The position numbers and the translations under genes were made by a program. DNA of 64,000 nt from positions 310,001 through 374,000 of the IMG/VR virus record IMGVR_UViG_3300021057_000274. The stretch is one strand, 5' to 3'. Positions 1 to 64,000 of the stretch are shown in pieces. The notes under the pieces are model-generated. The model did no database searches. It had not been told where the DNA came from and saw only the letters and a list, made by a program, of their open reading frames with translations. Each line of letters opens with the position of its first letter. The stretch's first letter is position 1.

Positions 1-109
1 TTACGGCGGCATCGTCATCAAGGCCGAGGACGCGCCGTGGGCGCTGCCAGGCGTCATCACCGATCTCAAGCTGCGCCGAGTCTACCCGATTACCGTGGAG
101 CGCTAAATC

Positions 110-673
110 ATGTCCTCTCTCCGTGAGCAACTCCTCCAGCTTCTGGCCAACAAGGGGCACTCGCCCGTCGTCGAGGTCATCGGCATCATCTTCGATGACC
201 AGTATCTCGAGAAGGGCATGCAAGCTCGCGTAGTCGAGATTCATGAGGGGGTCGAGGGCGATCCCCAGATGGACGAGATCATCCTCGACTTCAGCGACTT
301 TGTCAGATCGAACCGGGCTCTCGAGCGACCCTCCTACTACGATCGAGCTGGCGTGCCGCGCTTGACCGCGACGGAGTCAGGGCACGTCCCGAAGAACAAT
401 CGGGAAGAGATCTACATCATGCACGACCAGTACGACAAGTGCTTGAAGCTCAACGACCGCCCGCTCTTCTTCGAATATCTTCGTCTGGTCGAGAGCGGAG
501 ACATCGGTAGATCGACTCCGATGGTCACCTACGTTGAGTGGCTTGAGCGCGGCGACGCGGCGTTTCGCAAGGCGGCCGAGATCGTGCGCGAGCAGGGTAA
601 GCTCCACAGGTGCAGCGCGCTCTCGATCGAGAGCACTTGCGCGGCGCTCTACGCGGCGAAGCTCGATGGCTAA
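110..673 (+). CDS. Hypothetical phage protein
   Basis: 187-aa ORF in the coding direction with phage-like codon usage; no motif recognised. Confidence 0.6.
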   Translation: MSSLREQLLQLLANKGHSPVVEVIGIIFDDQYLEKGMQARVVEIHEGVEGDPQMDEIILDFSDFVRSNRALERPSYYDRAGVPRLTATESGHVPKNNREEIYIMHDQYDKCLKLNDRPLFFEYLRLVESGDIGRSTPMVTYVEWLERGDAAFRKAAEIVREQGKLHRCSALSIESTCAALYAAKLDG

Positions 674-893
674 GGAGCACTTGAAGCTTCCCGAGTTCGA
701 CAGGGTCGAGAAAGAGCTCGAGCTCATCTCGAGCGACTCCAACGTTCGCCTCGTGGTTGACTTCGACGACGTTAACCATGACGTCGTGGAGGAGCTGACG
801 AAGCTGATCGTCAAGGCGGTCAATAACATTCCCGTCGAGGAGTGGAGAGGGGCTGTCAAGGCGGGTAGAGATCGTCATCGGGAAGATCACTAA
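666..893 (+). CDS. Hypothetical protein
   Basis: ATG overlaps the end of the upstream ORF (MAKEHLKLPEF...). Confidence 0.55.
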   Translation: MAKEHLKLPEFDRVEKELELISSDSNVRLVVDFDDVNHDVVEELTKLIVKAVNNIPVEEWRGAVKAGRDRHREDH

Positions 894-931
894 ATTCCTA
901 GCTCTTCCAGAGTGTGTTAGAATTTCACTCT

Positions 932-1486
932 GTGAGACAACGAAAATCTCTCGATGAAACTTATCTCAGAATGGCTGAGGAGCTGGCGGACGGTAGAGTC
1001 TACGCCACCCGAGCTCAGGTCGGCGCCCTCCTGGTCAAGAACAAGACCATCATCGCCGAGGGATACAACGGCATGCCCGAGGGGTTTCCGAACGAGGACG
1101 TCGAGTACGTTGACGCGGAGGGGAACCTCCGTACGAGTCCCCTCGTTATTCACGCCGAGGCCAACATCTTCGACAAGCTCTCGAAGAACGGCTCGAACGC
1201 TGGTGCTCGTGACGCTACTCTCTATTGTAGCTTTTCTCCTTGCGTTCCCTGCGCTCTCCGCATCATCAATAACAGGGTCAAGAGGGTCGTCTTTCGAAAC
1301 CTATATCGGGACGTCACTTGCTTCGAGTATCTCAAGAAGGCCAACATCGAGATCGTTCACCTGCCATCCAGGGAGACCGTAGATGTCGAATCAGTGCGCG
1401 CTTCTCCACCCTATTTCTCGCGGAGTTGGAAGTTTCTCGCCGAGATTATCGCTCGTGTCAGTCGTCGTGGATCGCGAGCGTCGTAA
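932..1486 (+). CDS. dCMP deaminase
   Basis: EGYNGMP, HAEAN and SPCVPCA zinc-deaminase motifs; GTG start 8 nt after the -10 box TAGAAT (918-923). Confidence 0.9.
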   Translation: MRQRKSLDETYLRMAEELADGRVYATRAQVGALLVKNKTIIAEGYNGMPEGFPNEDVEYVDAEGNLRTSPLVIHAEANIFDKLSKNGSNAGARDATLYCSFSPCVPCALRIINNRVKRVVFRNLYRDVTCFEYLKKANIEIVHLPSRETVDVESVRASPPYFSRSWKFLAEIIARVSRRGSRAS

Positions 1487-1662
1487 CAAGATCTACGCGA
1501 TCATTCGCGAGAGCCGAAAGGTCTTTCCCAAGGCCGAAGAGCAAGCGCGGCGAAAGAAGTGGGTGAGAGCTCGCCTCTTCATGACGTTCAGGGGCATCAA
1601 GGAGGTCAAGGTCCGCATGGACGGCGCGAGGAACGTCACGACCGCGCGCAGCTTGCCAGGGC

Positions 1663-2196
1663 TTGAGCTCTAAGCCTCTCGACCTCGGAGACCGGCTCCT
1701 CTGGCCTGACGGCGTCAGCACGGTAACGCCAGAGAAGCTTTCCGACTACATCGTCAAGGTCGGAGCTAGTAAGCTGGCGGTGACGGAGCTCACGCCAGAG
1801 ATCGAGCAGTTCAACCAGACCTCCGACGCTCAGATCGGCGTCAAGACCGACGTTGACCCGACTCTCTTTCCTCCAGCATGGACGCTTCCAGAGCGGTATA
1901 AATATCTGGATCTTGAGTCGTACCTTGTCGGGCTAGCTGATAAGATCGAGCGAGACGAGCTCTACGAGAAGCGATTGCAACGCCTCTCGGAGGAGATCGA
2001 GCTCTTCGATAAGCTAGGGTTAGATCAAGTGCTTAGAGCGCTGATCTACGTCCTCGACATGCTGCGCGAGAAGGGTCAAGTGTGGGGCGTCGGGCGAGGA
2101 AGTTCTTGCTCTAGCTACCTCCTCTACCTCATCGGACTGCATGACGTTGATCCTGTTAAGTACGGCATCGAGGTGACTGACTTTTTGAGAGAGTAA
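1663..2196 (+). CDS. dnaE: DNA polymerase III alpha-like, N-terminal fragment
   Basis: WGVGRGSSCSSYLLYLIGLHDVDPVKYG matches the DnaE GRGS...LGIT.VDP motif; only 177 aa. Confidence 0.85.
   Translation: MSSKPLDLGDRLLWPDGVSTVTPEKLSDYIVKVGASKLAVTELTPEIEQFNQTSDAQIGVKTDVDPTLFPPAWTLPERYKYLDLESYLVGLADKIERDELYEKRLQRLSEEIELFDKLGLDQVLRALIYVLDMLREKGQVWGVGRGSSCSSYLLYLIGLHDVDPVKYGIEVTDFLRE
1897..1904 (+). promoter_or_regulatory. T4-type late promoter TATAAATA
   Basis: Exact T4 late consensus inside the dnaE-N gene, upstream of the virion-type genes at 2200-3887. Confidence 0.55.
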
Positions 2197-2199
2197 TCC

Positions 2200-2637
2200 G
2201 TGAAGATCACCGAGCTTCTGAGCGAGAGCAAGACTAGCATCAAGGCCACCACGGTATTCACCGTGCGCCTCGTTCCGCAAGATCAGATCAAAACTGCGGA
2301 TCACTTTGGGTCGCGATCCGAAAATCCTGGGGTGTACATCGAGCTCCAGAAGATCTTCAAGGCCCTCGGAAAGAAGGTCACCGAGGGTGGTGTTTGGGAC
2401 TTCGATGAGGATTCCCAGCAAACTCAGTTCAAGAAGATCGTCAAGAAGTTGGGTCTCAATCCCGATGACATCAATCCAGATAAGTTGAAAGCTGCTGGAT
2501 TCACGCTCCTCTATACCGGCAGCACCATGCTCCTCTGGCAGAATAAAGAGCGCGAAGCCTTTATCTCGATCACGAAGCCAGGGCATCGCGATGCCTATAC
2601 CCCGACAGTCGTTTACATCACTAGCTCAACCAAATAA
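2200..2637 (+). CDS. Putative head-internal protein (MKITELLSE leader)
   Basis: N-terminus resembles a capsid-targeting/prohead-protease-cleaved leader. Confidence 0.55.
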   Translation: MKITELLSESKTSIKATTVFTVRLVPQDQIKTADHFGSRSENPGVYIELQKIFKALGKKVTEGGVWDFDEDSQQTQFKKIVKKLGLNPDDINPDKLKAAGFTLLYTGSTMLLWQNKEREAFISITKPGHRDAYTPTVVYITSSTK

Positions 2638-2647
2638 GGAAGAAGAA

Positions 2648-2887
2648 ATGCCACGCAATGTACGCACCGCCCGCGGCGAGGTCGTTGACTTCGACGCCAT
2701 CATCATCAAGCAGCAGCTGGCGCAGGCCCCGATGAACGTCGAGGTTGCTCGCCGCCGCAACTTTATCGACTCGAAGGAAGGCAAGGGCCGCGCCGCTAAG
2801 ACAGCGACTCAGGTCGAGGCCCTCCCGGCTGGCGACAATCTCGGTGAGATCGCTCCCATCGTTCCGCCGACGGAAGAAGCGAAGTAA
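2648..2887 (+). CDS. Hypothetical protein
   Basis: SD (AAGGA) before ATG; MPRNVRTARGEVVDFD... Confidence 0.6.
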   Translation: MPRNVRTARGEVVDFDAIIIKQQLAQAPMNVEVARRRNFIDSKEGKGRAAKTATQVEALPAGDNLGEIAPIVPPTEEAK

Positions 2888-2890
2888 CTC

Positions 2891-3550
2891 GTGATCAAGC
2901 TCTCTCTGAGAGAATCGCTCGTCCTCGCCGAGGCGCGCGACCCCGACAAGCGCTACAAGGAGATTTACGCTAAGAATGAGGTAGATCGAGTGATCCTCGC
3001 GCTCACGGGAACCGATTCGGCGGTCTGGACGAAGCTTCTTCGCTCGTACGATCGCATTCAAAAGCTAATTGAGCGGGCGAAGTTTAAGCACGAGGAGAAG
3101 AACAAGGAGCTTCGCTCTAGGATCTCGGAGCTCTTCGACGCGGATGATGTCTTCGTCACTCGTGTCGTCGAGACAGCTAGATTCACGGCGATGCTCTACA
3201 AGAAGGCCCGTCCCGATTCGACGCCGAAGGATCCGCCGACGGTGACCGACTGGGAGGCCGTCGCGAGGGATCTCCAGAAGCTCTTGACCGATGATCTCAT
3301 CCCGCAAGCCGAAGCGATCATCGCTGCGCACACGAAGCTCAAGAAGGTCAACGCGGAAAAGGCGCCAAATCTCAAGGTCGAGCCGAAGCCAGATCACTCA
3401 GGCCCGCTCGAGGAGGGATTGGGTGACGCGTTTACCGCGTTAAAGAGGGCAGCTCAAGCTCTCCTCAAGCAAGTCACTCGTTGGGCGCTGGGATACGACA
3501 AGAAGCTAGCCAAGCTGAAGGCCAGAGCCGGTTTAGTAAGTAGCAAGTAG
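2891..3550 (+). CDS. Putative virion/head protein
   Basis: LRE/LAE-A leader and internal LEE-G site. Confidence 0.5.
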   Translation: MIKLSLRESLVLAEARDPDKRYKEIYAKNEVDRVILALTGTDSAVWTKLLRSYDRIQKLIERAKFKHEEKNKELRSRISELFDADDVFVTRVVETARFTAMLYKKARPDSTPKDPPTVTDWEAVARDLQKLLTDDLIPQAEAIIAAHTKLKKVNAEKAPNLKVEPKPDHSGPLEEGLGDAFTALKRAAQALLKQVTRWALGYDKKLAKLKARAGLVSSK

Positions 3551-3575
3551 TACCTCATACTAAAGGAAAGTCATA

Positions 3576-3887
3576 ATGAAGATCCTTCCGATCAGGAAGA
3601 ACGTCATCTTTCAGTTCGCCGAGAGCACGGTCAGCGGTCGCTTCATCAACTCGACCGAGTCCGGGATCATCGTCACCTCGGACGATAAGAATCAGACAGG
3701 TTCACCGCGCTGGGTACGCATCACTCACGTCGGTCCTGACGTCGACGAGGAGATCAAGCCCGGCACCTTCGCTCTCGTCGAGGCCGGTAAGTGGACGATC
3801 GGCTTCTACGTTGACAGCATTCGCTACTGGAAGACCGAGGAGAGCTTCGTGATGGCTCTCTCGGATGAGCCCTACCACACTTACTGA
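3576..3887 (+). CDS. groES: GroES-like co-chaperonin
   Basis: MKILPIRKNV...TESGII...VGPDV..IKPG..; 103 aa. Confidence 0.75.
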   Translation: MKILPIRKNVIFQFAESTVSGRFINSTESGIIVTSDDKNQTGSPRWVRITHVGPDVDEEIKPGTFALVEAGKWTIGFYVDSIRYWKTEESFVMALSDEPYHTY

Positions 3888-5110
3888 TGTTCTTCATCGC
3901 TCTCGTCTTGCTTGTCGCTCTCTTGATGGAGGGCATCGGATCGTTCATCTCGGTGATCGGCTTCGGCGCCCTCTTCTCGATGAACCCGATCATCATGACG
4001 ATGGCGGTGATCCTTGACGCAGCTAAGATCGTCTCCGTCACCTTCCTCTACCAGTGCTGGAGAGACCTAGGCTGGTGGTGGAAGACGACCTTCATCCCCG
4101 CCGCCATCTTCCTCGTCATCATCACTTCAGCGGGCGTGTTCGGCTACCTGACAGGTGAGTTTCAGAGAGCGCTTCAGCCCAACATGCAATCGGTGTTGCA
4201 GGTGGAGTCGCTCAAGCGTGAGAAGGTGAGCGTCGACGCCGAGCGCACGCAGCTGCTCGACGAGAAGGCGAAGATCGACAAGCAGATCGCTCAGCTCCCG
4301 GACGAGAGCGTCGCGGGACGTCAGCGTCTCATCCGCTCGTTCGCCCCAGATCTCAACAGGATCCGCGGACGGATGGACGTCGTCACCAAGCGCGGTGACG
4401 AGCTGACCAAGGAGATCTTGCAGGCCGAGAGCGAGAACGTCGAGAAGGCCGTACACGTCGGGCCGATCCTCTACGTCGCGAAGGTGTTCGAGATCACCGT
4501 CGAGGAGGCGAGCAAGTGGATCATCCTCATGCTCGTGCTCGTGTTCGACCCTCTCGCGATCATGCTGGTGCTCGCTGGAAACTTTCTCATCGCGAGGAGG
4601 AGAGAGAGACTAGCTCCTGCCGTCGAGGAGAAGCTCGCGTTCAAGAAGGTTGAGCCTGGAGCATGCCCGATCGGGTTAGATCACCAACCGATGATCTGCA
4701 GCGCAGGGGTGTGTGACTTCTGTCGCGACTATCGCAAGAAGGCTAAGGACGAGGCCGAAAAGCCTGCCGGATATGACGAGGAGCCGTTTGACACCACAGG
4801 CTTCGCTGACTCATCCTCTAGCGTCGACGGCGTGACGAGGACGGAGGCGATCGGGAAGATCGAGCCGATCAAGGGCAACTTCGAGTCGACGCTCTCGTCA
4901 GCTCAGACCAGGTTTGAGGAGCCGCTTCCGCCAGCTCCGTCATCAGAGGAGGCCGAGCAGCTCATCGAGGAGATCGCTCCGTTGGTCGAGGGAGAGCCGG
5001 TGATTCCCCCGAGCGAGCTTGAGTCACTCAACGTCACTCTTCCGAGCGCGCTCGTTCGTGAGGGAGCTCGCACGTTCTCCGTGCGACGTCACCTCTACGA
5101 AGCTCTCTAA
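3887..5110 (+). CDS. Membrane protein with a coiled-coil loop
   Basis: Three N-terminal hydrophobic segments, a heptad-rich middle, a fourth TM segment (IILMLVLVFDPLA) and an acidic tail. Confidence 0.65.
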   Translation: MFFIALVLLVALLMEGIGSFISVIGFGALFSMNPIIMTMAVILDAAKIVSVTFLYQCWRDLGWWWKTTFIPAAIFLVIITSAGVFGYLTGEFQRALQPNMQSVLQVESLKREKVSVDAERTQLLDEKAKIDKQIAQLPDESVAGRQRLIRSFAPDLNRIRGRMDVVTKRGDELTKEILQAESENVEKAVHVGPILYVAKVFEITVEEASKWIILMLVLVFDPLAIMLVLAGNFLIARRRERLAPAVEEKLAFKKVEPGACPIGLDHQPMICSAGVCDFCRDYRKKAKDEAEKPAGYDEEPFDTTGFADSSSSVDGVTRTEAIGKIEPIKGNFESTLSSAQTRFEEPLPPAPSSEEAEQLIEEIAPLVEGEPVIPPSELESLNVTLPSALVREGARTFSVRRHLYEAL

Positions 5111-5112
5111 AA

Positions 5113-5141
5113 TTTCACCGTTGAGGTTTGGCGGTTACAAT
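5113..5141 (+). promoter_or_regulatory. Sigma70-like promoter
   Basis: TTTCAC-N17-TACAAT. Confidence 0.6.
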
Positions 5142-5175
5142 CCTCTCTCGGTAGCACTCACTAACGCGAGAGAGC

Positions 5176-6114
5176 ATGGCAGCCAAGAGACTCTGGACCG
5201 AGGCCCACCGGCCGAGGTCACTTGATCAATACGTCTTTCAAAACGAACAGCACCGCGAGCAGATCAACAAGTTCGTCGCTGAGAAGGACATTCCTCACCT
5301 TCTCCTCACCGGCACTCAAGGCTCCGGGAAGACCACCCTAGCCGAGATCCTCATCTCCGAGCTAGGCCTCGAGGACGTCGACGTTCTCCGCGAGAACGCG
5401 TCGAACAAGACAGGCATCGACTACATCCGCGAGGTGATCATCAACTTCGCCAGCTCCTACGCGATGAACGGGCGCTTCAAGGTCATCAAGCTCGAGGAGT
5501 TCGACCGAGTGTCTCCCGCCGGCCAGGACTCGCTTAAGGCGGTGATGGAGGAGTGCTCTGACACGTGTCGCTTCGTTTGCACGGCGAACCACGAGAACCG
5601 AATCATCGCCCCTCTCAAGTCTAGGTTTCAGCACCTCCGCTTCAAGGCGCCCGGGAAGGATGACGTGATAGTCAGGGCGGCTGAGATCTTGATCGCCGAG
5701 GACATCGAGTTCGACCTGGATGTTCTAGACAAGTACATCTCGCAAGCCTACCCCGACATCCGGAAGATCATCAATAACCTCCAGCTCAACGCGATCGGCA
5801 AGAAGCTGAGGACTCCCTCAACCGACGTCGACGGCAACGACTACCAGTTTCAGCTCCTCGACCTGATCGCCGCGGGTGACCTCCGCGAGATTCGCCGTCT
5901 CGTCTCGGAGCAATGCACGTCAGAGCAGATCGGTGAGGTCTTCGAGTTCCTCTACCGCAACCTCGACAAGCATCCCAAGCTCAAGGATCGCGCCGCCTAC
6001 GAGCAGTGCCTAGTCATCTTGGCCGAGGGCCTCTACAAGCACGGAATGGTCGCGATCCCGCACCTCAACTTCGAGGCGACATGCATCCGCATGTTCGCGC
6101 TGACCGGCGAGTGA
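5176..6114 (+). CDS. Clamp loader ATPase subunit (RFC/T4 gp44-like)
   Basis: WTEAHRP, Walker A GTQGSGKTT, NAS, Walker B LEEFD, PLKSRF, PDIR motifs. Confidence 0.92.
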   Translation: MAAKRLWTEAHRPRSLDQYVFQNEQHREQINKFVAEKDIPHLLLTGTQGSGKTTLAEILISELGLEDVDVLRENASNKTGIDYIREVIINFASSYAMNGRFKVIKLEEFDRVSPAGQDSLKAVMEECSDTCRFVCTANHENRIIAPLKSRFQHLRFKAPGKDDVIVRAAEILIAEDIEFDLDVLDKYISQAYPDIRKIINNLQLNAIGKKLRTPSTDVDGNDYQFQLLDLIAAGDLREIRRLVSEQCTSEQIGEVFEFLYRNLDKHPKLKDRAAYEQCLVILAEGLYKHGMVAIPHLNFEATCIRMFALTGE

Positions 6115-6358
6115 AATTCTACCGAGACCAGGACCTCGACTGGATCTACATGAAGGGCTATCGCTTCGCGTACGTCGTCGAGGACGGGGTGCTCTACAAG
6201 GTCGCGCAAGCGATGGTCAAGCATGCTTCATAAGTTGCTCTGCTGGCTGGGTCTGCATGAGGCTACCGCCGAGCGAGAGCACGTCTTTTACAGCAACCGC
6301 ACCATGATCGAGATCTACCGCTGCGAGAGATGCCAGGGATCCGTGATGAGGGAGTACG

Positions 6359-6823
6359 GTGGCTAGGGAGAGAGCGTTAGACATCTTTCCGCTTCTCGAG
6401 CGGATCGACCGTAAGGATTACGGGATCTGGAGCTCTCTCAACGAGGCTCAGCGCAAAGAGTTCTCGGCGCTGATCGTCATGCGCTGGATGGCCGGAACCA
6501 CCGATCCAATGCAGCTCATCTTTCTCAATGAGCTGGTGAACGTCCTCGTCTTCTCGCTCCCGAATCACGACGAGCTGATGTTGAAGCTCCTCACCGTGTG
6601 TTCAAACGGCCAGCGAAAGAGATACAATTGGGTGCAATACAAGGTGGTCGGATCCAAGAAGGTCAAGCGGTCGATCGAGCTGATCGCGAGCCACTACGGC
6701 CTCTCGATCGAGGAGGCCGAGGACTCTCGGCGTCTCTTCTCCGACGAGGAGATCATGACCCTCGCGGAGATGGCTGGCCTCCAGAAGGATGAGATCACGG
6801 AGCTTAAGAAGGAGTTGAAATGA
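6359..6823 (+). CDS. Clamp loader small subunit (gp62-like)
   Basis: Size, position after the gp44-like gene and FS...MRWM pattern. Confidence 0.55.
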   Translation: MARERALDIFPLLERIDRKDYGIWSSLNEAQRKEFSALIVMRWMAGTTDPMQLIFLNELVNVLVFSLPNHDELMLKLLTVCSNGQRKRYNWVQYKVVGSKKVKRSIELIASHYGLSIEEAEDSRRLFSDEEIMTLAEMAGLQKDEITELKKELK

Positions 6824-7221
6824 CCGAGGAAGAGGTAGCTCTCAGGGCGATCTTAGCGCACAGACGGTTCAAGGCTGAGATCGCGGTCGAGGGAATGTTG
6901 ATCAACCATCGAGGATCCTCGAGGTTGACCGCTGACGCGATGGTTGACGCGGTGATCAGGATCATGGACGGGGAAGAGGTCGATGCTCCCAAGCCCTGGC
7001 AAAAGTACGCGGTTAAGCTATGACCCATCGCCTCGATGACGTTCTCTCGAGAATGTCTTATCAGGATCTTGTCGTTCTCGCCGAGGATGGTGCTGGAATC
7101 ATCTTCACGAAGAGCTCGCTGACGAAGGCCCAAGTGATCAAGTTTCTCTCGGAGACCCTTATCCACAACGTGAATCGCTCGATCATGATCGGGCAACTTA
7201 AGGCCATGCTAAAGGATTGAA

Positions 7222-7896
7222 GTGATCTCGCCTTACAAGTGCATGTTCTGCAAGAAGGCGCTCCCCTCGGAGCGTGTCTTCATGCGGCACCAGTGCACTC
7301 AGATGGTGCGATCCAAGGAGATCCAGACCGTCATCGGCCAGGTCGCCTTCGGGCTCTACAAGCATTGGCTCGAGAAGCAACGCCGCACCCCGCCGTCGAT
7401 CGAGACCTTCTGCACGAGTGCGTACTACACCCCGTTCATCAAGTTCGCAGAGTGGGTGCGCGAGACTGGCATCATAGATCCGAAGAAGTACGTCGAGGTC
7501 ATGCTTGAGAAGAAGATCGCGCCGTCGCTCTGGCGCCGCAACGAAGCGTACCAGTTTTTCCTCGAGCACGTCGACAAGCGAACCAATCCCTACGACCAGG
7601 CGACGACGACCGTCGAGACGCTCATGACGCTCGCTGAGGGCCTCGAGTGCGCGCCGGGCGAGGTTTTCGCCAAGTTTACCGCGGGAGAGATCCTCGAGCT
7701 GATCCAGCAGCGTCGCCTCTCGCCGTGGCTTCTCTTTTGCTCGAGAGCGTTCAAGGACTGGGTCAATACCCTCCACGAGGGTGATCGGTCAGCGCTGATG
7801 AAGGGAATCGGCATCGACTACTGGGCGCTCCAGCTCGAGAAGCGCCCGGAGGTGGTCAAGGCGCTGAAGGAGATCGCGAGTGAGCTCGGCATCTGA
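7222..7896 (+). CDS. Protein with N-terminal zinc finger
   Basis: YKCMFCKK...FMRHQC motif. Confidence 0.6.
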   Translation: MISPYKCMFCKKALPSERVFMRHQCTQMVRSKEIQTVIGQVAFGLYKHWLEKQRRTPPSIETFCTSAYYTPFIKFAEWVRETGIIDPKKYVEVMLEKKIAPSLWRRNEAYQFFLEHVDKRTNPYDQATTTVETLMTLAEGLECAPGEVFAKFTAGEILELIQQRRLSPWLLFCSRAFKDWVNTLHEGDRSALMKGIGIDYWALQLEKRPEVVKALKEIASELGI

Positions 7897-8179
7897 CATC
7901 GAGGCGCAGTTCAACACCATGCTCTCGCTGTGCGAGAATGGAGCCATCTCACGTCGAGCTTTGGTAGAGTGGATCAAGAAACACATCGATCCTGGATTTG
8001 CTGACGCGCTAGAGGCGTGGCATGACATGACGGGCGAGTACATCTCTCCTCCGCAGAACATGAAGTTTGAGGTAGATCTTCTCCCCGAGCAAGTGAAGAT
8101 CTACGAGGTCTTCAAGAGGAACGGTCTAGCTGGCTAGAGAGTAAATATTCGGGCGTGTTGTCAGCAAGAAGGAGGTAGT

Positions 8180-8341
8180 ATGAGCCGAGCCCGATACCTC
8201 AAGCTTCTAGAGCGCCAAGTCGACGCTTCTAGGCGAGTCATAAATGACCTCACCCGTGAGCTTCATGAAGTTCGCGAGATGTTGAAGGAAACGCAACAAC
8301 GAGATGAGCGACAACAACGTCAAGCCGCCCCAGCCAACTAA
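8180..8341 (+). CDS. Small coiled-coil protein (53 aa, absent from the ORF track)
   Basis: TAAATA at 8142-8147 and SD AGGAGGT precede MSRARYLKLLERQVD... Confidence 0.5.
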   Translation: MSRARYLKLLERQVDASRRVINDLTRELHEVREMLKETQQRDERQQRQAAPAN

Positions 8342-8798
8342 CGAAGAGCTGGCGTGGGCGAGGTACAAGGTGATCGACATCCTAGCAGGATGCGTTCTAA
8401 ACATCCACCTCAGAGACGCACAGATGTGTCCCAAGTATCTCCACGAGATGACCGAGGCCGCTGAGGTGAACGACTACTACGAGCTTCTTGACAAGTTGTT
8501 TTCAAGAACCTCCACCTAGATTACAATGCTGGATGATCATCAAGGTCATCCTCCCCGCGGCTGAGATTCCTCTTGACTCCGTCGTCACCAAGCGTACCGG
8601 TGAGAAGGAGTACACGCTTCGTGACAGAGTGCGCGTCTTCGGTGAGAGCGGAGAGCGGCGCGAGATCGTCGCCTCTGGAGGATCTCGCTTCATCGTCTCT
8701 CCGAACGGAGATGCTAACGTGGTCAACGCTGACACGGAGCTGTGCTGGCTAACTGATCGTGAGCAGCTCTTGGCGTTCTTGACACCTTTAGACGACTA

Positions 8799-9383
8799 GT
8801 GGACATCGACGTTGACACCCCGTCGTCGTTCGATCCGGCCAAGGTCTTTGACTTGGCCGTCAGGGCGTCACAGTACAAGGATCAGAAGCTGACGCCGCAC
8901 CCGTGCGGCGTCTACTTTCAGGCCGTGCCGAGGGACCCCATCACTGGCCTCGCCGCCGTTCCCTACAGAGAGGCCGAGGAGCTCGGCTGCTTTAAGATCG
9001 ACTTCCTTCACCTCTCGGTCTACGACCACTTCACCTCGAAGGACGAGATCAGGGAGCTGCTTAAGATCGAGCCTGACTGGGAGCTGCTCAAGATTCCGTC
9101 GGTCGTCCAGAAGCTCTTTCACCTCGCTAAGCACCACGACCTGCTTCAGCAAGCTAAGCCTCGATCGATCATCGAGCTAGCTGACTGTCTCGCCCTCATT
9201 CGCCCCGGAAAGGCGAAATATCTACTTCAAAAATACTTGCAGGATAAGGCCAGATGGCGCACCGAGTTGTACAAGATCTATCCCGGCGAGGAAGGTGGGT
9301 ATACCTTTAAGAAGGCACACGCGATCGCCTACGCCATGGTGATCGTTCTGCAACTTCACCTCATCAAGGGAGGAGCGCTTTGA
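8799..9383 (+). CDS. dnaE: DNA polymerase III alpha-like, catalytic fragment
   Basis: Begins MDIDVD (PDIDxD catalytic motif), then HPCGVY, KIDFL, LALIRPG and YTFKKAHAIAYA (YxFNKSH.AY). Confidence 0.88.
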   Translation: MDIDVDTPSSFDPAKVFDLAVRASQYKDQKLTPHPCGVYFQAVPRDPITGLAAVPYREAEELGCFKIDFLHLSVYDHFTSKDEIRELLKIEPDWELLKIPSVVQKLFHLAKHHDLLQQAKPRSIIELADCLALIRPGKAKYLLQKYLQDKARWRTELYKIYPGEEGGYTFKKAHAIAYAMVIVLQLHLIKGGAL

Positions 9384-10073
9384 CTCACGTCTGTCGGCCG
9401 TTTGACACCGGTTGCGTCTGCAACACCGCTGGGCTAGAGCCGAGCGAGGAGTGTCCGCTCCACGGCCGTGGTCCGCTGGTGCATCGCTGCAGGTGTGGCC
9501 GCTTCTTGAAGCGGCAAGATCCGGACATCGGAAGCGGTGACAGCAAGATCAACATCAATGATCCGGAGCTACGATGGGATTGTTGGTCGGCGATCTAGTC
9601 GTCCTCCGCGGGGTGCCTGACTCCATGTATCACAACCTGGAGCAGGAGGAGATCAACGCGATCAAGGCGCAGATCGGAAAGACGCACAAGATCGTTGGCT
9701 TTAACGAGATCGGATGGGTAGAGATCGAGTTCAAGCATGACGATGTCTTTCACTTCATCTGGGTGGAGCCGATGTATGTAGATAAAACGACGCGGCTCCA
9801 GCCCCTCTTGTGCTGGCTCTTTCGCAAGGTTTACGCTCGCTGGCTCTGGAACGTCCGAGTGATCAAGGTGATCAGTTGGCGCACGGCGATCGTTGAGCGA
9901 AAGACCGAGCGCACGGTCATGTCACCCTGCTTCTGGTGGTTCCAGTGATCGAGCTTGGCTTTTGGGTGATCGCGTTGACTAACGTTATCTTGGTTGGTTT
10001 GTACCTCGACTGGTGGTGATTCTGAGAAATTAGCGGTAAGCTCGCTTCTTTTGGTGAAATTGTCTCAATCCTG

Positions 10074-10102
10074 TTTACTTTTTGAGCAAATGGGATTACA
10101 AT
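10074..10102 (+). promoter_or_regulatory. Sigma70-like promoter
   Basis: TTTACT-N17-TACAAT followed by TATCGTCAAT. Confidence 0.75.
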
Positions 10103-10137
10103 TCACCTATCGTCAATCGATCTTGGAGGCAAGTCGA

Positions 10138-10830
10138 ATGAAACTCTTCGCGAACGCCCAGCCGATTCAAGCCCCCGCCACCAAGGCCAAGGGCAAGGGC
10201 AAGACCGAATTCACCGTCCCTGGCCTTCGCGAGTTCGCGATCGCCAAGGCGGTCGTCAAGGCGATCGAGTCGGTCTGCAAGACCTTCGAGACCCAGGTCA
10301 AGGGCGCCGCGATGGACGAGTTCGTCAAGATCGCGCACGCCACCGCCAAGCGCCCGGACAGCCTGCGCGGCGTCGACGGCAACGCCTCTGGCTCCCTCGA
10401 GCTCCGCAAGCGCAGCTCCAACTCTCCCCTCTCCGACGCCGAGCGCGCTCTCCTCGATGAGCACAAGGTGCCGGTCGAGAAGAAGGTCTCGGTGCCGAAG
10501 ATGTACGGCATCAACCCCAAGTACGACCAGGACGTCGACCTGATGGCGAAGGTGGAAGCCGCCCTCGTCGCCGCCGGCGTGCCGACCGACCTGATCGTCC
10601 TCCAGGAGGAGAAGTACACCTACACCGTGTCCGACGAGACGATCGAGGCCGTGTTCGCCGCGAAGGCGCCGCGCGAGGTGATCGAGGTCGTGACCACCCA
10701 AGCCGTCAAGCCGGTCACCAAGGACCTGGACCTCGCCGAGGCGCTGACCTTCGTCAAGGACCTCCTGATGCCCGAGGCGAAGGACGTCGCGGTGGTGGTC
10801 GGCAGGGTCGGCGACAAGGTAGCGGTCTAA
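10138..10830 (+). CDS. Hypothetical protein, probably highly expressed
   Basis: SD GGAGG and strong C/G third-position bias. Confidence 0.7.
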   Translation: MKLFANAQPIQAPATKAKGKGKTEFTVPGLREFAIAKAVVKAIESVCKTFETQVKGAAMDEFVKIAHATAKRPDSLRGVDGNASGSLELRKRSSNSPLSDAERALLDEHKVPVEKKVSVPKMYGINPKYDQDVDLMAKVEAALVAAGVPTDLIVLQEEKYTYTVSDETIEAVFAAKAPREVIEVVTTQAVKPVTKDLDLAEALTFVKDLLMPEAKDVAVVVGRVGDKVAV

Positions 10831-10831
10831 C

Positions 10832-11239
10832 ATGAAGGTCAAGGTCGCTACTCTCAGCGGCTACGCGCTCGACTGGGCAGTAGCCGTCATGTGGGGATTG
10901 AAGCCGAACGTCAGCTCGTTCGGCCCTCTCTTCGGCAAGGGTTATCTTGCCACCGCGATCAGATGCACGCGGTTTTCGCCCACTAGCACGGACAAGGTCT
11001 TCTCGACGGACTGGGAAGCGTTCGGACGCTTGATGCAGGCGCTCTCCAAGTGGGGTTGCCGCATCAACTGTGAGCCTTCTGGAGTCTGTACCGTGGTCAT
11101 CGCGAATCACACCGCGGTCGGCGCCAACATCAAGGAGGCTGTCTGCCGCGCCTATGTGCTCGCGCGCCTCGATACCACCGATGAGATCGAGGTTCCTGAA
11201 GAGCTTCTCCCAGCGGCCATGAAGGCGGTGACCGCGTGA
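10832..11239 (+). CDS. NinX/DUF2591-like phage protein
   Basis: LSGYALDWAVA...FSP.ST.W...AVCRAYV pattern. Confidence 0.55.
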   Translation: MKVKVATLSGYALDWAVAVMWGLKPNVSSFGPLFGKGYLATAIRCTRFSPTSTDKVFSTDWEAFGRLMQALSKWGCRINCEPSGVCTVVIANHTAVGANIKEAVCRAYVLARLDTTDEIEVPEELLPAAMKAVTA

Positions 11240-11543
11240 GGGGCGAGGAGATGCACAAGCGCTTGAGCGGCAACCTCGAGCGCTTCAAGAGCGGCAAGAA
11301 CTTCATCGTGTTCGCCGCGCCCAGGGACGACGTCGCCAAGCCGGCCATGATCTGGGGCTATCGTGACGTCGTCAGGACGGACGAGACCTGGGTCGAGATC
11401 GGCAGAACTCTCGAGCGAGTCGGCAGTCCGAAGCTCCTCACGCTCGAGGAGGCCTCGGCGATCATCAAGCAAGCCCAGACCTTCATCCCTGGGAGCAGCG
11501 ACTACACCTTTCTCATCTCGATCATCTTTCCCGAGGAGAGCAA

Positions 11544-11921
11544 ATGAGCAACATCGTTCCCCGACATGGCTCGAACGTCACCGTCGCCGGCTCGACCGCT
11601 GTCGGCCGGCGTCAGCTCAACGACCAGGAGCTGACGCTTCTCATCGGCCCAGCCGTGATCGATCGGGTCGACGCGAAGAAGACCTTCACCGCTTACGAGG
11701 TGACCGTCGAGCTTCGCGGCAAGAACCCCGGCTCGGAGATCGACCACGAGCGTTGCAAGGCCCTCGTCCACATCGCGATGAACTACTTCCTGACGCGCGG
11801 TGACTACGACAAGCGCTCGGTCAATCGCGGCTGGAAGACCTCGGCGTTCGAGTATTTCCCGGTCGCTGTACCTCAGCCCTCGACCGCCGTACCGACGCCC
11901 AAGGGCCTCATCCAGTTCTGA
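11544..11921 (+). CDS. Hypothetical protein
   Basis: SD AGGAG, ATGA overlap with the upstream ORF, biased codons. Confidence 0.6.
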   Translation: MSNIVPRHGSNVTVAGSTAVGRRQLNDQELTLLIGPAVIDRVDAKKTFTAYEVTVELRGKNPGSEIDHERCKALVHIAMNYFLTRGDYDKRSVNRGWKTSAFEYFPVAVPQPSTAVPTPKGLIQF

Positions 11922-12494
11922 TGGAATTTCCAGCAGAACTTCGTGGCGCCGGTAACAGGGTGCTCTGCGCGATCTGGCGCGAGCGGTACGCTGGGGTGTG
12001 GACCATCTGGGGTTGGGATGGCGGCTTCAAGCTACCGCGCCACGTGCGCGCTCGTAGAGCCTACCTTGCTCGCAAGCGGAGAACGAATGCAGCGCCGCAG
12101 ATGCTGAAACCCGCGAGGGCCGGTGGGCCACGTTCGCACGGCCTAGCCGACCGCGAAATGCTGGAGGCTCGTACCAGAGTACGGAATGCCCTGCTCGCCG
12201 CCTTCGACAACGTGGATAGCGGGGTGGGCGGTGTATCAGATGGCTAGGTACGAAATCACCATCAAGACGCTTACCGCTGATGGCGAGGACGCCAAGGTGG
12301 ACGTGTACAAGATCGTCAGCGCCAATGTGGTCCGGTGCGCGCTGGTGGCAGTGATGCAGGCCGAAGCCTACGAGGAAGGACTGCGCGCAATGCTGGAGCG
12401 CGCGGAGAAACGCCGCGACGACTAAGAGGACTCCGAAGATGAGCCCCGAGCGCGGTGGAAACCTGCTCACAATTTCCAGCCAAAAAAGGACATC

Positions 12495-13100
12495 ATGACC
12501 GCGAAGTTCATCGGGAGCGAGAGCTTAGGAGAGGCTCTGCACGTCGCGCTCCGGAAGGGTTGTGACTCTCCCGCCACCACCGCGGCCCACATCTGTGTCG
12601 GCTTGATGCCGAACTCTCTCTGGGGCGAGTACGTCGAGACGGTAGGCGACTACCTCGGACTCGCCAGCCAGCAAGGACGCTTGACGGAGGCCAACGCGTG
12701 GGAGCACTTGAAATACGTGTCTACAGGCGAGGACACCGACCAGTTCAAGCAAGCTCATGTAGCCTTCCACTCGAAGCTACGTCAGTGGCGCCGGGTGAGC
12801 GCCACCCCCGCGCTCACCAAGATATACGGCGAGTACAAAACTGCTCCCGTGAAACCGGCGCCGCCGAAGCGCTATGAGCCACTCAAAGCACCGATCTACG
12901 ACCCCGGCTACCACTTCAGGCGTGACCGAGACAACCACAGGTACGGTCGTTCGCTCTCTACCCGCGTGAACATCTTCCCGAGCGAGGAGCTGATCCAGAA
13001 GCGCGACCGCTTTCGCTACCTGTTTTTTTCCATCCTGCGCACCTTCACGGACGACGACTGGAAGGGTTACGCCTGCTTTCTCTTCGAGACCGAGCACTAG
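12495..13100 (+). CDS. Hypothetical protein
   Basis: SD AAGGGA; 201 aa. Confidence 0.55.
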   Translation: MTAKFIGSESLGEALHVALRKGCDSPATTAAHICVGLMPNSLWGEYVETVGDYLGLASQQGRLTEANAWEHLKYVSTGEDTDQFKQAHVAFHSKLRQWRRVSATPALTKIYGEYKTAPVKPAPPKRYEPLKAPIYDPGYHFRRDRDNHRYGRSLSTRVNIFPSEELIQKRDRFRYLFFSILRTFTDDDWKGYACFLFETEH

Positions 13101-13112
13101 CACTCAAATTCG

Positions 13113-13141
13113 TGTACTTTTTGAGAGTTTTGAGTTAAAAT
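13113..13141 (+). promoter_or_regulatory. Sigma70-like promoter (leaderless)
   Basis: TGTACT-N17-TAAAAT with ATG 6 nt downstream; near-identical copy at 59490-59518. Confidence 0.7.
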
Positions 13142-13147
13142 TCTCTT

Positions 13148-13855
13148 ATGGTATCTCTCGGATCGTTGGAATACAGGGATTACGCGTACCTCTGGCCGCC
13201 CCGCCCGGAGACGAAGAGCCCTCCGGGTATGATCCCCTTCTACCAGCGGATGGGCTGGCAAGCCCAGGTCAAGAAGAACGGGTCATGCACCCTCGTGTTC
13301 GTCCGCGCCGACGACGTCATCTTCAAGACCCGTCACAACGACGACCATCGGCAGTGGGCGCCCTCTCCCGAGCACAAGCGCTTCTTTGCGAACGGCCGAT
13401 CCGACTGGGACGTCTACGTCGGCGAGCTCCTTCACAGCAAGATCAATCCAGCTGACACGAAGAGCTGCGTCCGCAACCACCTCTACCTCTTTGACATCAT
13501 CGTTGACCGCGGATACCAGCTGGTCGGCACCACCTTCGCGGCGCGCCAACAGATTCTCCAGTCTCGCTGGGAGAAGCTTGAGGACGGTTTCGATCACTCG
13601 GTCGTTCACAAGTCTGCTCCGCTGCCGGGGGCGCCGAGCCAGCCCCTCGTCTCCGTCGCCAAGACCTTTACCGGCGGCTTCACGGAGCTCTGGAAGCGCA
13701 TCAACGAGATGAACGGCGCAAAGCGCGTGCGGCCCGAGGACGAGGGCCTCGTCTTCAAGGACCCGAAGGCGGCGCTCAGAGCATGCTTCAAGGGTGACTC
13801 CAACAGCGGGTGGCAAGCGAAGATCCGCGTGCCCCACAAGAACTACCCCTTCTGA
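13148..13855 (+). CDS. Stand-alone ATP-dependent ligase/capping-enzyme adenylation domain
   Basis: Motif I QVKKNG, III VGELL, IIIa LFDI, IV EGLVFK, V KIR; no OB domain. Confidence 0.7.
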   Translation: MVSLGSLEYRDYAYLWPPRPETKSPPGMIPFYQRMGWQAQVKKNGSCTLVFVRADDVIFKTRHNDDHRQWAPSPEHKRFFANGRSDWDVYVGELLHSKINPADTKSCVRNHLYLFDIIVDRGYQLVGTTFAARQQILQSRWEKLEDGFDHSVVHKSAPLPGAPSQPLVSVAKTFTGGFTELWKRINEMNGAKRVRPEDEGLVFKDPKAALRACFKGDSNSGWQAKIRVPHKNYPF

Positions 13856-14741
13856 GTGAGAGGACGCCGATGACAAACCCGAGCGGCTGGTATGAGTATG
13901 ATCCCGTGATGCTCTTGTACTGCGACGACCCGCGCAACAAGCCAGCCGTCAAGAAGAAGGGTATCGTCGTCGAACCCCCTCCCTCGGACGCAAAGCCGCC
14001 CTATTGGATGCTCATCGACGTCGAGGGCAAGGAGTACATGGTGCGCGGCGCCGAGTGCGTCAAGCCCGACGGCCCGCGCCCCTCGATGTGGGTGAGCCCG
14101 AAGAAGCTCGCGGAGCGGATCGTACGCATGGGTAAGACGATGCGCGAGCTCGAGGCGCTCAGCGGTCCCTGCGGGCGTCACGCGACGCTTCCGCTGCGAG
14201 AGGAAGAGCTGCACATGCTTTGCAAGATCCTCGAGCCGCTCATCCCGATGCTCTCTGCCGAGAAGCAGCCTTGCGCGAAGAGGAAGGATGCCAATGGTAG
14301 TTGAGCTCGTGATCATGGGCCTCGCCCTCGCGCTCTTCGGCGAGCTTGGCCCGGCGATCGTCTTTTTCTTCATCGTTGCGATGCTGCAAACCGCCGTCAT
14401 GATGTTTGCAGGCGCCGACTTCCTCACCATCTTGACGTGGACCTCGATCTGGTACTTGCTGATCGGTTGGGCGATCTACGTCACCTGGAAGACCAAGCAG
14501 CTGAAGCGCCGAGCCGCGCTCGACAGGCATCGCTACTGGTCAGAGCCTGACCTAGATCCAGAGATGCAGAAGTTTCTGGACGAGCATCTTCACGAGGTGC
14601 CAGAGGTTGATGTCGAGCTTGACGCCGACCCCAAGCCAGTCGTTAGCTCAAGACCTAACATCCCCGGCATCAGGTACTTGCGTCCTGCGGCGACGTCTCG
14701 AGACGCTCTTCGCGCCGACTGGGAGCGTCGCTTTCCGGGAG

Positions 14742-15182
14742 CTAAGTGGCCCGGGGATGGCCACTGGGTTTAAAGCGAATCTCGATCGACTCTGGAATCG
14801 GCTGTACCTTCCGACGCTTCACCTTCGGCTTGACGTTCAGCGCGTAGTTGAAGAGCTTGCCGATCACTCGTGAGGTTGAGCTGAAGTTGAAGGTCTTCAA
14901 GACCTTCTTGACGACGTCGCCCTTTCCCAGCTTCGCGAACTCGAACGAGAGCGGGTACCGATCGGACGCCGAGTAGAACCACTTGGTCGCGACCCCGAGG
15001 AACCACTCCTGGTCGACGCCCTCGGCAGCGAGCTGATCAAGCACATAGGCCTGGATCTCGTCGTCGATGACGTTCTCGATCACGGTCAGGTACTTCGCCT
15101 TCTTGTACTCGATCAGCGTCAAGAACAAGAAGTTCGAACTGGTCTCTAGACTCTCAAAGGTAAGCGGGGGAGCTTTAGGCAT
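14742..15182 (-). CDS. Hypothetical protein (late-type promoter)
   Basis: MPKAPPLTFES...; TAAATA on the minus strand at 15212-15217. Confidence 0.65.
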   Translation of the reverse strand: MPKAPPLTFESLETSSNFLFLTLIEYKKAKYLTVIENVIDDEIQAYVLDQLAAEGVDQEWFLGVATKWFYSASDRYPLSFEFAKLGKGDVVKKVLKTFNFSSTSRVIGKLFNYALNVKPKVKRRKVQPIPESIEIRFKPSGHPRAT

Positions 15183-15236
15183 TTTCTCGTTCTGGTATGA
15201 GGTTATGAGAGTATTTATGTAGCCAGAGGAGCAGGG

Positions 15237-15265
15237 TTTACAAAACTTGCGGCACGTGATACAAT
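15237..15265 (+). promoter_or_regulatory. Sigma70-like promoter
   Basis: TTTACA-N17-TACAAT. Confidence 0.7.
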
Positions 15266-15292
15266 CTCTCATCAAATCTTAGGAGCTTTCGA

Positions 15293-15712
15293 GTGCAAGC
15301 CTCGAAGTCTGTTCCACGAACTCGCGCCGACATCCTCGCCGACATCCGAATCTGCCGCGTTGGCCTCGCCCGTGTGCGGGGCGCGCGTCGCACTGGCTAT
15401 CGCGAGGAGCTCGAGCGGTACTTCCAGGAGCTTCGCGAGCAAGCCAAGCGTGACGATTACTACCGCGTCAGGGTGTTTGGCGGGAGAACGATGCTCGGAA
15501 AGATCCGCAAGGTCACTGGCGACTTCGTTAGGCTCGTTCGCGTGAACGGTGACGGTGACGAGCATGGTTCGATCGACGAGCTTCACCTCATCCTCGTGAA
15601 CCGCTCAGATCTGATCGAGCCGATGGAGCTCGACCAGTACTACGGAATGATCGTCCCGGCTGGCACCTCGAAGATCCACGTCGCCAACCACAACCTTGAT
15701 CAAGTGAGGTAG
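15293..15712 (+). CDS. Hypothetical protein
   Basis: SD AGGAG before GTG. Confidence 0.55.
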   Translation: MQASKSVPRTRADILADIRICRVGLARVRGARRTGYREELERYFQELREQAKRDDYYRVRVFGGRTMLGKIRKVTGDFVRLVRVNGDGDEHGSIDELHLILVNRSDLIEPMELDQYYGMIVPAGTSKIHVANHNLDQVR

Positions 15713-15714
15713 AC

Positions 15715-16275
15715 ATGGACGTCTCTCGCTATCCGACGCGCGTTGACACAGCCGCCGAGATGAATATCTACGAGCTGATCGTGCACGATCATGCTCCGGT
15801 GATCAAGGTCTCGGGTAAGCCCTTCAAGAGCGGCGAGAAGATCGCGTTTCCTCGCTCGATCAGCGCCCACCCGAAGCTCGGTAACGCCGTCTACATGTTC
15901 GACGACGGCTCATACGTCGAGTGCTGGCGCTGTTACGAGACCGAGCTCGGAACTCACTACCCGCGAGTCAAGCTCGCTATGCACTATCCGTCCCATTGGG
16001 CCCTCGGTCACTTCTTCGGGTTCATGCCCTTCGACAAGTCCGAGGTGCAAACCTACTACTGCGACAGCTGGGTCAACAATATGGGTTTCTGGATGACTAA
16101 CGTTAACGATCCAACCGATCGTCGCAACGTTTCGGAGCGGGCTCCTGACCGGACGTACCACGGGATCAGGAATTACGACGGCCAGAGATATCTTGAGGCC
16201 AAGCGGGCGTTCGAAAAAAACGTGAAGCCAATCCTTCGTACCTTGCCACACTTTCACGTAGAGCTTGACCGTTAA
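15715..16275 (+). CDS. Hypothetical protein
   Basis: SD GAGGT; 186 aa. Confidence 0.55.
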   Translation: MDVSRYPTRVDTAAEMNIYELIVHDHAPVIKVSGKPFKSGEKIAFPRSISAHPKLGNAVYMFDDGSYVECWRCYETELGTHYPRVKLAMHYPSHWALGHFFGFMPFDKSEVQTYYCDSWVNNMGFWMTNVNDPTDRRNVSERAPDRTYHGIRNYDGQRYLEAKRAFEKNVKPILRTLPHFHVELDR

Positions 16276-16526
16276 GTGCATCACCGCTTCGTCGGTTGGC
16301 ACTACGGGATACCGTCTCACGTTTCAGCGCGTGAGACACGTGCTTTCATCGAGACCGACGCGAGCGGCACGGTCATCGCGGCCTCCAAGAACTTTCGCTG
16401 GGCTCTCGGTAAGCCGCTCAGCGAAGTTCTCAACTGGACGCGCGCCACGCGTCTTCGTCACGCGCAAGCTGACACGCTAGAAGCTCTCAAGAAAAAGCGC
16501 GGGAGCATGAACTACTGAAAGCGCGA

Positions 16527-16555
16527 TTTACTTGCGCGTAGTTTCGTGATATAAT
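16527..16555 (+). promoter_or_regulatory. Sigma70-like promoter
   Basis: TTTACT-N17-TATAAT. Confidence 0.8.
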
Positions 16556-16578
16556 TCTCCATCGATCGCGGAGGCACC

Positions 16579-17679
16579 GTGAAGTTCACCAAGCTCTTTT
16601 CGCTCCAGTACGGCTCCCGCCTCTACGGCACCTCCACCCCGGAGTCCGACCTCGATCTCAAGCACGTCGTCCTTCCGGAGCTCGGTGACCTTCTCGCTGG
16701 CAACGCGATCGGCAACGTCGTCAAGAAGACGAACAACCAGGCAAACACCCGCAACTCCAAGGACGACGTCGACGAGGAGTTCATCCCCGTCCAGGTCTTC
16801 GCGAGGGACTTCTTCCGCGGCCAGACGTACGCGCTCGAGATCGCGTACGCGCTCGAGGGCACGCACTGCGGCCAGACATTTTACTCGGACATCGAAACTC
16901 CGCTGGCGCCTTCAACGTACGACGTCAAGAAAAAGATTCTTCGGCGCGAGCTACCATACATGGATCCCGGGATTAAATTCTTGGAGTTCACCAAGGAGCT
17001 TCGTGCCAAGTTCTTGACGTCCAACCTCAAGGCGATGGTCGGTTACGCCGTCGGTCAAGCGATCAAGTACTCCGCTAAGGGCGAGCGTCTTAACGCCGCA
17101 CGGCGTGTTCTCGCCGTGCTCAAGGACTACGCTGATCTCCCCCAAGGCAACAAGCCCTTCGGACCAGGACAGCAGCGGCTCGCTGAGATCGCGGGCGACA
17201 ATCGCTTCGCGAGCATGGCGTCGGCCTGGTTTCAGGTCACCGAGTACGACATCGGTGACGGACGCATGCGTCCCTGCTTCAAGCTGCTCGAGAAGACGCT
17301 TCCCTTCACCTCGACCGTCGACCACACGATCGGCGTCGTCGAGGCGATCATCGACAGCTACGGCTCTCGCGCCGACGCGGCTGCATTCACGAATGCCGAC
17401 TGGAAAGCGCTGATGCATGCCCTCCGCATCACCGAGGAGGGCCTGGAGCTGCTCAACCATCACTTCATCACCTTTCCACGCCGCAACGTCGAGAAGCTGC
17501 TCGAGGTTAAGAGGGGCATGCACTCTTTCAACGACGTCGAGGCTGAGATCAACGCCAAGGTTGATCAGCTCAAGAGTCTCGAGAGATTGTCCTCTCTGCC
17601 GAAGCACACTCCCGAGCTCCAAGCCGTGTTCAACGTCTGGCTGACGACGTGGATGAAGCGCTTCTACGGAGTGAAGTAA
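16579..17679 (+). CDS. Pol-beta-superfamily nucleotidyltransferase (RlaP/Nuc-transf-like)
   Basis: YGSRLYGTSTPESDLD (GS...DxD) and C-terminal WKALMHALRI...LLEVKRG. Confidence 0.8.
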   Translation: MKFTKLFSLQYGSRLYGTSTPESDLDLKHVVLPELGDLLAGNAIGNVVKKTNNQANTRNSKDDVDEEFIPVQVFARDFFRGQTYALEIAYALEGTHCGQTFYSDIETPLAPSTYDVKKKILRRELPYMDPGIKFLEFTKELRAKFLTSNLKAMVGYAVGQAIKYSAKGERLNAARRVLAVLKDYADLPQGNKPFGPGQQRLAEIAGDNRFASMASAWFQVTEYDIGDGRMRPCFKLLEKTLPFTSTVDHTIGVVEAIIDSYGSRADAAAFTNADWKALMHALRITEEGLELLNHHFITFPRRNVEKLLEVKRGMHSFNDVEAEINAKVDQLKSLERLSSLPKHTPELQAVFNVWLTTWMKRFYGVK

Positions 17680-18498
17680 TGCCGATCTATCGTCGCTTCG
17701 ACAAGAATCGCCCAGAGATTGTAGACCCAAAGGACCTTCCCCTCTCTCGGGAGGAAGCCTTGGCTTGCGCCACGATCACAGACCAGTGGCCTGGTGGGCT
17801 GGGAGAGGTTCTCGTGCCCGATGCCAAGCAGAAGCGCGGCTTCAAGCGCGACCCGTCCTTCAGCGTCTTCAAGAAAGATTACTCGTGCCCGTCGGACGCA
17901 CTCAAGTGCCCGGTCATGGTCATCAAGGAGATGCGCGGGTGGCCGCACGGCGAGTACGCGAAGCACCTCTCGGCGTGGAGAAGTCTTCGCGACGCTTACG
18001 CGAAGGTTCTCGGGCTCGATCTCAAGGCCGCTCACGAGCTCTACAACGAGCACCTTCGCTCGACGCCGAGAGAGATGTCGAAGGTGCTCCGACAATATGC
18101 TGAGCTCGTATGAAGGTCGATCTCATCAGCGTTATGTTCGCGGTTCGGTACATCGAGCAGCGTCGCCGAGAGTTCAACACACAGATGAGAAGCTTGCGCG
18201 CGATGGGCGTGCGCAAGAAGGTACCTATCCTGGGCAGCAATTATCATCACTTCTGTGAGCGGCTGATCGAGCGAGTCGACCGGAGTGATCGCCAACGGGT
18301 GCTTGACGCGTTTTTCAACTTCATCTCGACGCAGCGCGAGCTACCGATCGGCGAGAAGGTCGTCCGCTCAGCGAGCTTGGGTTACACGCTCGCGTACGAG
18401 GTGTCACCAGGAAAACCGACGCCCATCGATGACGAAGGGACAACGTTTCTCATCAGTCTTAAAACCGTGATGAAGAACGACAAAATTCTCTAGAAGTG

Positions 18499-18527
18499 TG
18501 TACTTTTTGAGAGCTTTTTGATACAAT
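18499..18527 (+). promoter_or_regulatory. Sigma70-like promoter
   Basis: TGTACT-N17-TACAAT followed by TATCGTCAAT. Confidence 0.75.
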
Positions 18528-18556
18528 TCTCATATCGTCAATCGTTGAGGCATTAA

Positions 18557-19885
18557 ATGTCCAAACCCTTCGCCGACGCCATCCTGACAGCCGAGCAACA
18601 CTCGACCCACAAGGAGAAGCACGCGGCGCTCAGCGGCATGGACAGCAACGGCGTCCGCCTCGTCGTCGAGGCCCTCAACCCGTACCGTCGCTTCCATGTC
18701 AAGAAGTTCGACAAGCCGGTCGCTTACGCGACCGTCGACGCCGATCTCGGCGAGTTCTTCAAGCTCCTCGATCAGCTCCACGCGCGCACGATCACTGGCA
18801 ACGCCGCTCGCGCCGCCGTCACCGCCGTCCTCGGCCTCTTCACCCAGCGTACCGCCGCGGTCCTCGAGCGCGTCCTGATCAAGGACCTCGACTGCGGCGC
18901 GTCGTCGACCACCTTCGAGAAGCTCTACCCCGGCCTCAAGGTGCCGTGCCACAACCTCGGCCTCGCGGTCAACCAGGACACCGTCGCCGACGTCTTCGAC
19001 GTCATGCAGCCGAACGCCAAGGGCGTCTGGAAGCCGACCGGCGCGCGGAAGGACCACCTGATCGCCGAGGTCAAGTACGACGGCCATCGCGGCAACCTCC
19101 TCGTCGAGAACGGCGGCGTCACCCCGCTCTCGCGCGGCGGCCGCGTCATCGAGTCATGGGAGGGCCGCTGGGACGCCGAGCTCGCCGAGCTCGAGAAGAT
19201 GCTCGGCTACCCGTTCGTCCTCGACGGCGAGGCGATGGGCGCCGACTTCCGCTCGACCAGCAAGAGCCGCGGCAAGGACAAGAGCCGCTCGAAGGACCTC
19301 AAGTTCTACGCGTTCGACCTGATCCCGCTCACCGCGTGGAAGGCCGAGAAGTACGACCTGGTCCAGTCTGAGCGCTCCGCGCACCTCGAGAAGGTGCTCC
19401 GCCTGCTCGGCTCGAAGGACATCATCAAGTCTGAGTACCGGATCATCAAGACGATGGCCGAGCTCAACGCGTGGTACAAGGAGGTTCTGAAGCTCGGCCA
19501 GGAGGGCTTGATCCTCAAGGACCCGAACGGTGTCTACGTCTGGGACCGCTCGCCCCTGTGGATCAAGTACAAGCCGTACTACTCGTACGACCTGAAGATC
19601 ACTGGCTGGTACTACGGCAATCCGGGCTCGAAGTACGAGAAGATGTTGGGCGGCTTCGAGCTCGAGGGCGTTGACGCCGCGTCGGGCAAGTACATCAAGA
19701 CCCGTTGCGGCGGCGGCCTCTCCGACAAGCAACGCGTCGAGTTCCTCGCCGCCATCCTGTCGGGCGTCGACACCCCGATCGGCAAGACCGCTGAGATCGA
19801 GGGCAAGGAGCTGTCCCTCGCCGAGAACGCGACAGTCTGGGCGGTGCGCGAGCCGGTGTTCGTTCAGATCCGGGACGACAAGTGA
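18557..19885 (+). CDS. lig: ATP-dependent DNA ligase
   Basis: EVKYDG, LDGE, AFDL, EGLILK, WIKYK motifs and a C-terminal OB domain (CGGGLSD...REPVF..IRDDK). Confidence 0.93.
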   Translation: MSKPFADAILTAEQHSTHKEKHAALSGMDSNGVRLVVEALNPYRRFHVKKFDKPVAYATVDADLGEFFKLLDQLHARTITGNAARAAVTAVLGLFTQRTAAVLERVLIKDLDCGASSTTFEKLYPGLKVPCHNLGLAVNQDTVADVFDVMQPNAKGVWKPTGARKDHLIAEVKYDGHRGNLLVENGGVTPLSRGGRVIESWEGRWDAELAELEKMLGYPFVLDGEAMGADFRSTSKSRGKDKSRSKDLKFYAFDLIPLTAWKAEKYDLVQSERSAHLEKVLRLLGSKDIIKSEYRIIKTMAELNAWYKEVLKLGQEGLILKDPNGVYVWDRSPLWIKYKPYYSYDLKITGWYYGNPGSKYEKMLGGFELEGVDAASGKYIKTRCGGGLSDKQRVEFLAAILSGVDTPIGKTAEIEGKELSLAENATVWAVREPVFVQIRDDK

Positions 19886-21016
19886 GGTACTGTCAGATCA
19901 GCGAGGCGCTCCTGGAGAGGCTCACCCAGTTTCTCGAGCGACAGCGAGTCAAGGAGTACCTCTCCTACCTGGTTCAGCTCCCGTCTGGCGAGCAGGAGCT
20001 CGTCGGCACGTACGTCCCGCTCATGGTCGGTAATCTGGTGGTTCTCCCAGACGGCACGCGTTGGAGAGTCGTGCTCGTTGACCAAAAGTTCGCGAACAAT
20101 CGGATGTGCCAAAATCCAGTCGCTCACGTGGAGCCCTGGGAGTGAGCGCCCTCGCTCAGCTTCAAGCCGCTCTCGCGCGAAAGCAGGGGAGTCATTCCCC
20201 CAAGCAAGAGGAGCAACCCCCTAACGACCAGAACGCGTTCTTCATCCCGTTCAACTTCATCGAGACGTCAGGCACTTACTACGACGCCAAGGGAGTCGCC
20301 TACACGATCACCTACGATCGGGACCTCAAGTGATTCGCACTCCAGCTGAACAGGTCGAGAAGCAGATCGTGCACTTGATCGAGCACGCGCAGACCCCAGA
20401 GCTCGCCGAGCTAGTGCGTGAGCGCACCGCGCTCCTCGCGAGCCTCTTGAAGCTGTCTGGCTCCAAGATCCATCACACTCGCGGCGTATACAACTCGCAC
20501 ACCCCTGAGCATCCGCTGTACAAGGACAACGGCGTGCCGTCTAGCGCTCTTCTTGAGCACGTCGTTTACAACCTGTTCTATCGCCCAGGCCGCGCGTTCT
20601 TCATCGACGGCAAGTGCGTCGAGCCTGGCTATCTCGGTTGGAAGCGCTGTCTCGAGCTCGAGAAGACGATGACGTGGCCGACGATGACTCGCGACACACG
20701 TCCGTACCAGTAGATCTTGTTTCACCCCGAAGCTTATCTGTGATACCATTGAAAGTATGAGCGGCATCGCCATGGAAGAGATTCACGGTTGGCTCGAGCG
20801 CGGAAAGCTGCGAGGCTCGACCCACGTCCTGGTGATGCAAGACACTTTTGCGAACGAGTACTACCCGATCTTCGTCTCCCCCACCGAGAACGCTCGAGAG
20901 GTCGTCGAGAAGATCGAGAGCGACAAGCGCGAGCTCGCTGATCGCGTCATTGAGGTGTACAACCTGGCCCTTCCGTTCGTCGAGCAGCTCAACGAGAAGC
21001 GAGCTCGAAACTTCTG

Positions 21017-22048
21017 ATGCGTCCTGTGGACAAGCTAACGGAGGCCGAGCTCCTCTCCGCTACGAGCCCTGAGGCGATCTTCACCGATGACGCCGACACG
21101 ATGAAGAGAGAGTGGCGCGCTCTCGTTAAGATCTGGCATCCTGACCAAAATCCCAAGGCCAATCGTGACGTGATGACTCACGTCAACAAGCTCTACGACG
21201 TGGGGTGCGAGAAGCTCAAGCTCGGAATCTGGTTCAACCCGTACGCGCTGCGCATCAAGGCGACGAACGGGAAGGAGTATGACCTCAAGTTCAAGAAGCA
21301 CCGCACCTTCGAGCTGGGTGACGTCTACATCGGGGTCAAGCAGGTCTCCTATCTCCTCGATAAGTCACCCGCCGCGGCCGCGCTCGTCGAGAACATGAAG
21401 CAAACGGTCGCGAGCTTTAAGTTCAAGGACGCCAAGATGGAGGAGCATGCTCGAAAATTTCTACCGAAGATCCTGGCGAGCGTCGAGACAGCCGACAAGC
21501 TAGTTGTCGTCCTGGCCAAGGAGCCGGACATGATCCTCCTTCGCGATGTCATCGAGCACAAGGGTGGAAAGCTCGACCCGGTGCAAGCGGCGTGGATCAT
21601 CACCAGGTTCTACAACGTCGGGTCTTATCTCGACATCATGAAGCTAACTCACAACGACCTGTCGCCCGACTCGATGTTCGTGTCACCCGACCACAAGTCG
21701 CTGGTGACCGGCTGGTGGTACGCGACGCCCCGCGGGCAGAAGATGAGATACGCCTCATCTCGCACGGTCCTCTACTCGCCGATCGACGTCACGACCTACA
21801 AGGACGCCAACCACCGCATCGACGGTGAGCTGATCAAGGCGACCGGCAGAGAGCTGTTCGGCGACCCTGCGGGCTCAGCTCTGAACTTCGATCCCAAGAT
21901 TCCGCGCCCGCTCAAGGAGTGGGCGACCTCTCCGAGCTCCGACAACATCGTCGAGGAGTTCAAGAAGTGGCAAGAGACCATCCTCAACAGCTTCGGCAAG
22001 CGTCGCTACGTCGAGCTGGACGCAAAGTTTAGCGACATCTACCCGTAA
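21017..22048 (+). CDS. J-domain fused to a degenerate protein-kinase-like domain
   Basis: WRALVKIWHPDQN (HPD); LTHNDLSPDSMFV catalytic-loop-like segment; GWWY at the DFG position. Confidence 0.7.
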   Translation: MRPVDKLTEAELLSATSPEAIFTDDADTMKREWRALVKIWHPDQNPKANRDVMTHVNKLYDVGCEKLKLGIWFNPYALRIKATNGKEYDLKFKKHRTFELGDVYIGVKQVSYLLDKSPAAAALVENMKQTVASFKFKDAKMEEHARKFLPKILASVETADKLVVVLAKEPDMILLRDVIEHKGGKLDPVQAAWIITRFYNVGSYLDIMKLTHNDLSPDSMFVSPDHKSLVTGWWYATPRGQKMRYASSRTVLYSPIDVTTYKDANHRIDGELIKATGRELFGDPAGSALNFDPKIPRPLKEWATSPSSDNIVEEFKKWQETILNSFGKRRYVELDAKFSDIYP

Positions 22049-22060
22049 AGGAGAAGCAAC

Positions 22061-22978
22061 ATGGGTTCTGGAACCTTCAATCCGCATGAGTGGGACGCTT
22101 ACCGGACCACGACGGCTCACAAGACCACCAAGGGTGTCGGCGGCATCTACAAGCGCTCGACGCTCAAGCCCGAGCTCGACCCCCGCACCTTCAAGGTGCG
22201 AGAGTCCCGCGACTCGGTCGACAACCCGCAATCGACGCCGATCATCGTCGCCCTCGACGTCACCGGCTCGATGAACCCGATCTCCGACAAGATCGCGCGC
22301 GAGGGCCTGGGCATCCTCTTCAACGAGATCCTCAGCCGCAAGCCGGTCACGAACCCGCACCTGATGTTCATGGGCTTCGGTGACGTCGCGGCGCGAGACC
22401 CAGCGCCGCTCCAGGTCTCGCAGTTCGAGGCCGACAACCGCATCGTTGACCAGCTGACCGACATCTGGCTCGTCGGCGGCGGCGGCGGGAACGATTACGA
22501 GTCGTACCACCTTCCGCTCTACTTCGCGGCGATGCACACCTCGATCGACAGCATCGAGAAGCGCAAGAAGAAGGGCTACCTCTTCACGCTCGGCGACGAG
22601 TCGGTGCCGAAGTCTCCGCTGACGCCCGACCACATCGAGACGGTGTTCGGCTACAAGTCGCAAGTGTCGCTCTCCTACAAGCAGTGCCTCGAGATGGCGA
22701 GCCGGATGTACGAGTGCTTCCACCTCGTCACCGCTCAAGGCAACCACGGCTCGCGCTTCTTTCCGCGGTGGCAGGAGGAGATCGGGCAACGCGCGCTCCT
22801 CGTCGAGGACTACACCAAGATCGCCGAGGTGATCGTCTCGACGATCCAGGTGATGGAGGGTGACAACGTCGCCGCCGTCGTCGACAGCTGGGACCCGGAC
22901 ACCTCGATCGTCGTCAAGCGCGCGGTCGGTAGCCTCGTTCCGGCGGACCTGAAGAAGCTCGGCGCCGTCAAGCTGTGA
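22061..22978 (+). CDS. vWA (MIDAS) domain protein
   Basis: IIVALDVTGSM, GGGGNDYESY, LFTLGDE. Confidence 0.8.
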   Translation: MGSGTFNPHEWDAYRTTTAHKTTKGVGGIYKRSTLKPELDPRTFKVRESRDSVDNPQSTPIIVALDVTGSMNPISDKIAREGLGILFNEILSRKPVTNPHLMFMGFGDVAARDPAPLQVSQFEADNRIVDQLTDIWLVGGGGGNDYESYHLPLYFAAMHTSIDSIEKRKKKGYLFTLGDESVPKSPLTPDHIETVFGYKSQVSLSYKQCLEMASRMYECFHLVTAQGNHGSRFFPRWQEEIGQRALLVEDYTKIAEVIVSTIQVMEGDNVAAVVDSWDPDTSIVVKRAVGSLVPADLKKLGAVKL

Positions 22979-23199
22979 GGTTCGCGCTTCTTCTCTTGCT
23001 CCCGCTTCTCGGCTGTGGGGGACCTCAGCAGGTTCACATGTCTCCTGAGGAGGTCACCCAGGTTCAATCGGCGTGCGCCGCGATGGGTCTACAGTCGGGC
23101 TCTCTTCCTAACAAGGAGATCTCGGCGGGCGTCGTCTGTTACAAGATCGCGTACCCCGAGGAGAACCAGATCATGAGATCGATAAAGAAGGGTGGCTGA
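22975..23199 (+). CDS. Small lipoprotein
   Basis: MRFALLLLLPLLGC lipobox. Confidence 0.6.
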   Translation: MRFALLLLLPLLGCGGPQQVHMSPEEVTQVQSACAAMGLQSGSLPNKEISAGVVCYKIAYPEENQIMRSIKKGG

Positions 23200-23356
23200 T
23201 GGATCCAGTCACCAAGGCGATTTTCTTTCTCCTGACGATCGTCATCTGCGGACTTCCGGCGACCCTGATGGCTCTGCGCAACAAGGGCGACCCTGTCATC
23301 GCGACCGTGATCGGGCTCTTAGTCGCCTCGTCGATGGTCAGCTACATCTCCAAGCT

Positions 23357-24508
23357 ATGAAAGCGTGCGTCGTCATCGGAGCGAACTACGGCGACGAGGG
23401 AAAGGGGCTCGTCACCGATTTTCTCACGTCGCTGACCGGCGCTGAGCTGGTCGTGCGCTTCAACGGCGGCGCGCAGGCCGGTCACACCGTCGTCACTCCT
23501 TGCGGTCGGCGGCACGTCTTTCATCACTTCGGCGCCGGGACCCTCGCAGGCGCCGCGACGTACCTGAGCCACCACTTTATCGTCAACCCTCTGCTCTTCA
23601 ACAAGGAGCACGAGGAGCTGCTGACCGACTATCGGATGCCGGTGGTCCACGTCAATCCGGAGGCCCCGGTGACGACGATCTACGACATGCTGATCAACCA
23701 GCTCGCCGAGGAGGTGCGTGGGGCCTCACGTCACGGGAGCTGCGGGATCGGGATCAACGAGACCGTTCATCGCCATGAGACGTCGGACTACAAGCTGTGC
23801 GTCGGGGACCTCTTCGTGCGTGACGAGAACGAGCGCACGACGATCCAACGCATGGTCCACATGATCGCGACCCAGTGGGTGCCCCTCCGCCTGGTTCAGC
23901 TCGGCATCACGCCGACGAGCTACTTCTCGTCGATGGTTGACTCGCTAGGAGTAATGAACAAGTGGATCCAGGAGGCTCTCGACTTCACCGACAAGGTCAA
24001 CCTAGCGGGCGAGGAGGTCATCCTGAGCGCTAAGGGCGTCATCTTCGAGGGAGCACAAGGGCTGCTTCTCGACCAAAACAATCGTGACGACTTCCCCCAC
24101 GTCACGAGATCTAACACTGGCCTCAAGAACGTCGTCGAGATCGCCGAGAGAGTCGGGATCTTCAAGCAGCTCGACGTTCACTACGTGACGCGACCCTACC
24201 TCACTCGTCACGGGGCAGGTCGGCTTCACAAGGAGTGGCCGACGCCGCCCTTCAAGGTCGACGATCAAACTAACGTTCACAACCAGTACCAAGGCGCGAT
24301 GCGTTACGCGCCGATCAGCCCGATCTCCGTCGCCTCAAGGGTACACGGAGATGTAGCTCAGGCAGAGCAGCAGAGTGACCTCGAGATTCGCCCGTACCTC
24401 GCGATGACGTGCTCGGATCACATGCCGTTCGACCCTGAGTTCTTCGACGTCAAGATTCCCCGCAGCCTGATGTCCACTGGCCCCGCCAGAAACCAGGTGA
24501 GGTGGTAG
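23357..24508 (+). CDS. purA: Adenylosuccinate synthetase-like protein (divergent)
   Basis: GANYGDEGKG, RFNGGAQAGHT, FEGAQGLLLD, PHVTRS, YLTRHGAG. Confidence 0.88.
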   Translation: MKACVVIGANYGDEGKGLVTDFLTSLTGAELVVRFNGGAQAGHTVVTPCGRRHVFHHFGAGTLAGAATYLSHHFIVNPLLFNKEHEELLTDYRMPVVHVNPEAPVTTIYDMLINQLAEEVRGASRHGSCGIGINETVHRHETSDYKLCVGDLFVRDENERTTIQRMVHMIATQWVPLRLVQLGITPTSYFSSMVDSLGVMNKWIQEALDFTDKVNLAGEEVILSAKGVIFEGAQGLLLDQNNRDDFPHVTRSNTGLKNVVEIAERVGIFKQLDVHYVTRPYLTRHGAGRLHKEWPTPPFKVDDQTNVHNQYQGAMRYAPISPISVASRVHGDVAQAEQQSDLEIRPYLAMTCSDHMPFDPEFFDVKIPRSLMSTGPARNQVRW

Positions 24509-24539
24509 TCTAGCGTCACCCGCCCTAGCGGGCGGTGCC

Positions 24540-25070
24540 GTGGAAGGTCTAGCAGTGCACATCATCAAGAACAGTGACGTCCTCTCGGACAAGGCGGTCG
24601 CCTACTTTGAGACGGTCAAGTATCCAGGCTCTAAGTTCATCCTCGACTCCTGCGTCAAGGGGGCCTGGGGGTGGACAGACTACCCAGCGGCGATCTTCTA
24701 TCAGCCCAACCCACCTCGAGGTCGACCCGAGTGTACCAACTACTTCGGCATCGTCATCAAGGGTAGCCAGATGTTTATCTGCCAAGCGATCGACATCACG
24801 ACGGTGCGCATCGACGCGGTTGTCGCAGATGATGGTGACGTCATCTGGAGCCGTTATCGCCACGATTATCGTGAGTCGAATGACGGATCGGTGTGGATCG
24901 ACGGCGGTCGAGACTACACTCGTAGCGGCGTCTTTGATCCGCATCCGAAAGGGTTTCCTCGCTTCGTCTCGCTGATCGTCGACAGGGACCAGCTTCGTTT
25001 CGCGACGGAGGCCGAGGTGTCTTGGCCATTTCAACTCACTCCCCCTGACACCACCTACACGGAGGCTTAG
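24540..25070 (+). CDS. Hypothetical phage protein
   Basis: SRYRHDY...IDGGRDY pattern. Confidence 0.55.
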   Translation: MEGLAVHIIKNSDVLSDKAVAYFETVKYPGSKFILDSCVKGAWGWTDYPAAIFYQPNPPRGRPECTNYFGIVIKGSQMFICQAIDITTVRIDAVVADDGDVIWSRYRHDYRESNDGSVWIDGGRDYTRSGVFDPHPKGFPRFVSLIVDRDQLRFATEAEVSWPFQLTPPDTTYTEA

Positions 25071-25239
25071 ATGTTCTCGTATCTCACCCTCATCATCCTT
25101 GAGCTGAATGATCGTATCAACAGCGAGCTCGACACTGGCTTGGTCATCTGCGGGCTGATCGAGCTCCTCGCAGAGATCCTCCTGCTCGGAGCATTGTTTT
25201 CTGGAAAGTGCTGAGAAGTTAGCCTCTTGACTTGAGCCG

Positions 25240-25268
25240 TTTACAGGTGAACGGATATATGTTACCAT
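25240..25268 (+). promoter_or_regulatory. Sigma70-like promoter
   Basis: TTTACA-N17-TACCAT. Confidence 0.6.
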
Positions 25269-25317
25269 TCGCCTTCATCCTGAATTTAACGTGCGTTCTC
25301 TCAATATAGCTAGATTC

Positions 25318-25965
25318 ATGAGCTGGCGGAAATATCCTCGTACTCCGCACTTCTCGTTCAGCCCAGGCGCGACCTCGGATGACAAGATCTTGCGTGACCT
25401 CTCCGCGTTCGAGGGAGTCGACGTCGTCGTCTCCGAAAAGCGCGACGGCGAGTGCACGTCGCTCTACACCAATTACTTCCACGCCCGGTCGATCGACTCG
25501 AAGAATCACCCGTCGAGAAACTGGCTACGCGCCTTTCACGCGCAGTTCGCATACAAGATCCCGGAGGGTTGGAGGATCTGCGGTGAGAACCTCTACGCGA
25601 GGCACTCGATCGCGTACGATGACCTGACAAGCTACTTCGAGGGGTTCTCGGTGTGGGACGACCGCAACGTCTCGCTCGCGTGGGCCGCGACTGAGCACAT
25701 CTTTGTTGATCTCGGGATCACTCCCGTTCCAGTGCTCTGGCGGGGCAAGTTTAACCTTCAGCGAATCAAGGACACGATCGCGGAGCTAGATTTCAAGCGG
25801 CAAGAGGGCATCGTCGTGCGGGTGGCAGGTGAGATCCCGTACGACCAGTTCGGGTTGAAGGTGGTCAAGTACGTGCGGGTCGACCACGTTCAAACCGATG
25901 ATCACTGGATGCACGGAGAGATCGTGCCCAACCGATTGAAGTTGACGAGCGGTGGAGCAGACTAA
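25318..25965 (+). CDS. ATP-dependent RNA ligase family protein
   Basis: KYPRTPH, SEKRDGE, CGEN, EGIVVR, KYVR..HVQTDDHW. Confidence 0.85.
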   Translation: MSWRKYPRTPHFSFSPGATSDDKILRDLSAFEGVDVVVSEKRDGECTSLYTNYFHARSIDSKNHPSRNWLRAFHAQFAYKIPEGWRICGENLYARHSIAYDDLTSYFEGFSVWDDRNVSLAWAATEHIFVDLGITPVPVLWRGKFNLQRIKDTIAELDFKRQEGIVVRVAGEIPYDQFGLKVVKYVRVDHVQTDDHWMHGEIVPNRLKLTSGGAD

Positions 25966-26301
25966 GAAGCCGTCGGCTCCACCACAAGTCGTCCCAGAAG
26001 CCTCGTACGATCTAGACATCGCGGCGATCGCCAAGCCGCGACAGCTCTACTTTTACTCGAGTCTCTTCGACGCTTATCTTCGGGTCTCCGAGGCCGATCT
26101 GGCGTACTTGAACGACCTCGGGCCCTTCTTGCATGAGATTCCGCCCGGCGCCAGGGTGATCAAGACGATCCAAGAGGGCATGGCCGCGCTAGTGAAGTTG
26201 AAGACGAGAGCCACGAAACCGTGGTGGGATGATCCAGATCGAGGAGATTTGCGAAGATGGCAGCCTAACTGGGGTGAATGCGATCCGGAGCCAGAAAAGT
26301 G

Positions 26302-26877
26302 ATGCCCCACAGGGTTAACGAGCGTGACAACTTCATCGGTGGATGGTACACCGAGAGGCTTGACATCTGCTCGAGCTTGATCGGCCTGTTCTGGGACTCT
26401 TCAGAGGAGCACAAGGCGGGGCTCATGAGCCGCGGGCTTGACCCGGCGATCAAGGAGTCTACCGAGCTGAGCTGCGATCAGCAACCCAAGGTGATCGAGT
26501 ACTTCAACGAGATTCTCGTGCCGACGGTCAAGCTCTACCTCGAGAAGTACCCGATGTGCGGTTATTACTCGAGCTGGGGCCTCGCGTTACCGGCTAACCT
26601 GCAGTACTATAAGCCTGGGCAAGCGTACCACGGCTGGCACACCGAGAGGTTCGCGGCGTCGGAGCCCGCGGGTCGACGACATCTCGCGTGGATGACGTAC
26701 CTCAACACGATTCACGACGAGGGCGAGACTGAGTTCTATCACCAAGGAGTCAAGGTCAAGCCCGAGATCGGGTTGACGCTCATCTGGGGAGTCGACTGGA
26801 CGTTCACTCATCGCGGCGTCCCCTCACCGACCGCTCACAAGTACATCATCACCGGTTGGTTCAACTTTATCGATTGA
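26302..26877 (+). CDS. 2OG-Fe(II) oxygenase
   Basis: YHGWHTE, MTYLN...GETEF, FTHRG, KYIITGW. Confidence 0.85.
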   Translation: MPHRVNERDNFIGGWYTERLDICSSLIGLFWDSSEEHKAGLMSRGLDPAIKESTELSCDQQPKVIEYFNEILVPTVKLYLEKYPMCGYYSSWGLALPANLQYYKPGQAYHGWHTERFAASEPAGRRHLAWMTYLNTIHDEGETEFYHQGVKVKPEIGLTLIWGVDWTFTHRGVPSPTAHKYIITGWFNFID

Positions 26878-26934
26878 GCGAGCGCTCGATCGACGCATCA
26901 CCAAGCAAAGGTAGATTTGGAAGTGAGGTAACAC

Positions 26935-27171
26935 ATGCCGTACTGGGACGTCGAGGAGCACGAGGAGAGAACTGGTGAGAAGCTCACCGAGTCGCAGCAA
27001 GAGGCGCTGAAGCAGATCTCGGACAAGCTGGCGCAAGCCGACGCCGTGATCAAGGAAGCCGAGGAGATCGCGCGCAAAAACAACCTGCCGTTCAACAGTG
27101 GCGTGCGCGGCGTCGTCGGCCCGGACTTCTTCCACGACGAAGAGTGGTCCACCAGCTCGATCGGCTGCTGA
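26935..27171 (+). CDS. Small acidic protein, paralog 1
   Basis: EALKQISDKL..A..VIKEAEEIA...WSTSSIGC. Confidence 0.7.
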   Translation: MPYWDVEEHEERTGEKLTESQQEALKQISDKLAQADAVIKEAEEIARKNNLPFNSGVRGVVGPDFFHDEEWSTSSIGC

Positions 27172-27172
27172 G

Positions 27173-27352
27173 ATGACTCAACAAGAAGCCCTCGAGGAGA
27201 TCTCGAAGAAGCTAAAGATGGCTCAGACCCTCGTCAGAGAAGCTGAGGACCTGGCGAGAAAGTCAGGAGTGTCCTTCTCCCCGCAGCTCGGTGACATGAT
27301 CAACGAGGAAAACTTCACCGACTATTGGGTTTCCTCGGATAGCTGCTTCTAA
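27173..27352 (+). CDS. Small acidic protein, paralog 2
   Basis: EALEEISKKL..A..LVREAEDLA...WVSSDSCF. Confidence 0.7.
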   Translation: MTQQEALEEISKKLKMAQTLVREAEDLARKSGVSFSPQLGDMINEENFTDYWVSSDSCF

Positions 27353-27579
27353 TGGACGAGACCCGAGCTAGAGAAGAGATCGAGAAGAAGCTCGACGAGG
27401 CACGGAAGCTCATCGAGGAGGCTGAGGCGATCGCGGACGAGGCGGGCGTCACCTTCAGTTTTGACCTCGCCTACGGAATGGGCGGCACGTACTATCCCGA
27501 CAAGGTCGCGGAGGAGCGCGGATACGTCGAGGAGGAAGATCTTGACAACGGCTGGCGCGCCAGCTCGAGGAGCTGCTGA
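27352..27579 (+). CDS. Small acidic protein, paralog 3
   Basis: AREEIEKKL..A..LIEEAEAIA...YGMGGTY...WRASSRSC. Confidence 0.7.
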   Translation: MDETRAREEIEKKLDEARKLIEEAEAIADEAGVTFSFDLAYGMGGTYYPDKVAEERGYVEEEDLDNGWRASSRSC

Positions 27580-27678
27580 TGAGCTTCATTCTCGGATGCA
27601 TCCTCGGAGCGGTCGTGGTCGCGGTGATCGTCGGCCTGATCGTGCTCAAGTTCATGATCAACGGTTGGAGAGCCTGAG

Positions 27679-28620
27679 ATGATCGCGCTGCTTGGGAGTC
27701 AAGCGCTCGTCAGACGACTCGGGGGCAACGCTCTCACGATCGGACGTGTTCCGGTTGACTGGGACGTTGTCGGACCGTACTCGGAGGTGACCGAGTTCGC
27801 TAACCGCATGCTCGGCACGATCGAAGCTTGCTACCCCACCTCGAGCGGCAATAAGCTCGTCATCAAGAAGCGCAGTCTCGATGGTGTGAGGAACGGTCTT
27901 ACGATCATCGACGCCGAGCTAGCGTGGCCCAAGGCGTCGACGACCTCATACGCTCTCTGGAAGCTGATCAAGAGCGACCCCGAGACGGTTCGACAAGACA
28001 AGGTCCTCATCCCGTCGATCCACGTGCTCTACCTCTTGAAGATGACGCATCGCTACTTGAAGAACTCGCCGCACTTCCTCAAGACGATGCGAGACATCCA
28101 CCTCCTACGAAGGCACGGCGCGGAGATCCAGCCGCAGCATCGAGACTTCTTCAAGGAGCGAGAGCGCGCGACGTACAGCTACCAGCACCCGAAGCTGAAC
28201 GTCACCAAGGGTGACTTCTTCAAGGGCGACGGCGTCGAGTACGTCTACGACCATGACTCGATCCATGAGGCGATGAAGCACCTCGACGTCCCCGCCTACC
28301 AGCTCTACAAGGCGGAGGGAGCCGAGGTCAACTGCGCGAGGGAAAAGTTCTTCGAGGCTCCAGAGCACGTTCGGCTCTACGGGGTGCTAGAGGAAACTTA
28401 CGTGCTAGCTCTCGAGCGGTCTCAGATTCCCTTCCCTGAGACTGACCCCAAGCGAAGCTTTGAGATCGCGCTGCGGAAGGTCTGCACGAGCATCACGTCA
28501 GGCTGGTTCAGAGAGTACGCCTGGGAGAGCTACGACAAGATCTGGGAGATGTATGATCCCGAGTACGTTGAGAAGTTCAAGAGGGGGATAGAGGCAGGCG
28601 TCGTGATGCCGCATAAATAG
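27679..28620 (+). CDS. Phage nucleotidyltransferase-like protein
   Basis: N-terminal LGSQAL...VDWD (GS/DxD); YVYDHDSIHE, EETYVLALER, CTSITSGWFR. Confidence 0.6.
   Translation: MIALLGSQALVRRLGGNALTIGRVPVDWDVVGPYSEVTEFANRMLGTIEACYPTSSGNKLVIKKRSLDGVRNGLTIIDAELAWPKASTTSYALWKLIKSDPETVRQDKVLIPSIHVLYLLKMTHRYLKNSPHFLKTMRDIHLLRRHGAEIQPQHRDFFKERERATYSYQHPKLNVTKGDFFKGDGVEYVYDHDSIHEAMKHLDVPAYQLYKAEGAEVNCAREKFFEAPEHVRLYGVLEETYVLALERSQIPFPETDPKRSFEIALRKVCTSITSGWFREYAWESYDKIWEMYDPEYVEKFKRGIEAGVVMPHK
28614..28619 (+). promoter_or_regulatory. Late-type promoter TAAATA
   Basis: 5 nt before the ATG at 28625; the same motif precedes other virion-type genes. Confidence 0.6.
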
Positions 28621-28624
28621 TGGC

Positions 28625-29671
28625 ATGCCTACTCATGACTTCGGCGACGGCCGCGGCGCCGTACCAGCTACCCAACACTCCAACGGTGGGGGCTGGGTAG
28701 AAGACACCGCTGTAGTCGCTTCAACCGTCTACGTTTCCGCCACTGCCGAGGTCTACGGGCAAGCGAAGGTCAGCGATAACGCCAAGCTCTACGACTCGTG
28801 CGAGGTCTTCAGCACGATCGTCACCGCGTGGGCAGGAACTACCGCGAAGAGCTTGAACGCGCTCGTGCGCCCGACGGTCAAGAACGAGTTCAACTATAAG
28901 TGCACGACAGCGGGCACTACGGGCACGAGCGAGCCGACCTGGCCGACCACGCTGGGTCAGACCGTCATCGACGGCACGGTTACCTGGACCGCGGTCACGA
29001 TCGAGCGACCGATCGTGTCTGGAGATGCTCAAGTCTACGGCACCGCCAAGGTCTCTGGAACTGCGCTAGTCCGTGATCGGGCTCAAGTGTATGACACCGC
29101 CGACGTCACTGGCGCCGCGATCATCGAGGGCGACGGCCAGGTCTATGATGACGCGACCGTCAACTTATCGGCTAAGGTCTCAGGCTTCGCGACGGTGCAC
29201 GGCACCGCGACGATCACCGACTCTGCGGTCATCACCGAAAATGCGGAGGTCTTAGGAGCGACGCCCGTAAGCGGCTCAGCCAAGATCGCCGGGGACGCGA
29301 CCGTTAACGCCGCTGAGGTCTCGGGCACGTCACAGATCTCGGGGAGCGCAGAGGTGATCGGCGGGCTCGCGAGAGTGCAAGGCGCGGCTAAGATCTACGG
29401 GTCAGCTCGCGTCCAGGGCAGCACGGTCATTCTCGGCGCAGCTCAAGTCTCTGACAACGCCCTCGTCGAGGGCACCGCGACGGTGGGCGGGGCGGCCAAG
29501 GTGAGCGGCTCAGCTCTGATCTCAGGCGCTTGCAAGATCCTAGGAGCCGCAGTCATCAAGAACCAAGCCAAGATCCGCGACACTGTCACCGTTCAGGGTG
29601 CAGCGTCGGTGGGTGGAAACGTCGAGCTGACCGGGTCACAGGTCGTCGAAGGGGTTACGGTGCTCACGTGA
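28625..29671 (+). CDS. Hexapeptide-repeat beta-helix protein, probably virion surface
   Basis: Many A.VYG/A.VSG hexapeptides with an inserted YKCTTAGTTGTSEPTWPT...DGTVTW module. Confidence 0.75.
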   Translation: MPTHDFGDGRGAVPATQHSNGGGWVEDTAVVASTVYVSATAEVYGQAKVSDNAKLYDSCEVFSTIVTAWAGTTAKSLNALVRPTVKNEFNYKCTTAGTTGTSEPTWPTTLGQTVIDGTVTWTAVTIERPIVSGDAQVYGTAKVSGTALVRDRAQVYDTADVTGAAIIEGDGQVYDDATVNLSAKVSGFATVHGTATITDSAVITENAEVLGATPVSGSAKIAGDATVNAAEVSGTSQISGSAEVIGGLARVQGAAKIYGSARVQGSTVILGAAQVSDNALVEGTATVGGAAKVSGSALISGACKILGAAVIKNQAKIRDTVTVQGAASVGGNVELTGSQVVEGVTVLT

Positions 29672-30009
29672 AGCTAAGCGAGATCACAGAGTCGGTCACC
29701 GACATCGAGCAGATCGTGCCTGACGCGAAGGATCTAGAGCGTGCAGAGGGCTTAAGCATGCGCGGCCCCACGTTTCACGGCAACAACGCGCCCTTTCAGT
29801 CCGAAGCGGTCAAGATGTCTAAGCTCATCAAGGACAAGACCAAGCTGATCCGGCGTGCGAAGGCGGTTGCCGCGACCTGGGGAACTAAGCCGATCAGGAA
29901 CGGAAAGGGAGAGTCTCAGGATGTCTGGGGACCCTTCGCGTACGCGCTCGAGAAGGCAGGGCTGACCGCCCAAGAGATCGACGCGATCTCGAAATACAAG
30001 GCTAAATAA
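29668..30009 (+). CDS. Putative head-internal protein (MKLSEITE)
   Basis: GTG overlaps the upstream stop; leader motif. Confidence 0.55.
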   Translation: MKLSEITESVTDIEQIVPDAKDLERAEGLSMRGPTFHGNNAPFQSEAVKMSKLIKDKTKLIRRAKAVAATWGTKPIRNGKGESQDVWGPFAYALEKAGLTAQEIDAISKYKAK

Positions 30010-30013
30010 GCGA

Positions 30014-30250
30014 ATGGACTTTAAGAGATACCTGGCCGAGAGCCAGAACCAGATGGCGGACAAGGTCGGTGAGATGGCCGCCGAGCTTCGGCGAGCTGAG
30101 CTCGCGATAGAAGCTAGGAGACACGATCTCGACAAAGCTACTCGTGACGAATATTACAACGGAGATGTGAGAAAGTTACAGCGTCTCTACAATGGGGCGA
30201 TTGCTGCTCTCCTCAAGCTCAGCGAGCATCTTCGTAGGAAGCCGTCTTGA
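30014..30250 (+). CDS. Putative head-internal protein (MDFKRYLAE)
   Basis: TAAATA at 30003-30008; T4 internal-protein-like leader. Confidence 0.6.
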   Translation: MDFKRYLAESQNQMADKVGEMAAELRRAELAIEARRHDLDKATRDEYYNGDVRKLQRLYNGAIAALLKLSEHLRRKPS

Positions 30251-30807
30251 AGCTAACCGATCTCAGCACCGAGCTCCTCATCTTCGAGGTGCGCCAGCGC
30301 ACCGCCGAGATGTTAGGAGAGTCGATCTCTGACTACCTGTCGATGACGATCGCCAAGATCAAGGCCAAGAAGCCAGAGGAGCTCTATGACGGCGAGGAGC
30401 CGCTGGTTGACCTTGATCGCTTGACCTCCGTCGTCTCCGCAATGCGCGTGCTCGGTAACGCCGACTTCAGGAAGGCGATCTCGAAGGAGGACATCGGCAT
30501 CAACCCGAACAACGTCAAGGAGTTCGCCAAGTTCCTCGACAGCATCCCCCGTGACGGCAAGAAGCTTCCACAACTGACCGCGGCGGTGATCACCGCCCTG
30601 AAGGGGATCGCACCGAACGTCTTCAAGAAGCAACGCGAGCAGCTTGACCGCCTCAAGTCTCAGGACGAGACTGAGCGCAAGGACGCGCTCCAGGACCTCT
30701 CTAAGTTCGCGACGCAGGTCAACCAGATCTTCAGCAAGGTACGGTCTGGCACGTCTGGCAAGAAAGATGTCTCCAAAGAGCTCGATCGAGCGGCAAAATC
30801 CGCCTGA
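30247..30807 (+). CDS. Putative head-internal protein
   Basis: MKLTDLSTE...LGE-S leader. Confidence 0.5.
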   Translation: MKLTDLSTELLIFEVRQRTAEMLGESISDYLSMTIAKIKAKKPEELYDGEEPLVDLDRLTSVVSAMRVLGNADFRKAISKEDIGINPNNVKEFAKFLDSIPRDGKKLPQLTAAVITALKGIAPNVFKKQREQLDRLKSQDETERKDALQDLSKFATQVNQIFSKVRSGTSGKKDVSKELDRAAKSA

Positions 30808-31431
30808 AGATCGTCACTAGACGGTCATCTTAGTTTACTTTAGGTACCTGCTGGTATAAAATCTCCTCTCGTGTAGGTTAACCGCACAAGAGGGTGGGCA
30901 TTGACGAGCGTCACGCCGTCATTCTTGGACTTTTGTAGGCTCTTCCTCAGGAAGGTCTACGGCAAGGAGCCTCGGTCTAGCGCTAAGCTAGCCCTGCTTC
31001 ATGCCCAATTTGTCCGGGACTCGGAGATCCAGCTCCACGGTGTCTACGACCTCTTCGTCGATTACTCTCCCTTTCGCGCCCGCTTGTTCTTCTCACGCAA
31101 CGGGTTCAAGAACACCCCGTCGGTCGCCTCCTTTCCTGAGTCATCGATGGGTGACGACTCGCTCTGCTTAAGCGTCTTCCCTCTCAACGGCTGGGAGGGT
31201 GTCCAGATCGATTGGCTAAAGAAGGAATTTAAGATTGGCAAGCGTCAACGTGATGGAGCTAAAGCGCATCGCCACAGGACAGTATCGCGTGCGCGTCAAG
31301 GCGGTGATGATCTCGGATCAAACCTTCGCCGTCGGGGTGGGCGAGGATGAGGACCCGTTCAAGGCCGCGGCTCAGGCAGGAGTCGCCGCTGGCATGGAGC
31401 TAAACAAACTTTTGACTAAGAAGGAAAGAGC

Positions 31432-32196
31432 ATGACGACGAGCACGATCATATTCATCGTGGCGGTGATCGCGATCACCGCCGTGGGCAGTCTAGTCATC
31501 TTTTGGCCTCGGAAGAAACAGCCTGAGACAGATTGGACGAGCAACATGGATTTCATCCGAACCGAGCCGCCGAAGAGCCTCTCGAGCGACAAGGACGCCG
31601 TTCTTACCCAGGTTACGATCCCATCCGCTGCCGTGACGATCGTAAAGCCTCTCAACCACGAGTTCGTCAGCAATCGCATTCCGTCGGCGACCATGGATAA
31701 CGAGATCGCCCGCACAAACGCAGAGCGAGAGCGTGAGCTGGCCAGGATCAAGAGAGTCGCTGACGAGCAACGCGCGCGTGACGCGCGCGTACGTGAGGAG
31801 GAGCGGGTGCGCCGCGAGCGCACGTTTGAAGCCGTGCGGAGAGCAGAGGAGCGTGCCCGCCTAGCAGAGGAGCGTGCTCGCCGCGCCGAAGAGCGCCAGG
31901 ACGTCGTTCTCTTGAGCGGCGGCGCGGCCGCCGCGACAGCTGCTTATCTCATGAGCGCGAGCGCCGCGGCGCGTGAGAGCCCTGAGGTGATTACATCGCT
32001 GGGCGCGCCGAGCGAAGAGGTCATCACGTCTCTCGAGAGAGAAGCTCCGCGAGAGAGCACGATCACGTCATTCGATCGCCAGGAGGAAGAGCAAAGACCC
32101 TCCTTCTCAAGCTCGAGCGACGACAGCTCTAGCTCGTACAGCAGCGACTCTAGCTCTTCCTCGAGCGATAGCTCCTCATCGTTCAGCGGGGATTGA
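31432..32196 (+). CDS. Membrane-anchored coiled-coil protein with a Ser/Asp tail
   Basis: N-terminal TM segment, R/E-rich helix, EVITSL repeats, poly-Ser C-terminus. Confidence 0.65.
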   Translation: MTTSTIIFIVAVIAITAVGSLVIFWPRKKQPETDWTSNMDFIRTEPPKSLSSDKDAVLTQVTIPSAAVTIVKPLNHEFVSNRIPSATMDNEIARTNAERERELARIKRVADEQRARDARVREEERVRRERTFEAVRRAEERARLAEERARRAEERQDVVLLSGGAAAATAAYLMSASAAARESPEVITSLGAPSEEVITSLEREAPRESTITSFDRQEEEQRPSFSSSSDDSSSSYSSDSSSSSSDSSSSFSGD

Positions 32197-32738
32197 TGTA
32201 CCAGCGCGTCATCTACATGTCTCGGCGAGACGTTGAGAGAATCAACTCTGGCGACGTGCCTCTCATCTCGATCACCAGCCCTCCAGACGGTGACTGGAGC
32301 AGGCCAGCTAAGCTCGCTGCGTGCTGGGGAAAGATTCTTCGTCTCGAGTTTCACGATGACGAGCACCCGCACATCTATCCAGACGGCACCACGCTGGTGC
32401 TCATGAGCGACGAGCAGGGCTACCAAATTCTTCGCTTCTTGCGCGAGAATGAGAGTTATAATGAGCTGGTGGTCCATTGCGAGGGCGGAATTAGTCGGTC
32501 AGCAGCGATCGCGCGCTTTGTCTCTGACTACTACGGGATTCCCTACCAAACGGTGGTGAACGGAATCTTGTACCAGAACCCGATCATGGAGAAGTACAAT
32601 CGGTCGATGTACGCGAAGTTGGTGAAGCTCTACGGCTTATGCTTGAGTGAGAAGGGAGAGATCCCTCGCGGCGAGCTGCCTGCGTTGCAAGCGTTTGAAA
32701 ACTACATGAAGGAGAAGGTTGATGGCCAGGAAGGTTAA
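32193..32738 (+). CDS. Cys-based (PTP/DSP-like) phosphatase
   Basis: LISIT...LEFHD...VHCEGGISRSAA (CX5R). Confidence 0.85.
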   Translation: MMYQRVIYMSRRDVERINSGDVPLISITSPPDGDWSRPAKLAACWGKILRLEFHDDEHPHIYPDGTTLVLMSDEQGYQILRFLRENESYNELVVHCEGGISRSAAIARFVSDYYGIPYQTVVNGILYQNPIMEKYNRSMYAKLVKLYGLCLSEKGEIPRGELPALQAFENYMKEKVDGQEG

Positions 32739-33077
32739 TCACACTCCGAAGCTCACGGGCGACGCCGCGCAAGTGGCCGTCGCGAAAGCTCTCGAGGACT
32801 TGAAGTCGAACCTAAAGAAGTACAGCGACATCGTCAGCGAGATCGACGCCCTCAACTCGGCTAACAACTTCCGGTACCTCTCGAAGAGTCGTCGAAACGA
32901 GCTGATGGCCGGCTTGATCGAGCGATCGGCGGACCTGTCTGACGCGTCGAAGGGCGCCTTCAGGGTGCTCAAGAAGGTCAAGCGCGAGCGCGCGCCAGAG
33001 AAGCTGATCGACACGGTTCTGGCGAGGATCGTCGTGCAAACCGAGCCGCTAGGCGGAGATGTCGAGATCACCGCGCC

Positions 33078-33500
33078 GTGAAGCTCGACGATCTGCGCTT
33101 CAAGCCCGGAACCTATCTCGCCTTCTTGCTGAGCGAGAAGAGCCGGGCTGACCTCCTCACTCGGTGGCCACCGCTCTATCCTGACGTGCGCTGTCACCAC
33201 GTCACGCTCGAGTTCAACCTAACCGATGAGAAGCTCGCCTTCTTCATGAGAGCTCTCAAGGGCGGCGCTGACGTGCAGGTGGTCGGGTACGCGAAGAGCG
33301 ACAAGCTCGACCTCTTCGCGGTCACCCTCAACGGGCAAGCTGTTCGCCCCGACGGCGGCTATTACCACATCACCCACTCCCTCGTTCCGCCCACCAAGCC
33401 GAAGGAGTCCAATGACCTCTTGACGCGACTCAAGGGAGAGACGGACAAGTTCCGCGGAACTTGGAAGCTGGACGGAGAGGTCATTCTCCTCAAAAAGTAA
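33078..33500 (+). CDS. 2H phosphoesterase
   Basis: Two HxT motifs: HHVTL and YHITHS. Confidence 0.75.
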   Translation: MKLDDLRFKPGTYLAFLLSEKSRADLLTRWPPLYPDVRCHHVTLEFNLTDEKLAFFMRALKGGADVQVVGYAKSDKLDLFAVTLNGQAVRPDGGYYHITHSLVPPTKPKESNDLLTRLKGETDKFRGTWKLDGEVILLKK

Positions 33501-33509
33501 GCATCTAGT

Positions 33510-33538
33510 TTTACTCTCAGCATTTGAGGTGATACAAT
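33510..33538 (+). promoter_or_regulatory. Sigma70-like promoter (leaderless)
   Basis: TTTACT-N17-TACAAT; ATG 9 nt downstream. Confidence 0.75.
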
Positions 33539-33547
33539 TCACCTCAG

Positions 33548-34054
33548 ATGCTTCGAGAAATTCCGCAAGTTCTTAGGTCCCCGTTTGACGGCTTCTTCTT
33601 AGATCTCGACGGAGTATTCGCCGACTTCGAGGGTCGCTTCTTCAAGCTGACCGGCCGACAGTGCCGAGAGGTGTCGCAGAGAGAGCTGTGGAAGGTCGTC
33701 ATGGCCGACCGCAACTTCTTCTACGACCTCGAGTTGATGCCGAACGCCGACGTCCTCTGGCGATATTGCAAGCAGTACAACCCTTGCTTCTTGACCGGGC
33801 TGCCGGTCAAGCAAGCTTTTCGTGACCAAAAGCTCAGGTGGGTCAGCGACAAGTTCGGCGCCGAGTGGGTTTGCCACGTCGTTCCCAAGCGAGACAAGCA
33901 GAAGCACTCAGGTCCGAACAAGGTCTTGATCGACGACTCTCTAGAGAACATCGAGCAGTGGATCTCCAAGGGAGGTCTGGGAATTCTTCACGACGGCGAC
34001 GTTTGGAAGACGATCGACCAGGTCGAAGCTCTTCGCCTGGCGTATAACATCTAA
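33548..34054 (+). CDS. HAD-family 5'(3')-nucleotidase
   Basis: LDLDGVFADF, FLTG, K..W, LIDD motifs. Confidence 0.85.
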   Translation: MLREIPQVLRSPFDGFFLDLDGVFADFEGRFFKLTGRQCREVSQRELWKVVMADRNFFYDLELMPNADVLWRYCKQYNPCFLTGLPVKQAFRDQKLRWVSDKFGAEWVCHVVPKRDKQKHSGPNKVLIDDSLENIEQWISKGGLGILHDGDVWKTIDQVEALRLAYNI

Positions 34055-34066
34055 CACGGTGGGGTA

Positions 34067-36559
34067 ATGGGAAAGACGAAGGGAAAGGGGAAGGAGCAGT
34101 TTCCGGTTCACCTGTTGCGGTATCCGGCGGAGCTCGTCAAGGACGCCAACGCGTGCAACCTGATCATGAGCGACGAGTATCTCTTCGGGACGTACTTCAC
34201 GGCGATGCTTCAGGGAGCTCAGAACGACTCGGGAATCGAGGACGTGATGGTGATCCTCGAGCGGCATCTCGGAGATCACTTCAAGGCCGACGAGCTTGAG
34301 GACATCACGTCGGTCAAGAAGCGTGACCAAGAGCGAATGATGAAGATCGTCGATCACCTTCGCTCGCAGTTTGGTGAGCAAGTGACCTCGACGTACGTTC
34401 GCGACTTCTTCATCGCTACGGCTACCTATCGTGGGATTCTCTCCATGGAGAAGGACTTCACGAGATGCATCTCGCTCTTTGGGGCCATCATCCAGAGCAT
34501 GATGGAAGCGTTTCTGGCGCAAGCTCCCGTCGGCGGGGTCTCGTCGATCACTGAGAACTTGAACAGGCTCACTAAGGTGATGAGCCTGACTCAATCAGAG
34601 GGGCGTCTCCTCGAGGTTAGCCTTCTCTTCGCGATCGACACGCGGTTCATGATCTTCCGCGACTTTCTCCATCAGCTAGTGAGAAACCAAGCTAGCTACA
34701 CGAACTGCATCAAGGTGATGCTAGCGCTGGGCGGTAACGTCTTCGATCGTGAGGTCGACGCGGCGCTGTTGCCTCAGACGAGCAAGCCGCTAGCTCTGGG
34801 AATGATCAGCTACGATCAGCACTTCAAGAGGATCGGTCGCCTGAGCGAGTTTTGGTCGTTCGCGATCACCACCATGGCGAAGACCGAGAGCGAGTTCTAC
34901 GCTCGGTTTGTCGAGCCCCTCAAGGATAAGAAGAAGAACTTTGCTGGCGCGCTCGCAAAGCTGAACGAGCACGACGAGGAGCTTCTCAAGGAGTTCGTCC
35001 GACACACCGTCACGGGTGAGATCGACGCCGACTACTCCGTTCAGCGCGCGAAGGTGCGTAAGCTGATGGAGAAGATCGTCGCCGTCAGCGAGAACAGCTA
35101 CGTAGATGACATTGACGCGTTCTCCCTCAACGTCTTCCTCTACGGTAGCAAGAAGCTAGACAAGCTTGGATATCTGTCTAAGCTCTTCGAGGAGGAGGGC
35201 GTCGAGGGTTACCAGGTTCGGACTCGTGACGCGAAGGACCACGACATTCCCGCGATCTGTTACGCCGCACAGCAGATCGTCGGCAAGCGGGTCAACGTCG
35301 CCAAGGACGACAAGGTGATGCTCGTCGTCGAGAACACCGAGTCAGCCCTGTCGAAGAGCTTCAGCAAGCCCGCCTGGTTCCTGGACGCTTTCGGCGACGC
35401 CGGTCTCAAGACGAAGGAGAAGGATGAGCTGGACAGTGACGAGCTGATCTTGACGAAGAATCCTGTCCCGACCGTTTGGCTCGCCTCCTCAACCGCGTAC
35501 ATGGAGCAAGAGAACCTGGGTCGATTCTTGTTTCACTGCGAGCTCCGCGGAGGGTCACGCAAGGACCGTCGAGACGAGGTTGATCGCATCATCAAGGCTC
35601 TCGGCTTCTCCGAGCAGGCGGTGCAGACGCTCTCACGGTACGTCGAGCTCAGCCCCGAGCAGATCAAGAGCGCAGCGCGAATGATCGAGCTCGTGGATCA
35701 GCAGGGAGCGGCAGGAGAGTCAAACCTGCTTCATCTGATCTCGAACAGCCAGCGCGTCCTCGATCGCGAGAAGATGGAGGACCTCCGTGACTCGGTCACG
35801 AAGTACAATCTCGACTTTCTCAACATCCGGGGCAACGTCAACGTCCCGCAGCTGATCAAGGCTCTCCAGCGCACCAAGCAAGGCACGATCTGCTTCTACG
35901 GAATGCCTGGCACGGGGAAGACGCAGCTCGCCGAGTACATCGCGATGCAGTGTGACCAGCCGCTCTTGATCAAGCCGGCCTCCGAGCTCCTGAGCATGTG
36001 GCTCGGGGAGACCGAGAAGAAGATCGCCGAGGCCTTTGACGAGGCGAAGTCCGAGGGCGCGATCTTCCTCCTGGACGAGGGCGACAGCTTCCTCCAGGAT
36101 CGTAGCCGCGCGCAGCACTCCTGGCAGGTGACGCAGGTCAACGAGTTGCTTCAGAAGATGGAGCGCTTTCCGGGAATCTTCATCCTCGCGACGAACCTCT
36201 TCGAGGGGATCGACGCGGCGGCGGTGCGCCGCTTCACGTTCAAGCTCGAGTTCCTCGCGCTTCGCCAGGAGCAGCGCGTCAAGATGCTGTGCAGCGAGCT
36301 CGACTGGGACTTTGAGAAGTTGAGTGAAGCCGAGCGGGGCAAGATCGACGTCGAGGTCGGGACGATCCAGTACCTGACGCCGGGTGACTTCGCGACGGTC
36401 AAGCGCCAGGCCAACATCCTCGGCGAGAAGCTCACCTTCGAGGACTGGATCGAGCGTCTCAACTCCGAATCACGGGCCAAGCTGGCTGGTCTGCGCCGTA
36501 ACGACAACTACGGCCAATCGAATAACTTCGCGGGCGTCAAGCCGCGCGAGCAAAGGTGA
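34067..36559 (+). CDS. Large AAA+ ATPase
   Basis: GMPGTGKT, LLDEGD, ATN and RRF in the C-terminal domain; degenerate AAA-like middle region. Confidence 0.85.
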   Translation: MGKTKGKGKEQFPVHLLRYPAELVKDANACNLIMSDEYLFGTYFTAMLQGAQNDSGIEDVMVILERHLGDHFKADELEDITSVKKRDQERMMKIVDHLRSQFGEQVTSTYVRDFFIATATYRGILSMEKDFTRCISLFGAIIQSMMEAFLAQAPVGGVSSITENLNRLTKVMSLTQSEGRLLEVSLLFAIDTRFMIFRDFLHQLVRNQASYTNCIKVMLALGGNVFDREVDAALLPQTSKPLALGMISYDQHFKRIGRLSEFWSFAITTMAKTESEFYARFVEPLKDKKKNFAGALAKLNEHDEELLKEFVRHTVTGEIDADYSVQRAKVRKLMEKIVAVSENSYVDDIDAFSLNVFLYGSKKLDKLGYLSKLFEEEGVEGYQVRTRDAKDHDIPAICYAAQQIVGKRVNVAKDDKVMLVVENTESALSKSFSKPAWFLDAFGDAGLKTKEKDELDSDELILTKNPVPTVWLASSTAYMEQENLGRFLFHCELRGGSRKDRRDEVDRIIKALGFSEQAVQTLSRYVELSPEQIKSAARMIELVDQQGAAGESNLLHLISNSQRVLDREKMEDLRDSVTKYNLDFLNIRGNVNVPQLIKALQRTKQGTICFYGMPGTGKTQLAEYIAMQCDQPLLIKPASELLSMWLGETEKKIAEAFDEAKSEGAIFLLDEGDSFLQDRSRAQHSWQVTQVNELLQKMERFPGIFILATNLFEGIDAAAVRRFTFKLEFLALRQEQRVKMLCSELDWDFEKLSEAERGKIDVEVGTIQYLTPGDFATVKRQANILGEKLTFEDWIERLNSESRAKLAGLRRNDNYGQSNNFAGVKPREQR

Positions 36560-36653
36560 AAAGAGGGCACATGGACGAGATCATGTTCTGCATGGGCATG
36601 ATCTTCGGAGCCGTTCTCTTCTGGGCGGCTCAAGTCATCGTGCGCCTGATCTC

Positions 36654-37202
36654 ATGATCGAGCAAAAATCTTATCGAGTAGCTGACCTTCTCTCGGCGGC
36701 CACGCTGACCGAGAGGTTCTACGGGCTCATCCACGACCTCTCGGGACGTGAGAAGGACCAGATCTACTACAATCCAGGCACCTCTCTCAAGAGCTTCATC
36801 ATCGCGCACTGCGTCAAGCGAGACATCGTCTCGGTCGACGGCCAGATGCTAGACATCATCAGAGAGTGTGAGCAATTTCAGAGCAACAAGACCATCCTGA
36901 TCGCGATCAACCAGTGCCTGATCAGCACCGCGGCCGCCCTGGTCAACCAGATAAACACGATGCCGAAGGACGCTCACCTCGAGCTGATCGAGAGAGTCGT
37001 CGAGCTTCACCAGATCGGCCAGGTGATCAAGGCCAGCTTCGACGCGTTGCTGTCGACTCAAGCCATTGAGGAGGCTCGTGTCGACATGTCGTCCTACCCG
37101 GCCTTGACTTACAAGCAAGCGCTCTACGACATCCAGGACAAGATCGACGAGATCACCGATCTGGTGCGCGAAAAACTTCAACCTGAGCCGGAGGCTGCAT
37201 GA
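36654..37202 (+). CDS. Hypothetical helical protein
   Basis: MIEQKSYRVAD..., 182 aa. Confidence 0.55.
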   Translation: MIEQKSYRVADLLSAATLTERFYGLIHDLSGREKDQIYYNPGTSLKSFIIAHCVKRDIVSVDGQMLDIIRECEQFQSNKTILIAINQCLISTAAALVNQINTMPKDAHLELIERVVELHQIGQVIKASFDALLSTQAIEEARVDMSSYPALTYKQALYDIQDKIDEITDLVREKLQPEPEAA

Positions 37203-37908
37203 GTTGGCATTCTGACATGAGCGCCACGGACATCGTGGTCGCTTGCTTGATCATCGCCGTGATTCTCTTCGTTCTGATCACGGTTCCGCTGATGGTCATG
37301 AGGGACAAGCGCTTGTCCGCCGAGTGCGTCGCCAAGGGCGGTGTCCCCCATCATGACCGGGGCTCGTTCTTGTGTCTCTCTCCTGGAGCGATCATCAAGT
37401 GACCGTCGAGCTCACTGGCCTCGCCGCCATCATTGCGCTGCTAGTGTGTGCTGGAGTCGCGACGATCGTAGTCGGTGTCATGACTTACATCATCCTTCAC
37501 GGCCTCAGCGGACAGATGAATGTCGAGATCTTTCTCGTAACAGCCGCCGCTGCTGTCCTCAACGTGTACACTCTCTCATTTCTCGTTGCAGCTGGTCTCG
37601 TTTGGGTGGGAACAGCGTTAGGTGCGACAAGTTGAAGAAGTGTAACTGTAGCACGGTCACGTATGACGAGCGCGCAGGATGCGTCGTGGGACGATGCATC
37701 AGCAGGAATCGTGAGATCGGAGATTGGCTCTACGCCTCTCGGGCGAGCGGAACGCCATGGCACCCTAACATGTATCCGATCGAGGACGAGTTCACGACCA
37801 CTCCATATCAAGAGCGCAAAGACGAGAGCACCGTCGGCTTCAAGTGGTGAAATGTTCAACTCTAGGTGAGGGGGATACAATGTCCTCCTCACCTAGAGAG
37901 GTCTCCCC

Positions 37909-39633
37909 TTGTTGAAGCAGCACCCCTTAGAGTTTTTCAAGCGCGAGCAGTTGGCGGCACGTGACCAGCAGACGCAGATCCTCGACCAGATCGCCGCGAG
38001 CTGGGACAAGTACAACTACTTCGCTCTCAGTCTCCCCACCGGGGTGGGCAAGACGTACATCGCTACCGCGATCGCCGACTCTGTCAAGGGGTCGGCGTAC
38101 ATCCTCACCTCTACCCTCCAGCTCCAGACCCAGTACGAGCACGCCTGGGACGCGATCGTCAATCTCAAGGGCCGCAGCAACTACCAGTGCAACCTCAACC
38201 ACAACTTCACCGTTGACGCCGCGCCGTGCTCGGCCAACAAGGAGCTTGTCGGGTTCTGCAAGATGCGGTCGATCTGCGCTTACTACAACCAGAAGAACAA
38301 GGCTCTCCAAGCTAGGGCGATGATCACGAACCCGGTCTACATGCTCTACAGCACGCACTGCGGGTTCGCTCAGGACGAGGACTCACCGTGGGTGAAGCGT
38401 GACGTGTTGATCATCGACGAGGCGCACAACATCGAGAACCACCTCGTCACCTTCGCCGAGTCAGACGTCGATCCCGAGTACTACTACCTGGAGTTCGGCG
38501 TCCCGACCAACAAGATTCAATTCACTGGGGTGCCTGAGGATGACTACCTCAAGGTCGTCGAGATCCAGGACATCTTAAAGATGAAGGCGCTTGAGCTTCA
38601 GCTCAAGCTTGAGCGTGAGTTTCCTGCCGCTAGCATGCTCGGAATGGATCCTCGAGAGTGGGCGAGAGGGATCACGAAGAAGGCCGCCGAAAGGGTCGAG
38701 CGACTTAACGCCAAGATCTACCGGCTCGACAAGGCGATCCAGCCGCTCAAGATCTTCTTCAACACGCACAGCACCCCCGATGAGCTGAGCAGCCGTTGGC
38801 TCGTGTCGAAGGTGCCTGACAAGAACGTCTTGAAGCTAGCTCCGATCTACGGTGACTTTCTCTTCAAGGAGTACTTTGGCACCCTGGCCGACAAGTTCGT
38901 CTTTCTCTCGGCGACCTTGGGCTCAAAGTACGCGTTCTGTAAGGAGATCGGTGTCAACGAAAAGGATTGCCTCTTCCTTGAGACGGGATCCCCCTTTGAC
39001 CCTGCTCAATCGCCGGTCATCATCATGCCCGTGATCAGTCTGGCGAGGGACGTCAAGGACGAGAACATGCATAAGCTCGGTCCGATCATCGACGACATCC
39101 TCAAGCTCCACCCCGGCCAGCGCGGCATCATCCACAGCGTCACCTACGACATCGGCACCAAGCTCTTTCAGCTCGTCTCGCCCGAGAACCAGCGGCGGCT
39201 CTTGTTTCGGGACATGGTCGAGCTTCGACTAGACCTGTTTGCCCGAGCTGGCAAGAACCCGGGTAGAGTTAAGCTCACCAACGAAGAACTTCTCAGAAAA
39301 CATGAGATTGAGGGCGAAAAGTACGGAAGCGTCCTCGTTTCACCGTCAATGATGGAGGGTGTTGACCTCGTTGATGATCTGTCACGGTTTCAGGTGATCG
39401 TTAAGCTGCCCTGGCCCTACCTGGGGGACCTGAGAGTGCGAGCCAAGAGCAAGCTCGACGACGAGTGGTACGCTAACAAGATGTGGGTAGCGGTGATGCA
39501 GGCCGCTGGGCGGAGCACCAGGCACGTCAACGACTCCTCCGTGACCTACATCCTTGACAAGAAGTTCGAGCACTTTTACCGCTTGTGGGAGAGAAAGCTG
39601 CCAGATTGGTTCAAGTCCCGCCTGGTCTTTTAA
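37909..39633 (+). CDS. DinG/XPD-like SF2 helicase
   Basis: Q motif, PTGVGKT, LKGRSNYQC with Cys cluster, DEAH, SAT, EGVD, QAAGR. Confidence 0.9.
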   Translation: MLKQHPLEFFKREQLAARDQQTQILDQIAASWDKYNYFALSLPTGVGKTYIATAIADSVKGSAYILTSTLQLQTQYEHAWDAIVNLKGRSNYQCNLNHNFTVDAAPCSANKELVGFCKMRSICAYYNQKNKALQARAMITNPVYMLYSTHCGFAQDEDSPWVKRDVLIIDEAHNIENHLVTFAESDVDPEYYYLEFGVPTNKIQFTGVPEDDYLKVVEIQDILKMKALELQLKLEREFPAASMLGMDPREWARGITKKAAERVERLNAKIYRLDKAIQPLKIFFNTHSTPDELSSRWLVSKVPDKNVLKLAPIYGDFLFKEYFGTLADKFVFLSATLGSKYAFCKEIGVNEKDCLFLETGSPFDPAQSPVIIMPVISLARDVKDENMHKLGPIIDDILKLHPGQRGIIHSVTYDIGTKLFQLVSPENQRRLLFRDMVELRLDLFARAGKNPGRVKLTNEELLRKHEIEGEKYGSVLVSPSMMEGVDLVDDLSRFQVIVKLPWPYLGDLRVRAKSKLDDEWYANKMWVAVMQAAGRSTRHVNDSSVTYILDKKFEHFYRLWERKLPDWFKSRLVF

Positions 39634-39685
39634 GAAATTTTGAGTACTAGTTTACTTTTTGTGACGAGCGTGATACGATGGGTTC

Positions 39686-39967
39686 ATGAAGATCTTCATC
39701 GTGCTAGCCGCCTTTTTGTCGGTCATGACAGCAGCTCAGGGCCAATCTCTTCAAGAGGGGCCGGGGAACAAGATCGATTACGCGCGGGTCACTCGAGTCG
39801 CGCCGATCTACGGGATGGCCCCGCCGGGAAAGTCGCCGCCGGTCATGGGCTACGCGTACGTCGCTGAGTACAACCGGATCGTAGTACACGGACAGTCCAA
39901 GCGACCGCTCAAGGTCGGTGAGATGGTCAGGGTGAGGGTGGTCACCTCGATCGTCCCGGCAGAGTGA
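39686..39967 (+). CDS. Small secreted protein
   Basis: Signal-peptide-like N-terminus; leaderless promoter TTTACT(39651)-N17-TACGAT. Confidence 0.55.
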   Translation: MKIFIVLAAFLSVMTAAQGQSLQEGPGNKIDYARVTRVAPIYGMAPPGKSPPVMGYAYVAEYNRIVVHGQSKRPLKVGEMVRVRVVTSIVPAE

Positions 39968-39999
39968 ACAAATAGTTTACGCTCGGCTCTAACCGAGTT

Positions 40000-40034
40000 C
40001 GGGGCAGTTTACCCCCTAAACTGCCCCGCTTTTT
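40000..40034 (+). terminator. Intrinsic terminator
   Basis: CGGGGCAGTTTA-CCCCC-TAAACTGCCCCG-CTTTTT. Confidence 0.8.
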
Positions 40035-40111
40035 CATCTTCTCCGCCAGAAGTACCCCTTAGGTTCGACTTTCGCCGTGTAGTACAAAGTACTACAATAT
40101 GTAATTGGTTG

Positions 40112-40140
40112 TTTACAGGCGGCCTTTCCAGATATACAAT
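40112..40140 (+). promoter_or_regulatory. Sigma70-like promoter
   Basis: TTTACA-N17-TACAAT. Confidence 0.7.
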
Positions 40141-40146
40141 TCCCTT

Positions 40147-40260
40147 AACCTACCTGTTACCTGGCGGTCACACCCACGTGACCGCCAGGGCGTAGGAAGT
40201 ACCCCGGGTGGGGAGCCTACCCCGGGCGCACACAAGACGAAGTCAAGCGGTTGGTAACGG
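40147..40260 (+). ncRNA. Candidate structured ncRNA or 5' leader
   Basis: 12-bp hairpin 40160-40189, second hairpin 40203-40226, possible closing stem 40154-40161/40253-40260. Confidence 0.35.
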
Positions 40261-40949
40261 ATGAGGAACTTGCTTGGGGGATCCATCTTGAAGTGCTTCT
40301 CTACGTTCTACGCCGTCGGCGGCGCAGAATACATGTCGTATGTCTTTGCGGCCTCGAGATCAGAGGCCGACCAGCTAGTTAAGGCACGCAACATCGGCGA
40401 GAGGGTCGCTGGTCTCATGGCGGGTGCACGCCCGACCCTGATGGCAAAGGACCTTCCGTCGGTGCTCTATCGGTCGCGACTCTTGCCTGATTGTGCTCAC
40501 AGCATCGCATTTCTCTCCTGGATCGTAGCTAGGAGCGGGCAGATGAACAATCAGCAGGTAGCGGATTGGATCCTCGGTGACCAGGGGATTCTCCACGACG
40601 TTCTTCACGAGATTCACCACCCGAAGCAATTCGGGTTTCGTGAGGTCGTCATGGCGCGCATCGAGGAGCTCGAAGAGCGTGTGCCGGGCCTCGCTAAAAA
40701 GAATTCAAAAAGTGAAAATATGGCGTCAAGCCATGGTTTCACCGCGAAAGCTCGAGGTGTAGCGGTGCATTGAACTAGATTCTCCGCTAAATCTGAGTAT
40801 ACTCTTAGTTTTGAGAGCCAGCATCGAGTTTTTGGACTCGATGCCGGTTTACTTTGCATTTTCAAAGGTATAAAGTTATCTCAAGTTCGCCCTTCGGCGC
40901 AACCGGCCGTCCGATACGGTCTTTTTGTAAACTGCGAGGAGAAGCAGAG

Positions 40950-41549
40950 ATGACAACCGCAACCGCAACCGCAACCCCCACCAGCGACAAGCCCGCCGGA
41001 AAGCGCGGCCGTCGCAAGTCCGCCGTGTCCCGCAAGCCCTCTGGGCGCCCCCTGAAGCGCGACTTCATGAAGGACGTGGTGATCGGCAGCAACGCCGCCG
41101 TGATCAACGACGCCGCGCTGAAGGACATCAAGGCCAAGCCCGGCAGCCGCGAGTTCCGCAAGGAGCTCAAGGCGCGCGGCATGCAGGTCGTACGGATCTT
41201 CCAGAAGGAGGACTACGACAAGGCGACCCAGGCGCACCGCGACACCGCCAAGGAGCGCATGGTCAAGGCGAAGGAAACGATGATCTCCAGCGCTTTCAAG
41301 GACGCCGGCGCCAAGCCGGAGCCCCGGATCGAGCGCGCGGTGAAGACCGTGCTGCCGCTGTTCCGCGGCGTGAACGAGAAGCGCGCGGCGCGCGCCCTCC
41401 GCAACATGGTCCGCAGCGTGGTCGCGGTCGTTCCGACTCCGTCAGGGCGGCGTCCGCGTCGGGCGAAGAAGGACGATCAGCAGGCCCAGCCGGCTCAGCC
41501 GCAGGGAGACCAGAAGGGCGGCGACCAGAAGGGCGGCACGGTTCACTAG
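40950..41549 (+). CDS. Very basic protein, possibly nucleic-acid binding
   Basis: SD GAGGAG; K/R-rich; own promoter TTTACT(40848)-N17-TAAAGT. Confidence 0.65.
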   Translation: MTTATATATPTSDKPAGKRGRRKSAVSRKPSGRPLKRDFMKDVVIGSNAAVINDAALKDIKAKPGSREFRKELKARGMQVVRIFQKEDYDKATQAHRDTAKERMVKAKETMISSAFKDAGAKPEPRIERAVKTVLPLFRGVNEKRAARALRNMVRSVVAVVPTPSGRRPRRAKKDDQQAQPAQPQGDQKGGDQKGGTVH

Positions 41550-41573
41550 GACCGGGCGAGCTACGCGATGGTC

Positions 41574-41598
41574 ACGAGGGCGCTAAGAGCGCCCTCGT
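41574..41598. terminator. Hairpin between convergent genes
   Basis: ACGAGGGCGCT-AAG-AGCGCCCTCGT. Confidence 0.6.
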
Positions 41599-41601
41599 CA
41601 T

Positions 41602-42282
41602 TTAGACGGCTTGCACGTCTGAAAAGCGCGAGAGCATGCCGATGTTTCGATGGAAGAGGAAGACGTAGGTTAAGTCGCTGAGCGACTCGGGGTCATTGTC
41701 GAGAAGGGAGAACATGAACGTCAGCTTGACCTTGCGCCCGCAAACGTCAGCGTCTAGCTGAAGCTCGACCTCTGGCTCGAGGGCACCCGGGAGCGCCTCC
41801 TTGAAGACTCGATTGCACTCCGTGAACTTCTTACCGTTGGTAAACTTGGAAGCTTGATCGATGATCTTTTGAGAGAGCTCGGCAAAGAAGCTGGGGCTAA
41901 AGCGAATCTCGTTCTCCCCGTCGGCCACTTGATTGATCACGTCGCAGATCCGCTTTCCGACCGCTGCCCCCTCCTCGATGCCGAGAAGCTTCTCTCCGGT
42001 CTTGTTTAGCTGAATGACGTTGCCTTGATGATCGACCAGGAGAACTCCCTCATGTAGCTTCTTGGTGATCGAGGTAAGTGACTTCTTGGCGACCTTCAGC
42101 TCCTTCTTGAGCTTCCCAACCAGATCGACGGACAGTTGCTTCGTTTCAGAGACGGCGATCTCGAGCTGGGAATTGACTCTCTCAACCTCCTCAAGCTTCC
42201 TCTTGATCTCCTCACGCTTCTTGCTCATCACCTCGAAGGTGACGTCTTTCTGAGATGGTTTAGATCCTCTGAAAGCGAACAT
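41602..42282 (-). CDS. Coiled-coil plus PAS-domain protein
   Basis: LHEGVLLVDHQGNVIQLNKTGEKLLG...AVGKRI is a canonical PAS N-terminal motif. Confidence 0.75.
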   Translation of the reverse strand: MFAFRGSKPSQKDVTFEVMSKKREEIKRKLEEVERVNSQLEIAVSETKQLSVDLVGKLKKELKVAKKSLTSITKKLHEGVLLVDHQGNVIQLNKTGEKLLGIEEGAAVGKRICDVINQVADGENEIRFSPSFFAELSQKIIDQASKFTNGKKFTECNRVFKEALPGALEPEVELQLDADVCGRKVKLTFMFSLLDNDPESLSDLTYVFLFHRNIGMLSRFSDVQAV

Positions 42283-42298
42283 TTTCTCTGTACTCCCT

Positions 42299-42577
42299 TT
42301 AGATCTTAGCCCCGATCGCCGCGACAAGAACCTTGATCTCGTTGATCGCTTGAACCACGGTCAACTGCCCAGCTTGATACTTCTCGATCACTTCTAGCAT
42401 GTCCTCTTGCTGTTCCATGAGCTTGTCCATCAGCTCCGTTCTCTCACGGCGATGCACATCCTCACGTTTCCAGCTTAAGTACCCTAGAGCTGCAGTGATC
42501 AAGAGCAAGATCGCTGTAACCGCAGGTCCTGCCTGCAAGATAGGCATCAGCAGGGCGCTGATTAATTCCTCTACCAT
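42299..42577 (-). CDS. Small membrane protein, holin-like
   Basis: Hydrophobic N-terminal half then coiled coil; TAAATA on the minus strand at 42615-42620. Confidence 0.5.
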   Translation of the reverse strand: MVEELISALLMPILQAGPAVTAILLLITAALGYLSWKREDVHRRERTELMDKLMEQQEDMLEVIEKYQAGQLTVVQAINEIKVLVAAIGAKI

Positions 42578-42688
42578 TTTGACTCCTCTGCAGGCTATGG
42601 TGCGTTTGACATTCTATTTAATCTTTTCCAGCGGAGCTGGTCCAAAATGAATTTACTCTATGAGAAAAGTAGGATACAATCTCTCTCA

Positions 42689-43159
42689 ATGGGAATCATC
42701 AGAGACGGCGGAGTTAGCTTGCGGAGACTCCTCCATAACGGATCCAAGACGCCAAACGTCAACGGTTACACCACGCTGATCGGTGCCGGGACCATCTTCC
42801 GCGGTAACATTACCTTTCTCAAGTCGATCAGGATCGAGGGACAGATGTACGGCTCGGTGAAGAGCACCGACGGCACCGTGGTCATCGCGGGCGACGGGCT
42901 CGTCGAGGGGCCAGTTCATGCTCAGCACATCTTCCTCAAGGACAACGCAGTTGTGAAGGGTGAGGTCATCGCAGGCACCGGACTCAATCTTGAGAGCGGT
43001 GCCCGAATCAACGGGGACGTTACCTGCGCGGCGATTCAGATCGACAGAGGCGCGCAGGTCAATGGCAAGATAACGATGACAGATCCGACACAGGTCAAGT
43101 GGCCGCGTGGGCCTGTTGGCGCAGAAGGTGCAGAGGCGAAGTCGTACACTCCGCTTTGA
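42689..43159 (+). CDS. Bactofilin (polymer-forming cytoskeletal protein)
   Basis: TLIGAGTIFRGNI...IRIEG...VEG.V...V.G.V....LNL.SGARINGDV....IQID.GAQVNGKITM. Confidence 0.88.
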   Translation: MGIIRDGGVSLRRLLHNGSKTPNVNGYTTLIGAGTIFRGNITFLKSIRIEGQMYGSVKSTDGTVVIAGDGLVEGPVHAQHIFLKDNAVVKGEVIAGTGLNLESGARINGDVTCAAIQIDRGAQVNGKITMTDPTQVKWPRGPVGAEGAEAKSYTPL

Positions 43160-43244
43160 AGCGGTAGTAAATACCGCAAGGACAGCAGCACAGCATCCCC
43201 CTCGCTGGGGATCAATGTAGTAAAGCAGGAAAGCAACACGCAAG

Positions 43245-45170
43245 ATGGGCATTCTCGAGTCGTTCTCCAAGGAATATCAAGAGAAGTACGCAGAAAAAGA
43301 ATCAATCTCGCTCGAGGAATACCTCGAGGTCTGCAAGACCGATCCGATGTCCTATGCCTCTCCCGCGCAGAGGATGCTCAAGGCGATCGGCGAGGCCGAG
43401 ATGGTCGACACCCGCTCCGACCCGCGGATGTCGAAGGTCTTCAGCAACAAGGTCATCAAGATCTATCCGGCCTTTCGTGACTTTTACGGGATGGAGGAGA
43501 CGATCGAGAACATCGTCTCCTACTTCAAGCACTCCGCCCAGGGGCTTGAGGAAGCCAAGCAAGTGCTCTACCTGCTCGGTCCAGTCGGAGGCGGTAAGTC
43601 TTCCCTCGCTGAAAAGCTAAAGGAGCTGATGGAGGTCATTCCGGTCTACGTCTTGGACGGATCCCCGGTCTTTGAAAATCCCCTCGGCCTCTTCGCGCAA
43701 AAGGAAGATTACATCCGCGCGCTCGAGCGCGACTTCAAGATTCCGCGCACTGCGATCCGCACGATTCCCTCCCCGTGGGCGCTCGAGAAGCTGAAGGAGC
43801 ACGGCGGTGACATCTCGAAGTTTCGCGTGCGCAAGATGTATCCGTCGCGTCTTCGTCAGGAGTGCATCTCGCGCGTTGAGGCTGGCGATCGCAACAATCA
43901 AGACATCTCGGCCCTGGTGGGGGAGGTCGACATGCGGATGGTCGGGAAGTTAGCCCAGAACCATCCATACGCCTACTCTTACTCTGGCGGACTCTGCCGC
44001 GGCAACGGCGGCATCATGGAGTTCATGGAGATGTTCAAGGCGGACCTTGAGATTCTCAATCCGATTCTCGCGGCGACTCAGGATCGCTACTACGCTGGCA
44101 CTAAGCCGATCGGTAGCATCCCCTTCGACGGCATCATCCTCGCCCACTCGAACGAGTCGGAGTGGAAGGCCTTCAAGGAGGACAAGACCAACGAGGCGTT
44201 TCTCGATCGGGTCTACATCGTCAAGGTGCCGTATTGCAAGCGCCGCACCGAGGAGATCAAGATCTACGAGAAGCTCCTCAACAACTCGGAGCTCTCTCGC
44301 GCACCCTGCGCGCCCGGAACTCTTCGCCTCTTGGCTGAGTTCTGCGTGATGAGTCGCCTGGCCGATCCGGAGAACTCGGCGCTCTACTCGAAGATGCGGG
44401 TCTATGACGGCGAGAACATCAAGAACGATGACCCGAAGGCGAAGCCTCTTCAAGAATATAAGGATGACGCCGGAGTGAACGAGGGCATGAACGGGCTGTC
44501 GACGCGCTTCGCGTTCAAGGTTCTCTCCAAAGCCTTCAACTACCCGACGGAGGAGGTCGCGGCTGACCCGATTCACCTGATGTACATCCTCAAGCAGAGC
44601 ATCGCTGAGGAGGAGTTCGAGAACGAGGGTGAGCTCTTGGAGGTGCTTGACGGCGTCCTTCACGACAAGTACCTCGAGTCGCTCGAGAAGGACATCAGGG
44701 CGTCATTTTTGGACAGCTTCCCGGAGCTCTGCCAGAACGTCTTCGACACGTACTTCTACTACGCCGACGCGTGGGTTCAGGAGCAAGACTACCGCGACCC
44801 GTCGACCGGGACGATGATGGACCGCGAGGTGCTCAACGCTGAGCTGTCGAAGATCGAGAAGCCAGCCGACATCGCGAACCCGAAGGACTTTCGTCAAGAC
44901 ATCACAAACTTCGTGATTCGCTACCGTGCGGCGAACAAGGGCAAGCTGCCGCGCTGGAACGAGTACGAGAAGATGCGCCAGGTGATCGAGAAGAAGGTCC
45001 TCCTCTCGACCGACGAGATCCTGCCGGTCATCTCCTTCGGCCCGAAGCGCTCCGACAAGGAGAAGAAGGAGCACGATCAGTTCGTCGGCAAGATGAAGGC
45101 CCGCGGTTACACCGAGCGGCAGACGCGCTTCCTGTGCGACTGGTTCATGCGGAATCGCAAGGCCTCGTGA
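43245..45170 (+). CDS. prkA: PrkA/YeaG AAA+ protein
   Basis: LLGPVGGGKSS, NNQDIS.LVG, YSGGLC, AHSNESEW, GLSTRFAFK; TAAATA at 43168-43173. Confidence 0.95.
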   Translation: MGILESFSKEYQEKYAEKESISLEEYLEVCKTDPMSYASPAQRMLKAIGEAEMVDTRSDPRMSKVFSNKVIKIYPAFRDFYGMEETIENIVSYFKHSAQGLEEAKQVLYLLGPVGGGKSSLAEKLKELMEVIPVYVLDGSPVFENPLGLFAQKEDYIRALERDFKIPRTAIRTIPSPWALEKLKEHGGDISKFRVRKMYPSRLRQECISRVEAGDRNNQDISALVGEVDMRMVGKLAQNHPYAYSYSGGLCRGNGGIMEFMEMFKADLEILNPILAATQDRYYAGTKPIGSIPFDGIILAHSNESEWKAFKEDKTNEAFLDRVYIVKVPYCKRRTEEIKIYEKLLNNSELSRAPCAPGTLRLLAEFCVMSRLADPENSALYSKMRVYDGENIKNDDPKAKPLQEYKDDAGVNEGMNGLSTRFAFKVLSKAFNYPTEEVAADPIHLMYILKQSIAEEEFENEGELLEVLDGVLHDKYLESLEKDIRASFLDSFPELCQNVFDTYFYYADAWVQEQDYRDPSTGTMMDREVLNAELSKIEKPADIANPKDFRQDITNFVIRYRAANKGKLPRWNEYEKMRQVIEKKVLLSTDEILPVISFGPKRSDKEKKEHDQFVGKMKARGYTERQTRFLCDWFMRNRKAS

Positions 45171-45601
45171 ACGATGAAGCTCTCTCCTCTGAGGTCACTG
45201 ATCTAGAGGACAGTGACCTCAGAGAATTTGAGATGCTTCTAGGCTCGAACATCCAACCGTCGCACGTCGACGTCGGCGGCGAGCATCCGGTGCAACTCGG
45301 TGAGATCGTTTGCGGCGCGCAAAAACAGAGCGGGCTCTCTGTCAAGCAGTGGAACGCGCTCCCCTCGGATGAGCGAGAGGCCTACATTCAAGATGAGATC
45401 TTCAGGCGAGTCCTCAAGAATTTTCACGATGCTCTGCAGCTAGATCCGGCACCTCGTGAGGTGTCCCCAGATCTTCTCAAGTTGATCACGATCGAGACCC
45501 GCCAAGCTTCACCTCCAGATCTTCACGGAGAAGCTCTCGAGAAGCTCAAGGCCCAGACGTGACGATTTTACTTGAGCTCAGTTTCCTGATAAAATAGCTC
45601 A

Positions 45602-46249
45602 ATGAACTTTCGCGTCATCTCTGGCGGACAGACCGGCGCGGACCTAGCAGGGCTCTGGGTCGGTAAGCTTCTCGGTCTCGAGACCGGCGGCACTGCCCCG
45701 GGAGAGTTCATGACCCTCGACGGCCCCAAGCCTGAGTTAGGGAGAAACTTTGGCCTGGTTGAGGGACCAGCTGGCTACCGTGATCGAACCCGCACCAACG
45801 TTAACGACGCGGACGTCACCCTCATCTTCTCGAGGAACATGGCGTCGCCCGGCACCGTTCTCACCGTCAATTCAGCCATCAAGGCGCACAAACCTTATTT
45901 TGCGATCAAGGATACGAGGTCGCCCGGAGAGTCGTTGAAGAGCTTCTGGTGCGCCGACAATTGCCCTATCACCGCGCAGGCCGCGGCCCAATTCATCACT
46001 AACCTCTGTGACGTCAAGAAGCTGACTAGCGAGCTAGTGACGATCAACGTCGCTGGCAACGCTACCAAGAACGCGCAAGAAGCTTACGAGTTTGCGTTCA
46101 TGGGTCTCATTCACGTCTTCATGATGCTCCGCCATGACTTGATGCCGTGGCGTGTCGGCGAGATCTCGATTTCAGACTGGCTCGTCATCGCTCGGGCGAC
46201 GAAGGACCAGTACGAGCTCGCCGGGGAAGTCGCTGAGGTACTAGCATGA
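45602..46249 (+). CDS. SLOG-superfamily (YpsA/putative Mo-carrier-like) protein
   Basis: ISGGQTGAD.AGL...GG.AP...Y..RT..NV.DAD.TL...SPGT...INVAGN. Confidence 0.8.
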   Translation: MNFRVISGGQTGADLAGLWVGKLLGLETGGTAPGEFMTLDGPKPELGRNFGLVEGPAGYRDRTRTNVNDADVTLIFSRNMASPGTVLTVNSAIKAHKPYFAIKDTRSPGESLKSFWCADNCPITAQAAAQFITNLCDVKKLTSELVTINVAGNATKNAQEAYEFAFMGLIHVFMMLRHDLMPWRVGEISISDWLVIARATKDQYELAGEVAEVLA

Positions 46250-46980
46250 ACGAGGAGATGGAAGCTGAGATCCAGGGCTCTCTTACCACCTTCCAGGTGC
46301 TGAAGGAGATGCGCACCATGACGCTCGGGCGTCTTGGAGCCCTCAGGGCGTGTCAGGTAGCCGGGCTCGAGCCGTTCTTTCACTTTTTCGACGAGTACAA
46401 TCCCTCTCTCCTCGCGCCCTACCATAACGCGTACCACACGTATTGCCTGGTGCTGAATTGCTTTGAAGGAGCTTTTTACGAGAGGCTCTTCGACGACAAT
46501 CGACGCATCCTCATCCTCGCGGGGCTCTTTCACGACTTTGACCACACCGAGGGCCGCGAGGAGGACAAGGTCAACATCAGAAAGGCGATCTTCGGGTTGT
46601 CGACGGCGAAGAAGTACGCGCGAAACAATCATTGCTTCATCACCGATGAAGAGTTTGAAGTAGCATGCGAGCTCATTCGGGTGACTAAATACCCGTATGA
46701 CAGAGAGCCGGAAACTCCTCTAGAGCGCATCATCCGCGACGCGGATCTGATGCAACCCTATGAGGAAGATCCGACGGTACTCCGGAAGCAGTTTCTGGGG
46801 CTGAAGGCTGAGATCGAGGTGCGGCGTCCCGTCATGACCAACGAGGAGTTCGGCAACGGCCTCCACGCTTGGTACATCGAGCACGCTCACTTTTACTCCC
46901 TCTGGGGTAAAGAGAAACAGCACAAGCTTCACTACGGAGTCCGTCTGGACAACTTGAAGGAGCTTTTGGTTAGGGCGTAG
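46246..46980 (+). CDS. HD-domain phosphohydrolase (PDEase-like)
   Basis: PYHNAYH...GLFHDFDH...IIRDADL. Confidence 0.8.
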   Translation: MNEEMEAEIQGSLTTFQVLKEMRTMTLGRLGALRACQVAGLEPFFHFFDEYNPSLLAPYHNAYHTYCLVLNCFEGAFYERLFDDNRRILILAGLFHDFDHTEGREEDKVNIRKAIFGLSTAKKYARNNHCFITDEEFEVACELIRVTKYPYDREPETPLERIIRDADLMQPYEEDPTVLRKQFLGLKAEIEVRRPVMTNEEFGNGLHAWYIEHAHFYSLWGKEKQHKLHYGVRLDNLKELLVRA

Positions 46981-46982
46981 AC

Positions 46983-48365
46983 TTGGGCTTGACCATCGTT
47001 GATCGGCGGACTGTCACTAGTGACAAGACCACCGAAAACCGGGCGCGGTTTCTACGCAGAATCAAGGGCTCCGTCAAGGAGCAAGTTCGGAAGCTGATCG
47101 CAAGCAGGTCGATCAAGACGCTTGACGGGGCTGGAGGCGTCATCAACATTGATCGCAAGTCGATCCATGAACCGACGATTCACCACGCTCCCGGCGGCAA
47201 CGTCGACTGGGTGCTGCCCGGCAACGTTAAGTGGGTCGAGGGAGACACCATCCCGAAGGAGGAGATCTACGGCGACGGGGACGGTGACGGAGACGACGAT
47301 CAGGCGGGTGACGGCGACGAGACGATCGACGAGAGCCTCGAGGTCGAGCTCACGCGCGAGGAGTTCTTGCAGTACCTCTTCGAGGATCTCGAGCTCCCTG
47401 ACCTTGACGTCACCGAGGTTTCGAAGCTGACTGAGACGATCGTCGAAAACAAGGGCTACTCCAAGGACGGCGCCCCAAATCGGCTGCACCTCTTGAGGTC
47501 GTACAAGGAGTCGCTCACTCGGCGTCTCCCCCTCATCAACTTCATTCAGGACCTCGAAAAGTTCATCGGCGCATTGAAGAGCGCGACAAATCTTGTCGAC
47601 GTTCCCTCGGAGCTGATCAACGACGCCGAGAACTTTGACGTTAAGACGGAGATGCTCGCCGTCGTTGCAGCCACCTCCCTCTCCCGCGAGCTTGAGCTCA
47701 CGTCAGCGGTCCACGTGCTTCTCACGGCGCGCGTCCTCGAGGAGCCGATCTTCGACCAGATGGATCTCAGGTACCGCGCCTCACTGAGGCATGACATCCC
47801 GATCTCCCACGCGACGATGTTCATGATCATGGACGTCTCGGGAAGCATGGGTGAGGAGGAGCGCCAGGTTGCTCGCGCCTTCTTCTGGATCCTGTACAAC
47901 TTCCTCAAGAAGCAATACGGTGAAGATAAGGTCGTCGACCGCTACATCATTCACACCACCGAGGCTCGTGAGGTCGAGGAGGATGAGTTCTTCGACACTC
48001 GCGCGTCAGGCGGCACGACGGTGTCGACCGCGCTCGACCTGATCTCCGAGATCATCCAGAGCGAGGGGCTTGAGGCCCAGACTAACATCTACATCGCGCA
48101 GATCTCGGACGGAGACAACGCCGAGGAGGACAACGGTACCTGCACCGAGATTCTCGAGGACGACCTCCTGCCTAAGATCCGTTATTTTGCGTACATCCAG
48201 GTCGACGACCACAACTCGGTACCGTCCTCGTACACCGACAAGATGTGGCGCTCGTACGAGATCGTGTCACAGAAAAATCCCAAGCTCCAGATGAAGCGCG
48301 TGTTTAGCCAGAAGGACATCTGGCACGTGTTTCGGGAGCTCTTTCAGAAGAGAGGTAGCAAGTGA
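46983..48365 (+). CDS. yeaH: YeaH/YhbH vWA protein
   Basis: IVDRR...NRARFLRR, VLPGN, FEDLELP, MDVSGSM, SGGT.VS, SDGDN. Confidence 0.93.
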   Translation: MGLTIVDRRTVTSDKTTENRARFLRRIKGSVKEQVRKLIASRSIKTLDGAGGVINIDRKSIHEPTIHHAPGGNVDWVLPGNVKWVEGDTIPKEEIYGDGDGDGDDDQAGDGDETIDESLEVELTREEFLQYLFEDLELPDLDVTEVSKLTETIVENKGYSKDGAPNRLHLLRSYKESLTRRLPLINFIQDLEKFIGALKSATNLVDVPSELINDAENFDVKTEMLAVVAATSLSRELELTSAVHVLLTARVLEEPIFDQMDLRYRASLRHDIPISHATMFMIMDVSGSMGEEERQVARAFFWILYNFLKKQYGEDKVVDRYIIHTTEAREVEEDEFFDTRASGGTTVSTALDLISEIIQSEGLEAQTNIYIAQISDGDNAEEDNGTCTEILEDDLLPKIRYFAYIQVDDHNSVPSSYTDKMWRSYEIVSQKNPKLQMKRVFSQKDIWHVFRELFQKRGSK

Positions 48366-48773
48366 GAGTTGAGATCAGATACTTGAAGTTCGTGTCACAC
48401 GTCAATCGCCCGGTCGCGGTGGGGCAGCTCTGGTCCGTCGAGCAGAACACCGCAGGCGGCAACCAGGAGCTGATCATGGACGATCGGGTAGCGATCCTCC
48501 TCTCGATCATCAAGGAGCGCAACTACGTTCTGGTGAACTCGCAAGAGATCCTCGACCTGATCGTCAGGGTGAACGGATTCGCGGCGTGAAGCTTAGATTG
48601 GTGCGAGAAGAAGGCCCGACCGATGAGCCGTTCAAGTACCCAGCTTCTAAGATGTACTACTATCTCGAGATCATGAACGGAGATAAGGTGGCGGTGACTT
48701 GTGAGCTAGGAGCGGCCCAGTTTCAAAAGTTGAAGAGGCTAGGAGTCAACGTCGTCAAGGAGATCAAGTTCAG

Positions 48774-50303
48774 ATGAGCAAGCTTCTCTTCAAGTGTGAC
48801 GACAACTGGACTGAAGCCATCCTCAAGCGAGCCTGGGAGGAGATCGAAAGGGTCGCGCGAGAGGAGCTCAAGGCCGACTACTACGAGCCTGAGATCCAGA
48901 TCGTCAGCGCGAAGCAGATGCTGAACTCTTACACGTCGGTCGGCATGCCGATCTACTACAACCACTGGTCGTTCGGCAAGGAGTTCGTCAACAGCGAGAA
49001 GGCCTACAAGAAGGGTCACATGAACCTCGCCTACGAGCTAGTGATCAACTCCGACCCCTGCGTCGCCTACCTGATGGAGGAGAACGACGCCCTGATCCAG
49101 ACGCTGGTGATGGCGCATGCCTCGGTCGGCCACTCCGCGGTCTTCAAGAACAACTTTCTCTTCAAGGACAAGACCGACGCGACGGCGATCGTCGATTACC
49201 TCTCGTTCGCGAAGAAGTACGTCAAGATGTGTGAGGAGAAGTACGGGGCTGCGGAGGTCGAGGTGGTGATCGACGCGTGCCACGCGATCATGCGTTACGG
49301 AGTCGACAAGTACAAGAAGCCCCGCAAGCTCAGTCCCGCGCAAGAGGAGACGCGCGCGCTCCAAAAGTTCGAGCAAGAGCTCCAGGACTACGATCACGTT
49401 TGGGAGAAGATCGGCAAGCGTCGCAAGCCAGAGCAGGCGAAGAGAGACGAGTCCTACATGCTCTCGGATCCGGAGGAAAACCTCCTCTACTTTCTCGAGA
49501 AGCAAGCTCCCCATCTCGCTGGCTGGAAGCGTGAGATCATCAGGATCGTCAGGACGATCGCTCAGTACTTCTCGCCTCAGCGCCCGACCCAAGTTGTCAA
49601 CGAGGGTTACGCGACCTTCTGCCACTACTACATCATCAATCGACTCCACGACAAGGGACTGATCGACGGTGGCTCGATGATCGAGTTCTTCTCTGTTCAC
49701 AACAACGTCGTGGCTCAGCGACGCTTGTCGTGGTTCAACCCGTACAAGCTCGGCTTCTCGATCTTTATGGACATCAAGCGGATGTGCGAAAGCCCGACGG
49801 ATGAGGATCGCTTGTACTTTCCTGATCTCGTCGGCCAAAACTGGATCGAGCAGGTCAACTACGCCATGGCTAACTTCAAGGATGAAACCTTCATCCTTCA
49901 GTACCTCTCTCCTAAGGTTGCGCGTGACCTACGGATGTTCGCTTTCAATGACCCGTCGCTCTACTCCCCCGTCTTGACGGTGACCGAGATCAGCAATGAG
50001 CGGAGCTTTCGCGAGCTTCGTGCCAAGCTAGCTGCTCAATATGCGGTCGAGAACCAAACTCCTGACATCCAGATCACGGGCGTCGACTCGAAGGGGTCAC
50101 GCAAGCTGCTCCTCGAGCACTTCGTCAAGAGGAACGCGCGTCCGCTCAATCTTCAAGACGCTAAGAAGGTGGTGAAGTACGTCGCCGATCTCTGGGAGTA
50201 CTCGGTCAGTCTCAAGACGATCAACTACACCGATGAGGGTGATCTCGAGACGGTTAACATCTCTGAGCTCGGAAAGTACTCAAGAAGCCTAGCTGGCGCT
50301 TAA
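48774..50303 (+). CDS. spoVR: SpoVR/YcgB family protein
   Basis: GMPIYYNHWSFGK, LAYELVINSDPC, AHASVGH, NEGYATFCHY, NPYKLGF. Confidence 0.95.
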   Translation: MSKLLFKCDDNWTEAILKRAWEEIERVAREELKADYYEPEIQIVSAKQMLNSYTSVGMPIYYNHWSFGKEFVNSEKAYKKGHMNLAYELVINSDPCVAYLMEENDALIQTLVMAHASVGHSAVFKNNFLFKDKTDATAIVDYLSFAKKYVKMCEEKYGAAEVEVVIDACHAIMRYGVDKYKKPRKLSPAQEETRALQKFEQELQDYDHVWEKIGKRRKPEQAKRDESYMLSDPEENLLYFLEKQAPHLAGWKREIIRIVRTIAQYFSPQRPTQVVNEGYATFCHYYIINRLHDKGLIDGGSMIEFFSVHNNVVAQRRLSWFNPYKLGFSIFMDIKRMCESPTDEDRLYFPDLVGQNWIEQVNYAMANFKDETFILQYLSPKVARDLRMFAFNDPSLYSPVLTVTEISNERSFRELRAKLAAQYAVENQTPDIQITGVDSKGSRKLLLEHFVKRNARPLNLQDAKKVVKYVADLWEYSVSLKTINYTDEGDLETVNISELGKYSRSLAGA

Positions 50304-50309
50304 CTTTCA

Positions 50310-50338
50310 TTTACTTTTGCCCCCAGTGATGATATAAT
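50310..50338 (+). promoter_or_regulatory. Sigma70-like promoter
   Basis: TTTACT-N17-TATAAT followed by TATCGTCAAT. Confidence 0.8.
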
Positions 50339-50370
50339 TCTCTATCGTCAATTTACCTGGAGGCGGGTAA

Positions 50371-53034
50371 ATGTTGCTTCGCGAGACCAACGACTCACAG
50401 TTTGACAGCAATCTCGACGGATCGGCTAGCACCACGACGGTAGCCACCGTCGACGTCAGCTCAAAGATCTTCTCGATCCTCTCGGACGGCATCTACAAGG
50501 ACAAGATCCTCGCCGTTGTCCGTGAGGTCTGCTGCAACGCCTACGACGCCCACGTCGCGGCTGGCAAGAAGTCCGTTCCGATCCACATCAAGATGCCGAC
50601 GTGGAACGACCCGTCGTTCGCGGTCGACGACGAGGGTACCGGGATCGATCCGTCCCAGATCACCAGCATCTACCTCTCGTACGGCAAGTCGACGAAGACG
50701 AGCTCCAACGACCAGATCGGCGCGCTCGGCCTCGGTTGCAAGTCACCTCTCGCTTACACCAAGAACTCGTTCATCATCAAGAATCGCTGGAACGGGACAG
50801 AATACACCTACTTCATTTACCTCAACGAACGCGGCATCCCGGCGATGTCGAAGACGAGCGAGATGCCCGTCTCCGAGGCGAACCGCCTCCGTGACGAGAA
50901 GGGGCAGCGTGCGGTCAAGGACTTCGGCCTGACGGTCGAGTTCGCGGTGCGCAAGGATGACACCCACGTCTTCCGCAGTCGGGTTCAGCGCTTCTTCCGC
51001 TACTGGGGCGGAGCGCTCCCAGAGGTTTCGGGCGTCAACGACGACCTCTTCTCCTCGACCAAGGTCAAGAAGGTTCTCAACGGGAGCGACTGGTTTCTCG
51101 AGGCTAAAGAGGACGACGACCGCGACTTCCGCGGCGCCGTCGCGATCCAGGGCAACGTGCCCTACCCGATCGAGTTCGACTCCCTGCCGAAGCTCCCGAA
51201 GGAGCTGCAGGTCATCGTTCGCAATCCGTTCGTCATCGTCTACGACATGGGCTCCCTCGCGTTTCAAGCCTCCCGCGAAGCCCTCTCGTACGATGACATC
51301 ACGGTCAAGAACCTGGTCGAGCGCTTCGAGGACGTCAAGGCGGACCTCGTCAAGACGTTCAACGCGACGGTCTTCAAGAAGGGGCGTTCGCACCTCCAGT
51401 TCATCCACGACCTGGTCGAGAAGTTCCGCACCTTCCAGAAGAGCGTGTCGCACATCACGACGAATTCGACCGACGTTGACGACCAGTACTGCCAGTTCCT
51501 CTTCGGGCAGCCCCTCGAGACGGCGACGGTCAAGTACGACGGCGCGACCTTCTCGATCAAGGATCTCCTGCAGGGTAAGATCGTTACCCGGCACACGACC
51601 GGGCACCAGAACTTCACGCTGATGTGTCTCGAGCCGAAGGGCCGCAGCGGTCGCCGCACTGTGCTGACGCACAAGACGACGGTCAACTACGTGCTAAACA
51701 AGGAGATGCGCGAAGAGGAGCTCTTTCCGGAGACTGACCATCGCGTCATCCCGACGAAGGACAAGAAGATCGCTAAGGGACAGTGCTTCTCGATGCCGTG
51801 GCGCACCGACCGTGTCAACAAGAAGGACGACTCCGACTTCGCGAACGTCATCCGACACGCAAAGAACTTCAGCATCACGACCGTCAATCGCATCCCGGTG
51901 CAAGGGCGCTTCGGCGTCGCGAAGGTCAAGATCGTCCTGAACGACTGTGTCAGCACCGGCGACGCTCGAATGAAGGCCCTTCTCACCCACATCGAGTACG
52001 CGAGCAAGGCCGTGTCGCCGCACTTCATCTACGTCACCTTCGACCCAAAGGTGACTGACGTCGCCGAGGTCAAGAAGCAGATCGAGGTGCTGATCCAGAC
52101 TGGCTTGAAGGGCGCCGAGATCGAGCTGCTCTCGTCATACCCCGACCATCGCGCGATCGTCGATCGCGAGGCGAAGGAGCGTGGGAAGTTCAAGCTATCG
52201 ACCCGCGAGATCGCTATCTCGAGAGAGTCAACGACGATCTCCCTCGGCTACAACCAGTCGGCCGATCTCAACGACGTCACCTTTACTGACAAGCAAGAGG
52301 TCTTTTCCCTCGACGCCATGCAGGCGATGCCGATGGTCGTCTATTGCTACAAGGGGCGCGGTGCTGGCCAGTTCTTCGATCGGAGCGTTAACCCGGACGA
52401 TCGTACTCTCTCACTGGCGAACAACAGCGACGCTCTCAGCCTCGCCCATCATCTCGGCGTGCTGACCAGGGTCTTTGACGAGGCGAAGAGCTGCAAGGTC
52501 TTTACTCTCGCTGAGAGCCAGAAGAACTGGTTGGGGGCTCGGGGCGTCAACCTCGTTCCGTTCGAGGACCTGATGATCAAGTACACCGCTGAGATGAGCA
52601 AAGCGGCTGGGGACTACCGGAATCGAATCGCGAAGACGATCTGTATCCGAAACATCGGCCAGATCAACAGCTTCTATAGCAACTACGAGCGACTGTGCGC
52701 CAAGAACAAAACGCGCTTCGAGGGCTGGGCGAACCCGAGCCCTTTCATCGACACGGTTCTCACGATCATGAACCAGTCGAACGACAAGCGCGACTTCATG
52801 GTCGAGGCCCTCAACCAACGCCTCAACGGAAGCTCGATCCAGATCAGCGCCAGAGAGACGGCTGCGATCACGAAGGTGATCGAGAGCCGATACCCGCTGC
52901 TTCATCGCGTTTACCTGTCGACGCACGACAAGTCGATCTTCGAGGCGATCCTCGATTACATTGATCTGGTAGATCAGCGCGCGGCGAGCGCTCCAGCGGC
53001 GCAAGTTGGCTCAGACGACACGGCGAGCGCTTAG
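50371..53034 (+). CDS. rIIA: rIIA-like protein
   Basis: FSILSDGIYKDKILAVVRE..CNA.DAH, D.GTGI, STK..SN..IG.LGLG.KSP (GHKL domain); adjacent to an rIIB-like gene. Confidence 0.9.
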   Translation: MLLRETNDSQFDSNLDGSASTTTVATVDVSSKIFSILSDGIYKDKILAVVREVCCNAYDAHVAAGKKSVPIHIKMPTWNDPSFAVDDEGTGIDPSQITSIYLSYGKSTKTSSNDQIGALGLGCKSPLAYTKNSFIIKNRWNGTEYTYFIYLNERGIPAMSKTSEMPVSEANRLRDEKGQRAVKDFGLTVEFAVRKDDTHVFRSRVQRFFRYWGGALPEVSGVNDDLFSSTKVKKVLNGSDWFLEAKEDDDRDFRGAVAIQGNVPYPIEFDSLPKLPKELQVIVRNPFVIVYDMGSLAFQASREALSYDDITVKNLVERFEDVKADLVKTFNATVFKKGRSHLQFIHDLVEKFRTFQKSVSHITTNSTDVDDQYCQFLFGQPLETATVKYDGATFSIKDLLQGKIVTRHTTGHQNFTLMCLEPKGRSGRRTVLTHKTTVNYVLNKEMREEELFPETDHRVIPTKDKKIAKGQCFSMPWRTDRVNKKDDSDFANVIRHAKNFSITTVNRIPVQGRFGVAKVKIVLNDCVSTGDARMKALLTHIEYASKAVSPHFIYVTFDPKVTDVAEVKKQIEVLIQTGLKGAEIELLSSYPDHRAIVDREAKERGKFKLSTREIAISRESTTISLGYNQSADLNDVTFTDKQEVFSLDAMQAMPMVVYCYKGRGAGQFFDRSVNPDDRTLSLANNSDALSLAHHLGVLTRVFDEAKSCKVFTLAESQKNWLGARGVNLVPFEDLMIKYTAEMSKAAGDYRNRIAKTICIRNIGQINSFYSNYERLCAKNKTRFEGWANPSPFIDTVLTIMNQSNDKRDFMVEALNQRLNGSSIQISARETAAITKVIESRYPLLHRVYLSTHDKSIFEAILDYIDLVDQRAASAPAAQVGSDDTASA

Positions 53035-53093
53035 AGTTGTTTACTTTGAGGCGTTCCTAAGTTATAATCGCACCATCAAATGGAGGCTACCAC

Positions 53094-54245
53094 TTGACCG
53101 ACTTTCACTTCGTGACCCACACCACCGGTGTGGCGATGGTCCGCAACGGACGGCACGCTGTCGTGATGAACGACCAGCCGAACTTTTCGTACGTCATGGA
53201 CGTTCTCCGTAGTCTGAAGGGACTACGCGGCGAGGCCCTCGAAGCCAAGCTCAAGGACCTGGACAAGGTCATGACGGTCGGCGGATTGGTCGAGAGCTTC
53301 GGCCAGCCGAAGGACCACAAGCTCAAGGACTGCCGGGTCTTCGTGGAGAAGGGCAAGCTCTTTTACTCGGAGTACCGCGGCCACAAGCAGGAGCTGCACG
53401 GCGCCCTCGCGGAGAGGATCCTCCAAGACCTCGGGAAGCCGTCCAAGGCGTTCGCGCGGTACGGCGACGCCCTGATGCGGTTCATGCAGAACATCCGCAA
53501 GAACAAGGTCAAGGACATCCGCAACGAGCTGTACGAGTGGCTGATGTCCGGCAAGGCGCCGATCACGTATGACGGTTGCTTCCTGGCGTACAAGAAGGTG
53601 CGGAGCAACTTCATGGACGGCCACACCGGGACGATCGACAACTCGCCCGGCAACGTCGTCAGGATGCAGCAGTCGGAGGTCGACACGAACCGAGAGAACC
53701 ACTGCTCGGTCGGCTTGCACTTTTGCTCGAAGGGGTACCTGGATCACTTCGGCGCCGGCGGCGCCAGCAAGATCGTGATCGTCAAGGTGAACCCGCGGCA
53801 CGTGTTCGCGATCCCGACGGACTACAAGTTCCAGAAGGGTCGGGCCAGCGAGTACTTCGTGGTCGGGGAGTACACCGGCGCGCGAAACACCGATGACGGC
53901 CCGGTCGCGGAGGCATTTAAGGACGCCTTCATCGACGAGGACACGAAGCAAGACGCGATGCCGGACGTCAAGCTGGTCGGGTGGCTCCGGCCAAGCTTGG
54001 AGAACCTGGCCAAGAGCTACGGGCTCCTGACCGATGACGGCAAGGTGCTGATCCTCGAACGTCGCGGTAGGATGGTGCCGGTGAAGCAGGCGGCAAACGG
54101 CAAGTTCGAGGACATCGTCGGAATGCATCAAGCAACCGACGACGGCTTGGATGCGCCAAAGTCGATGTCGCTCCAGACCAAGTCGGTCCGGCAAGCGGTG
54201 CGAGCCGCGATCAACAAGGTGGAGAAGGGGCTCACCACGCGTTAG
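53094..54245 (+). CDS. rIIB: rIIB-like protein
   Basis: PIT.DGCFLAYK.V...D.HTG..DNSPG..V.M...CS.GLH...VKVNP..V..IP.DY...K.R. Confidence 0.9.
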   Translation: MTDFHFVTHTTGVAMVRNGRHAVVMNDQPNFSYVMDVLRSLKGLRGEALEAKLKDLDKVMTVGGLVESFGQPKDHKLKDCRVFVEKGKLFYSEYRGHKQELHGALAERILQDLGKPSKAFARYGDALMRFMQNIRKNKVKDIRNELYEWLMSGKAPITYDGCFLAYKKVRSNFMDGHTGTIDNSPGNVVRMQQSEVDTNRENHCSVGLHFCSKGYLDHFGAGGASKIVIVKVNPRHVFAIPTDYKFQKGRASEYFVVGEYTGARNTDDGPVAEAFKDAFIDEDTKQDAMPDVKLVGWLRPSLENLAKSYGLLTDDGKVLILERRGRMVPVKQAANGKFEDIVGMHQATDDGLDAPKSMSLQTKSVRQAVRAAINKVEKGLTTR

Positions 54246-54300
54246 GTTGAAATCGCCTCCCAACCTGACGTGATCCGGGAAGAAGGTTCCCGGGTCGGTG

Positions 54301-54334
54301 AGGGCGATCGGGCGACCGGTCGCCCTTACTTTTT
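54301..54334 (+). terminator. Intrinsic terminator
   Basis: AGGGCGATCGG-GCGA-CCGGTCGCCCT-TACTTTTT. Confidence 0.75.
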
Positions 54335-54368
54335 GCAATAAATAAGAGAGGCATAAGGAAGAAGACAC

Positions 54369-55010
54369 ATGAGCACGCACATCCTGGCAGTTGACAAGTA
54401 CTACCAGCCGCACCGGTGGATCGGCGTCGAGGAAGCTATGGTCCTCGAGGCGAAAGAGCTCGTCCTGGAGCGCAAGGGCGAAGCGATCTACGTCTACCGC
54501 GGCGGCATCAACGGTAAGACAGGCGAGCAGTCTCGCCTGGAGACCAGCTCGATCATCGTCGTCGACGGAGCTCCGTCAGCGCGCAAGCGCAAGGACCCGG
54601 CGCTGACGAACGCGTCGCTGTTCCAGCGCGACCGCCACATGTGCGCGTACTGCGGTGGCCTCTTCCGCGCGGGTGACCTGACCCGCGACCACATCGTGCC
54701 GACGTCGAAGGGCGGCCGGGACGTGTGGATGAACGTGGTCACGGCATGCCGCGGCTGCAACATGCTCAAGGGAGACTTGATGCCGGGCCAGAAGCTGCAC
54801 GGTTTCAAGGAGGGCAACGTCGGCCCGCAGGGTACCGGCCGCATGGACCCGCTCTACGTCCCGTACGTGCCGTGCCGCGCCGAGCACATGATCTTGAAGA
54901 ATCGCTCGATCAAGGCCGACCAGATGCAGTTCTTGCTGGGCCTGGTCTTGAACGAGAAGTCTAGGATCTTCAAGTACGCGGAGGAGCTGATGAAGGGCAT
55001 GCGTGCGTAA
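54369..55010 (+). CDS. HNH endonuclease
   Basis: RD..CAYCG...TRDHIVP.SKGG...W.NVVTAC..CN..K. Confidence 0.9.
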   Translation: MSTHILAVDKYYQPHRWIGVEEAMVLEAKELVLERKGEAIYVYRGGINGKTGEQSRLETSSIIVVDGAPSARKRKDPALTNASLFQRDRHMCAYCGGLFRAGDLTRDHIVPTSKGGRDVWMNVVTACRGCNMLKGDLMPGQKLHGFKEGNVGPQGTGRMDPLYVPYVPCRAEHMILKNRSIKADQMQFLLGLVLNEKSRIFKYAEELMKGMRA

Positions 55011-55329
55011 GATCCCCGCTAGTCGGGCTTGGAGGCCGTGGGCGCGAGCTCACGGCCTCGCTTCATTGGTAAGCCACTTCGTGACCTCCCTGACGTATAC
55101 GTCAGGGAGCCGGAGTTGCGACCAGCAAAAGCGAAGTTCAAGAGGTTCAAGCTTGACACGAGGTACGCTCATCACCGCAGTGAGGGACTGACTCACCGCA
55201 GAAACAAGGGCACCAAACTCCAAATTGGTGTACAATCGCGTGAATCTGTGTTAAGATTCTCTAACTTCAACGAATCTTGAGCGAAAGGAGCAGAGAATGA
55301 AGCATTAGATACCTTAACGAGGAGATCTA

Positions 55330-55623
55330 ATGTCTCGCACTCTGCACCACGGCCTCAAGGCCAAGATCCGCCGCTTCGGGTTCGGCTACCGTCCGACCGG
55401 CTGGTATGACATCGGCGGCGAAGAGTTCCCCGCCCCGCCCAAGCGCCCTCGCCGCGGCCCTCGCGCCGTCAGCATCAAGGGCGGCGGCAACTTCCACTAC
55501 CGTCTCCACCTCCCCGAGGCGACCGCTCGCGCCCTCTCTCGCGAGTTCTGCACTAAAATTCTCAAGGCCGTCGACCTCGACGACCTCCCGCTCTTCCCCG
55601 AGCTCCGCAAGCCGATGGACTGA
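55330..55623 (+). CDS. Small basic protein
   Basis: SD GAGGAG; MSRTLHH... Confidence 0.6.
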   Translation: MSRTLHHGLKAKIRRFGFGYRPTGWYDIGGEEFPAPPKRPRRGPRAVSIKGGGNFHYRLHLPEATARALSREFCTKILKAVDLDDLPLFPELRKPMD

Positions 55624-55640
55624 CTACAAGGGAGGCAAGG

Positions 55641-55850
55641 ATGGCCTTTGACAACTACTACCCGAAGCGCAAGGACTTCAAGCGCGTTTTCAATCGTGCT
55701 CGCCGCGCCGATCGCATCAAGGCGACCGTTCGCGGTTGTCGCAACGGCGGGAGCTGCGATCACTGCCGTCGTAACCGGATGATCGGAGCTCTGCGGCTCA
55801 AGGCCCTCCTGCTTACCCACGATGAGGTGCACGATCTCAAGATCAAGTAG
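55641..55850 (+). CDS. Small basic Cys-containing protein
   Basis: CRNGGSCDHCRRNR. Confidence 0.6.
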   Translation: MAFDNYYPKRKDFKRVFNRARRADRIKATVRGCRNGGSCDHCRRNRMIGALRLKALLLTHDEVHDLKIK

Positions 55851-55888
55851 AGGTAGGTAACCTTGGACCTCATGGAGCTAAATACTCC

Positions 55889-56941
55889 ATGCTTCTCAGT
55901 GAACTCTTAGACTCCGAGGCCGAGTGGAAATGGCTCAAGCAGAACAACGACGTCTGGAAAGCCGCATTTAAGGTTGATGGACGAGAGTTCGAGCTAGCGA
56001 TCCACGCTTGGCCAGACATCTTTTCAGATCCTAAAAACGAGAATAACCGGTGGGACTTTGAGTTTGTTGACCGAACAGATGACGTCGGAAAAGCCTTCGG
56101 TAACACAGGAAAGATGGATCGTAGCGCGATCACCGTCTTCGCGACGGTGATGAAGATCGTGCGAGAGTTCATCGAGGAGAAGCGTCCAAACCGGATCTCG
56201 TTCACGGGGAATAAGGCAAAGAAGCGCGACAAGCTCTATCTCACTCTGATCAGAGCGATCGGTAATGACATCAAAAAGCTCGGATACAAGATCGAGCATC
56301 GCCCAGATGATCTTGAGAAGAACGGCTTTATGGCCGCTGACGTTTTCACTCTTGTTCGCGAAGGTCATCTTGATGAGGGAGTCAAGGAGCTCATCACGGC
56401 GTTGATCATCGGAGCAGCAGCGATCGGTGGAGTCGACAACGTTGAGGCCGCCAAGAAGAAGCCAGTCGCGGCGAAGACCAAGATCGTCAAGCTGATCCCT
56501 GACCAGAAGCGGCTTCAGAAGCTCTCCGCGGCCGCCGCTCAAAAGTACCAGAAGGCTGATCCTAAGATGATCGTCAAGATCGTCAAGCTCGCCAAGAAGC
56601 ATGAGGATCCGGTCTTCCCGAGAGCCGAGGACATCCTCGCGACGATCGGGGTCGAGAGCAGCTTCAACCCGAAGGCCAAGTCAAACCTTCCAAAAGACCC
56701 CGCGATCGGTCTCATGCAGGTGCGTCCAGAGATCTGGGGGATCTCACCGTCTGAGCTGAGTGACGTTGAGAGCCAGATCAAGCACGGAGTCGTCATTCTC
56801 AAGAAAAAGTACAATCGCTTCAAGGGTGATAAGATCAAGACCATCCACGCTTACAATGTGGGGATCACCGGCGTGCTTCAGGGGCGTCGAAACGAGAACT
56901 ACGTTCAAAAGTGGAATCGAGAGCGGGAGCTTTACACGTGA
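55889..56941 (+). CDS. Putative virion protein with a C-terminal lytic transglycosylase (SLT)
   Basis: VESSFNPKA, AIGLMQ, AYNVG; leader MLLSELLDSE; TAAATA at 55879-55884. Confidence 0.85.
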   Translation: MLLSELLDSEAEWKWLKQNNDVWKAAFKVDGREFELAIHAWPDIFSDPKNENNRWDFEFVDRTDDVGKAFGNTGKMDRSAITVFATVMKIVREFIEEKRPNRISFTGNKAKKRDKLYLTLIRAIGNDIKKLGYKIEHRPDDLEKNGFMAADVFTLVREGHLDEGVKELITALIIGAAAIGGVDNVEAAKKKPVAAKTKIVKLIPDQKRLQKLSAAAAQKYQKADPKMIVKIVKLAKKHEDPVFPRAEDILATIGVESSFNPKAKSNLPKDPAIGLMQVRPEIWGISPSELSDVESQIKHGVVILKKKYNRFKGDKIKTIHAYNVGITGVLQGRRNENYVQKWNRERELYT

Positions 56942-57417
56942 AGTTGACGGAGTTTTGCCAGGAGATCGGTGAAGAGGTAGTTGAGGTCGTCGAGGCGGTT
57001 GAGGACATCGTCGGTGACATCTGTGAGGAGCAGCTCGACGAGAAGAGCATCATGCAGGTGATCGCCGCGCTGCTGATCGGCACGGCGTCATTCACGATCA
57101 GGGCGGAGGAACAAGAGAAGGCCGAGGCCGTCATCCAGCAGCTTAACCTCTCGAAGGCTGACCTCGAGTGGATCCGTGAGATGAACAAGAAGGCCAACGA
57201 GAAGATCCTCCCGACCAATGACTCGGCCGAGGAGCTTGCTCGTAAGATAAAGGAGCTCTACAAGATCGGCGGGTTCTCCTTCAAGAGCCGAGGGCTTAGC
57301 ATGCCCCTGGTGAAGGACAAGGACGAGGAGGTCAGCGTGCGCATCGGCAAGAATCCCGTGCAAGGACTTCCTAACGCTGGCAAGGGCATCGGCATCAACT
57401 ACAAGAAGACGTTTTAG
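56938..57417 (+). CDS. Putative virion protein with an acidic propeptide
   Basis: MKLTEF..., acidic run ending LDE, then a hydrophobic segment. Confidence 0.55.
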   Translation: MKLTEFCQEIGEEVVEVVEAVEDIVGDICEEQLDEKSIMQVIAALLIGTASFTIRAEEQEKAEAVIQQLNLSKADLEWIREMNKKANEKILPTNDSAEELARKIKELYKIGGFSFKSRGLSMPLVKDKDEEVSVRIGKNPVQGLPNAGKGIGINYKKTF

Positions 57418-57891
57418 ATGCATCTGCATGAGCTACTCGACTCTAAGGTGCCCTGGCGCTGGACCCACAAGGGGCACGTCTTGCGCGGTGCCGAGTTTGA
57501 GATCGGCGGCAAAAAGTTCATCGTAGATCTAGTTCGTGTCGTGGGGCTTAACACCGATCGCTGGAAGGTCTCCTTTGCACAGATCATCAAGATGATGACT
57601 GGCAAAGATGAGCCGTTCTACTTAAACATGCACAACATGAAGAGAGAAGCGATACAAGTTTTCGCGACGGTCATCAAGGTCATCGAGGACTTCATTCATG
57701 AGGTGAAACCAGATGAGATTAGCTTCGTCGGTTATAAGCATGACAAGAGGGACAAGCTCTACTCCCTCTTTCTAGAGAAGTTCAAGCCCAAGCTCCAGCA
57801 AGCTGGATACAAGGTCTCCTCCAACGCTCCAGAGAACTGGGATGACGAAGTCACTTTTTCTATAGTGAAGGACAAGGATCCAGCTAAATAG
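57418..57891 (+). CDS. Paralog of the N-terminal domain of the 55889 protein
   Basis: AIQVFATVIKVIEDFI...ISFVG.K..KRDKLY versus AITVFATVMKIVREFI...ISFTG.K..KRDKLY. Confidence 0.7.
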   Translation: MHLHELLDSKVPWRWTHKGHVLRGAEFEIGGKKFIVDLVRVVGLNTDRWKVSFAQIIKMMTGKDEPFYLNMHNMKREAIQVFATVIKVIEDFIHEVKPDEISFVGYKHDKRDKLYSLFLEKFKPKLQQAGYKVSSNAPENWDDEVTFSIVKDKDPAK

Positions 57892-57895
57892 GTTC

Positions 57896-58486
57896 ATGCC
57901 GGACCTACTTACCGCTGACATCCTCTTGAAGGTGATGCCGAACGTCAAGACGCGGATCGACTCCAAGAACCCGAAGTCGAAGACGCGCCTCGAGGTTTTT
58001 CTTGAGCCGCTCAACATCACGCTTGAGGCCTTCGAGATCAACACTCCGCGGCGCGCCGCGATGTTCCTCGCCCAGGTCGCCCACGAGTCGGGAGAGTTTC
58101 GCTACCTGGCCGAGCTCGCCGACGGCGTCGCGTACGACACCGGAAAGCTGGCTGAGAACCTAGGCAACACTCCTGGAGCGGACGGTGACGGTCAAAAGTA
58201 TCGTGGGCGCGGCTTGATCCAGATCACCGGCGCGGCGAACTACAAGGAGTGCTCGATCGCGCTCTTCAGAGATCCTGACTTTCTCCTCACGAACCCCGAG
58301 GTGCTCGAGAAGCCCCTCCACGCGTGCCGCTCGGCGGGTTGGTTCTGGAAGTGGAAGAAGCTCAACGCTTGCGCTGACGCCGATGACTTTCTCAAGTGCA
58401 CGAAGATCATCAACGGCGGGACGAACGGTCTTGACGATCGTAAGATGTACTGGGAGCGCGCCAAGCGGGAGCTGAAGGTCACTTAA
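57896..58486 (+). CDS. GH19 chitinase-like endolysin
   Basis: FLAQVAHESG, YRGRGLIQITG..NY, WFW, INGGTNGL..R; TAAATA at 57885-57890. Confidence 0.9.
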   Translation: MPDLLTADILLKVMPNVKTRIDSKNPKSKTRLEVFLEPLNITLEAFEINTPRRAAMFLAQVAHESGEFRYLAELADGVAYDTGKLAENLGNTPGADGDGQKYRGRGLIQITGAANYKECSIALFRDPDFLLTNPEVLEKPLHACRSAGWFWKWKKLNACADADDFLKCTKIINGGTNGLDDRKMYWERAKRELKVT

Positions 58487-59478
58487 TGGACTTCAAAGCC
58501 TTCGTCATCCAAGAAGCAAGGGATCCGCTCGTCATCACCGACTTCGGCGTAGCCACCGACGTGGAGCACCAGGGCAAAGTGATCACCACGATCCCCCGTT
58601 ACGGCGTGTGGACCGTGGCCAGCAACGAGCTTCAGCGAGTGATCGACACCGGTGACGACCTCGAGGCTCTCAAGGTGAAGCACGGGATCACGTCTGATCC
58701 TATCAAGCTAGGAAAGAGGTGACCATGGACTTACTTCGAGAGCTGATCAATCTCCGCGAGGTAGAGGAGAAGAAGCCAGATAAGCCCGCCGAGAAGCTTA
58801 GAGCTCGCCCTGACGCGGTCAACTTCAAGGAGCTCGAGGGTGAGACGATCACGAATGTCAAGTATGGTTCGCCCCACTATCCTCGTGCTGGAAGTTATGG
58901 CGCCGTCACGATCACCACGAAGTCGGGGAAGGAGTTCGTGCTCACCCAGGGCTTCGGTGAGGTTAACCTTTCGAAACTCATTCCGCTATGATCTTCAAGA
59001 GCTTTCTAGCAGAGACGTTCGGCGAGACCGTCCTGAAGCAGATCCCGCAGCAAAAGCAGCGGCAAGACGCGCTGAACGACCAGCTCAAGGATCTCTACGG
59101 CGTCGCGAATCGTCTCGGGATGTATGACGCGGCCGACTACTTGAGGACGATCTTGGTCAAGGCCGGGGAGATGGCGCGATGAAGCTCTTGCAAGAGTTGC
59201 TCGAGATTCTCTCAGAGGCGATCGTCGAGCCAGAGCTCACCCGTAAGGCTGAGCTTCACCACGGCACGCAAGACTACTTCATCGGCGTAGACGCGTTCAA
59301 GAACGCCCTCGAGAAGAGCGACCTGCCCGAGGATGTCAAGGCTGACGTGATCGACGAGATCTACAAGCATGACTTGCGTCAGCTGAACTACACGATCATC
59401 TATCAGCTCTGTCAAGACGCCGGGCATGAGGAGCATCTCGGCAAGATCATCAAGTTAGCAGGCTTTCGCAAGCACTAA
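58486..59478 (+). other. Four small putative head-internal protein genes (starts 58486, 58725, 58988, 59179)
   Basis: Leaders MDFKAFVIQE-A, MDLLRELINLRE, MIFKSFLAE and MKLLQELLEILSE-A. Confidence 0.6.
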
Positions 59479-60248
59479 CTCAAAAGCAGTGTACTTCTGA
59501 GAGAGTTTGAGTTAAAATTCTCTTATCCCATCCAGCAAGGTCATCTCCCAAGCATGTTCTTTGTTGAGGCCCGGTACCCGTACGAGAGCAACGCCGTTTT
59601 GGGCGGTCGCTCTACCCTCGAGGCCGCCGTCGCTCTGGCGGAGAAGTGTGCCCGTGACCAGCGCTTCATGCACTATGACCAGATCGCGGTCATCGAGATT
59701 CCGTCCGAGGACTTCGACACCGGCTACTTGACCGGAGCCTGGGGCATGGACGAGTACGTCGGCCCGCGGACGGTGCACTGCATCGACGTCGAGCAGTACC
59801 TGCGCCTCGTTGACCACGAGGCCTTCGAGGCCGAGGAGGCGTCGGGCCGTGAGTACGACGCGCTCGCAGTGTTCGGCTGCTTCGGCGGGAAGGCCGACTA
59901 CCGGAAGACCACCGGAAAGAGGGCAAGCTGAGAGAGCAGACAGGTTGGTTAGTCTGTGACAAGCATGTTTGCTTGTATGACGAGCGCACGAAGCTACATC
60001 GCTGCGTGAAGCACGGGGCGATCTTGGGATACCGTCACTGGTTGACGGGACTGACCCGTCAAGAAGCTCGCAAGAGATTGAACGAGGATCGAGATGCTCA
60101 AGGGCGTTGAACGTACCCGAGGTTGTTGGTTCGGCTCTGGTAACTCTGGGCGCCGTGGGCGTCGGCAGCTAGAGCGTAAGCTCCGCCGTGCAGGTAAGCG
60201 GCATCTCCGTCGATCGGATCTGGCTCGTGAGCTGAGCGTTAGTCTAGC

Positions 60249-60599
60249 ATGAACCTCAAGCCCTGCCCCTTCTGCGAGTCAGTCGCCGAATTTGTTCCGG
60301 CCGATAGCGTCGACGGAGCTATGATCGGTTGCTCAAATCGGAAGTGTCCCGCGTTTCTGCTTCTCCTCGTTGAGCCCGGTGACACGGTCGAGCGCAACGT
60401 TGAGCTCTGGAACAATCGGACAGAGAAGAAGCTGAAGGCCGCTGAGAAGATCTGTCGTGACGCCGCTGAGCGACTAGGGAAGGCGGCCTCGGAAGAATGG
60501 GCGAGCCATGACGTTGAGGCGGCTAACATCAGGCAAGCTCAGAGCAGTCTCGCGTCACAGCTCGCTGATGGAATTCGAGCCCTCATTCGCGATGGCTAA
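60249..60599 (+). CDS. Lar-like zinc-ribbon protein
   Basis: LKPCPFC...C....C...WNNR. Confidence 0.55.
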   Translation: MNLKPCPFCESVAEFVPADSVDGAMIGCSNRKCPAFLLLLVEPGDTVERNVELWNNRTEKKLKAAEKICRDAAERLGKAASEEWASHDVEAANIRQAQSSLASQLADGIRALIRDG

Positions 60600-60845
60600 G
60601 TGTCCCACCTGCGGAGCACCTGTCGCTAGGCCGGGCGGCGGCCCAGATGCCCAGTTCATATTCAAGAAGAAGCCGGTGCGCCGGCGCGCCGCGGCGCCGA
60701 AATTCGAAACTCTAGAACGCACTCGTGAACGCTTCGAGCAGTGGTTCAAGATGGACCTGTTCGGAGGCGAGCGCGACATGACGTTGAAGCATCAGCTTTG
60801 GACGGCGTGGCAGGTGGCTCACCTTGGTAGGTCTGGCTAGGCTTC

Positions 60846-61391
60846 ATGACTTGGCGTAAGCCGCTGAAGCTTAGGCTCGTTGAGACGAGCGACGGCGAGT
60901 CTTTCAAGATCTTCTCAAAGGACACGACTGGCGTTCCGGTCGGGAGTCATCCAGGAGCGTTCGGAGTCGTCCGAAAGCACCACGTCCACGAGGGCGTCGA
61001 CCTCTACGCGCCAGTGGGCACGCCTGTTTACGCGGTAGAGTCAGGTGCGGTCGTCAGAGTGCTGCCGATGACCGGTCCAGCCGCAGGGTCACCGTGGTGG
61101 TTCGACACGAAGGCGGTGATGGTCGAGGGGCGGTCTGGAGTCGTCGTCTACGGAGAGATCTCTCCTGCGGTACAAGAAGGGCGAGTGATCTTCGCAGGTG
61201 ACGTCGTCGGACACGTCATCCGTGTCCTTCGCCATGACAAGGGGCGCCCGACCAGCATGCTTCACCTCGAGCTCCATCGCATGGGCTCGCGCAGCTGTCT
61301 GGACTGGAATCTGCCCCCGGCGAAGCCGCCCGAGCAGCTGCTCGATCCTACGCCGCACCTGTTGCAGATCTGCCGCAGGCATCGTAAATAG
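60846..61391 (+). CDS. M23 metallopeptidase
   Basis: HEGVDL.AP.GTPVYAV..G.V and HLE motifs. Confidence 0.85.
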   Translation: MTWRKPLKLRLVETSDGESFKIFSKDTTGVPVGSHPGAFGVVRKHHVHEGVDLYAPVGTPVYAVESGAVVRVLPMTGPAAGSPWWFDTKAVMVEGRSGVVVYGEISPAVQEGRVIFAGDVVGHVIRVLRHDKGRPTSMLHLELHRMGSRSCLDWNLPPAKPPEQLLDPTPHLLQICRRHRK

Positions 61392-61412
61392 CTCTTTATC
61401 GGAGATCACCAC

Positions 61413-61748
61413 GTGGAATTCAAGAACTTTCTGAGAGAGGCTAAGATCGACCACGACGAGCTGATCAAGAAGGGCGTCGAGGCCTTTAGAGCCGTCGCGA
61501 AGTACCTCACAAAAAAGTTCCCCAAATCAGAAGACGGATGGACCGACGAGGCCTTCTTCGACCCGAAGACCGAGTGCTGGTACACTTACGAGTACGTCAG
61601 CATGAAGTCTGGAGATGAGGTTTTCCTCTACCTCAAGACCGACCCTAGCGGAAAGGTTGAAGAGGTTAACGAGTTCACAGACGCTCAAGTTAAGTCTTGG
61701 GTGACCGATGATGATCTGATCGCAGAGATCACCGAGCAACTGCCGTGA
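61413..61748 (+). CDS. Putative head-internal protein (MEFKNFLRE-A)
   Basis: TAAATA at 61385-61390; leader motif. Confidence 0.6.
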   Translation: MEFKNFLREAKIDHDELIKKGVEAFRAVAKYLTKKFPKSEDGWTDEAFFDPKTECWYTYEYVSMKSGDEVFLYLKTDPSGKVEEVNEFTDAQVKSWVTDDDLIAEITEQLP

Positions 61749-62170
61749 ACTTCAAGAACTTTCTCGCGGAGGCTGCGGCCGACGCTTACTACCACGCGAC
61801 CCTCACCAAGAACGCTGACCAGATCAAGGAGAAGGGTCTCACCAAGTTCAACGCCTCGAACTGGGTCAAGGCCGCGAGCAAGGAGCGCTACGGCGACGGC
61901 GCGATCTTCGCCTTCGAGAACGAGCTCGACGCGCTTCGCTGGGCAGGCAAGATGGACTGGGAGTTCAACAAGGGTTTCGGCACCGGAAAGGTCTCGATCG
62001 TCAAGCTTCGCGTTTCAGATCCTGAGGCTTGGAAGGTGGATGACGCTGACCCGCTAGGTCAAGCAGGATCCAAGGGGCGCTGGATGAAGAGCCAGGACGC
62101 GGTCAAGGCGACCGACATCATCTCGATCACTCCCGTCAACGCAGCCGATATCAAGCGCGCGACCAAATGA
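61745..62170 (+). CDS. Putative head-internal protein, possible ADP-ribosyltransferase fold
   Basis: MNFKNFLAE-A leader then YYHAT..N...I...GL. Confidence 0.5.
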   Translation: MNFKNFLAEAAADAYYHATLTKNADQIKEKGLTKFNASNWVKAASKERYGDGAIFAFENELDALRWAGKMDWEFNKGFGTGKVSIVKLRVSDPEAWKVDDADPLGQAGSKGRWMKSQDAVKATDIISITPVNAADIKRATK

Positions 62171-62526
62171 GAATTGATGAGATCGTAGGCGAGCTCCCGG
62201 TCGGTGCTCGAGTAAAGGGTACCATCCTCGAGACGTCCGAGGAGGGCGACAAGGAGTACTTTGGCACGGTGATCGATCCCAAGCTAGCCGATAGCGGCGA
62301 AGTTGACGTGGAGGGCGATCATGGAGAGGTAGGTCTCTTCATCAAGCCAGATCATGATGACATCGTCATGGCTTTCACGCGAGAAGGTGATCACTGGAGG
62401 CATGACGCCTACGGCGGTTACTACGAGGTGACGAAGTTCCAGGTCGTCAAGACCGAGCAGTCGAAGAGGGGTCGTTGCCCGCACGGGGTGGCTGCTGGTA
62501 ACCGCTGCGAGAAGTGCGACGGATAG
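62167..62526 (+). CDS. Hypothetical protein (MRIDEIVGE)
   Basis: ATGA overlap; C-terminal CPH...CEKC. Confidence 0.55.
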   Translation: MRIDEIVGELPVGARVKGTILETSEEGDKEYFGTVIDPKLADSGEVDVEGDHGEVGLFIKPDHDDIVMAFTREGDHWRHDAYGGYYEVTKFQVVKTEQSKRGRCPHGVAAGNRCEKCDG

Positions 62527-62565
62527 GCTCAGGCTGGTGGTAGTCCATCCGGATACACAAAGTTG

Positions 62566-62594
62566 TTTACTTCCGTCGAGAACTAATATATAGT
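62566..62594 (+). promoter_or_regulatory. Sigma70-like promoter of the tRNA operon
   Basis: TTTACT-N17-TATAGT. Confidence 0.75.
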
Positions 62595-62602
62595 ATCATA
62601 CC

Positions 62603-62668
62603 ATGACGAACGTCCTATCACTTAGCTTGAGCTGGTCCCTGTCCTCGTATCTCGGGGAGAGGCCCTAG
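62603..62668 (+). CDS. Putative attenuator leader peptide MTNVLSLSLSWSLSSYLGERP
   Basis: ATG 8 nt after the -10 box; 12 of 13 consecutive codons are Leu/Ser/Tyr; the stop lies within the antiterminator strand. Confidence 0.8.
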   Translation: MTNVLSLSLSWSLSSYLGERP

Positions 62669-62707
62669 TCTCTATGTGATCTGACGAAAAGTCGACAGAT
62701 TCTAGAC

Positions 62708-62740
62708 CTAGGGCCTCCAAGTGAGGCCCTAGTCGTTTTT
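62708..62740 (+). terminator. Attenuator terminator hairpin
   Basis: CTAGGGCCTC-CAAGT-GAGGCCCTAG-TCGTTTTT; the 5' arm also complements 62659-62668. Confidence 0.8.
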
Positions 62741-62747
62741 GCAACGC

Positions 62748-62759
62748 GCTCTTTTACAA
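62748..62759 (+). promoter_or_regulatory. boxA-like antitermination element
   Basis: GCTCTTTTACAA, one mismatch from rrn boxA GCTCTTTAACAA, just before the first tRNA. Confidence 0.6.
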
Positions 62760-62776
62760 TTCGGAAGCAGTACCTT

Positions 62777-62863
62777 GCCAGACTGGCGGAATCGGCAGAC
62801 GCGCTAGTCTCAAAAATTAGTACCCGTGAGGGTGTCCCGGTTCGAGCCCGGGGTCTGGCACCA
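62777..62863 (+). tRNA. tRNA-Leu(CAA)
   Basis: Cloverleaf, CTAGT-CTCAAAA-ATTAG, long variable arm, GTTCGA, encoded CCA. Confidence 0.93.
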
Positions 62864-62864
62864 A

Positions 62865-62952
62865 GGATGGTTGGCAGAGTGGCCAATTGCACCTGGCTGT
62901 AAACCAGGCGCCCTGACGGGCTTCGGTGGTTCAAATCCATCACCATCCACCA
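62865..62952 (+). tRNA. tRNA-Tyr(GTA)
   Basis: CCTGG-CTGTAAA-CCAGG, variable arm, GTTCAAATC, CCA. Confidence 0.93.
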
Positions 62953-62957
62953 ACATT

Positions 62958-63049
62958 GGGTCTGGTCATAAGGACGGGTGGTCCTGTCAGGAGCCTGTAA
63001 AGCTCTTCCTCAGCGAGGCACGGAGTTCGATTCTACCCCAGACCCACCA
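62958..63049 (+). tRNA. Atypical tRNA(GTA), Tyr-like, 8-bp acceptor
   Basis: GGGTCTGG/CCAGACCC-ACCA; AGGAGC-CTGTAAA-GCTCTT; 4-bp T-stem with a bulged A. Confidence 0.65.
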
Positions 63050-63053
63050 AATT

Positions 63054-63143
63054 GGAGAGTGAACCGCACGGGGTGTGGCACTGCCTGGAAAGCAGTCGGG
63101 CTGGCGTAAGCTGGTCGCGGGTCGGGACCGCCGCTCTCCTCCA
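63054..63143 (+). tRNA. tRNA-Ser(GGA), 8/4 fold
   Basis: GGAGAGTG/CGCTCTCC, ACTGC-CTGGAAA-GCAGT, GCGG-GTCGGGA-CCGC, TCCA end. Confidence 0.85.
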
Positions 63144-63161
63144 AGTTGTAGAAGTAACGCT

Positions 63162-63250
63162 GCCCTCGTGGACAAATTGGTAAAGTTGCCAGGCTCAGAA
63201 CCTGGAGCCGCGAAAGCGTATTGTCGGTTCGACTCCGACCGAGGGCACCA
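63162..63250 (+). tRNA. tRNA-Leu(CAG)
   Basis: CCAGG-CTCAGAA-CCTGG, variable arm, CCA. Confidence 0.93.
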
Positions 63251-63258
63251 ACACGAGA

Positions 63259-63341
63259 CCCCTCGTGGCAAATGGAAATTGGTACACCTACTAGATCGAG
63301 AGTCTAGGCTTTTCTCGGTTCGAATCCGAGCGAGGGGACCA
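63259..63341 (+). tRNA. tRNA-Leu(GAG), atypical
   Basis: CTAGA-TCGAGAG-TCTAG; C33, enlarged D region, only a 6-nt variable loop. Confidence 0.75.
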
Positions 63342-63345
63342 GCAT

Positions 63346-63438
63346 GGAAGACGAACCGAGAAGGTCTCGGACTCGCCTTGAAAGCGATGGGATCGCGGCC
63401 AACCCGTGATTGGGGATCATCTCCTCCGTCTTCCGCCA
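63346..63438 (+). tRNA. tRNA-Ser(TGA), 8/4 fold
   Basis: GGAAGACG/CGTCTTCC-GCCA, 6-bp D-stem, TCGC-CTTGAAA-GCGA, GGGG-ATCATCT-CCTC. Confidence 0.85.
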
Positions 63439-63442
63439 GTAT

Positions 63443-63526
63443 GCGAGCGTGGTGGAATGGTATACACACGTGCCTTAGGAGCACGTGCCGCAAGGTATGT
63501 GGGTTCGACTCCCACCGCTCGCACCA
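63443..63526 (+). tRNA. tRNA-Leu(TAG)
   Basis: CGTGC-CTTAGGA-GCACG, variable arm, CCA. Confidence 0.93.
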
Positions 63527-63537
63527 AAGGAGACGAC

Positions 63538-63735
63538 ATGAACCTCAAGTCTAGAGAAGCAGGTGAGCTGATCCAGGGCATCCAGGTAAACGAGTCTCGC
63601 AGGGTGAAGTACTCGTCCTGGTACCACGCGATCGCTCGAAACAGAGGAATCACGATCAGGACGAGGAGGGTGAGCGATGACGAGATCATCGTCACCCGGA
63701 TCGAACCCAAGGATGACGAACTAGTCAGGGACTAG
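63538..63735 (+). CDS. Small hypothetical protein within the tRNA array
   Basis: SD AAAGGAG; MNLKSREAG...; its 3' end overlaps tRNA-Ser(CGA). Confidence 0.55.
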   Translation: MNLKSREAGELIQGIQVNESRRVKYSSWYHAIARNRGITIRTRRVSDDEIIVTRIEPKDDELVRD

Positions 63736-63798
63736 CGCTGCCTCGAAAGCAGATGGACTCGGAAACGGGCTGGGGGTCGGGACCTCCGTCATCCGCCA
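63711..63798 (+). tRNA. tRNA-Ser(CGA), 8/4 fold
   Basis: GGATGACG/CGTCATCC-GCCA, CTAGTC/GACTAG D-stem, CTGC-CTCGAAA-GCAG, GGGG-GTCGGGA-CCTC. Confidence 0.85.
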
Positions 63799-64000
63799 AG
63801 GAAGCAAGCAGGCGCTGGCAACGGCGTTTGGAGACTCATGACCTTTTTGACGTAGCTTTTGCATGCTGCATCAGACGAGCGACCTCTACTTAGGAGCCTT
63901 TATCATGAACGACACCGAGCTGCTGAACGCGATCAACAAGTACAGGTTGCATCCGCTCCCCTCAAGCTTTCTGGGTGGGGAGTACTGGAGGTGTCTTTGG

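Follow-up and report, generated by a model that had tools for sequence, protein, structure and literature searches.

How the transfer RNA genes of large phages are switched on and off is the question raised by a locus in a ~390-kb jumbo-phage contig, in which a very short reading frame rich in Leu, Ser, Tyr and Trp codons precedes a block of Leu, Ser, Tyr and Trp tRNA genes. tRNA genes are usually thought to be regulated only at transcription initiation, through growth rate and stringent control. The original prediction, made from the sequence alone, held that this locus is a leader-peptide attenuator in which a ribosome stalled at a Leu, Ser or Tyr codon would free an antiterminator and allow the matching tRNAs to be transcribed. 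The window analyzed here is a stretch of 64,000 nt (positions 310,001 to 374,000 of IMG/VR record IMGVR_UViG_3300021057_000274). As described below, the interpretation is supported by comparative sequence evidence, and the phage probably makes these tRNAs only when ribosomes run short of them, although no experiment supports this yet.

Organization of the leader and the tRNA array

As shown in Table 1, all elements of the original prediction were found at their positions. The promoter-like site matches 9 of 12 consensus positions, and because one such site per 4 kb is expected by chance it is not significant alone; however, its -10 box is conserved in related phages. No Shine-Dalgarno sequence precedes the ORF, so the mRNA is inferred to be leaderless and translation of the ORF depends on leaderless initiation. 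The run of 13 consecutive Leu/Ser/Trp/Tyr codons is the longest in all six frames of the window, the next longest being 8, and about 7e-4 runs of this length are expected in the whole window (p=0.236 over 127,996 codons). It uses five distinct Leu codons (CTA, CTT, TTG, CTG and CTC) and four distinct Ser codons (TCA, AGC, TCC and TCG), plus TGG and TAT, and the chance of five distinct Leu codons under the codon usage of the phage itself is 0.015. The 10-mer GAGGCCCTAG occurs exactly three times in the 64 kb, at 62659 (+), 62723 (+) and 62708 (-), all of them in this leader. The codon run and the tripled 10-mer argue against the possibility that an ordinary terminator closes the upstream operon and that the ORF and the alternative pairing arose by chance. 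In its favor, the promoter match alone is at chance level and terminator-like sites are not enriched in the region, but this reading is contradicted by the comparative data below, in which the ORF, the pairing and the position are all conserved in nine phages, and it is considered very unlikely.

Table 1. Positions of the leader elements and tRNA genes in the 64,000-nt window.
Position	Strand	Feature	Description
62566..62594	+	Sigma-70-type promoter	-35 TTTACT, 17-nt spacer, -10 TATAGT
62603..62668	+	Leader ORF	21 codons, MTNVLSLSLSWSLSSYLGERP; ATG 8 nt after the -10 box
62615..62653	+	Regulatory codons	Codons 5-17, 13 of 13 Leu/Ser/Trp/Tyr
62629..62647	+	Segment 1	Inside the regulatory codons; pairs with segment 2 in the full-length minimum-free-energy fold
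62653..62672	+	Segment 2	Core GAGGCCCTAG at 62659-62668, including the stop codon; 5' arm of the antiterminator
62679..62700	+	Spacer hairpin	ATCTG...CAGAT, within the antiterminator loop
62704..62717	+	Segment 3	CTAGGGCCTC plus flank; shared between antiterminator (2:3) and terminator (3:4)
62723..62741	+	Segment 4 plus T-run	GAGGCCCTAG; 3' arm and U-tract of the intrinsic terminator (stem 62708-62732)
62748..62762	+	rrn-type boxA plus AATT spacer	GCTCTTTTACA; predicted NusB/NusE loading site
62777..64000	+	tRNA array	Part within the window
62777-62863		Leu-CAA	
62865-62952		Tyr-GTA	
62957-63047		Sec-like unit	GTA anticodon
63054-63143		Ser-GGA	8/4 type
63162-63250		Leu-CAG	
63259-63345		tRNA-like unit	
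63346-63438		Ser-TGA	8/4 type
63443-63526		Leu-TAG	
63711-63798		Ser-CGA	8/4 type

Within the window, default ARAGORN and Rfam call only Leu-CAA, Tyr-GTA, Leu-CAG and Leu-TAG. The three Ser tRNAs are real but of the non-canonical 8/4 type, and relaxed ARAGORN calls them, together with a fourth, as Ser-GGA, Ser-TGA, Ser-CGA and Ser-GCT. The original prediction had placed a Leu-GAG at 63258-63345, but this unit has a 5-nt loop and is not a canonical tRNA; a genuine Leu-GAG lies beyond the window at 8217-8303 of L001, the locus whose coordinates extend past the window. The array continues about 1.3 kb beyond the window with Ser-GCT, Leu-GAG, two Trp-CCA and a probable Leu-TAA. It was predicted from the AGC and TGG codons of the leader that tRNA-Ser(GCT), and possibly tRNA-Trp, would lie just beyond position 64000, and this was confirmed. 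In contrast, the claim that every tRNA of the array has a cognate codon in the leader requires correction, since the probable Leu-TAA and about five odd tRNA-like units, several of unknown identity, have no counterpart there.

Conservation in related phages

DNA searches of the region against 50,697 cultured-phage records found only generic tRNA similarity, the upstream 119-aa protein has no homologue other than itself, and other copies of the contig are identical and thus offer no variation. Pattern scans for the conserved boxA block in both IMG/VR and the JGI metagenomes found only chance hits plus the source contig. Relatives were therefore reached through rIIB, and eight further phages (rIIB 38-54% identical, GC 38-59%) were found to carry the same layout upstream of syntenic arrays; two other loci, L097 and L099, did not reach an array. 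All nine genomes come from metagenomes, the hosts are unknown, and no cultured relative was found: the closest cultured phage by rIIB is Ralstonia RsoM2USA, at 41% identity over a partial match, and no tRNA genes are annotated near its rIIB. More distant phages with general tRNA arrays (L028, L030, L031, L056 and L022) have no comparable leader or boxA.

In all nine leaders, a -10 box (TATAAAT, TATAGT or TACAAT) lies 7-10 nt before the ATG with no Shine-Dalgarno sequence, followed by a 21-31-codon ORF with a 12-15-residue L/S/Y/W run, a segment in the 3' part of the ORF that pairs with the terminator's 5' arm, a terminator that is usually followed by an rrn-type boxA, and an array made up almost entirely of Leu/Ser/Tyr/Trp tRNAs. 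A scan of 1.5 Mb of related loci found such ORFs only at these sites. Close relatives differ by an in-frame 3-nt indel and by synonymous changes; peptide order is poorly conserved and only composition and codon classes are kept. The terminator is present in all nine leaders, although the U-tracts are interrupted in several relatives, for example GTTTCTGG.

The codons of the leaders were compared with the tRNAs that follow them. All nine leaders contain codons for all four Ser isoacceptor classes, with a joint probability of 1.8e-4 if the leaders are treated as independent, and they cover 3-5 Leu classes despite opposite codon biases. However, the leaders are not phylogenetically independent, codon choice is also constrained by the 1:2 pairing, the codon-diversity statistics are modest for each leader (P 0.05-0.65), and tRNA-Leu(TAA) has no TTA codon in five of nine leaders. 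Leader content tracks tRNA content in the one informative case, since the related locus L021, the only one whose leader lacks a Trp codon, also has the only array without tRNA-Trp. It is possible that the attenuator is real but reports general translation capacity, such as ribosome availability, host shut-off or translation inhibitors, so that any slowing of the leader ribosome would open the operon. Every leader-peptide attenuator also responds to global ribosome speed, the per-leader codon statistics are weak, and a cellular tRNA array induced by impairment of translation is known in Anabaena (PMC8421152). This alternative is nevertheless regarded as unlikely, because it does not explain why 12-15 consecutive codons are restricted to exactly the four amino acids whose tRNAs follow in nine phages, nor why the leader without Trp precedes the array without tRNA-Trp.

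Folding and covariation of the leader

The region 62601-62745 folds at -58.1 kcal/mol, with z = -4.5 against shuffles. At equilibrium, the terminator wins even when segment 1 is blocked, and the switch must therefore be kinetic, as it is in trp. When truncated transcripts were folded, the 2:3 antiterminator was the minimum-free-energy structure before segment 4 is made, and it was lost when a ribosome footprint covered the stop region. In all nine leaders the minimum-free-energy fold is 2:3 before segment 4 exists, and in the full-length transcript it carries the 3:4 terminator in all nine, together with a predicted 1:2 pairing in most, the outer pairs of which are weak. The structure thus appears to follow the four-segment trp-type design with 1:2, 2:3 and 3:4 pairings rather than a two-state switch.

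In each of the nine leaders, the segment inside the 3' part of the ORF is complementary to the terminator's 5' arm, with a duplex energy of -16 to -24 kcal/mol and p <= 0.017 against 300 dinucleotide shuffles each. In the core of the 2:3 helix, 71 of 72 cells are canonical pairs and five of eight positions show compensatory double changes, while controls with the partner slid out of register pair in only 24-50% of cells. Since MAFFT misaligned the related loci L020 and L021, covariation was counted in a hand-set register; RNAalifold finds the same helix independently. In L019 and L020, segment 2 lies 20-34 nt before the stop codon, where a ribosome at the stop would not cover it, so that these cases need 1:2 to re-form.

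The boxA element and the path of transcription

An rrn-type boxA, which was not part of the original prediction, was recognized between the terminator and the first tRNA. The GCTCTTT(A/T)ACAATT block matches the E. coli rrn boxA-spacer ugcucuuuaacaauuua (PMC2724277) and the consensus GYTCTTTAANA (PMC5725501); the window has GCTCTTTTACA-ATT, with one mismatch, while L006 and L021 have GCTCTTTAACA-ATT, an exact match. It occurs once in the window and once in each related locus that has it, and is conserved in eight of nine relatives; L020 has no clear boxA and has an extra small ORF before its first tRNA. A boxA must be transcribed to work, so transcription would have to come through the terminator. 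In addition, no other + strand promoter-like site lies between the leader promoter and position 8870 of L001, and the leader terminator is the only terminator-like site on the + strand between the promoter and the end of the array.

It might also be considered that the small ORF is an independent gene for a functional Leu/Ser-rich peptide with its own promoter and terminator, the tRNA array being transcribed from a separate start overlapping the TACAAT in the conserved block. The peptide is conserved in nine phages, the block contains TACAAT or AACAAT, which resembles a -10 box, and in L007 a TTTTCA lies 16 nt upstream of it. However, no -35 element lies at a consistent distance from the block in the nine sequences, the promoter scan finds nothing there, the block matches rrn boxA plus spacer over 14 nt, peptide order is poorly conserved, and segment 2 covaries with the terminator's 5' arm, which a free-standing gene would not need. 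This explanation is therefore improbable.

Proposed mechanism

Taken together, the locus is probably a trp-type, ribosome-mediated transcription attenuator that controls a phage operon of Leu, Ser, Tyr and Trp tRNA genes, a conclusion held with good confidence but resting on comparative sequence evidence only. In the proposed mechanism, host RNA polymerase starts at a sigma-70 promoter, with the transcript inferred to begin at or within a few bases of the AUG, and a 70S ribosome translates the leader ORF, whose regulatory codons are spread over the synonymous codons read by the different isoacceptors the operon encodes. If decoding is fast, the ribosome runs through or sits on segment 2, or segments 1 and 2 re-pair behind it; segments 3 and 4 then form the terminator, and transcription would stop about 35 nt before the first tRNA. 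If any of these aminoacyl-tRNAs is scarce, the ribosome would stall on segment 1, segment 2 would pair with segment 3, and the terminator could not form. The polymerase would then read on, transcribe boxA, be loaded with Nus factors and transcribe the ~2.6-kb untranslated tRNA array without Rho termination. The new tRNAs would relieve the stall and shut the operon off again, which would be negative feedback of tRNA genes by their own products; no report of such control was found. If so, it would show how jumbo phages dose their tRNA sets and would link rrn-type boxA antitermination to phage tRNA arrays.

A more specific reading is that the leader places about one codon for each Leu and Ser isoacceptor, plus Tyr and Trp, in the stall window, so that loss of any single host tRNA species, for example through a tRNA-cleaving defense nuclease, would switch on the replacement set of the phage as a self-limiting, demand-driven counter-defense circuit. 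The evidence does not exclude this, but it remains tentative: sensing of individual isoacceptors is suggestive, with only modest statistical support, and the link to anticodon nucleases, proposed in the original prediction, is speculation.

Comparison with known systems

Class I ribosome-mediated attenuators of amino-acid operons and pheST (trpL, hisL, leuL, thrL, ilvL, pheL and pheM) likewise have a short leader ORF with a run of regulatory codons, four segments giving mutually exclusive 1:2, 2:3 and 3:4 pairings (of which 1:2 is here only predicted, in most of the nine leaders), and an intrinsic terminator before the first structural gene. In the present case, the regulated genes are tRNA genes rather than enzymes or synthetases, so that the product would feed back directly on the sensor; the run mixes four amino acids and spreads over synonymous codons instead of repeating one codon; the mRNA is inferred to be leaderless; the element is phage-encoded; and a boxA follows the terminator. 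A permissive Rfam scan of 62000-64000 (E <= 1) returned only tRNA-type hits and weak chance hits, with no match to a leader family (Trp_leader, His_leader, Leu_leader, Thr_leader and others). The T-box riboswitch, the other known tRNA-sensing attenuator, also gave no Rfam hit, and the leader, at about 140 nt, most of which is ORF, is too short for it.

In rrn antitermination (boxA with NusB/NusE/NusA/NusG/SuhB) and at lambda nut sites, boxA lies, as here, at the start of a long untranslated RNA operon, but the present element heads a phage tRNA-only operon rather than rRNA and sits downstream of an intrinsic terminator inferred to be regulated, and no boxB hairpin or N-like protein was identified. 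Leaderless polycysteine short ORFs appear to act as Cys-responsive attenuators in mycobacteria (Canestrari et al. 2020), where the codon content of the ORF would similarly sense the supply of one kind of aminoacyl-tRNA, but these appear to control cysteine metabolism genes in a cellular genome. The long tRNA array of Anabaena PCC 7120 (PMC8421152) is a supernumerary tRNA operon that is silent by default and switched on when translation is impaired, as is inferred for the arrays here; no leader peptide, attenuator or terminator is mentioned in that paper, and the array encodes 23 functional tRNAs, whereas the arrays here are almost entirely Leu, Ser, Tyr and Trp, that is, the long-arm tRNAs (Leu, Ser, Tyr) plus Trp. 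Phage tRNA clusters with (8/4) tRNA-Ser were described in a study of tRNA structure by Mukai et al. 2017 (PMC5389517), and the four Ser tRNAs of this array share the 8-bp acceptor and 4-bp T stem, the long variable arm, the Ser anticodons and the discriminator G or U of that type.

Source contig and sequence elements

The window corresponds to positions 310001-374000 of IMGVR_UViG_3300021057_000274, a contig of 389 kb, and the same phage was also assembled at ~395.7 kb in the JGI sample and in an ENA sample. Locus L001, the stretch of this phage that extends 4.5 kb beyond the window, is numbered so that the L001 position equals the window position minus 56166. The other copies are identical across the 11.8 kb of the window that they overlap (52167-64000). 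The gene content, which includes rIIA-like and rIIB genes, HNH, lysozymes, and the PrkA/DUF444/SpoVR trio, marks it as a jumbo phage.

The promoter, leader ORF and terminator of the original prediction were all found where they had been placed, and their coordinates are collected in the table below together with those of the other features. The 10-mer GAGGCCCTAG occurs exactly three times in 64 kb, twice forward and once as its complement, and all three copies are in this element. Codons 5-17 of the leader ORF are all Leu, Ser, Trp or Tyr, and this 13-codon run is the longest in the six-frame translation of the window, with a runner-up of 8; with p(LSYW)=0.236 over 127,996 codons, about 7e-4 such runs are expected per window. 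In addition, the five Leu codons are all different, although CTC makes up 51% of Leu codons in this phage (P=0.015).

Coordinates of the leader, the tRNA array and neighbouring features in the window and in related loci
Sequence	Position	Feature	Remarks
Window	62566-62594	Promoter	Sigma-70-like
Window	62603-62668	Leader ORF	21 codons
Window	62629-62647	Segment 1	Inside the regulatory codons
Window	62653-62672	Segment 2	
Window	62708-62732	Terminator (3:4)	Followed by a T-run
Window	62957-63047	Selenocysteine-like tRNA	GUA (Tyr) anticodon; right after the canonical tRNA-Tyr
Window; L001	63054-63143, 63346-63438, 63711-63798; 8009-8095	Four tRNA-Ser isoacceptors (GGA, TGA, CGA, GCT)	Non-canonical 8/4 type
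Window	63258-63345	Leu-GAG of the original prediction	5-nt loop; not a canonical tRNA
Window; L001	63259-63345; 8304-8412, 8646-8748, 8771-8850, 8976-9068	tRNA-like units	Aberrant anticodon arms
Window	63539-63735	65-aa ORF inside the tRNA array	GGAG ribosome-binding site
Window-equivalent	63863-64178	Further small ORFs	
Window; L001	61413-61748, 61745-62170; 9190-10104	Proteins flanking the array	Shared N-terminal motif
L001	10042-11875, minus strand	488-aa FAD-dependent oxidoreductase and small 4Fe-4S-ferredoxin-like ORF	Directly after the array
L003 (this phage)	18289-18735	PTH2-type peptidyl-tRNA hydrolase	About 8 kb beyond the window
L097 (relative)	17457-18134	Split RF-1/PCRF fragments	
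L007; L098 (relatives)	18316-18410; 18691-18782	Long-arm tRNAs called Ile(TAT)	92-95 nt; UAU anticodon
L020 (relative)	19270-19460	26-codon ORF	Between the terminator and the first tRNA

The tRNA array

Default ARAGORN and Rfam call only Leu-CAA, Tyr-GTA, Leu-CAG and Leu-TAG in the window. The three Ser tRNAs of the original prediction fold as cloverleaves with an 8-bp acceptor stem, 6-bp D stem, long variable arm and 4-bp T stem, and they are called by ARAGORN at a relaxed threshold; this is the (8/4) tRNA-Ser type already described in phage tRNA clusters by Mukai et al. 2017 (PMC5389517). However, the Leu-GAG that had been proposed within the window is not a canonical tRNA. Beyond the window, the array continues with 8/4 Ser-GCT, a canonical Leu-GAG, two Trp-CCA, a probable Leu-TAA and several odd tRNA-like units, so that the explicit prediction of Ser-GCT, and possibly Trp, just past position 64000 is borne out. 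Among identifiable tRNAs, the array encodes only Leu, Ser, Tyr and Trp, which are the same four amino acids as the run in the leader.

The array also contains less usual units. The selenocysteine-like tRNA has an acceptor of about 9 bp, a 6-bp D stem and a 6-bp anticodon stem and scores 27.9 bits with Rfam tRNA-Sec, and extra Sec-like units are also found in relatives. Several tRNA-like units have good acceptor and T arms but aberrant anticodon arms, such as a 5-nt or 9-nt loop, and two of them give weak hits to the tRNA-like domain of tmRNA. The last ~25 nt of the 65-aa ORF overlap the 5' half of tRNA-Ser(CGA).

Predicted folding of the leader

The region 62601-62745 is much more structured than shuffled versions (-58.1 kcal/mol, z=-4.5). 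In the full-length minimum-free-energy fold, segment 1 is paired with segment 2, and the terminator (3:4) is also formed; when the transcript is cut before segment 4, the minimum-free-energy fold instead pairs segment 2 with segment 3 over 10-13 bp. That 2:3 pairing survives a ribosome footprint on codons 5-15 and is lost when the footprint covers the stop region. At equilibrium the terminator wins regardless, and the choice must therefore be kinetic, as in the classical attenuators.

Conservation in related phages

The flanking small genes have no homologues, whereas rIIB does, and about 85 loci were obtained from the contexts of rIIB homologues and from an IMG/VR scan with an rIIB profile. 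Every locus of the closer clade, in which rIIB is 38-54% identical, that reached far enough carries a Leu/Ser/Tyr/Trp tRNA array downstream of rIIB-HNH. A blind scan of 1.5 Mb for L/S/Y/W runs found a small ORF directly upstream of each of these arrays and nowhere comparable. With the window there are nine distinct leaders, namely those of the window and of the related loci L006, L007, L098, L096, L018, L019, L020 and L021. The peptides share composition more than order, for example MNKLLSSSWSSYLSLYLGRG..., MKNFNSYLSSLSYLSSYLWGRG... and MKNTSLSYLSSSSLYSDGG..., and close relatives differ by an in-frame codon indel and by synonymous changes, which points to a translated frame. All nine have a -10 box (TATAAAT, TATAGT or TACAAT) 7-10 nt before the ATG and no Shine-Dalgarno sequence, while the 65-aa ORF inside the array does have GGAG upstream; the leader is therefore most likely a leaderless mRNA.

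Each of the nine has a GC-rich hairpin plus T-run 51-64 nt after the stop codon, and each also has a segment in the 3' part of the ORF that is complementary to the hairpin's 5' arm, with a duplex energy of -16 to -24 kcal/mol and p <= 0.017 against 300 dinucleotide shuffles. In all nine, the truncated transcript is predicted to fold into 2:3, and the full transcript carries the 3:4 terminator in all nine, with 1:2 alongside it in most. When the nine were put in one register by homology, the 2:3 core had 71 canonical pairs out of 72 cells, and compensatory double changes occurred at five of eight core positions; for instance, one position is C-G in five phages against U-A in four, and another shows A-U, G-C and U-A. 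Sliding the partner strand by 1-3 nt drops pairing to 24-50%, and RNAalifold on a plain MAFFT alignment predicts the same helix. A terminator alone does not require segment 2 to track segment 3, and this is therefore evidence of selection for the alternative pairing. The nine-fold conservation excludes chance as an explanation.

The boxA block

A block conserved between the terminator and the first tRNA, which reads CGCTCTTT(A/T)ACAATT, turned out to be an rrn-type boxA. The E. coli rrn boxA-spacer is ugcucuuuaacaauuua and lambda boxA is cgcucuua (PMC2724277), while the gamma-proteobacterial consensus is GYTCTTTAANA (PMC5725501). L006 and L021 match the consensus exactly; the window, L007, L098 and L096 have one mismatch; and L018 and L019 are one mismatch away in other positions. 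L020 has no clear copy, the block being replaced there by a 26-codon ORF, and the layout is therefore not uniform across the clade. The block is unique in the window and in each related locus that has it, so it is not a general phage promoter.

Because boxA acts as nascent RNA, the promoter must lie upstream of it; the only candidate is the leader promoter, and the only + strand terminator-like site between that promoter and the end of the array is the attenuator. This places the terminator squarely in the path of tRNA transcription, and it would also explain, by inference from the sequence, how a 2.6-kb untranslated transcript could escape Rho. It might be supposed that the small ORF is an independent peptide gene and that the tRNAs have a separate promoter, but the 2:3 covariation and the boxA identity argue against this.

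Leader codons and tRNA content

Every one of the nine leaders has at least one codon for each of the four Ser isoacceptor classes (GGA, TGA, CGA, GCT), and each has codons for three to five Leu classes, plus Tyr, although the genomes range from 38 to 59% GC and have opposite codon preferences. The probability that all nine cover all four Ser classes is 1.8e-4 if they are independent and about 5e-4 counting seven lineages, and the Leu classes give a hand-derived Fisher p of about 0.013. These numbers are modest, the leaders are related, and codon choice is also constrained by the 1:2 pairing; sensing at the level of isoacceptors is therefore only suggested. Eight leaders contain TGG, and a CCA-anticodon tRNA or tRNA-like unit is found in every one of their arrays that is long enough. 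Exceptions exist, since Leu-TAA is present in several arrays whose leaders lack TTA and several tRNA-like units are unidentified. By contrast, L021 has no TGG, and its complete array, which is followed by coding genes, has no Trp tRNA, a single but pointed case of the covariation between leader codons and tRNA content that had been predicted.

Proposed mechanism and comparison with known systems

The best explanation is a trp-type attenuator whose output is the set of tRNAs that its own leader codons consume. In this model, scarcity of any Leu, Ser, Tyr or Trp aminoacyl-tRNA stalls the ribosome on segment 1, which frees segment 2, prevents the terminator from forming, and lets polymerase reach boxA and the array. 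All the evidence is computational, and no cultured relative was found. A general translation-stress sensor cannot be excluded, but it does not explain the composition match. The sequence does not distinguish loss of tRNA, for instance through nucleases, from loss of charging as the signal, although the former makes more sense for an operon that makes tRNAs.

Apart from the 1:2 pairing, which is only predicted, the element fits the structural definition of a class I attenuator, but it matches no Rfam leader family or T-box. Full-text searches found no description of a tRNA operon, phage or cellular, under leader-peptide attenuation, and the nearest concept is the translation-stress-inducible tRNA array of Anabaena, for which no attenuator is mentioned. 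The machinery is known, and the new features are the target, the multi-amino-acid and multi-codon leader, the most likely leaderless start, and the coupling to boxA in a clade of jumbo phages.

Genes and tRNAs near the arrays

The proteins flanking the array share an N-terminal motif M-x-F-K/R-N/Q-F-L-x-E-A and look paralogous, with no Pfam hits on record. Translation-related genes lie near the arrays, namely a PTH2-type peptidyl-tRNA hydrolase in this phage and split RF-1/PCRF fragments in a relative. The 488-aa FAD-dependent oxidoreductase, which is succinate dehydrogenase / fumarate reductase flavoprotein-like, and the small 4Fe-4S-ferredoxin-like ORF lie on the opposite strand to the array and are unusual cargo for a phage. 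Meanwhile, the long-arm tRNAs called Ile(TAT) are found a few kb after the array in relatives and resemble the allo-tRNA-UAU group.

What the first reader, a model, noticed from the sequence alone, without database searches (positions are those of the whole stretch)
62958..63049. Second GTA-anticodon tRNA with an unusual fold
It sits beside a normal tRNA-Tyr. It has an 8-bp acceptor (G1:C72, A73, CCA), a 5-nt acceptor-to-D linker (TCATA), a 6-bp anticodon stem and a 4-bp T-stem with a bulged A. Tyr identity elements are retained on a noncanonical scaffold. It could be a nuclease-resistant tRNA-Tyr, a decoy, or a tRNA charged with another amino acid.
Basis: seen in the sequence. Interest (0 to 1): 0.6.

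Follow-up and report, generated by a model that had tools for sequence, protein, structure and literature searches.

The report
Conserved phage tyrosine tRNA, unusual fold
Next to a normal tyrosine tRNA, this 389-kb soil phage carries a second tyrosine-type tRNA with a non-standard fold; at least 59 copies of the same design sit in tRNA clusters (55 other phage contigs, one cultured phage, two bacterial draft genomes), where gene finders miss it and it is often the only tyrosine tRNA.

Summary
Window 62958-63049 (+) folds into an 8-bp acceptor stem, a 6-bp D stem with a UGGU tetraloop, a 6-bp anticodon stem (loop CUGUAAA), a short variable hairpin and a 4-bp T stem with a bulged A, then A73 and an encoded CCA.

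It is not a decaying pseudogene. A covariance-model search found 59 copies scoring 77-100 bits; ordinary tRNA-Tyr genes score 47 or less. Of 28 pairs, 24 show compensatory changes and 97% of cells are paired. MAFFT plus RNAalifold recovers the same fold.

In scans that left the anticodon free, every copy has GUA. A73 is invariant and G1:C72 nearly so. All copies lie in tRNA arrays. ARAGORN called none of the 49 copies checked, and Rfam's tRNA model missed all eight checked.

Two complete phage genomes encode tRNAs for 19 amino acids, all but Tyr; this gene fills the gap.

Best reading: a functional tRNA-Tyr on an "8/4" scaffold. That architecture is known for phage tRNA-Ser and tRNA-His; I found no report for Tyr.

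Charging, expression and any resistance to defence nucleases are untested.

The parts
62958..62965 (+). Acceptor stem, 5' strand (GGGTCTGG), 8 bp with 63038-63045
   Evidence: All 8 pairs show double compensatory changes across homologues. The 8th pair is GC 30, UA 7, AU 5, never unpaired.
62966..62972 (+). 7-nt acceptor-to-D connector TCATAAG (standard tRNA has 2 nt); family motif A(A/G)UAAG
   Evidence: Its conservation is partly forced by the scan patterns, which required TAAGG. The Phosso copy, found by BLAST, has TAAGT.
62973..62988 (+). D arm: 6-bp stem GACGGG/CCTGTC closed by tetraloop TGGT (tRNA-Sec / allo-tRNA-like)
   Evidence: MFE fold. Five of 6 pairs show double changes. RNAalifold on a MAFFT alignment predicts the same stem de novo.
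62989..63007 (+). Anticodon arm: 6-bp stem, loop CTGTAAA, anticodon GTA at 62997-62999
   Evidence: Anticodon-free scans returned GUA in all 61 structurally valid matches.
63008..63018 (+). Short variable-arm hairpin CCTC-AGC-GAGG
   Evidence: The third pair covaries (UA 14, CG 13).
63019..63021 (+). 3-nt spacer CAC between the variable arm and the T stem (family: CA + A/U/C)
63022..63037 (+). T arm: 4-bp stem GGAG/CT(A)CC with A63035 bulged in the 3' strand; T loop TTCGATT
   Evidence: Three of 4 pairs covary in the bulged register. Across the family the bulge is G 20, A 9, U 5, absent 8.
63038..63045 (+). Acceptor stem, 3' strand (CCAGACCC)
63046..63049 (+). Discriminator A73 and encoded CCA
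   Evidence: A73 in 42 of 42 distinct family sequences; CCA encoded in 38 of 42.
62865..62952 (+). Neighbouring canonical 7/5 tRNA-Tyr(GUA), 5 nt upstream
   Evidence: ARAGORN; Rfam tRNA 55.4 bits; cloverleaf MFE fold.
63054..63143 (+). 8/4 tRNA-Ser(GGA) in the same array, 4 nt downstream. Context: the phage uses the 8/4 architecture for all four of its Ser tRNAs.
   Evidence: Not called by ARAGORN or Rfam.
63346..63438 (+). 8/4 tRNA-Ser(UGA) in the same array
63711..63798 (+). 8/4 tRNA-Ser(CGA) in the same array. The fourth, Ser(GCU), lies just past the window at genome 374170-374265.

Best explanation
Window 62958-63049 encodes a functional, conserved, noncanonical tRNA-Tyr.

Architecture. 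It is of the '8/4' type: an 8-bp acceptor stem stacked on a 4-bp T stem, here with one bulged base. It has a long D stem with a UGGU tetraloop and a 6-bp anticodon stem, as in tRNA-Sec and allo-tRNAs. In addition it has a 7-nt acceptor-D connector with a conserved UAAG motif and a short variable hairpin.

Identity. It keeps the elements bacterial TyrRS is known to read: G34-U35-A36, A73, G1:C72 and a variable hairpin. It also keeps the loop contexts for queuosine-34 (U33-G34-U35) and i6A37 (A36-A37-A38).

Inferred mechanism. It is transcribed with the phage's class-II tRNA array and processed to the encoded CCA end. The host TyrRS charges it (the phage has no TyrRS of its own) and it reads UAY codons.

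In this phage it is a second Tyr decoder beside a canonical one. In many other phages it is the only one.

Why this scaffold exists is inference only. The likeliest selective reason is a Tyr decoder whose shape differs from host-type tRNA-Tyr. That could make it a poor substrate for host tRNA-Tyr-cleaving defence nucleases.
For: Shown:
1. The fold exists in the sequence.
2. There are 59 copies at 77-100 bits with family model R3. The next-best matches score 62 and 51, and canonical tRNA-Tyr genes score 47 or less.
3. Covariation: 97.1% of cells are paired, against 68% in shuffles and 41-49% when partners are slid. Of 28 pairs, 24 show double changes. The 15 highest mutual-information column pairs are all predicted pairs. 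MAFFT plus RNAalifold recovers the fold without the model; 21 of 24 predicted pairs are compensatory.
4. A73 in 42 of 42 distinct sequences, G1:C72 in 41 of 42, CCA encoded in 38 of 42.
5. A scan that left the anticodon free gave GUA in all 61 structurally valid matches. The loops were CUGUAAA, CUGUAAC and UUGUAGC.
6. All 49 copies lie in tRNA arrays on the same strand as their neighbours.
7. Gap filling. Complete terminal-repeat genomes G037 (36 tRNAs) and G043 (27 tRNAs) have ARAGORN tRNAs for 19 amino acids, all but Tyr. G041 (91% complete) lacks only Tyr and Asp. G003 (13 tRNAs) has no other Tyr. Each carries one copy of this family.
8. The carriers span several phage groups (32-63% GC around the gene). 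They include the cultured Sinorhizobium phage Phosso, where the gene is unannotated.
9. No TyrRS or SerRS-type domain was found in this phage.

From the literature:
- 8/4 tRNA-Ser and tRNA-His exist in phages, and 8/4 tRNAs work in E. coli translation (PMC5389517).
Against: - There is no expression, end-mapping, aminoacylation or modification data. Only soil metagenome DNA runs hold the locus.
- A73 is also the bacterial tRNA-Leu discriminator, and LeuRS does not read the anticodon. Leu charging is therefore not formally excluded.
- The 7-nt connector has no counterpart in any tRNA shown to be active. Its effect on EF-Tu, the ribosome, RNase P and TyrRS is unknown.
- Mukai et al. found that some irregular 8/4 tRNAs are charged but not used in translation.
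- In this particular phage a canonical tRNA-Tyr sits next door, so the gene is not needed to fill a gap here.
The invariance of UAAGG and UGGU is therefore partly circular, and the counts are lower bounds.
- The nuclease-evasion rationale is untested.
Confidence: 0.7

Rival explanations
1. Non-translational tRNA mimic. The RNA is made and perhaps charged, but acts as a decoy or sponge. It might soak up a tRNA-Tyr-directed defence nuclease, or a host tRNA-binding regulator, rather than deliver Tyr to the ribosome.
For: - The scaffold departs strongly from the standard core: a 7-nt connector, and no D-loop A14/R15 equivalents.
- Mukai et al. report irregular 8/4 tRNAs that are charged but not used in translation (PMC5389517).
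- In this phage a canonical tRNA-Tyr is adjacent.
Against: - The anticodon, U33, A37, A73, the encoded CCA and a standard T loop are all kept. A nuclease decoy would need only some of these.
- In G037 and G043 it is the only Tyr-anticodon tRNA in sets that cover the other 19 amino acids. That points to decoding.
Confidence: 0.13
2. Missense tRNA. The GUA-anticodon RNA is charged with another amino acid, so UAY codons are partly recoded. Ser would follow the allo-tRNA precedent; Leu would follow from A73.
For: - The 8/4 scaffold is shared with allo-tRNAs, most of which pair Ser identity with non-Ser anticodons (PMC5389517).
- A73 is shared by bacterial tRNA-Leu.
- Rfam's tRNA-Sec model is the best Rfam match.
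Against: - The discriminator is A in 42 of 42 sequences, not the G/U73 of allo-tRNA-Ser.
- The variable stem is only 3-4 bp, against 6-8 bp in this phage's own 8/4 tRNA-Ser genes.
- The scaffold is tied exclusively to GUA, unlike the anticodon-diverse allo-tRNAs.
- It is the only Tyr decoder in several full tRNA sets. Ambiguous decoding of every Tyr codon would be costly.
Confidence: 0.08
3. A decaying duplicate of the neighbouring tRNA-Tyr (pseudogene), or a chance tRNA-like fold.
For: - No tRNA finder calls it.
- The folding z-score is only -1.55.
- It sits beside an intact tRNA-Tyr.
Against: - 59 homologues in several phage groups keep every helix through compensatory changes.
- Between this phage and relatives G024/G025 it is the best-conserved element of the array (84% over 80 nt).
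Confidence: 0.02

Closest known systems
[quoted passage not shown] 2017, PMC5389517)
   Same: - A 12-bp acceptor branch split 8 + 4.
- A long D stem closed by a tetraloop.
- Location in phage tRNA gene clusters.
- Missed by standard finders.
- This phage and its relative RsoM2USA carry 8/4 tRNA-Ser genes in the same array.
   Different: - Anticodon GUA with A73 and a short variable hairpin (Tyr-type identity), instead of G/U73 with a long arm (Ser) or His elements.
- A 7-8-nt acceptor-D connector with a UAAG motif, instead of 2 nt.
- Usually one bulged base in the 3' strand of the T stem.
- The scaffold is tied to a single anticodon, whereas allo-tRNAs span 35.
- The paper's main text does not mention Tyr. 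Its supplement was not held.
Bacterial tRNA-Sec (8/5), minor (8/4) tRNA-Sec and selC* tRNA-Cys with bulge A51a
   Same: - 8-bp acceptor.
- 6-bp D stem with a 4-nt loop.
- 6-bp anticodon stem.
- A 4-bp T stem with one bulged base.
- The best Rfam hit is the tRNA-Sec model (27.9 bits here; 31.7-33.6 bits for two homologues).
   Different: - The anticodon is GUA, not UCA or GCA.
- The discriminator is A73, not G73 or U73.
- The bulge is on the 3' strand of the T stem, not at 51a on the 5' strand.
- The variable arm is short.
- There is an extra connector.
- It scores below Rfam's cut-off of 47.
Canonical bacterial and phage class-II tRNA-Tyr (7/5), such as the neighbour at 62865-62952
   Same: Anticodon loop CUGUAAA, A73, G1:C72, a variable hairpin, T loop UUCGAUU, encoded CCA, and position in the same array.
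   Different: - Acceptor/T split of 8/4 rather than 7/5.
- D stem of 6 bp with a tetraloop, rather than 3-4 bp with a large loop.
- Connector of 7 nt rather than 2.
- Canonical genes score 47 bits or less on the family model, against 77-100 for members.
Phage T5/T6 tRNA-Tyr as counter-defence against retron-Eco7 and Septu PtuAB (PMC13096335)
   Same: A phage-encoded tRNA-Tyr that differs structurally from the host's. It is a functional analogy for why phages might keep unusual Tyr tRNAs.
   Different: The T5 and T6 genes are standard cloverleaves that differ in the variable loop. No cleavage or defence data exist for the present family. This is a resemblance of rationale only.
Other irregular phage tRNA-Tyr genes seen here: Aeromonas phage vB_AdhaM_G2 tRNA-Tyr, the Phosso second Tyr-like gene, and L131
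   Same: A long (5-6 bp) D stem and a 6-bp anticodon stem with GUA and A73.
   Different: They keep a 7-bp acceptor (7/5, or 7 + 4 with a bulge) and lack the UAAGG connector. They score 51-62 bits or are called by ARAGORN. They look like intermediate or parallel forms, not members.

Membership tests
Standard tRNA (Rfam RF00005; 7/5 cloverleaf) | Reaches the model's gathering score of 29 bits | tested here: not met
   No RF00005 hit at 62958-63049, even at E<=10. The seven homologues tested were not hit either. ARAGORN called 0 of 49.
Standard tRNA (Rfam RF00005; 7/5 cloverleaf) | 7-bp acceptor + 5-bp T stem, 2-nt connector, 3-4-bp D stem | tested here: not met
   8-bp acceptor (the 8th pair always forms a Watson-Crick pair and covaries), 4-bp T stem, 7-nt connector, 6-bp D stem.
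(8/4) noncanonical tRNAs (Mukai 2017) | 12-bp acceptor branch made of an 8-bp acceptor and a 4-bp T stem | tested here: met
   Eight of 42 distinct family members have a clean 8/4 branch. The rest, including this gene, have 8/4 plus one bulged base.
(8/4) noncanonical tRNAs (Mukai 2017) | tRNA-Sec-like D arm (long stem, tetraloop) | tested here: met
   6-bp stem plus UGGU; 5 of 6 pairs covary.
allo-tRNA / (8/4) tRNA-Ser | Ser identity: long variable arm and G73 or U73 | tested here: not met
   A73 in 42 of 42. The variable stem is 3-4 bp, against 6-8 bp in this phage's own 8/4 tRNA-Ser genes.
tRNA-Sec (Rfam RF01852) | Gathering score of 47 bits; UCA anticodon; G73 | tested here: not met
   27.9 bits; anticodon GUA; A73.
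Bacterial tRNA-Tyr (identity set) | G34-U35-A36 anticodon | tested here: met
   GUA in all 61 matches of an anticodon-free scan.
Bacterial tRNA-Tyr (identity set) | A73 discriminator and G1:C72 | tested here: met
   A73 in 42 of 42; G1:C72 in 41 of 42. The one exception has C1:G72, the archaeal-type Tyr pair (PMC5370408 for that identity rule).
Bacterial tRNA-Tyr (identity set) | Class-II variable arm | tested here: inconclusive
   A hairpin is present and covaries, but it is short (3-4 bp, 3-5-nt loop) and followed by a 3-nt spacer. Its orientation relative to TyrRS cannot be judged from sequence.
Bacterial tRNA-Tyr (identity set) | Tyrosylation by TyrRS and decoding of UAY | not testable with these tools
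   The only support is indirect: it is the sole Tyr-anticodon tRNA in otherwise complete phage tRNA sets.

The most novel reading that the evidence does not exclude
Phages of several lineages share, probably by horizontal transfer, a dedicated tRNA-Tyr chassis that is structurally orthogonal to the host type: 8/4 branch, tetraloop D arm and UAAG connector. It would still be charged by host TyrRS, but would no longer be recognised by host tRNA-Tyr-cleaving defence nucleases (Septu / retron-Eco7-type or anticodon nucleases). It would then be a counter-defence tRNA defined by its fold rather than by a few loop changes. It would also be a natural precedent for the synthetic noncanonical Tyr tRNAs used in genetic-code engineering.
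Probability: 0.3. Interest if true: 0.8.

Novelty: new variant of a known kind. Interest (0 to 1): 0.6.

Why it matters
1. Annotation. ARAGORN and Rfam's tRNA model miss this family. Phage genomes that seem to lack only tRNA-Tyr, including the cultured 469-kb Sinorhizobium phage Phosso, actually have one. Counts of phage tRNA complements are biased by this.

2. tRNA biology. It extends the natural 8/4 architecture from Ser, His, Sec and Cys to Tyr. It also adds a feature with no described counterpart in the papers I could read: a conserved 7-8-nt acceptor-D connector. That raises the question of how the tRNA core is built without a normal D loop, and how TyrRS, RNase P, EF-Tu and the ribosome accept it.

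3. Phage-host conflict. tRNA-Tyr is a known target of defence systems, and a fold-level variant kept by many phages is a testable candidate counter-measure. Phosso and S. meliloti offer a culturable system.

4. Engineering. It is a natural noncanonical Tyr tRNA scaffold that could inform orthogonal tRNA design.

Tried and rejected
- The search for related loci with the 304-aa protein just downstream of the array found no relatives.
- The search for homologous proteins plus look-up of encoding contigs on that protein led to T4-like contigs with no tRNA array next to the gene. They were useless for synteny.
- BLAST of the 92-nt gene against 50,697 phage records gave no match. Only queries with other family members found Phosso.
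- The nearest cultured relatives and large phages checked lack the family: RsoM2USA, XacN1, phage G, LR756504 and LR745206. They have canonical or near-canonical tRNA-Tyr genes. RsoM2USA's second tRNA-Tyr looked like a possible orthologue but is a 7/5 tRNA with an A·A mismatch.
- The first loose motif scan returned mostly ordinary tRNA-Tyr genes. So did the first anticodon-free scan.
- The genome-collection scan gave 120 pattern hits, of which only 2 are members.
- PHROG scans of the genes flanking the two MAG arrays could not tell phage from host.
- No RNA sequencing run holds the locus. Read laying was therefore not used and expression is untested.
- The mutual-information search for tertiary partners of the connector found nothing beyond the helices.
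Only genetic code 11 was used. Complex prediction and the structure tools were not relevant.

Full report
**Context**

The window is bases 310001-374000 of a 389,331-bp IMG/VR virus record. CheckV rates it 98% complete, and it is found in soil metagenome DNA runs.

It is a jumbo phage. It has RIIA/RIIB-like, helicase and PrkA-like genes. Its nearest cultured relative by helicase is Ralstonia phage RsoM2USA, at 41% amino-acid identity.

ARAGORN finds 48 tRNAs in the genome. A class-I array lies at 71-90 kb, and a class-II array starts at window 62777 and runs past the window's end.

**Checking the observation**

- 8-bp acceptor GGGTCTGG/CCAGACCC, then A73 and an encoded CCA
- 6-bp anticodon stem with loop CTGTAAA (anticodon GTA at 62997-62999)
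- 11-nt variable hairpin
- T stem GGAG/CT(A)CC with a bulged A
- a canonical tRNA-Tyr 5 nt upstream

RNAfold gives this architecture as the minimum-free-energy fold. The hand-written structure with the bulged T stem costs only 0.2 kcal/mol more.

The stable and conserved register is a 6-bp stem, GACGGG/CCTGTC, closed by TGGT. It leaves a 7-nt connector, TCATAAG.

On its own the fold is not statistically striking (z = -1.55). ARAGORN and Rfam's tRNA model ignore it. Rfam's tRNA-Sec model gives 27.9 bits, below its cut-off of 47.

**The array holds more uncalled tRNAs**

Four further genes have an 8-bp acceptor, a 4-bp T stem, a 6-bp D stem, a long variable arm and an encoded CCA. They carry the anticodons GGA, UGA, CGA and GCU, which is the full serine set. 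They lie at window 63054-63143, 63346-63438 and 63711-63798, and at genome 374170-374265. ARAGORN finds no canonical class-II tRNA-Ser in the genome.

This is the 8/4 architecture that Mukai et al. (2017) described for tRNA-Ser and tRNA-His of 'certain bacteria and their phages'. They also described bulged 8/4 variants for minor tRNA-Sec and tRNA-Cys (PMC5389517). RsoM2USA has 8/4-type tRNA-Ser genes too. The GUA gene therefore sits in a phage that already uses this known noncanonical architecture.

**Homologues**

I built a single-sequence covariance model (R1). I then ran motif scans of IMG/VR and found a family.

A family model (R3) separates members from everything else:

| Group | R3 score (bits) |
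|---|---|
| 49 copies in the first set | 77-100 |
| 10 more from an anticodon-free scan | 79-90 |
| Two irregular 7-bp-acceptor Tyr tRNAs | 62 and 51 |
| Ordinary tRNA-Tyr genes | 47 or less |

The window's gene scores 98.3 bits on the family model.

Members occur in:
- 55 other IMG/VR loci
- the cultured Sinorhizobium phage Phosso (PV764938.1, 422323-422413), where nothing is annotated at that place
- two dense tRNA arrays on contigs of alphaproteobacterial MAGs

Both MAGs also have an ordinary tRNA-Tyr next to tRNA-Gly(UCC) on another contig. The array copy is therefore an extra, probably phage-borne, gene.

**Is the fold conserved?**

Across 35 distinct sequences, 97.1% of pair cells form standard pairs. 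The figure is 68% after shuffling and 41-49% when partners are slid by 1-3 columns. Of 28 pairs, 24 show changes on both sides, and every helix is covered, including the 8th acceptor pair and the bulged T-stem register.

The 15 column pairs with the highest mutual information are all predicted base pairs.

That alignment was fitted to the model, so I repeated the test with a plain MAFFT alignment of 33 members and RNAalifold. This predicts the same acceptor, D, anticodon and variable helices de novo. Of the 24 predicted pairs, 21 carry compensatory changes.

The pseudogene reading is refuted.

**What identity does it have?**

Among 42 distinct sequences:
- the discriminator is A in all
- the 1:72 pair is G:C in 41, and C:G in one (with A73, that is the archaeal-type Tyr set; PMC5370408)
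- CCA is encoded in 38

The first scans required CTGTAAA, so I also scanned with the anticodon left free. All 61 matches that pass the stem checks have G-U-A at positions 34-36, in three different loop contexts. The 74 matches that fail the stem checks have unrelated loop sequences.

The scaffold is therefore tied to one anticodon. Allo-tRNAs, by contrast, span 35 anticodons.

The variable stem is 3-4 bp. That resembles tRNA-Tyr, not the 6-8 bp of the phage's own tRNA-Ser genes.

The invariance of UAAGG and UGGU is partly forced by the scan patterns. Phosso's copy, found by BLAST, has UAAGU.

**Does it act as the phage's tRNA-Tyr?**

All 49 copies checked lie in a tRNA array on the same strand as their neighbours, and ARAGORN calls none of them. 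Rfam's tRNA model also misses the seven homologues tested.

Only 7 of the 47 loci also hold a tRNA-Tyr that ARAGORN calls.

I read four largely complete carrier genomes in full:

| Genome | Size and state | ARAGORN tRNAs | Amino acids without a tRNA |
|---|---|---|---|
| G037 | 178.6 kb, terminal repeats | 36 | Tyr only |
| G043 | 175.8 kb, terminal repeats | 27 | Tyr only |
| G041 | 152.6 kb, 91% complete | 26 | Tyr and Asp |
| G003 | 210 kb, terminal repeats | 13 | Tyr among others |

Each carries exactly one member of this family inside the array. This gap-filling pattern is the strongest argument available here that the RNA decodes Tyr codons.

The phage in hand has no TyrRS or SerRS-type domain, so charging would depend on the host enzyme.

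**Distribution**

The DNA around the gene ranges from 32% to 63% GC.

Only G001 (345 kb, two copies), G002 (360 kb) and the fragment G025 share this phage's helicase, at 53-64% identity. Phosso, G003, G037, G041 and G043 do not. The family therefore spans several phage groups.

In the close relatives the class-II array is syntenic. G001 has Leu(CAA), the 8/4 GUA gene, Tyr, then Leu(CAG). This phage has Leu(CAA), Tyr, the 8/4 GUA gene, Ser(GGA), then Leu(CAG). At the nucleotide level the GUA gene is the best-conserved element of the array.

**Mechanism: what is shown and what is inferred**

Shown:
- a conserved, structured, tRNA-like gene of 8/4 type
- Tyr identity elements and a GUA anticodon
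- a position in tRNA arrays
- often the only Tyr-type tRNA present

Inferred from established tRNA biology:
- co-transcription and processing with the array
- tyrosylation by host TyrRS, which reads G34/U35, A73, the 1:72 pair and the variable arm
- Q34 and i6A37 modification, since the contexts U33-G34-U35 and A36-A37-A38 are intact
- decoding of UAY

Speculative:
- The extra connector may fill the core left open by the tetraloop D arm.
- The divergent shape may be selected because host defences cleave tRNA-Tyr. Septu and retron-Eco7 cut its variable loop, and T5's own tRNA-Tyr resists them (PMC13096335).

**Rivals**

- A decoy or other non-translational mimic (0.13).
- A mischarged missense tRNA (0.08).
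- A pseudogene (0.02).

Each is discussed in its own section, with the result that would refute it.

**Novelty**

The 8/4 architecture and its presence in phages are known. Noncanonical Tyr tRNAs have also been made synthetically (PMC6337575, PMC7590224).

I found no description of a natural 8/4 tRNA-Tyr, or of the conserved UAAG connector, in the searchable literature. The supplement of Mukai et al. was not available, so prior sighting in a figure cannot be excluded.

I file it as a new variant of a known kind. It fails the membership tests for standard tRNA, tRNA-Sec and allo-tRNA-Ser. It meets the structural definition of an 8/4 tRNA and the sequence part of the Tyr identity set.

**Limits**

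- There are no RNA data. Only DNA runs hold the locus, and read laying was not used.

Noticed in passing
window 63054-63143, 63346-63438, 63711-63798; genome 374170-374265 (L002:2170-2265): Four uncalled 8/4 tRNA-Ser genes (GGA, UGA, CGA, GCU) with non-standard T loops (GUCGGGA, AUCAUCU, AUCGAGA). They form the phage's whole class-II serine set. ARAGORN calls only one Ser tRNA, a 73-nt tRNA(UGA) at genome 81695-81767 with no long variable arm.
   Followed up: partly
window 63259-63341: A tRNA-like gene that no tool calls. It has a 7-bp acceptor, a standard T arm, A73 and CCA, but an odd D region and the anticodon-loop sequence UCGAGAG (C at position 33). BLAST found no match in relatives' arrays.
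   Followed up: partly
genome 375255-375338 (L002:3255-3338); also 374474-374590, 374900-375016, 375110-375236: More uncalled tRNA-like elements just past the window. One has loop CUUAAAC (anticodon UAA, Leu-like), A73-CCA and only a 6-nt variable region. The others have good T arms but unclear acceptor or anticodon arms.
   Followed up: no
genome 123181-123255: ARAGORN calls a tRNA with a CUA (amber-reading) anticodon. TAG still ends 97 of 459 long ORFs, so nothing points to recoding.
   Followed up: no
L029 (Ralstonia phage RsoM2USA MG752970.1, 94000-113000): ARAGORN finds 18 tRNAs here, including four 8/4-type tRNA-Ser and two tandem tRNA-Tyr genes. The GenBank record annotates only CDS in this stretch. 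After the Tyr pair lies a tRNA-like element (L029:16099-16179, minus) with a very long central stem.
   Followed up: partly
L370 (Sinorhizobium phage Phosso PV764938.1, 416323-428413): The annotated tRNA-Leu genes are only 77-79 nt, so they lack a long variable arm. Short Leu tRNAs also appear in L303 and L101. A second unannotated Tyr-like gene lies at L370:4686-4768 (7/5, AAAA connector, 5-bp D stem).
   Followed up: no
L434:2359-2439: A tRNA with a CAU anticodon on a similar chassis: 8-bp acceptor, a connector containing UUAAG, a long D stem with a UGGC loop, and no variable arm. It scores 43.6 bits on the Tyr family model and lies next to an irregular GUA-anticodon gene.
   Followed up: no
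L316:6250-6339: An 8/4 tRNA-Ser(UGA) in a Xanthobacteraceae MAG array. Its T stem, GGAG/CU(A)CC, has the same sequence and bulged A as the window's GUA gene.
   Followed up: no
L002:3356-4270 (genome 375356-376270): A 304-aa ORF starts about 20 nt after the last tRNA-like element. It has no Pfam hit, but has homologues at 40-56% identity in T4-like phage contigs. One homologue (P0037) is listed with PF01885, the Tpt1 RNA 2'-phosphotransferase family.
   Followed up: partly
window 62566-62732: A sigma-70-like promoter match (TTTACT-17-TATAGT) is followed about 110 nt later by a strong terminator-like hairpin with a T run (62708-62732), just upstream of the tRNA array. It could be a small RNA, or it could be chance.
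   Followed up: no
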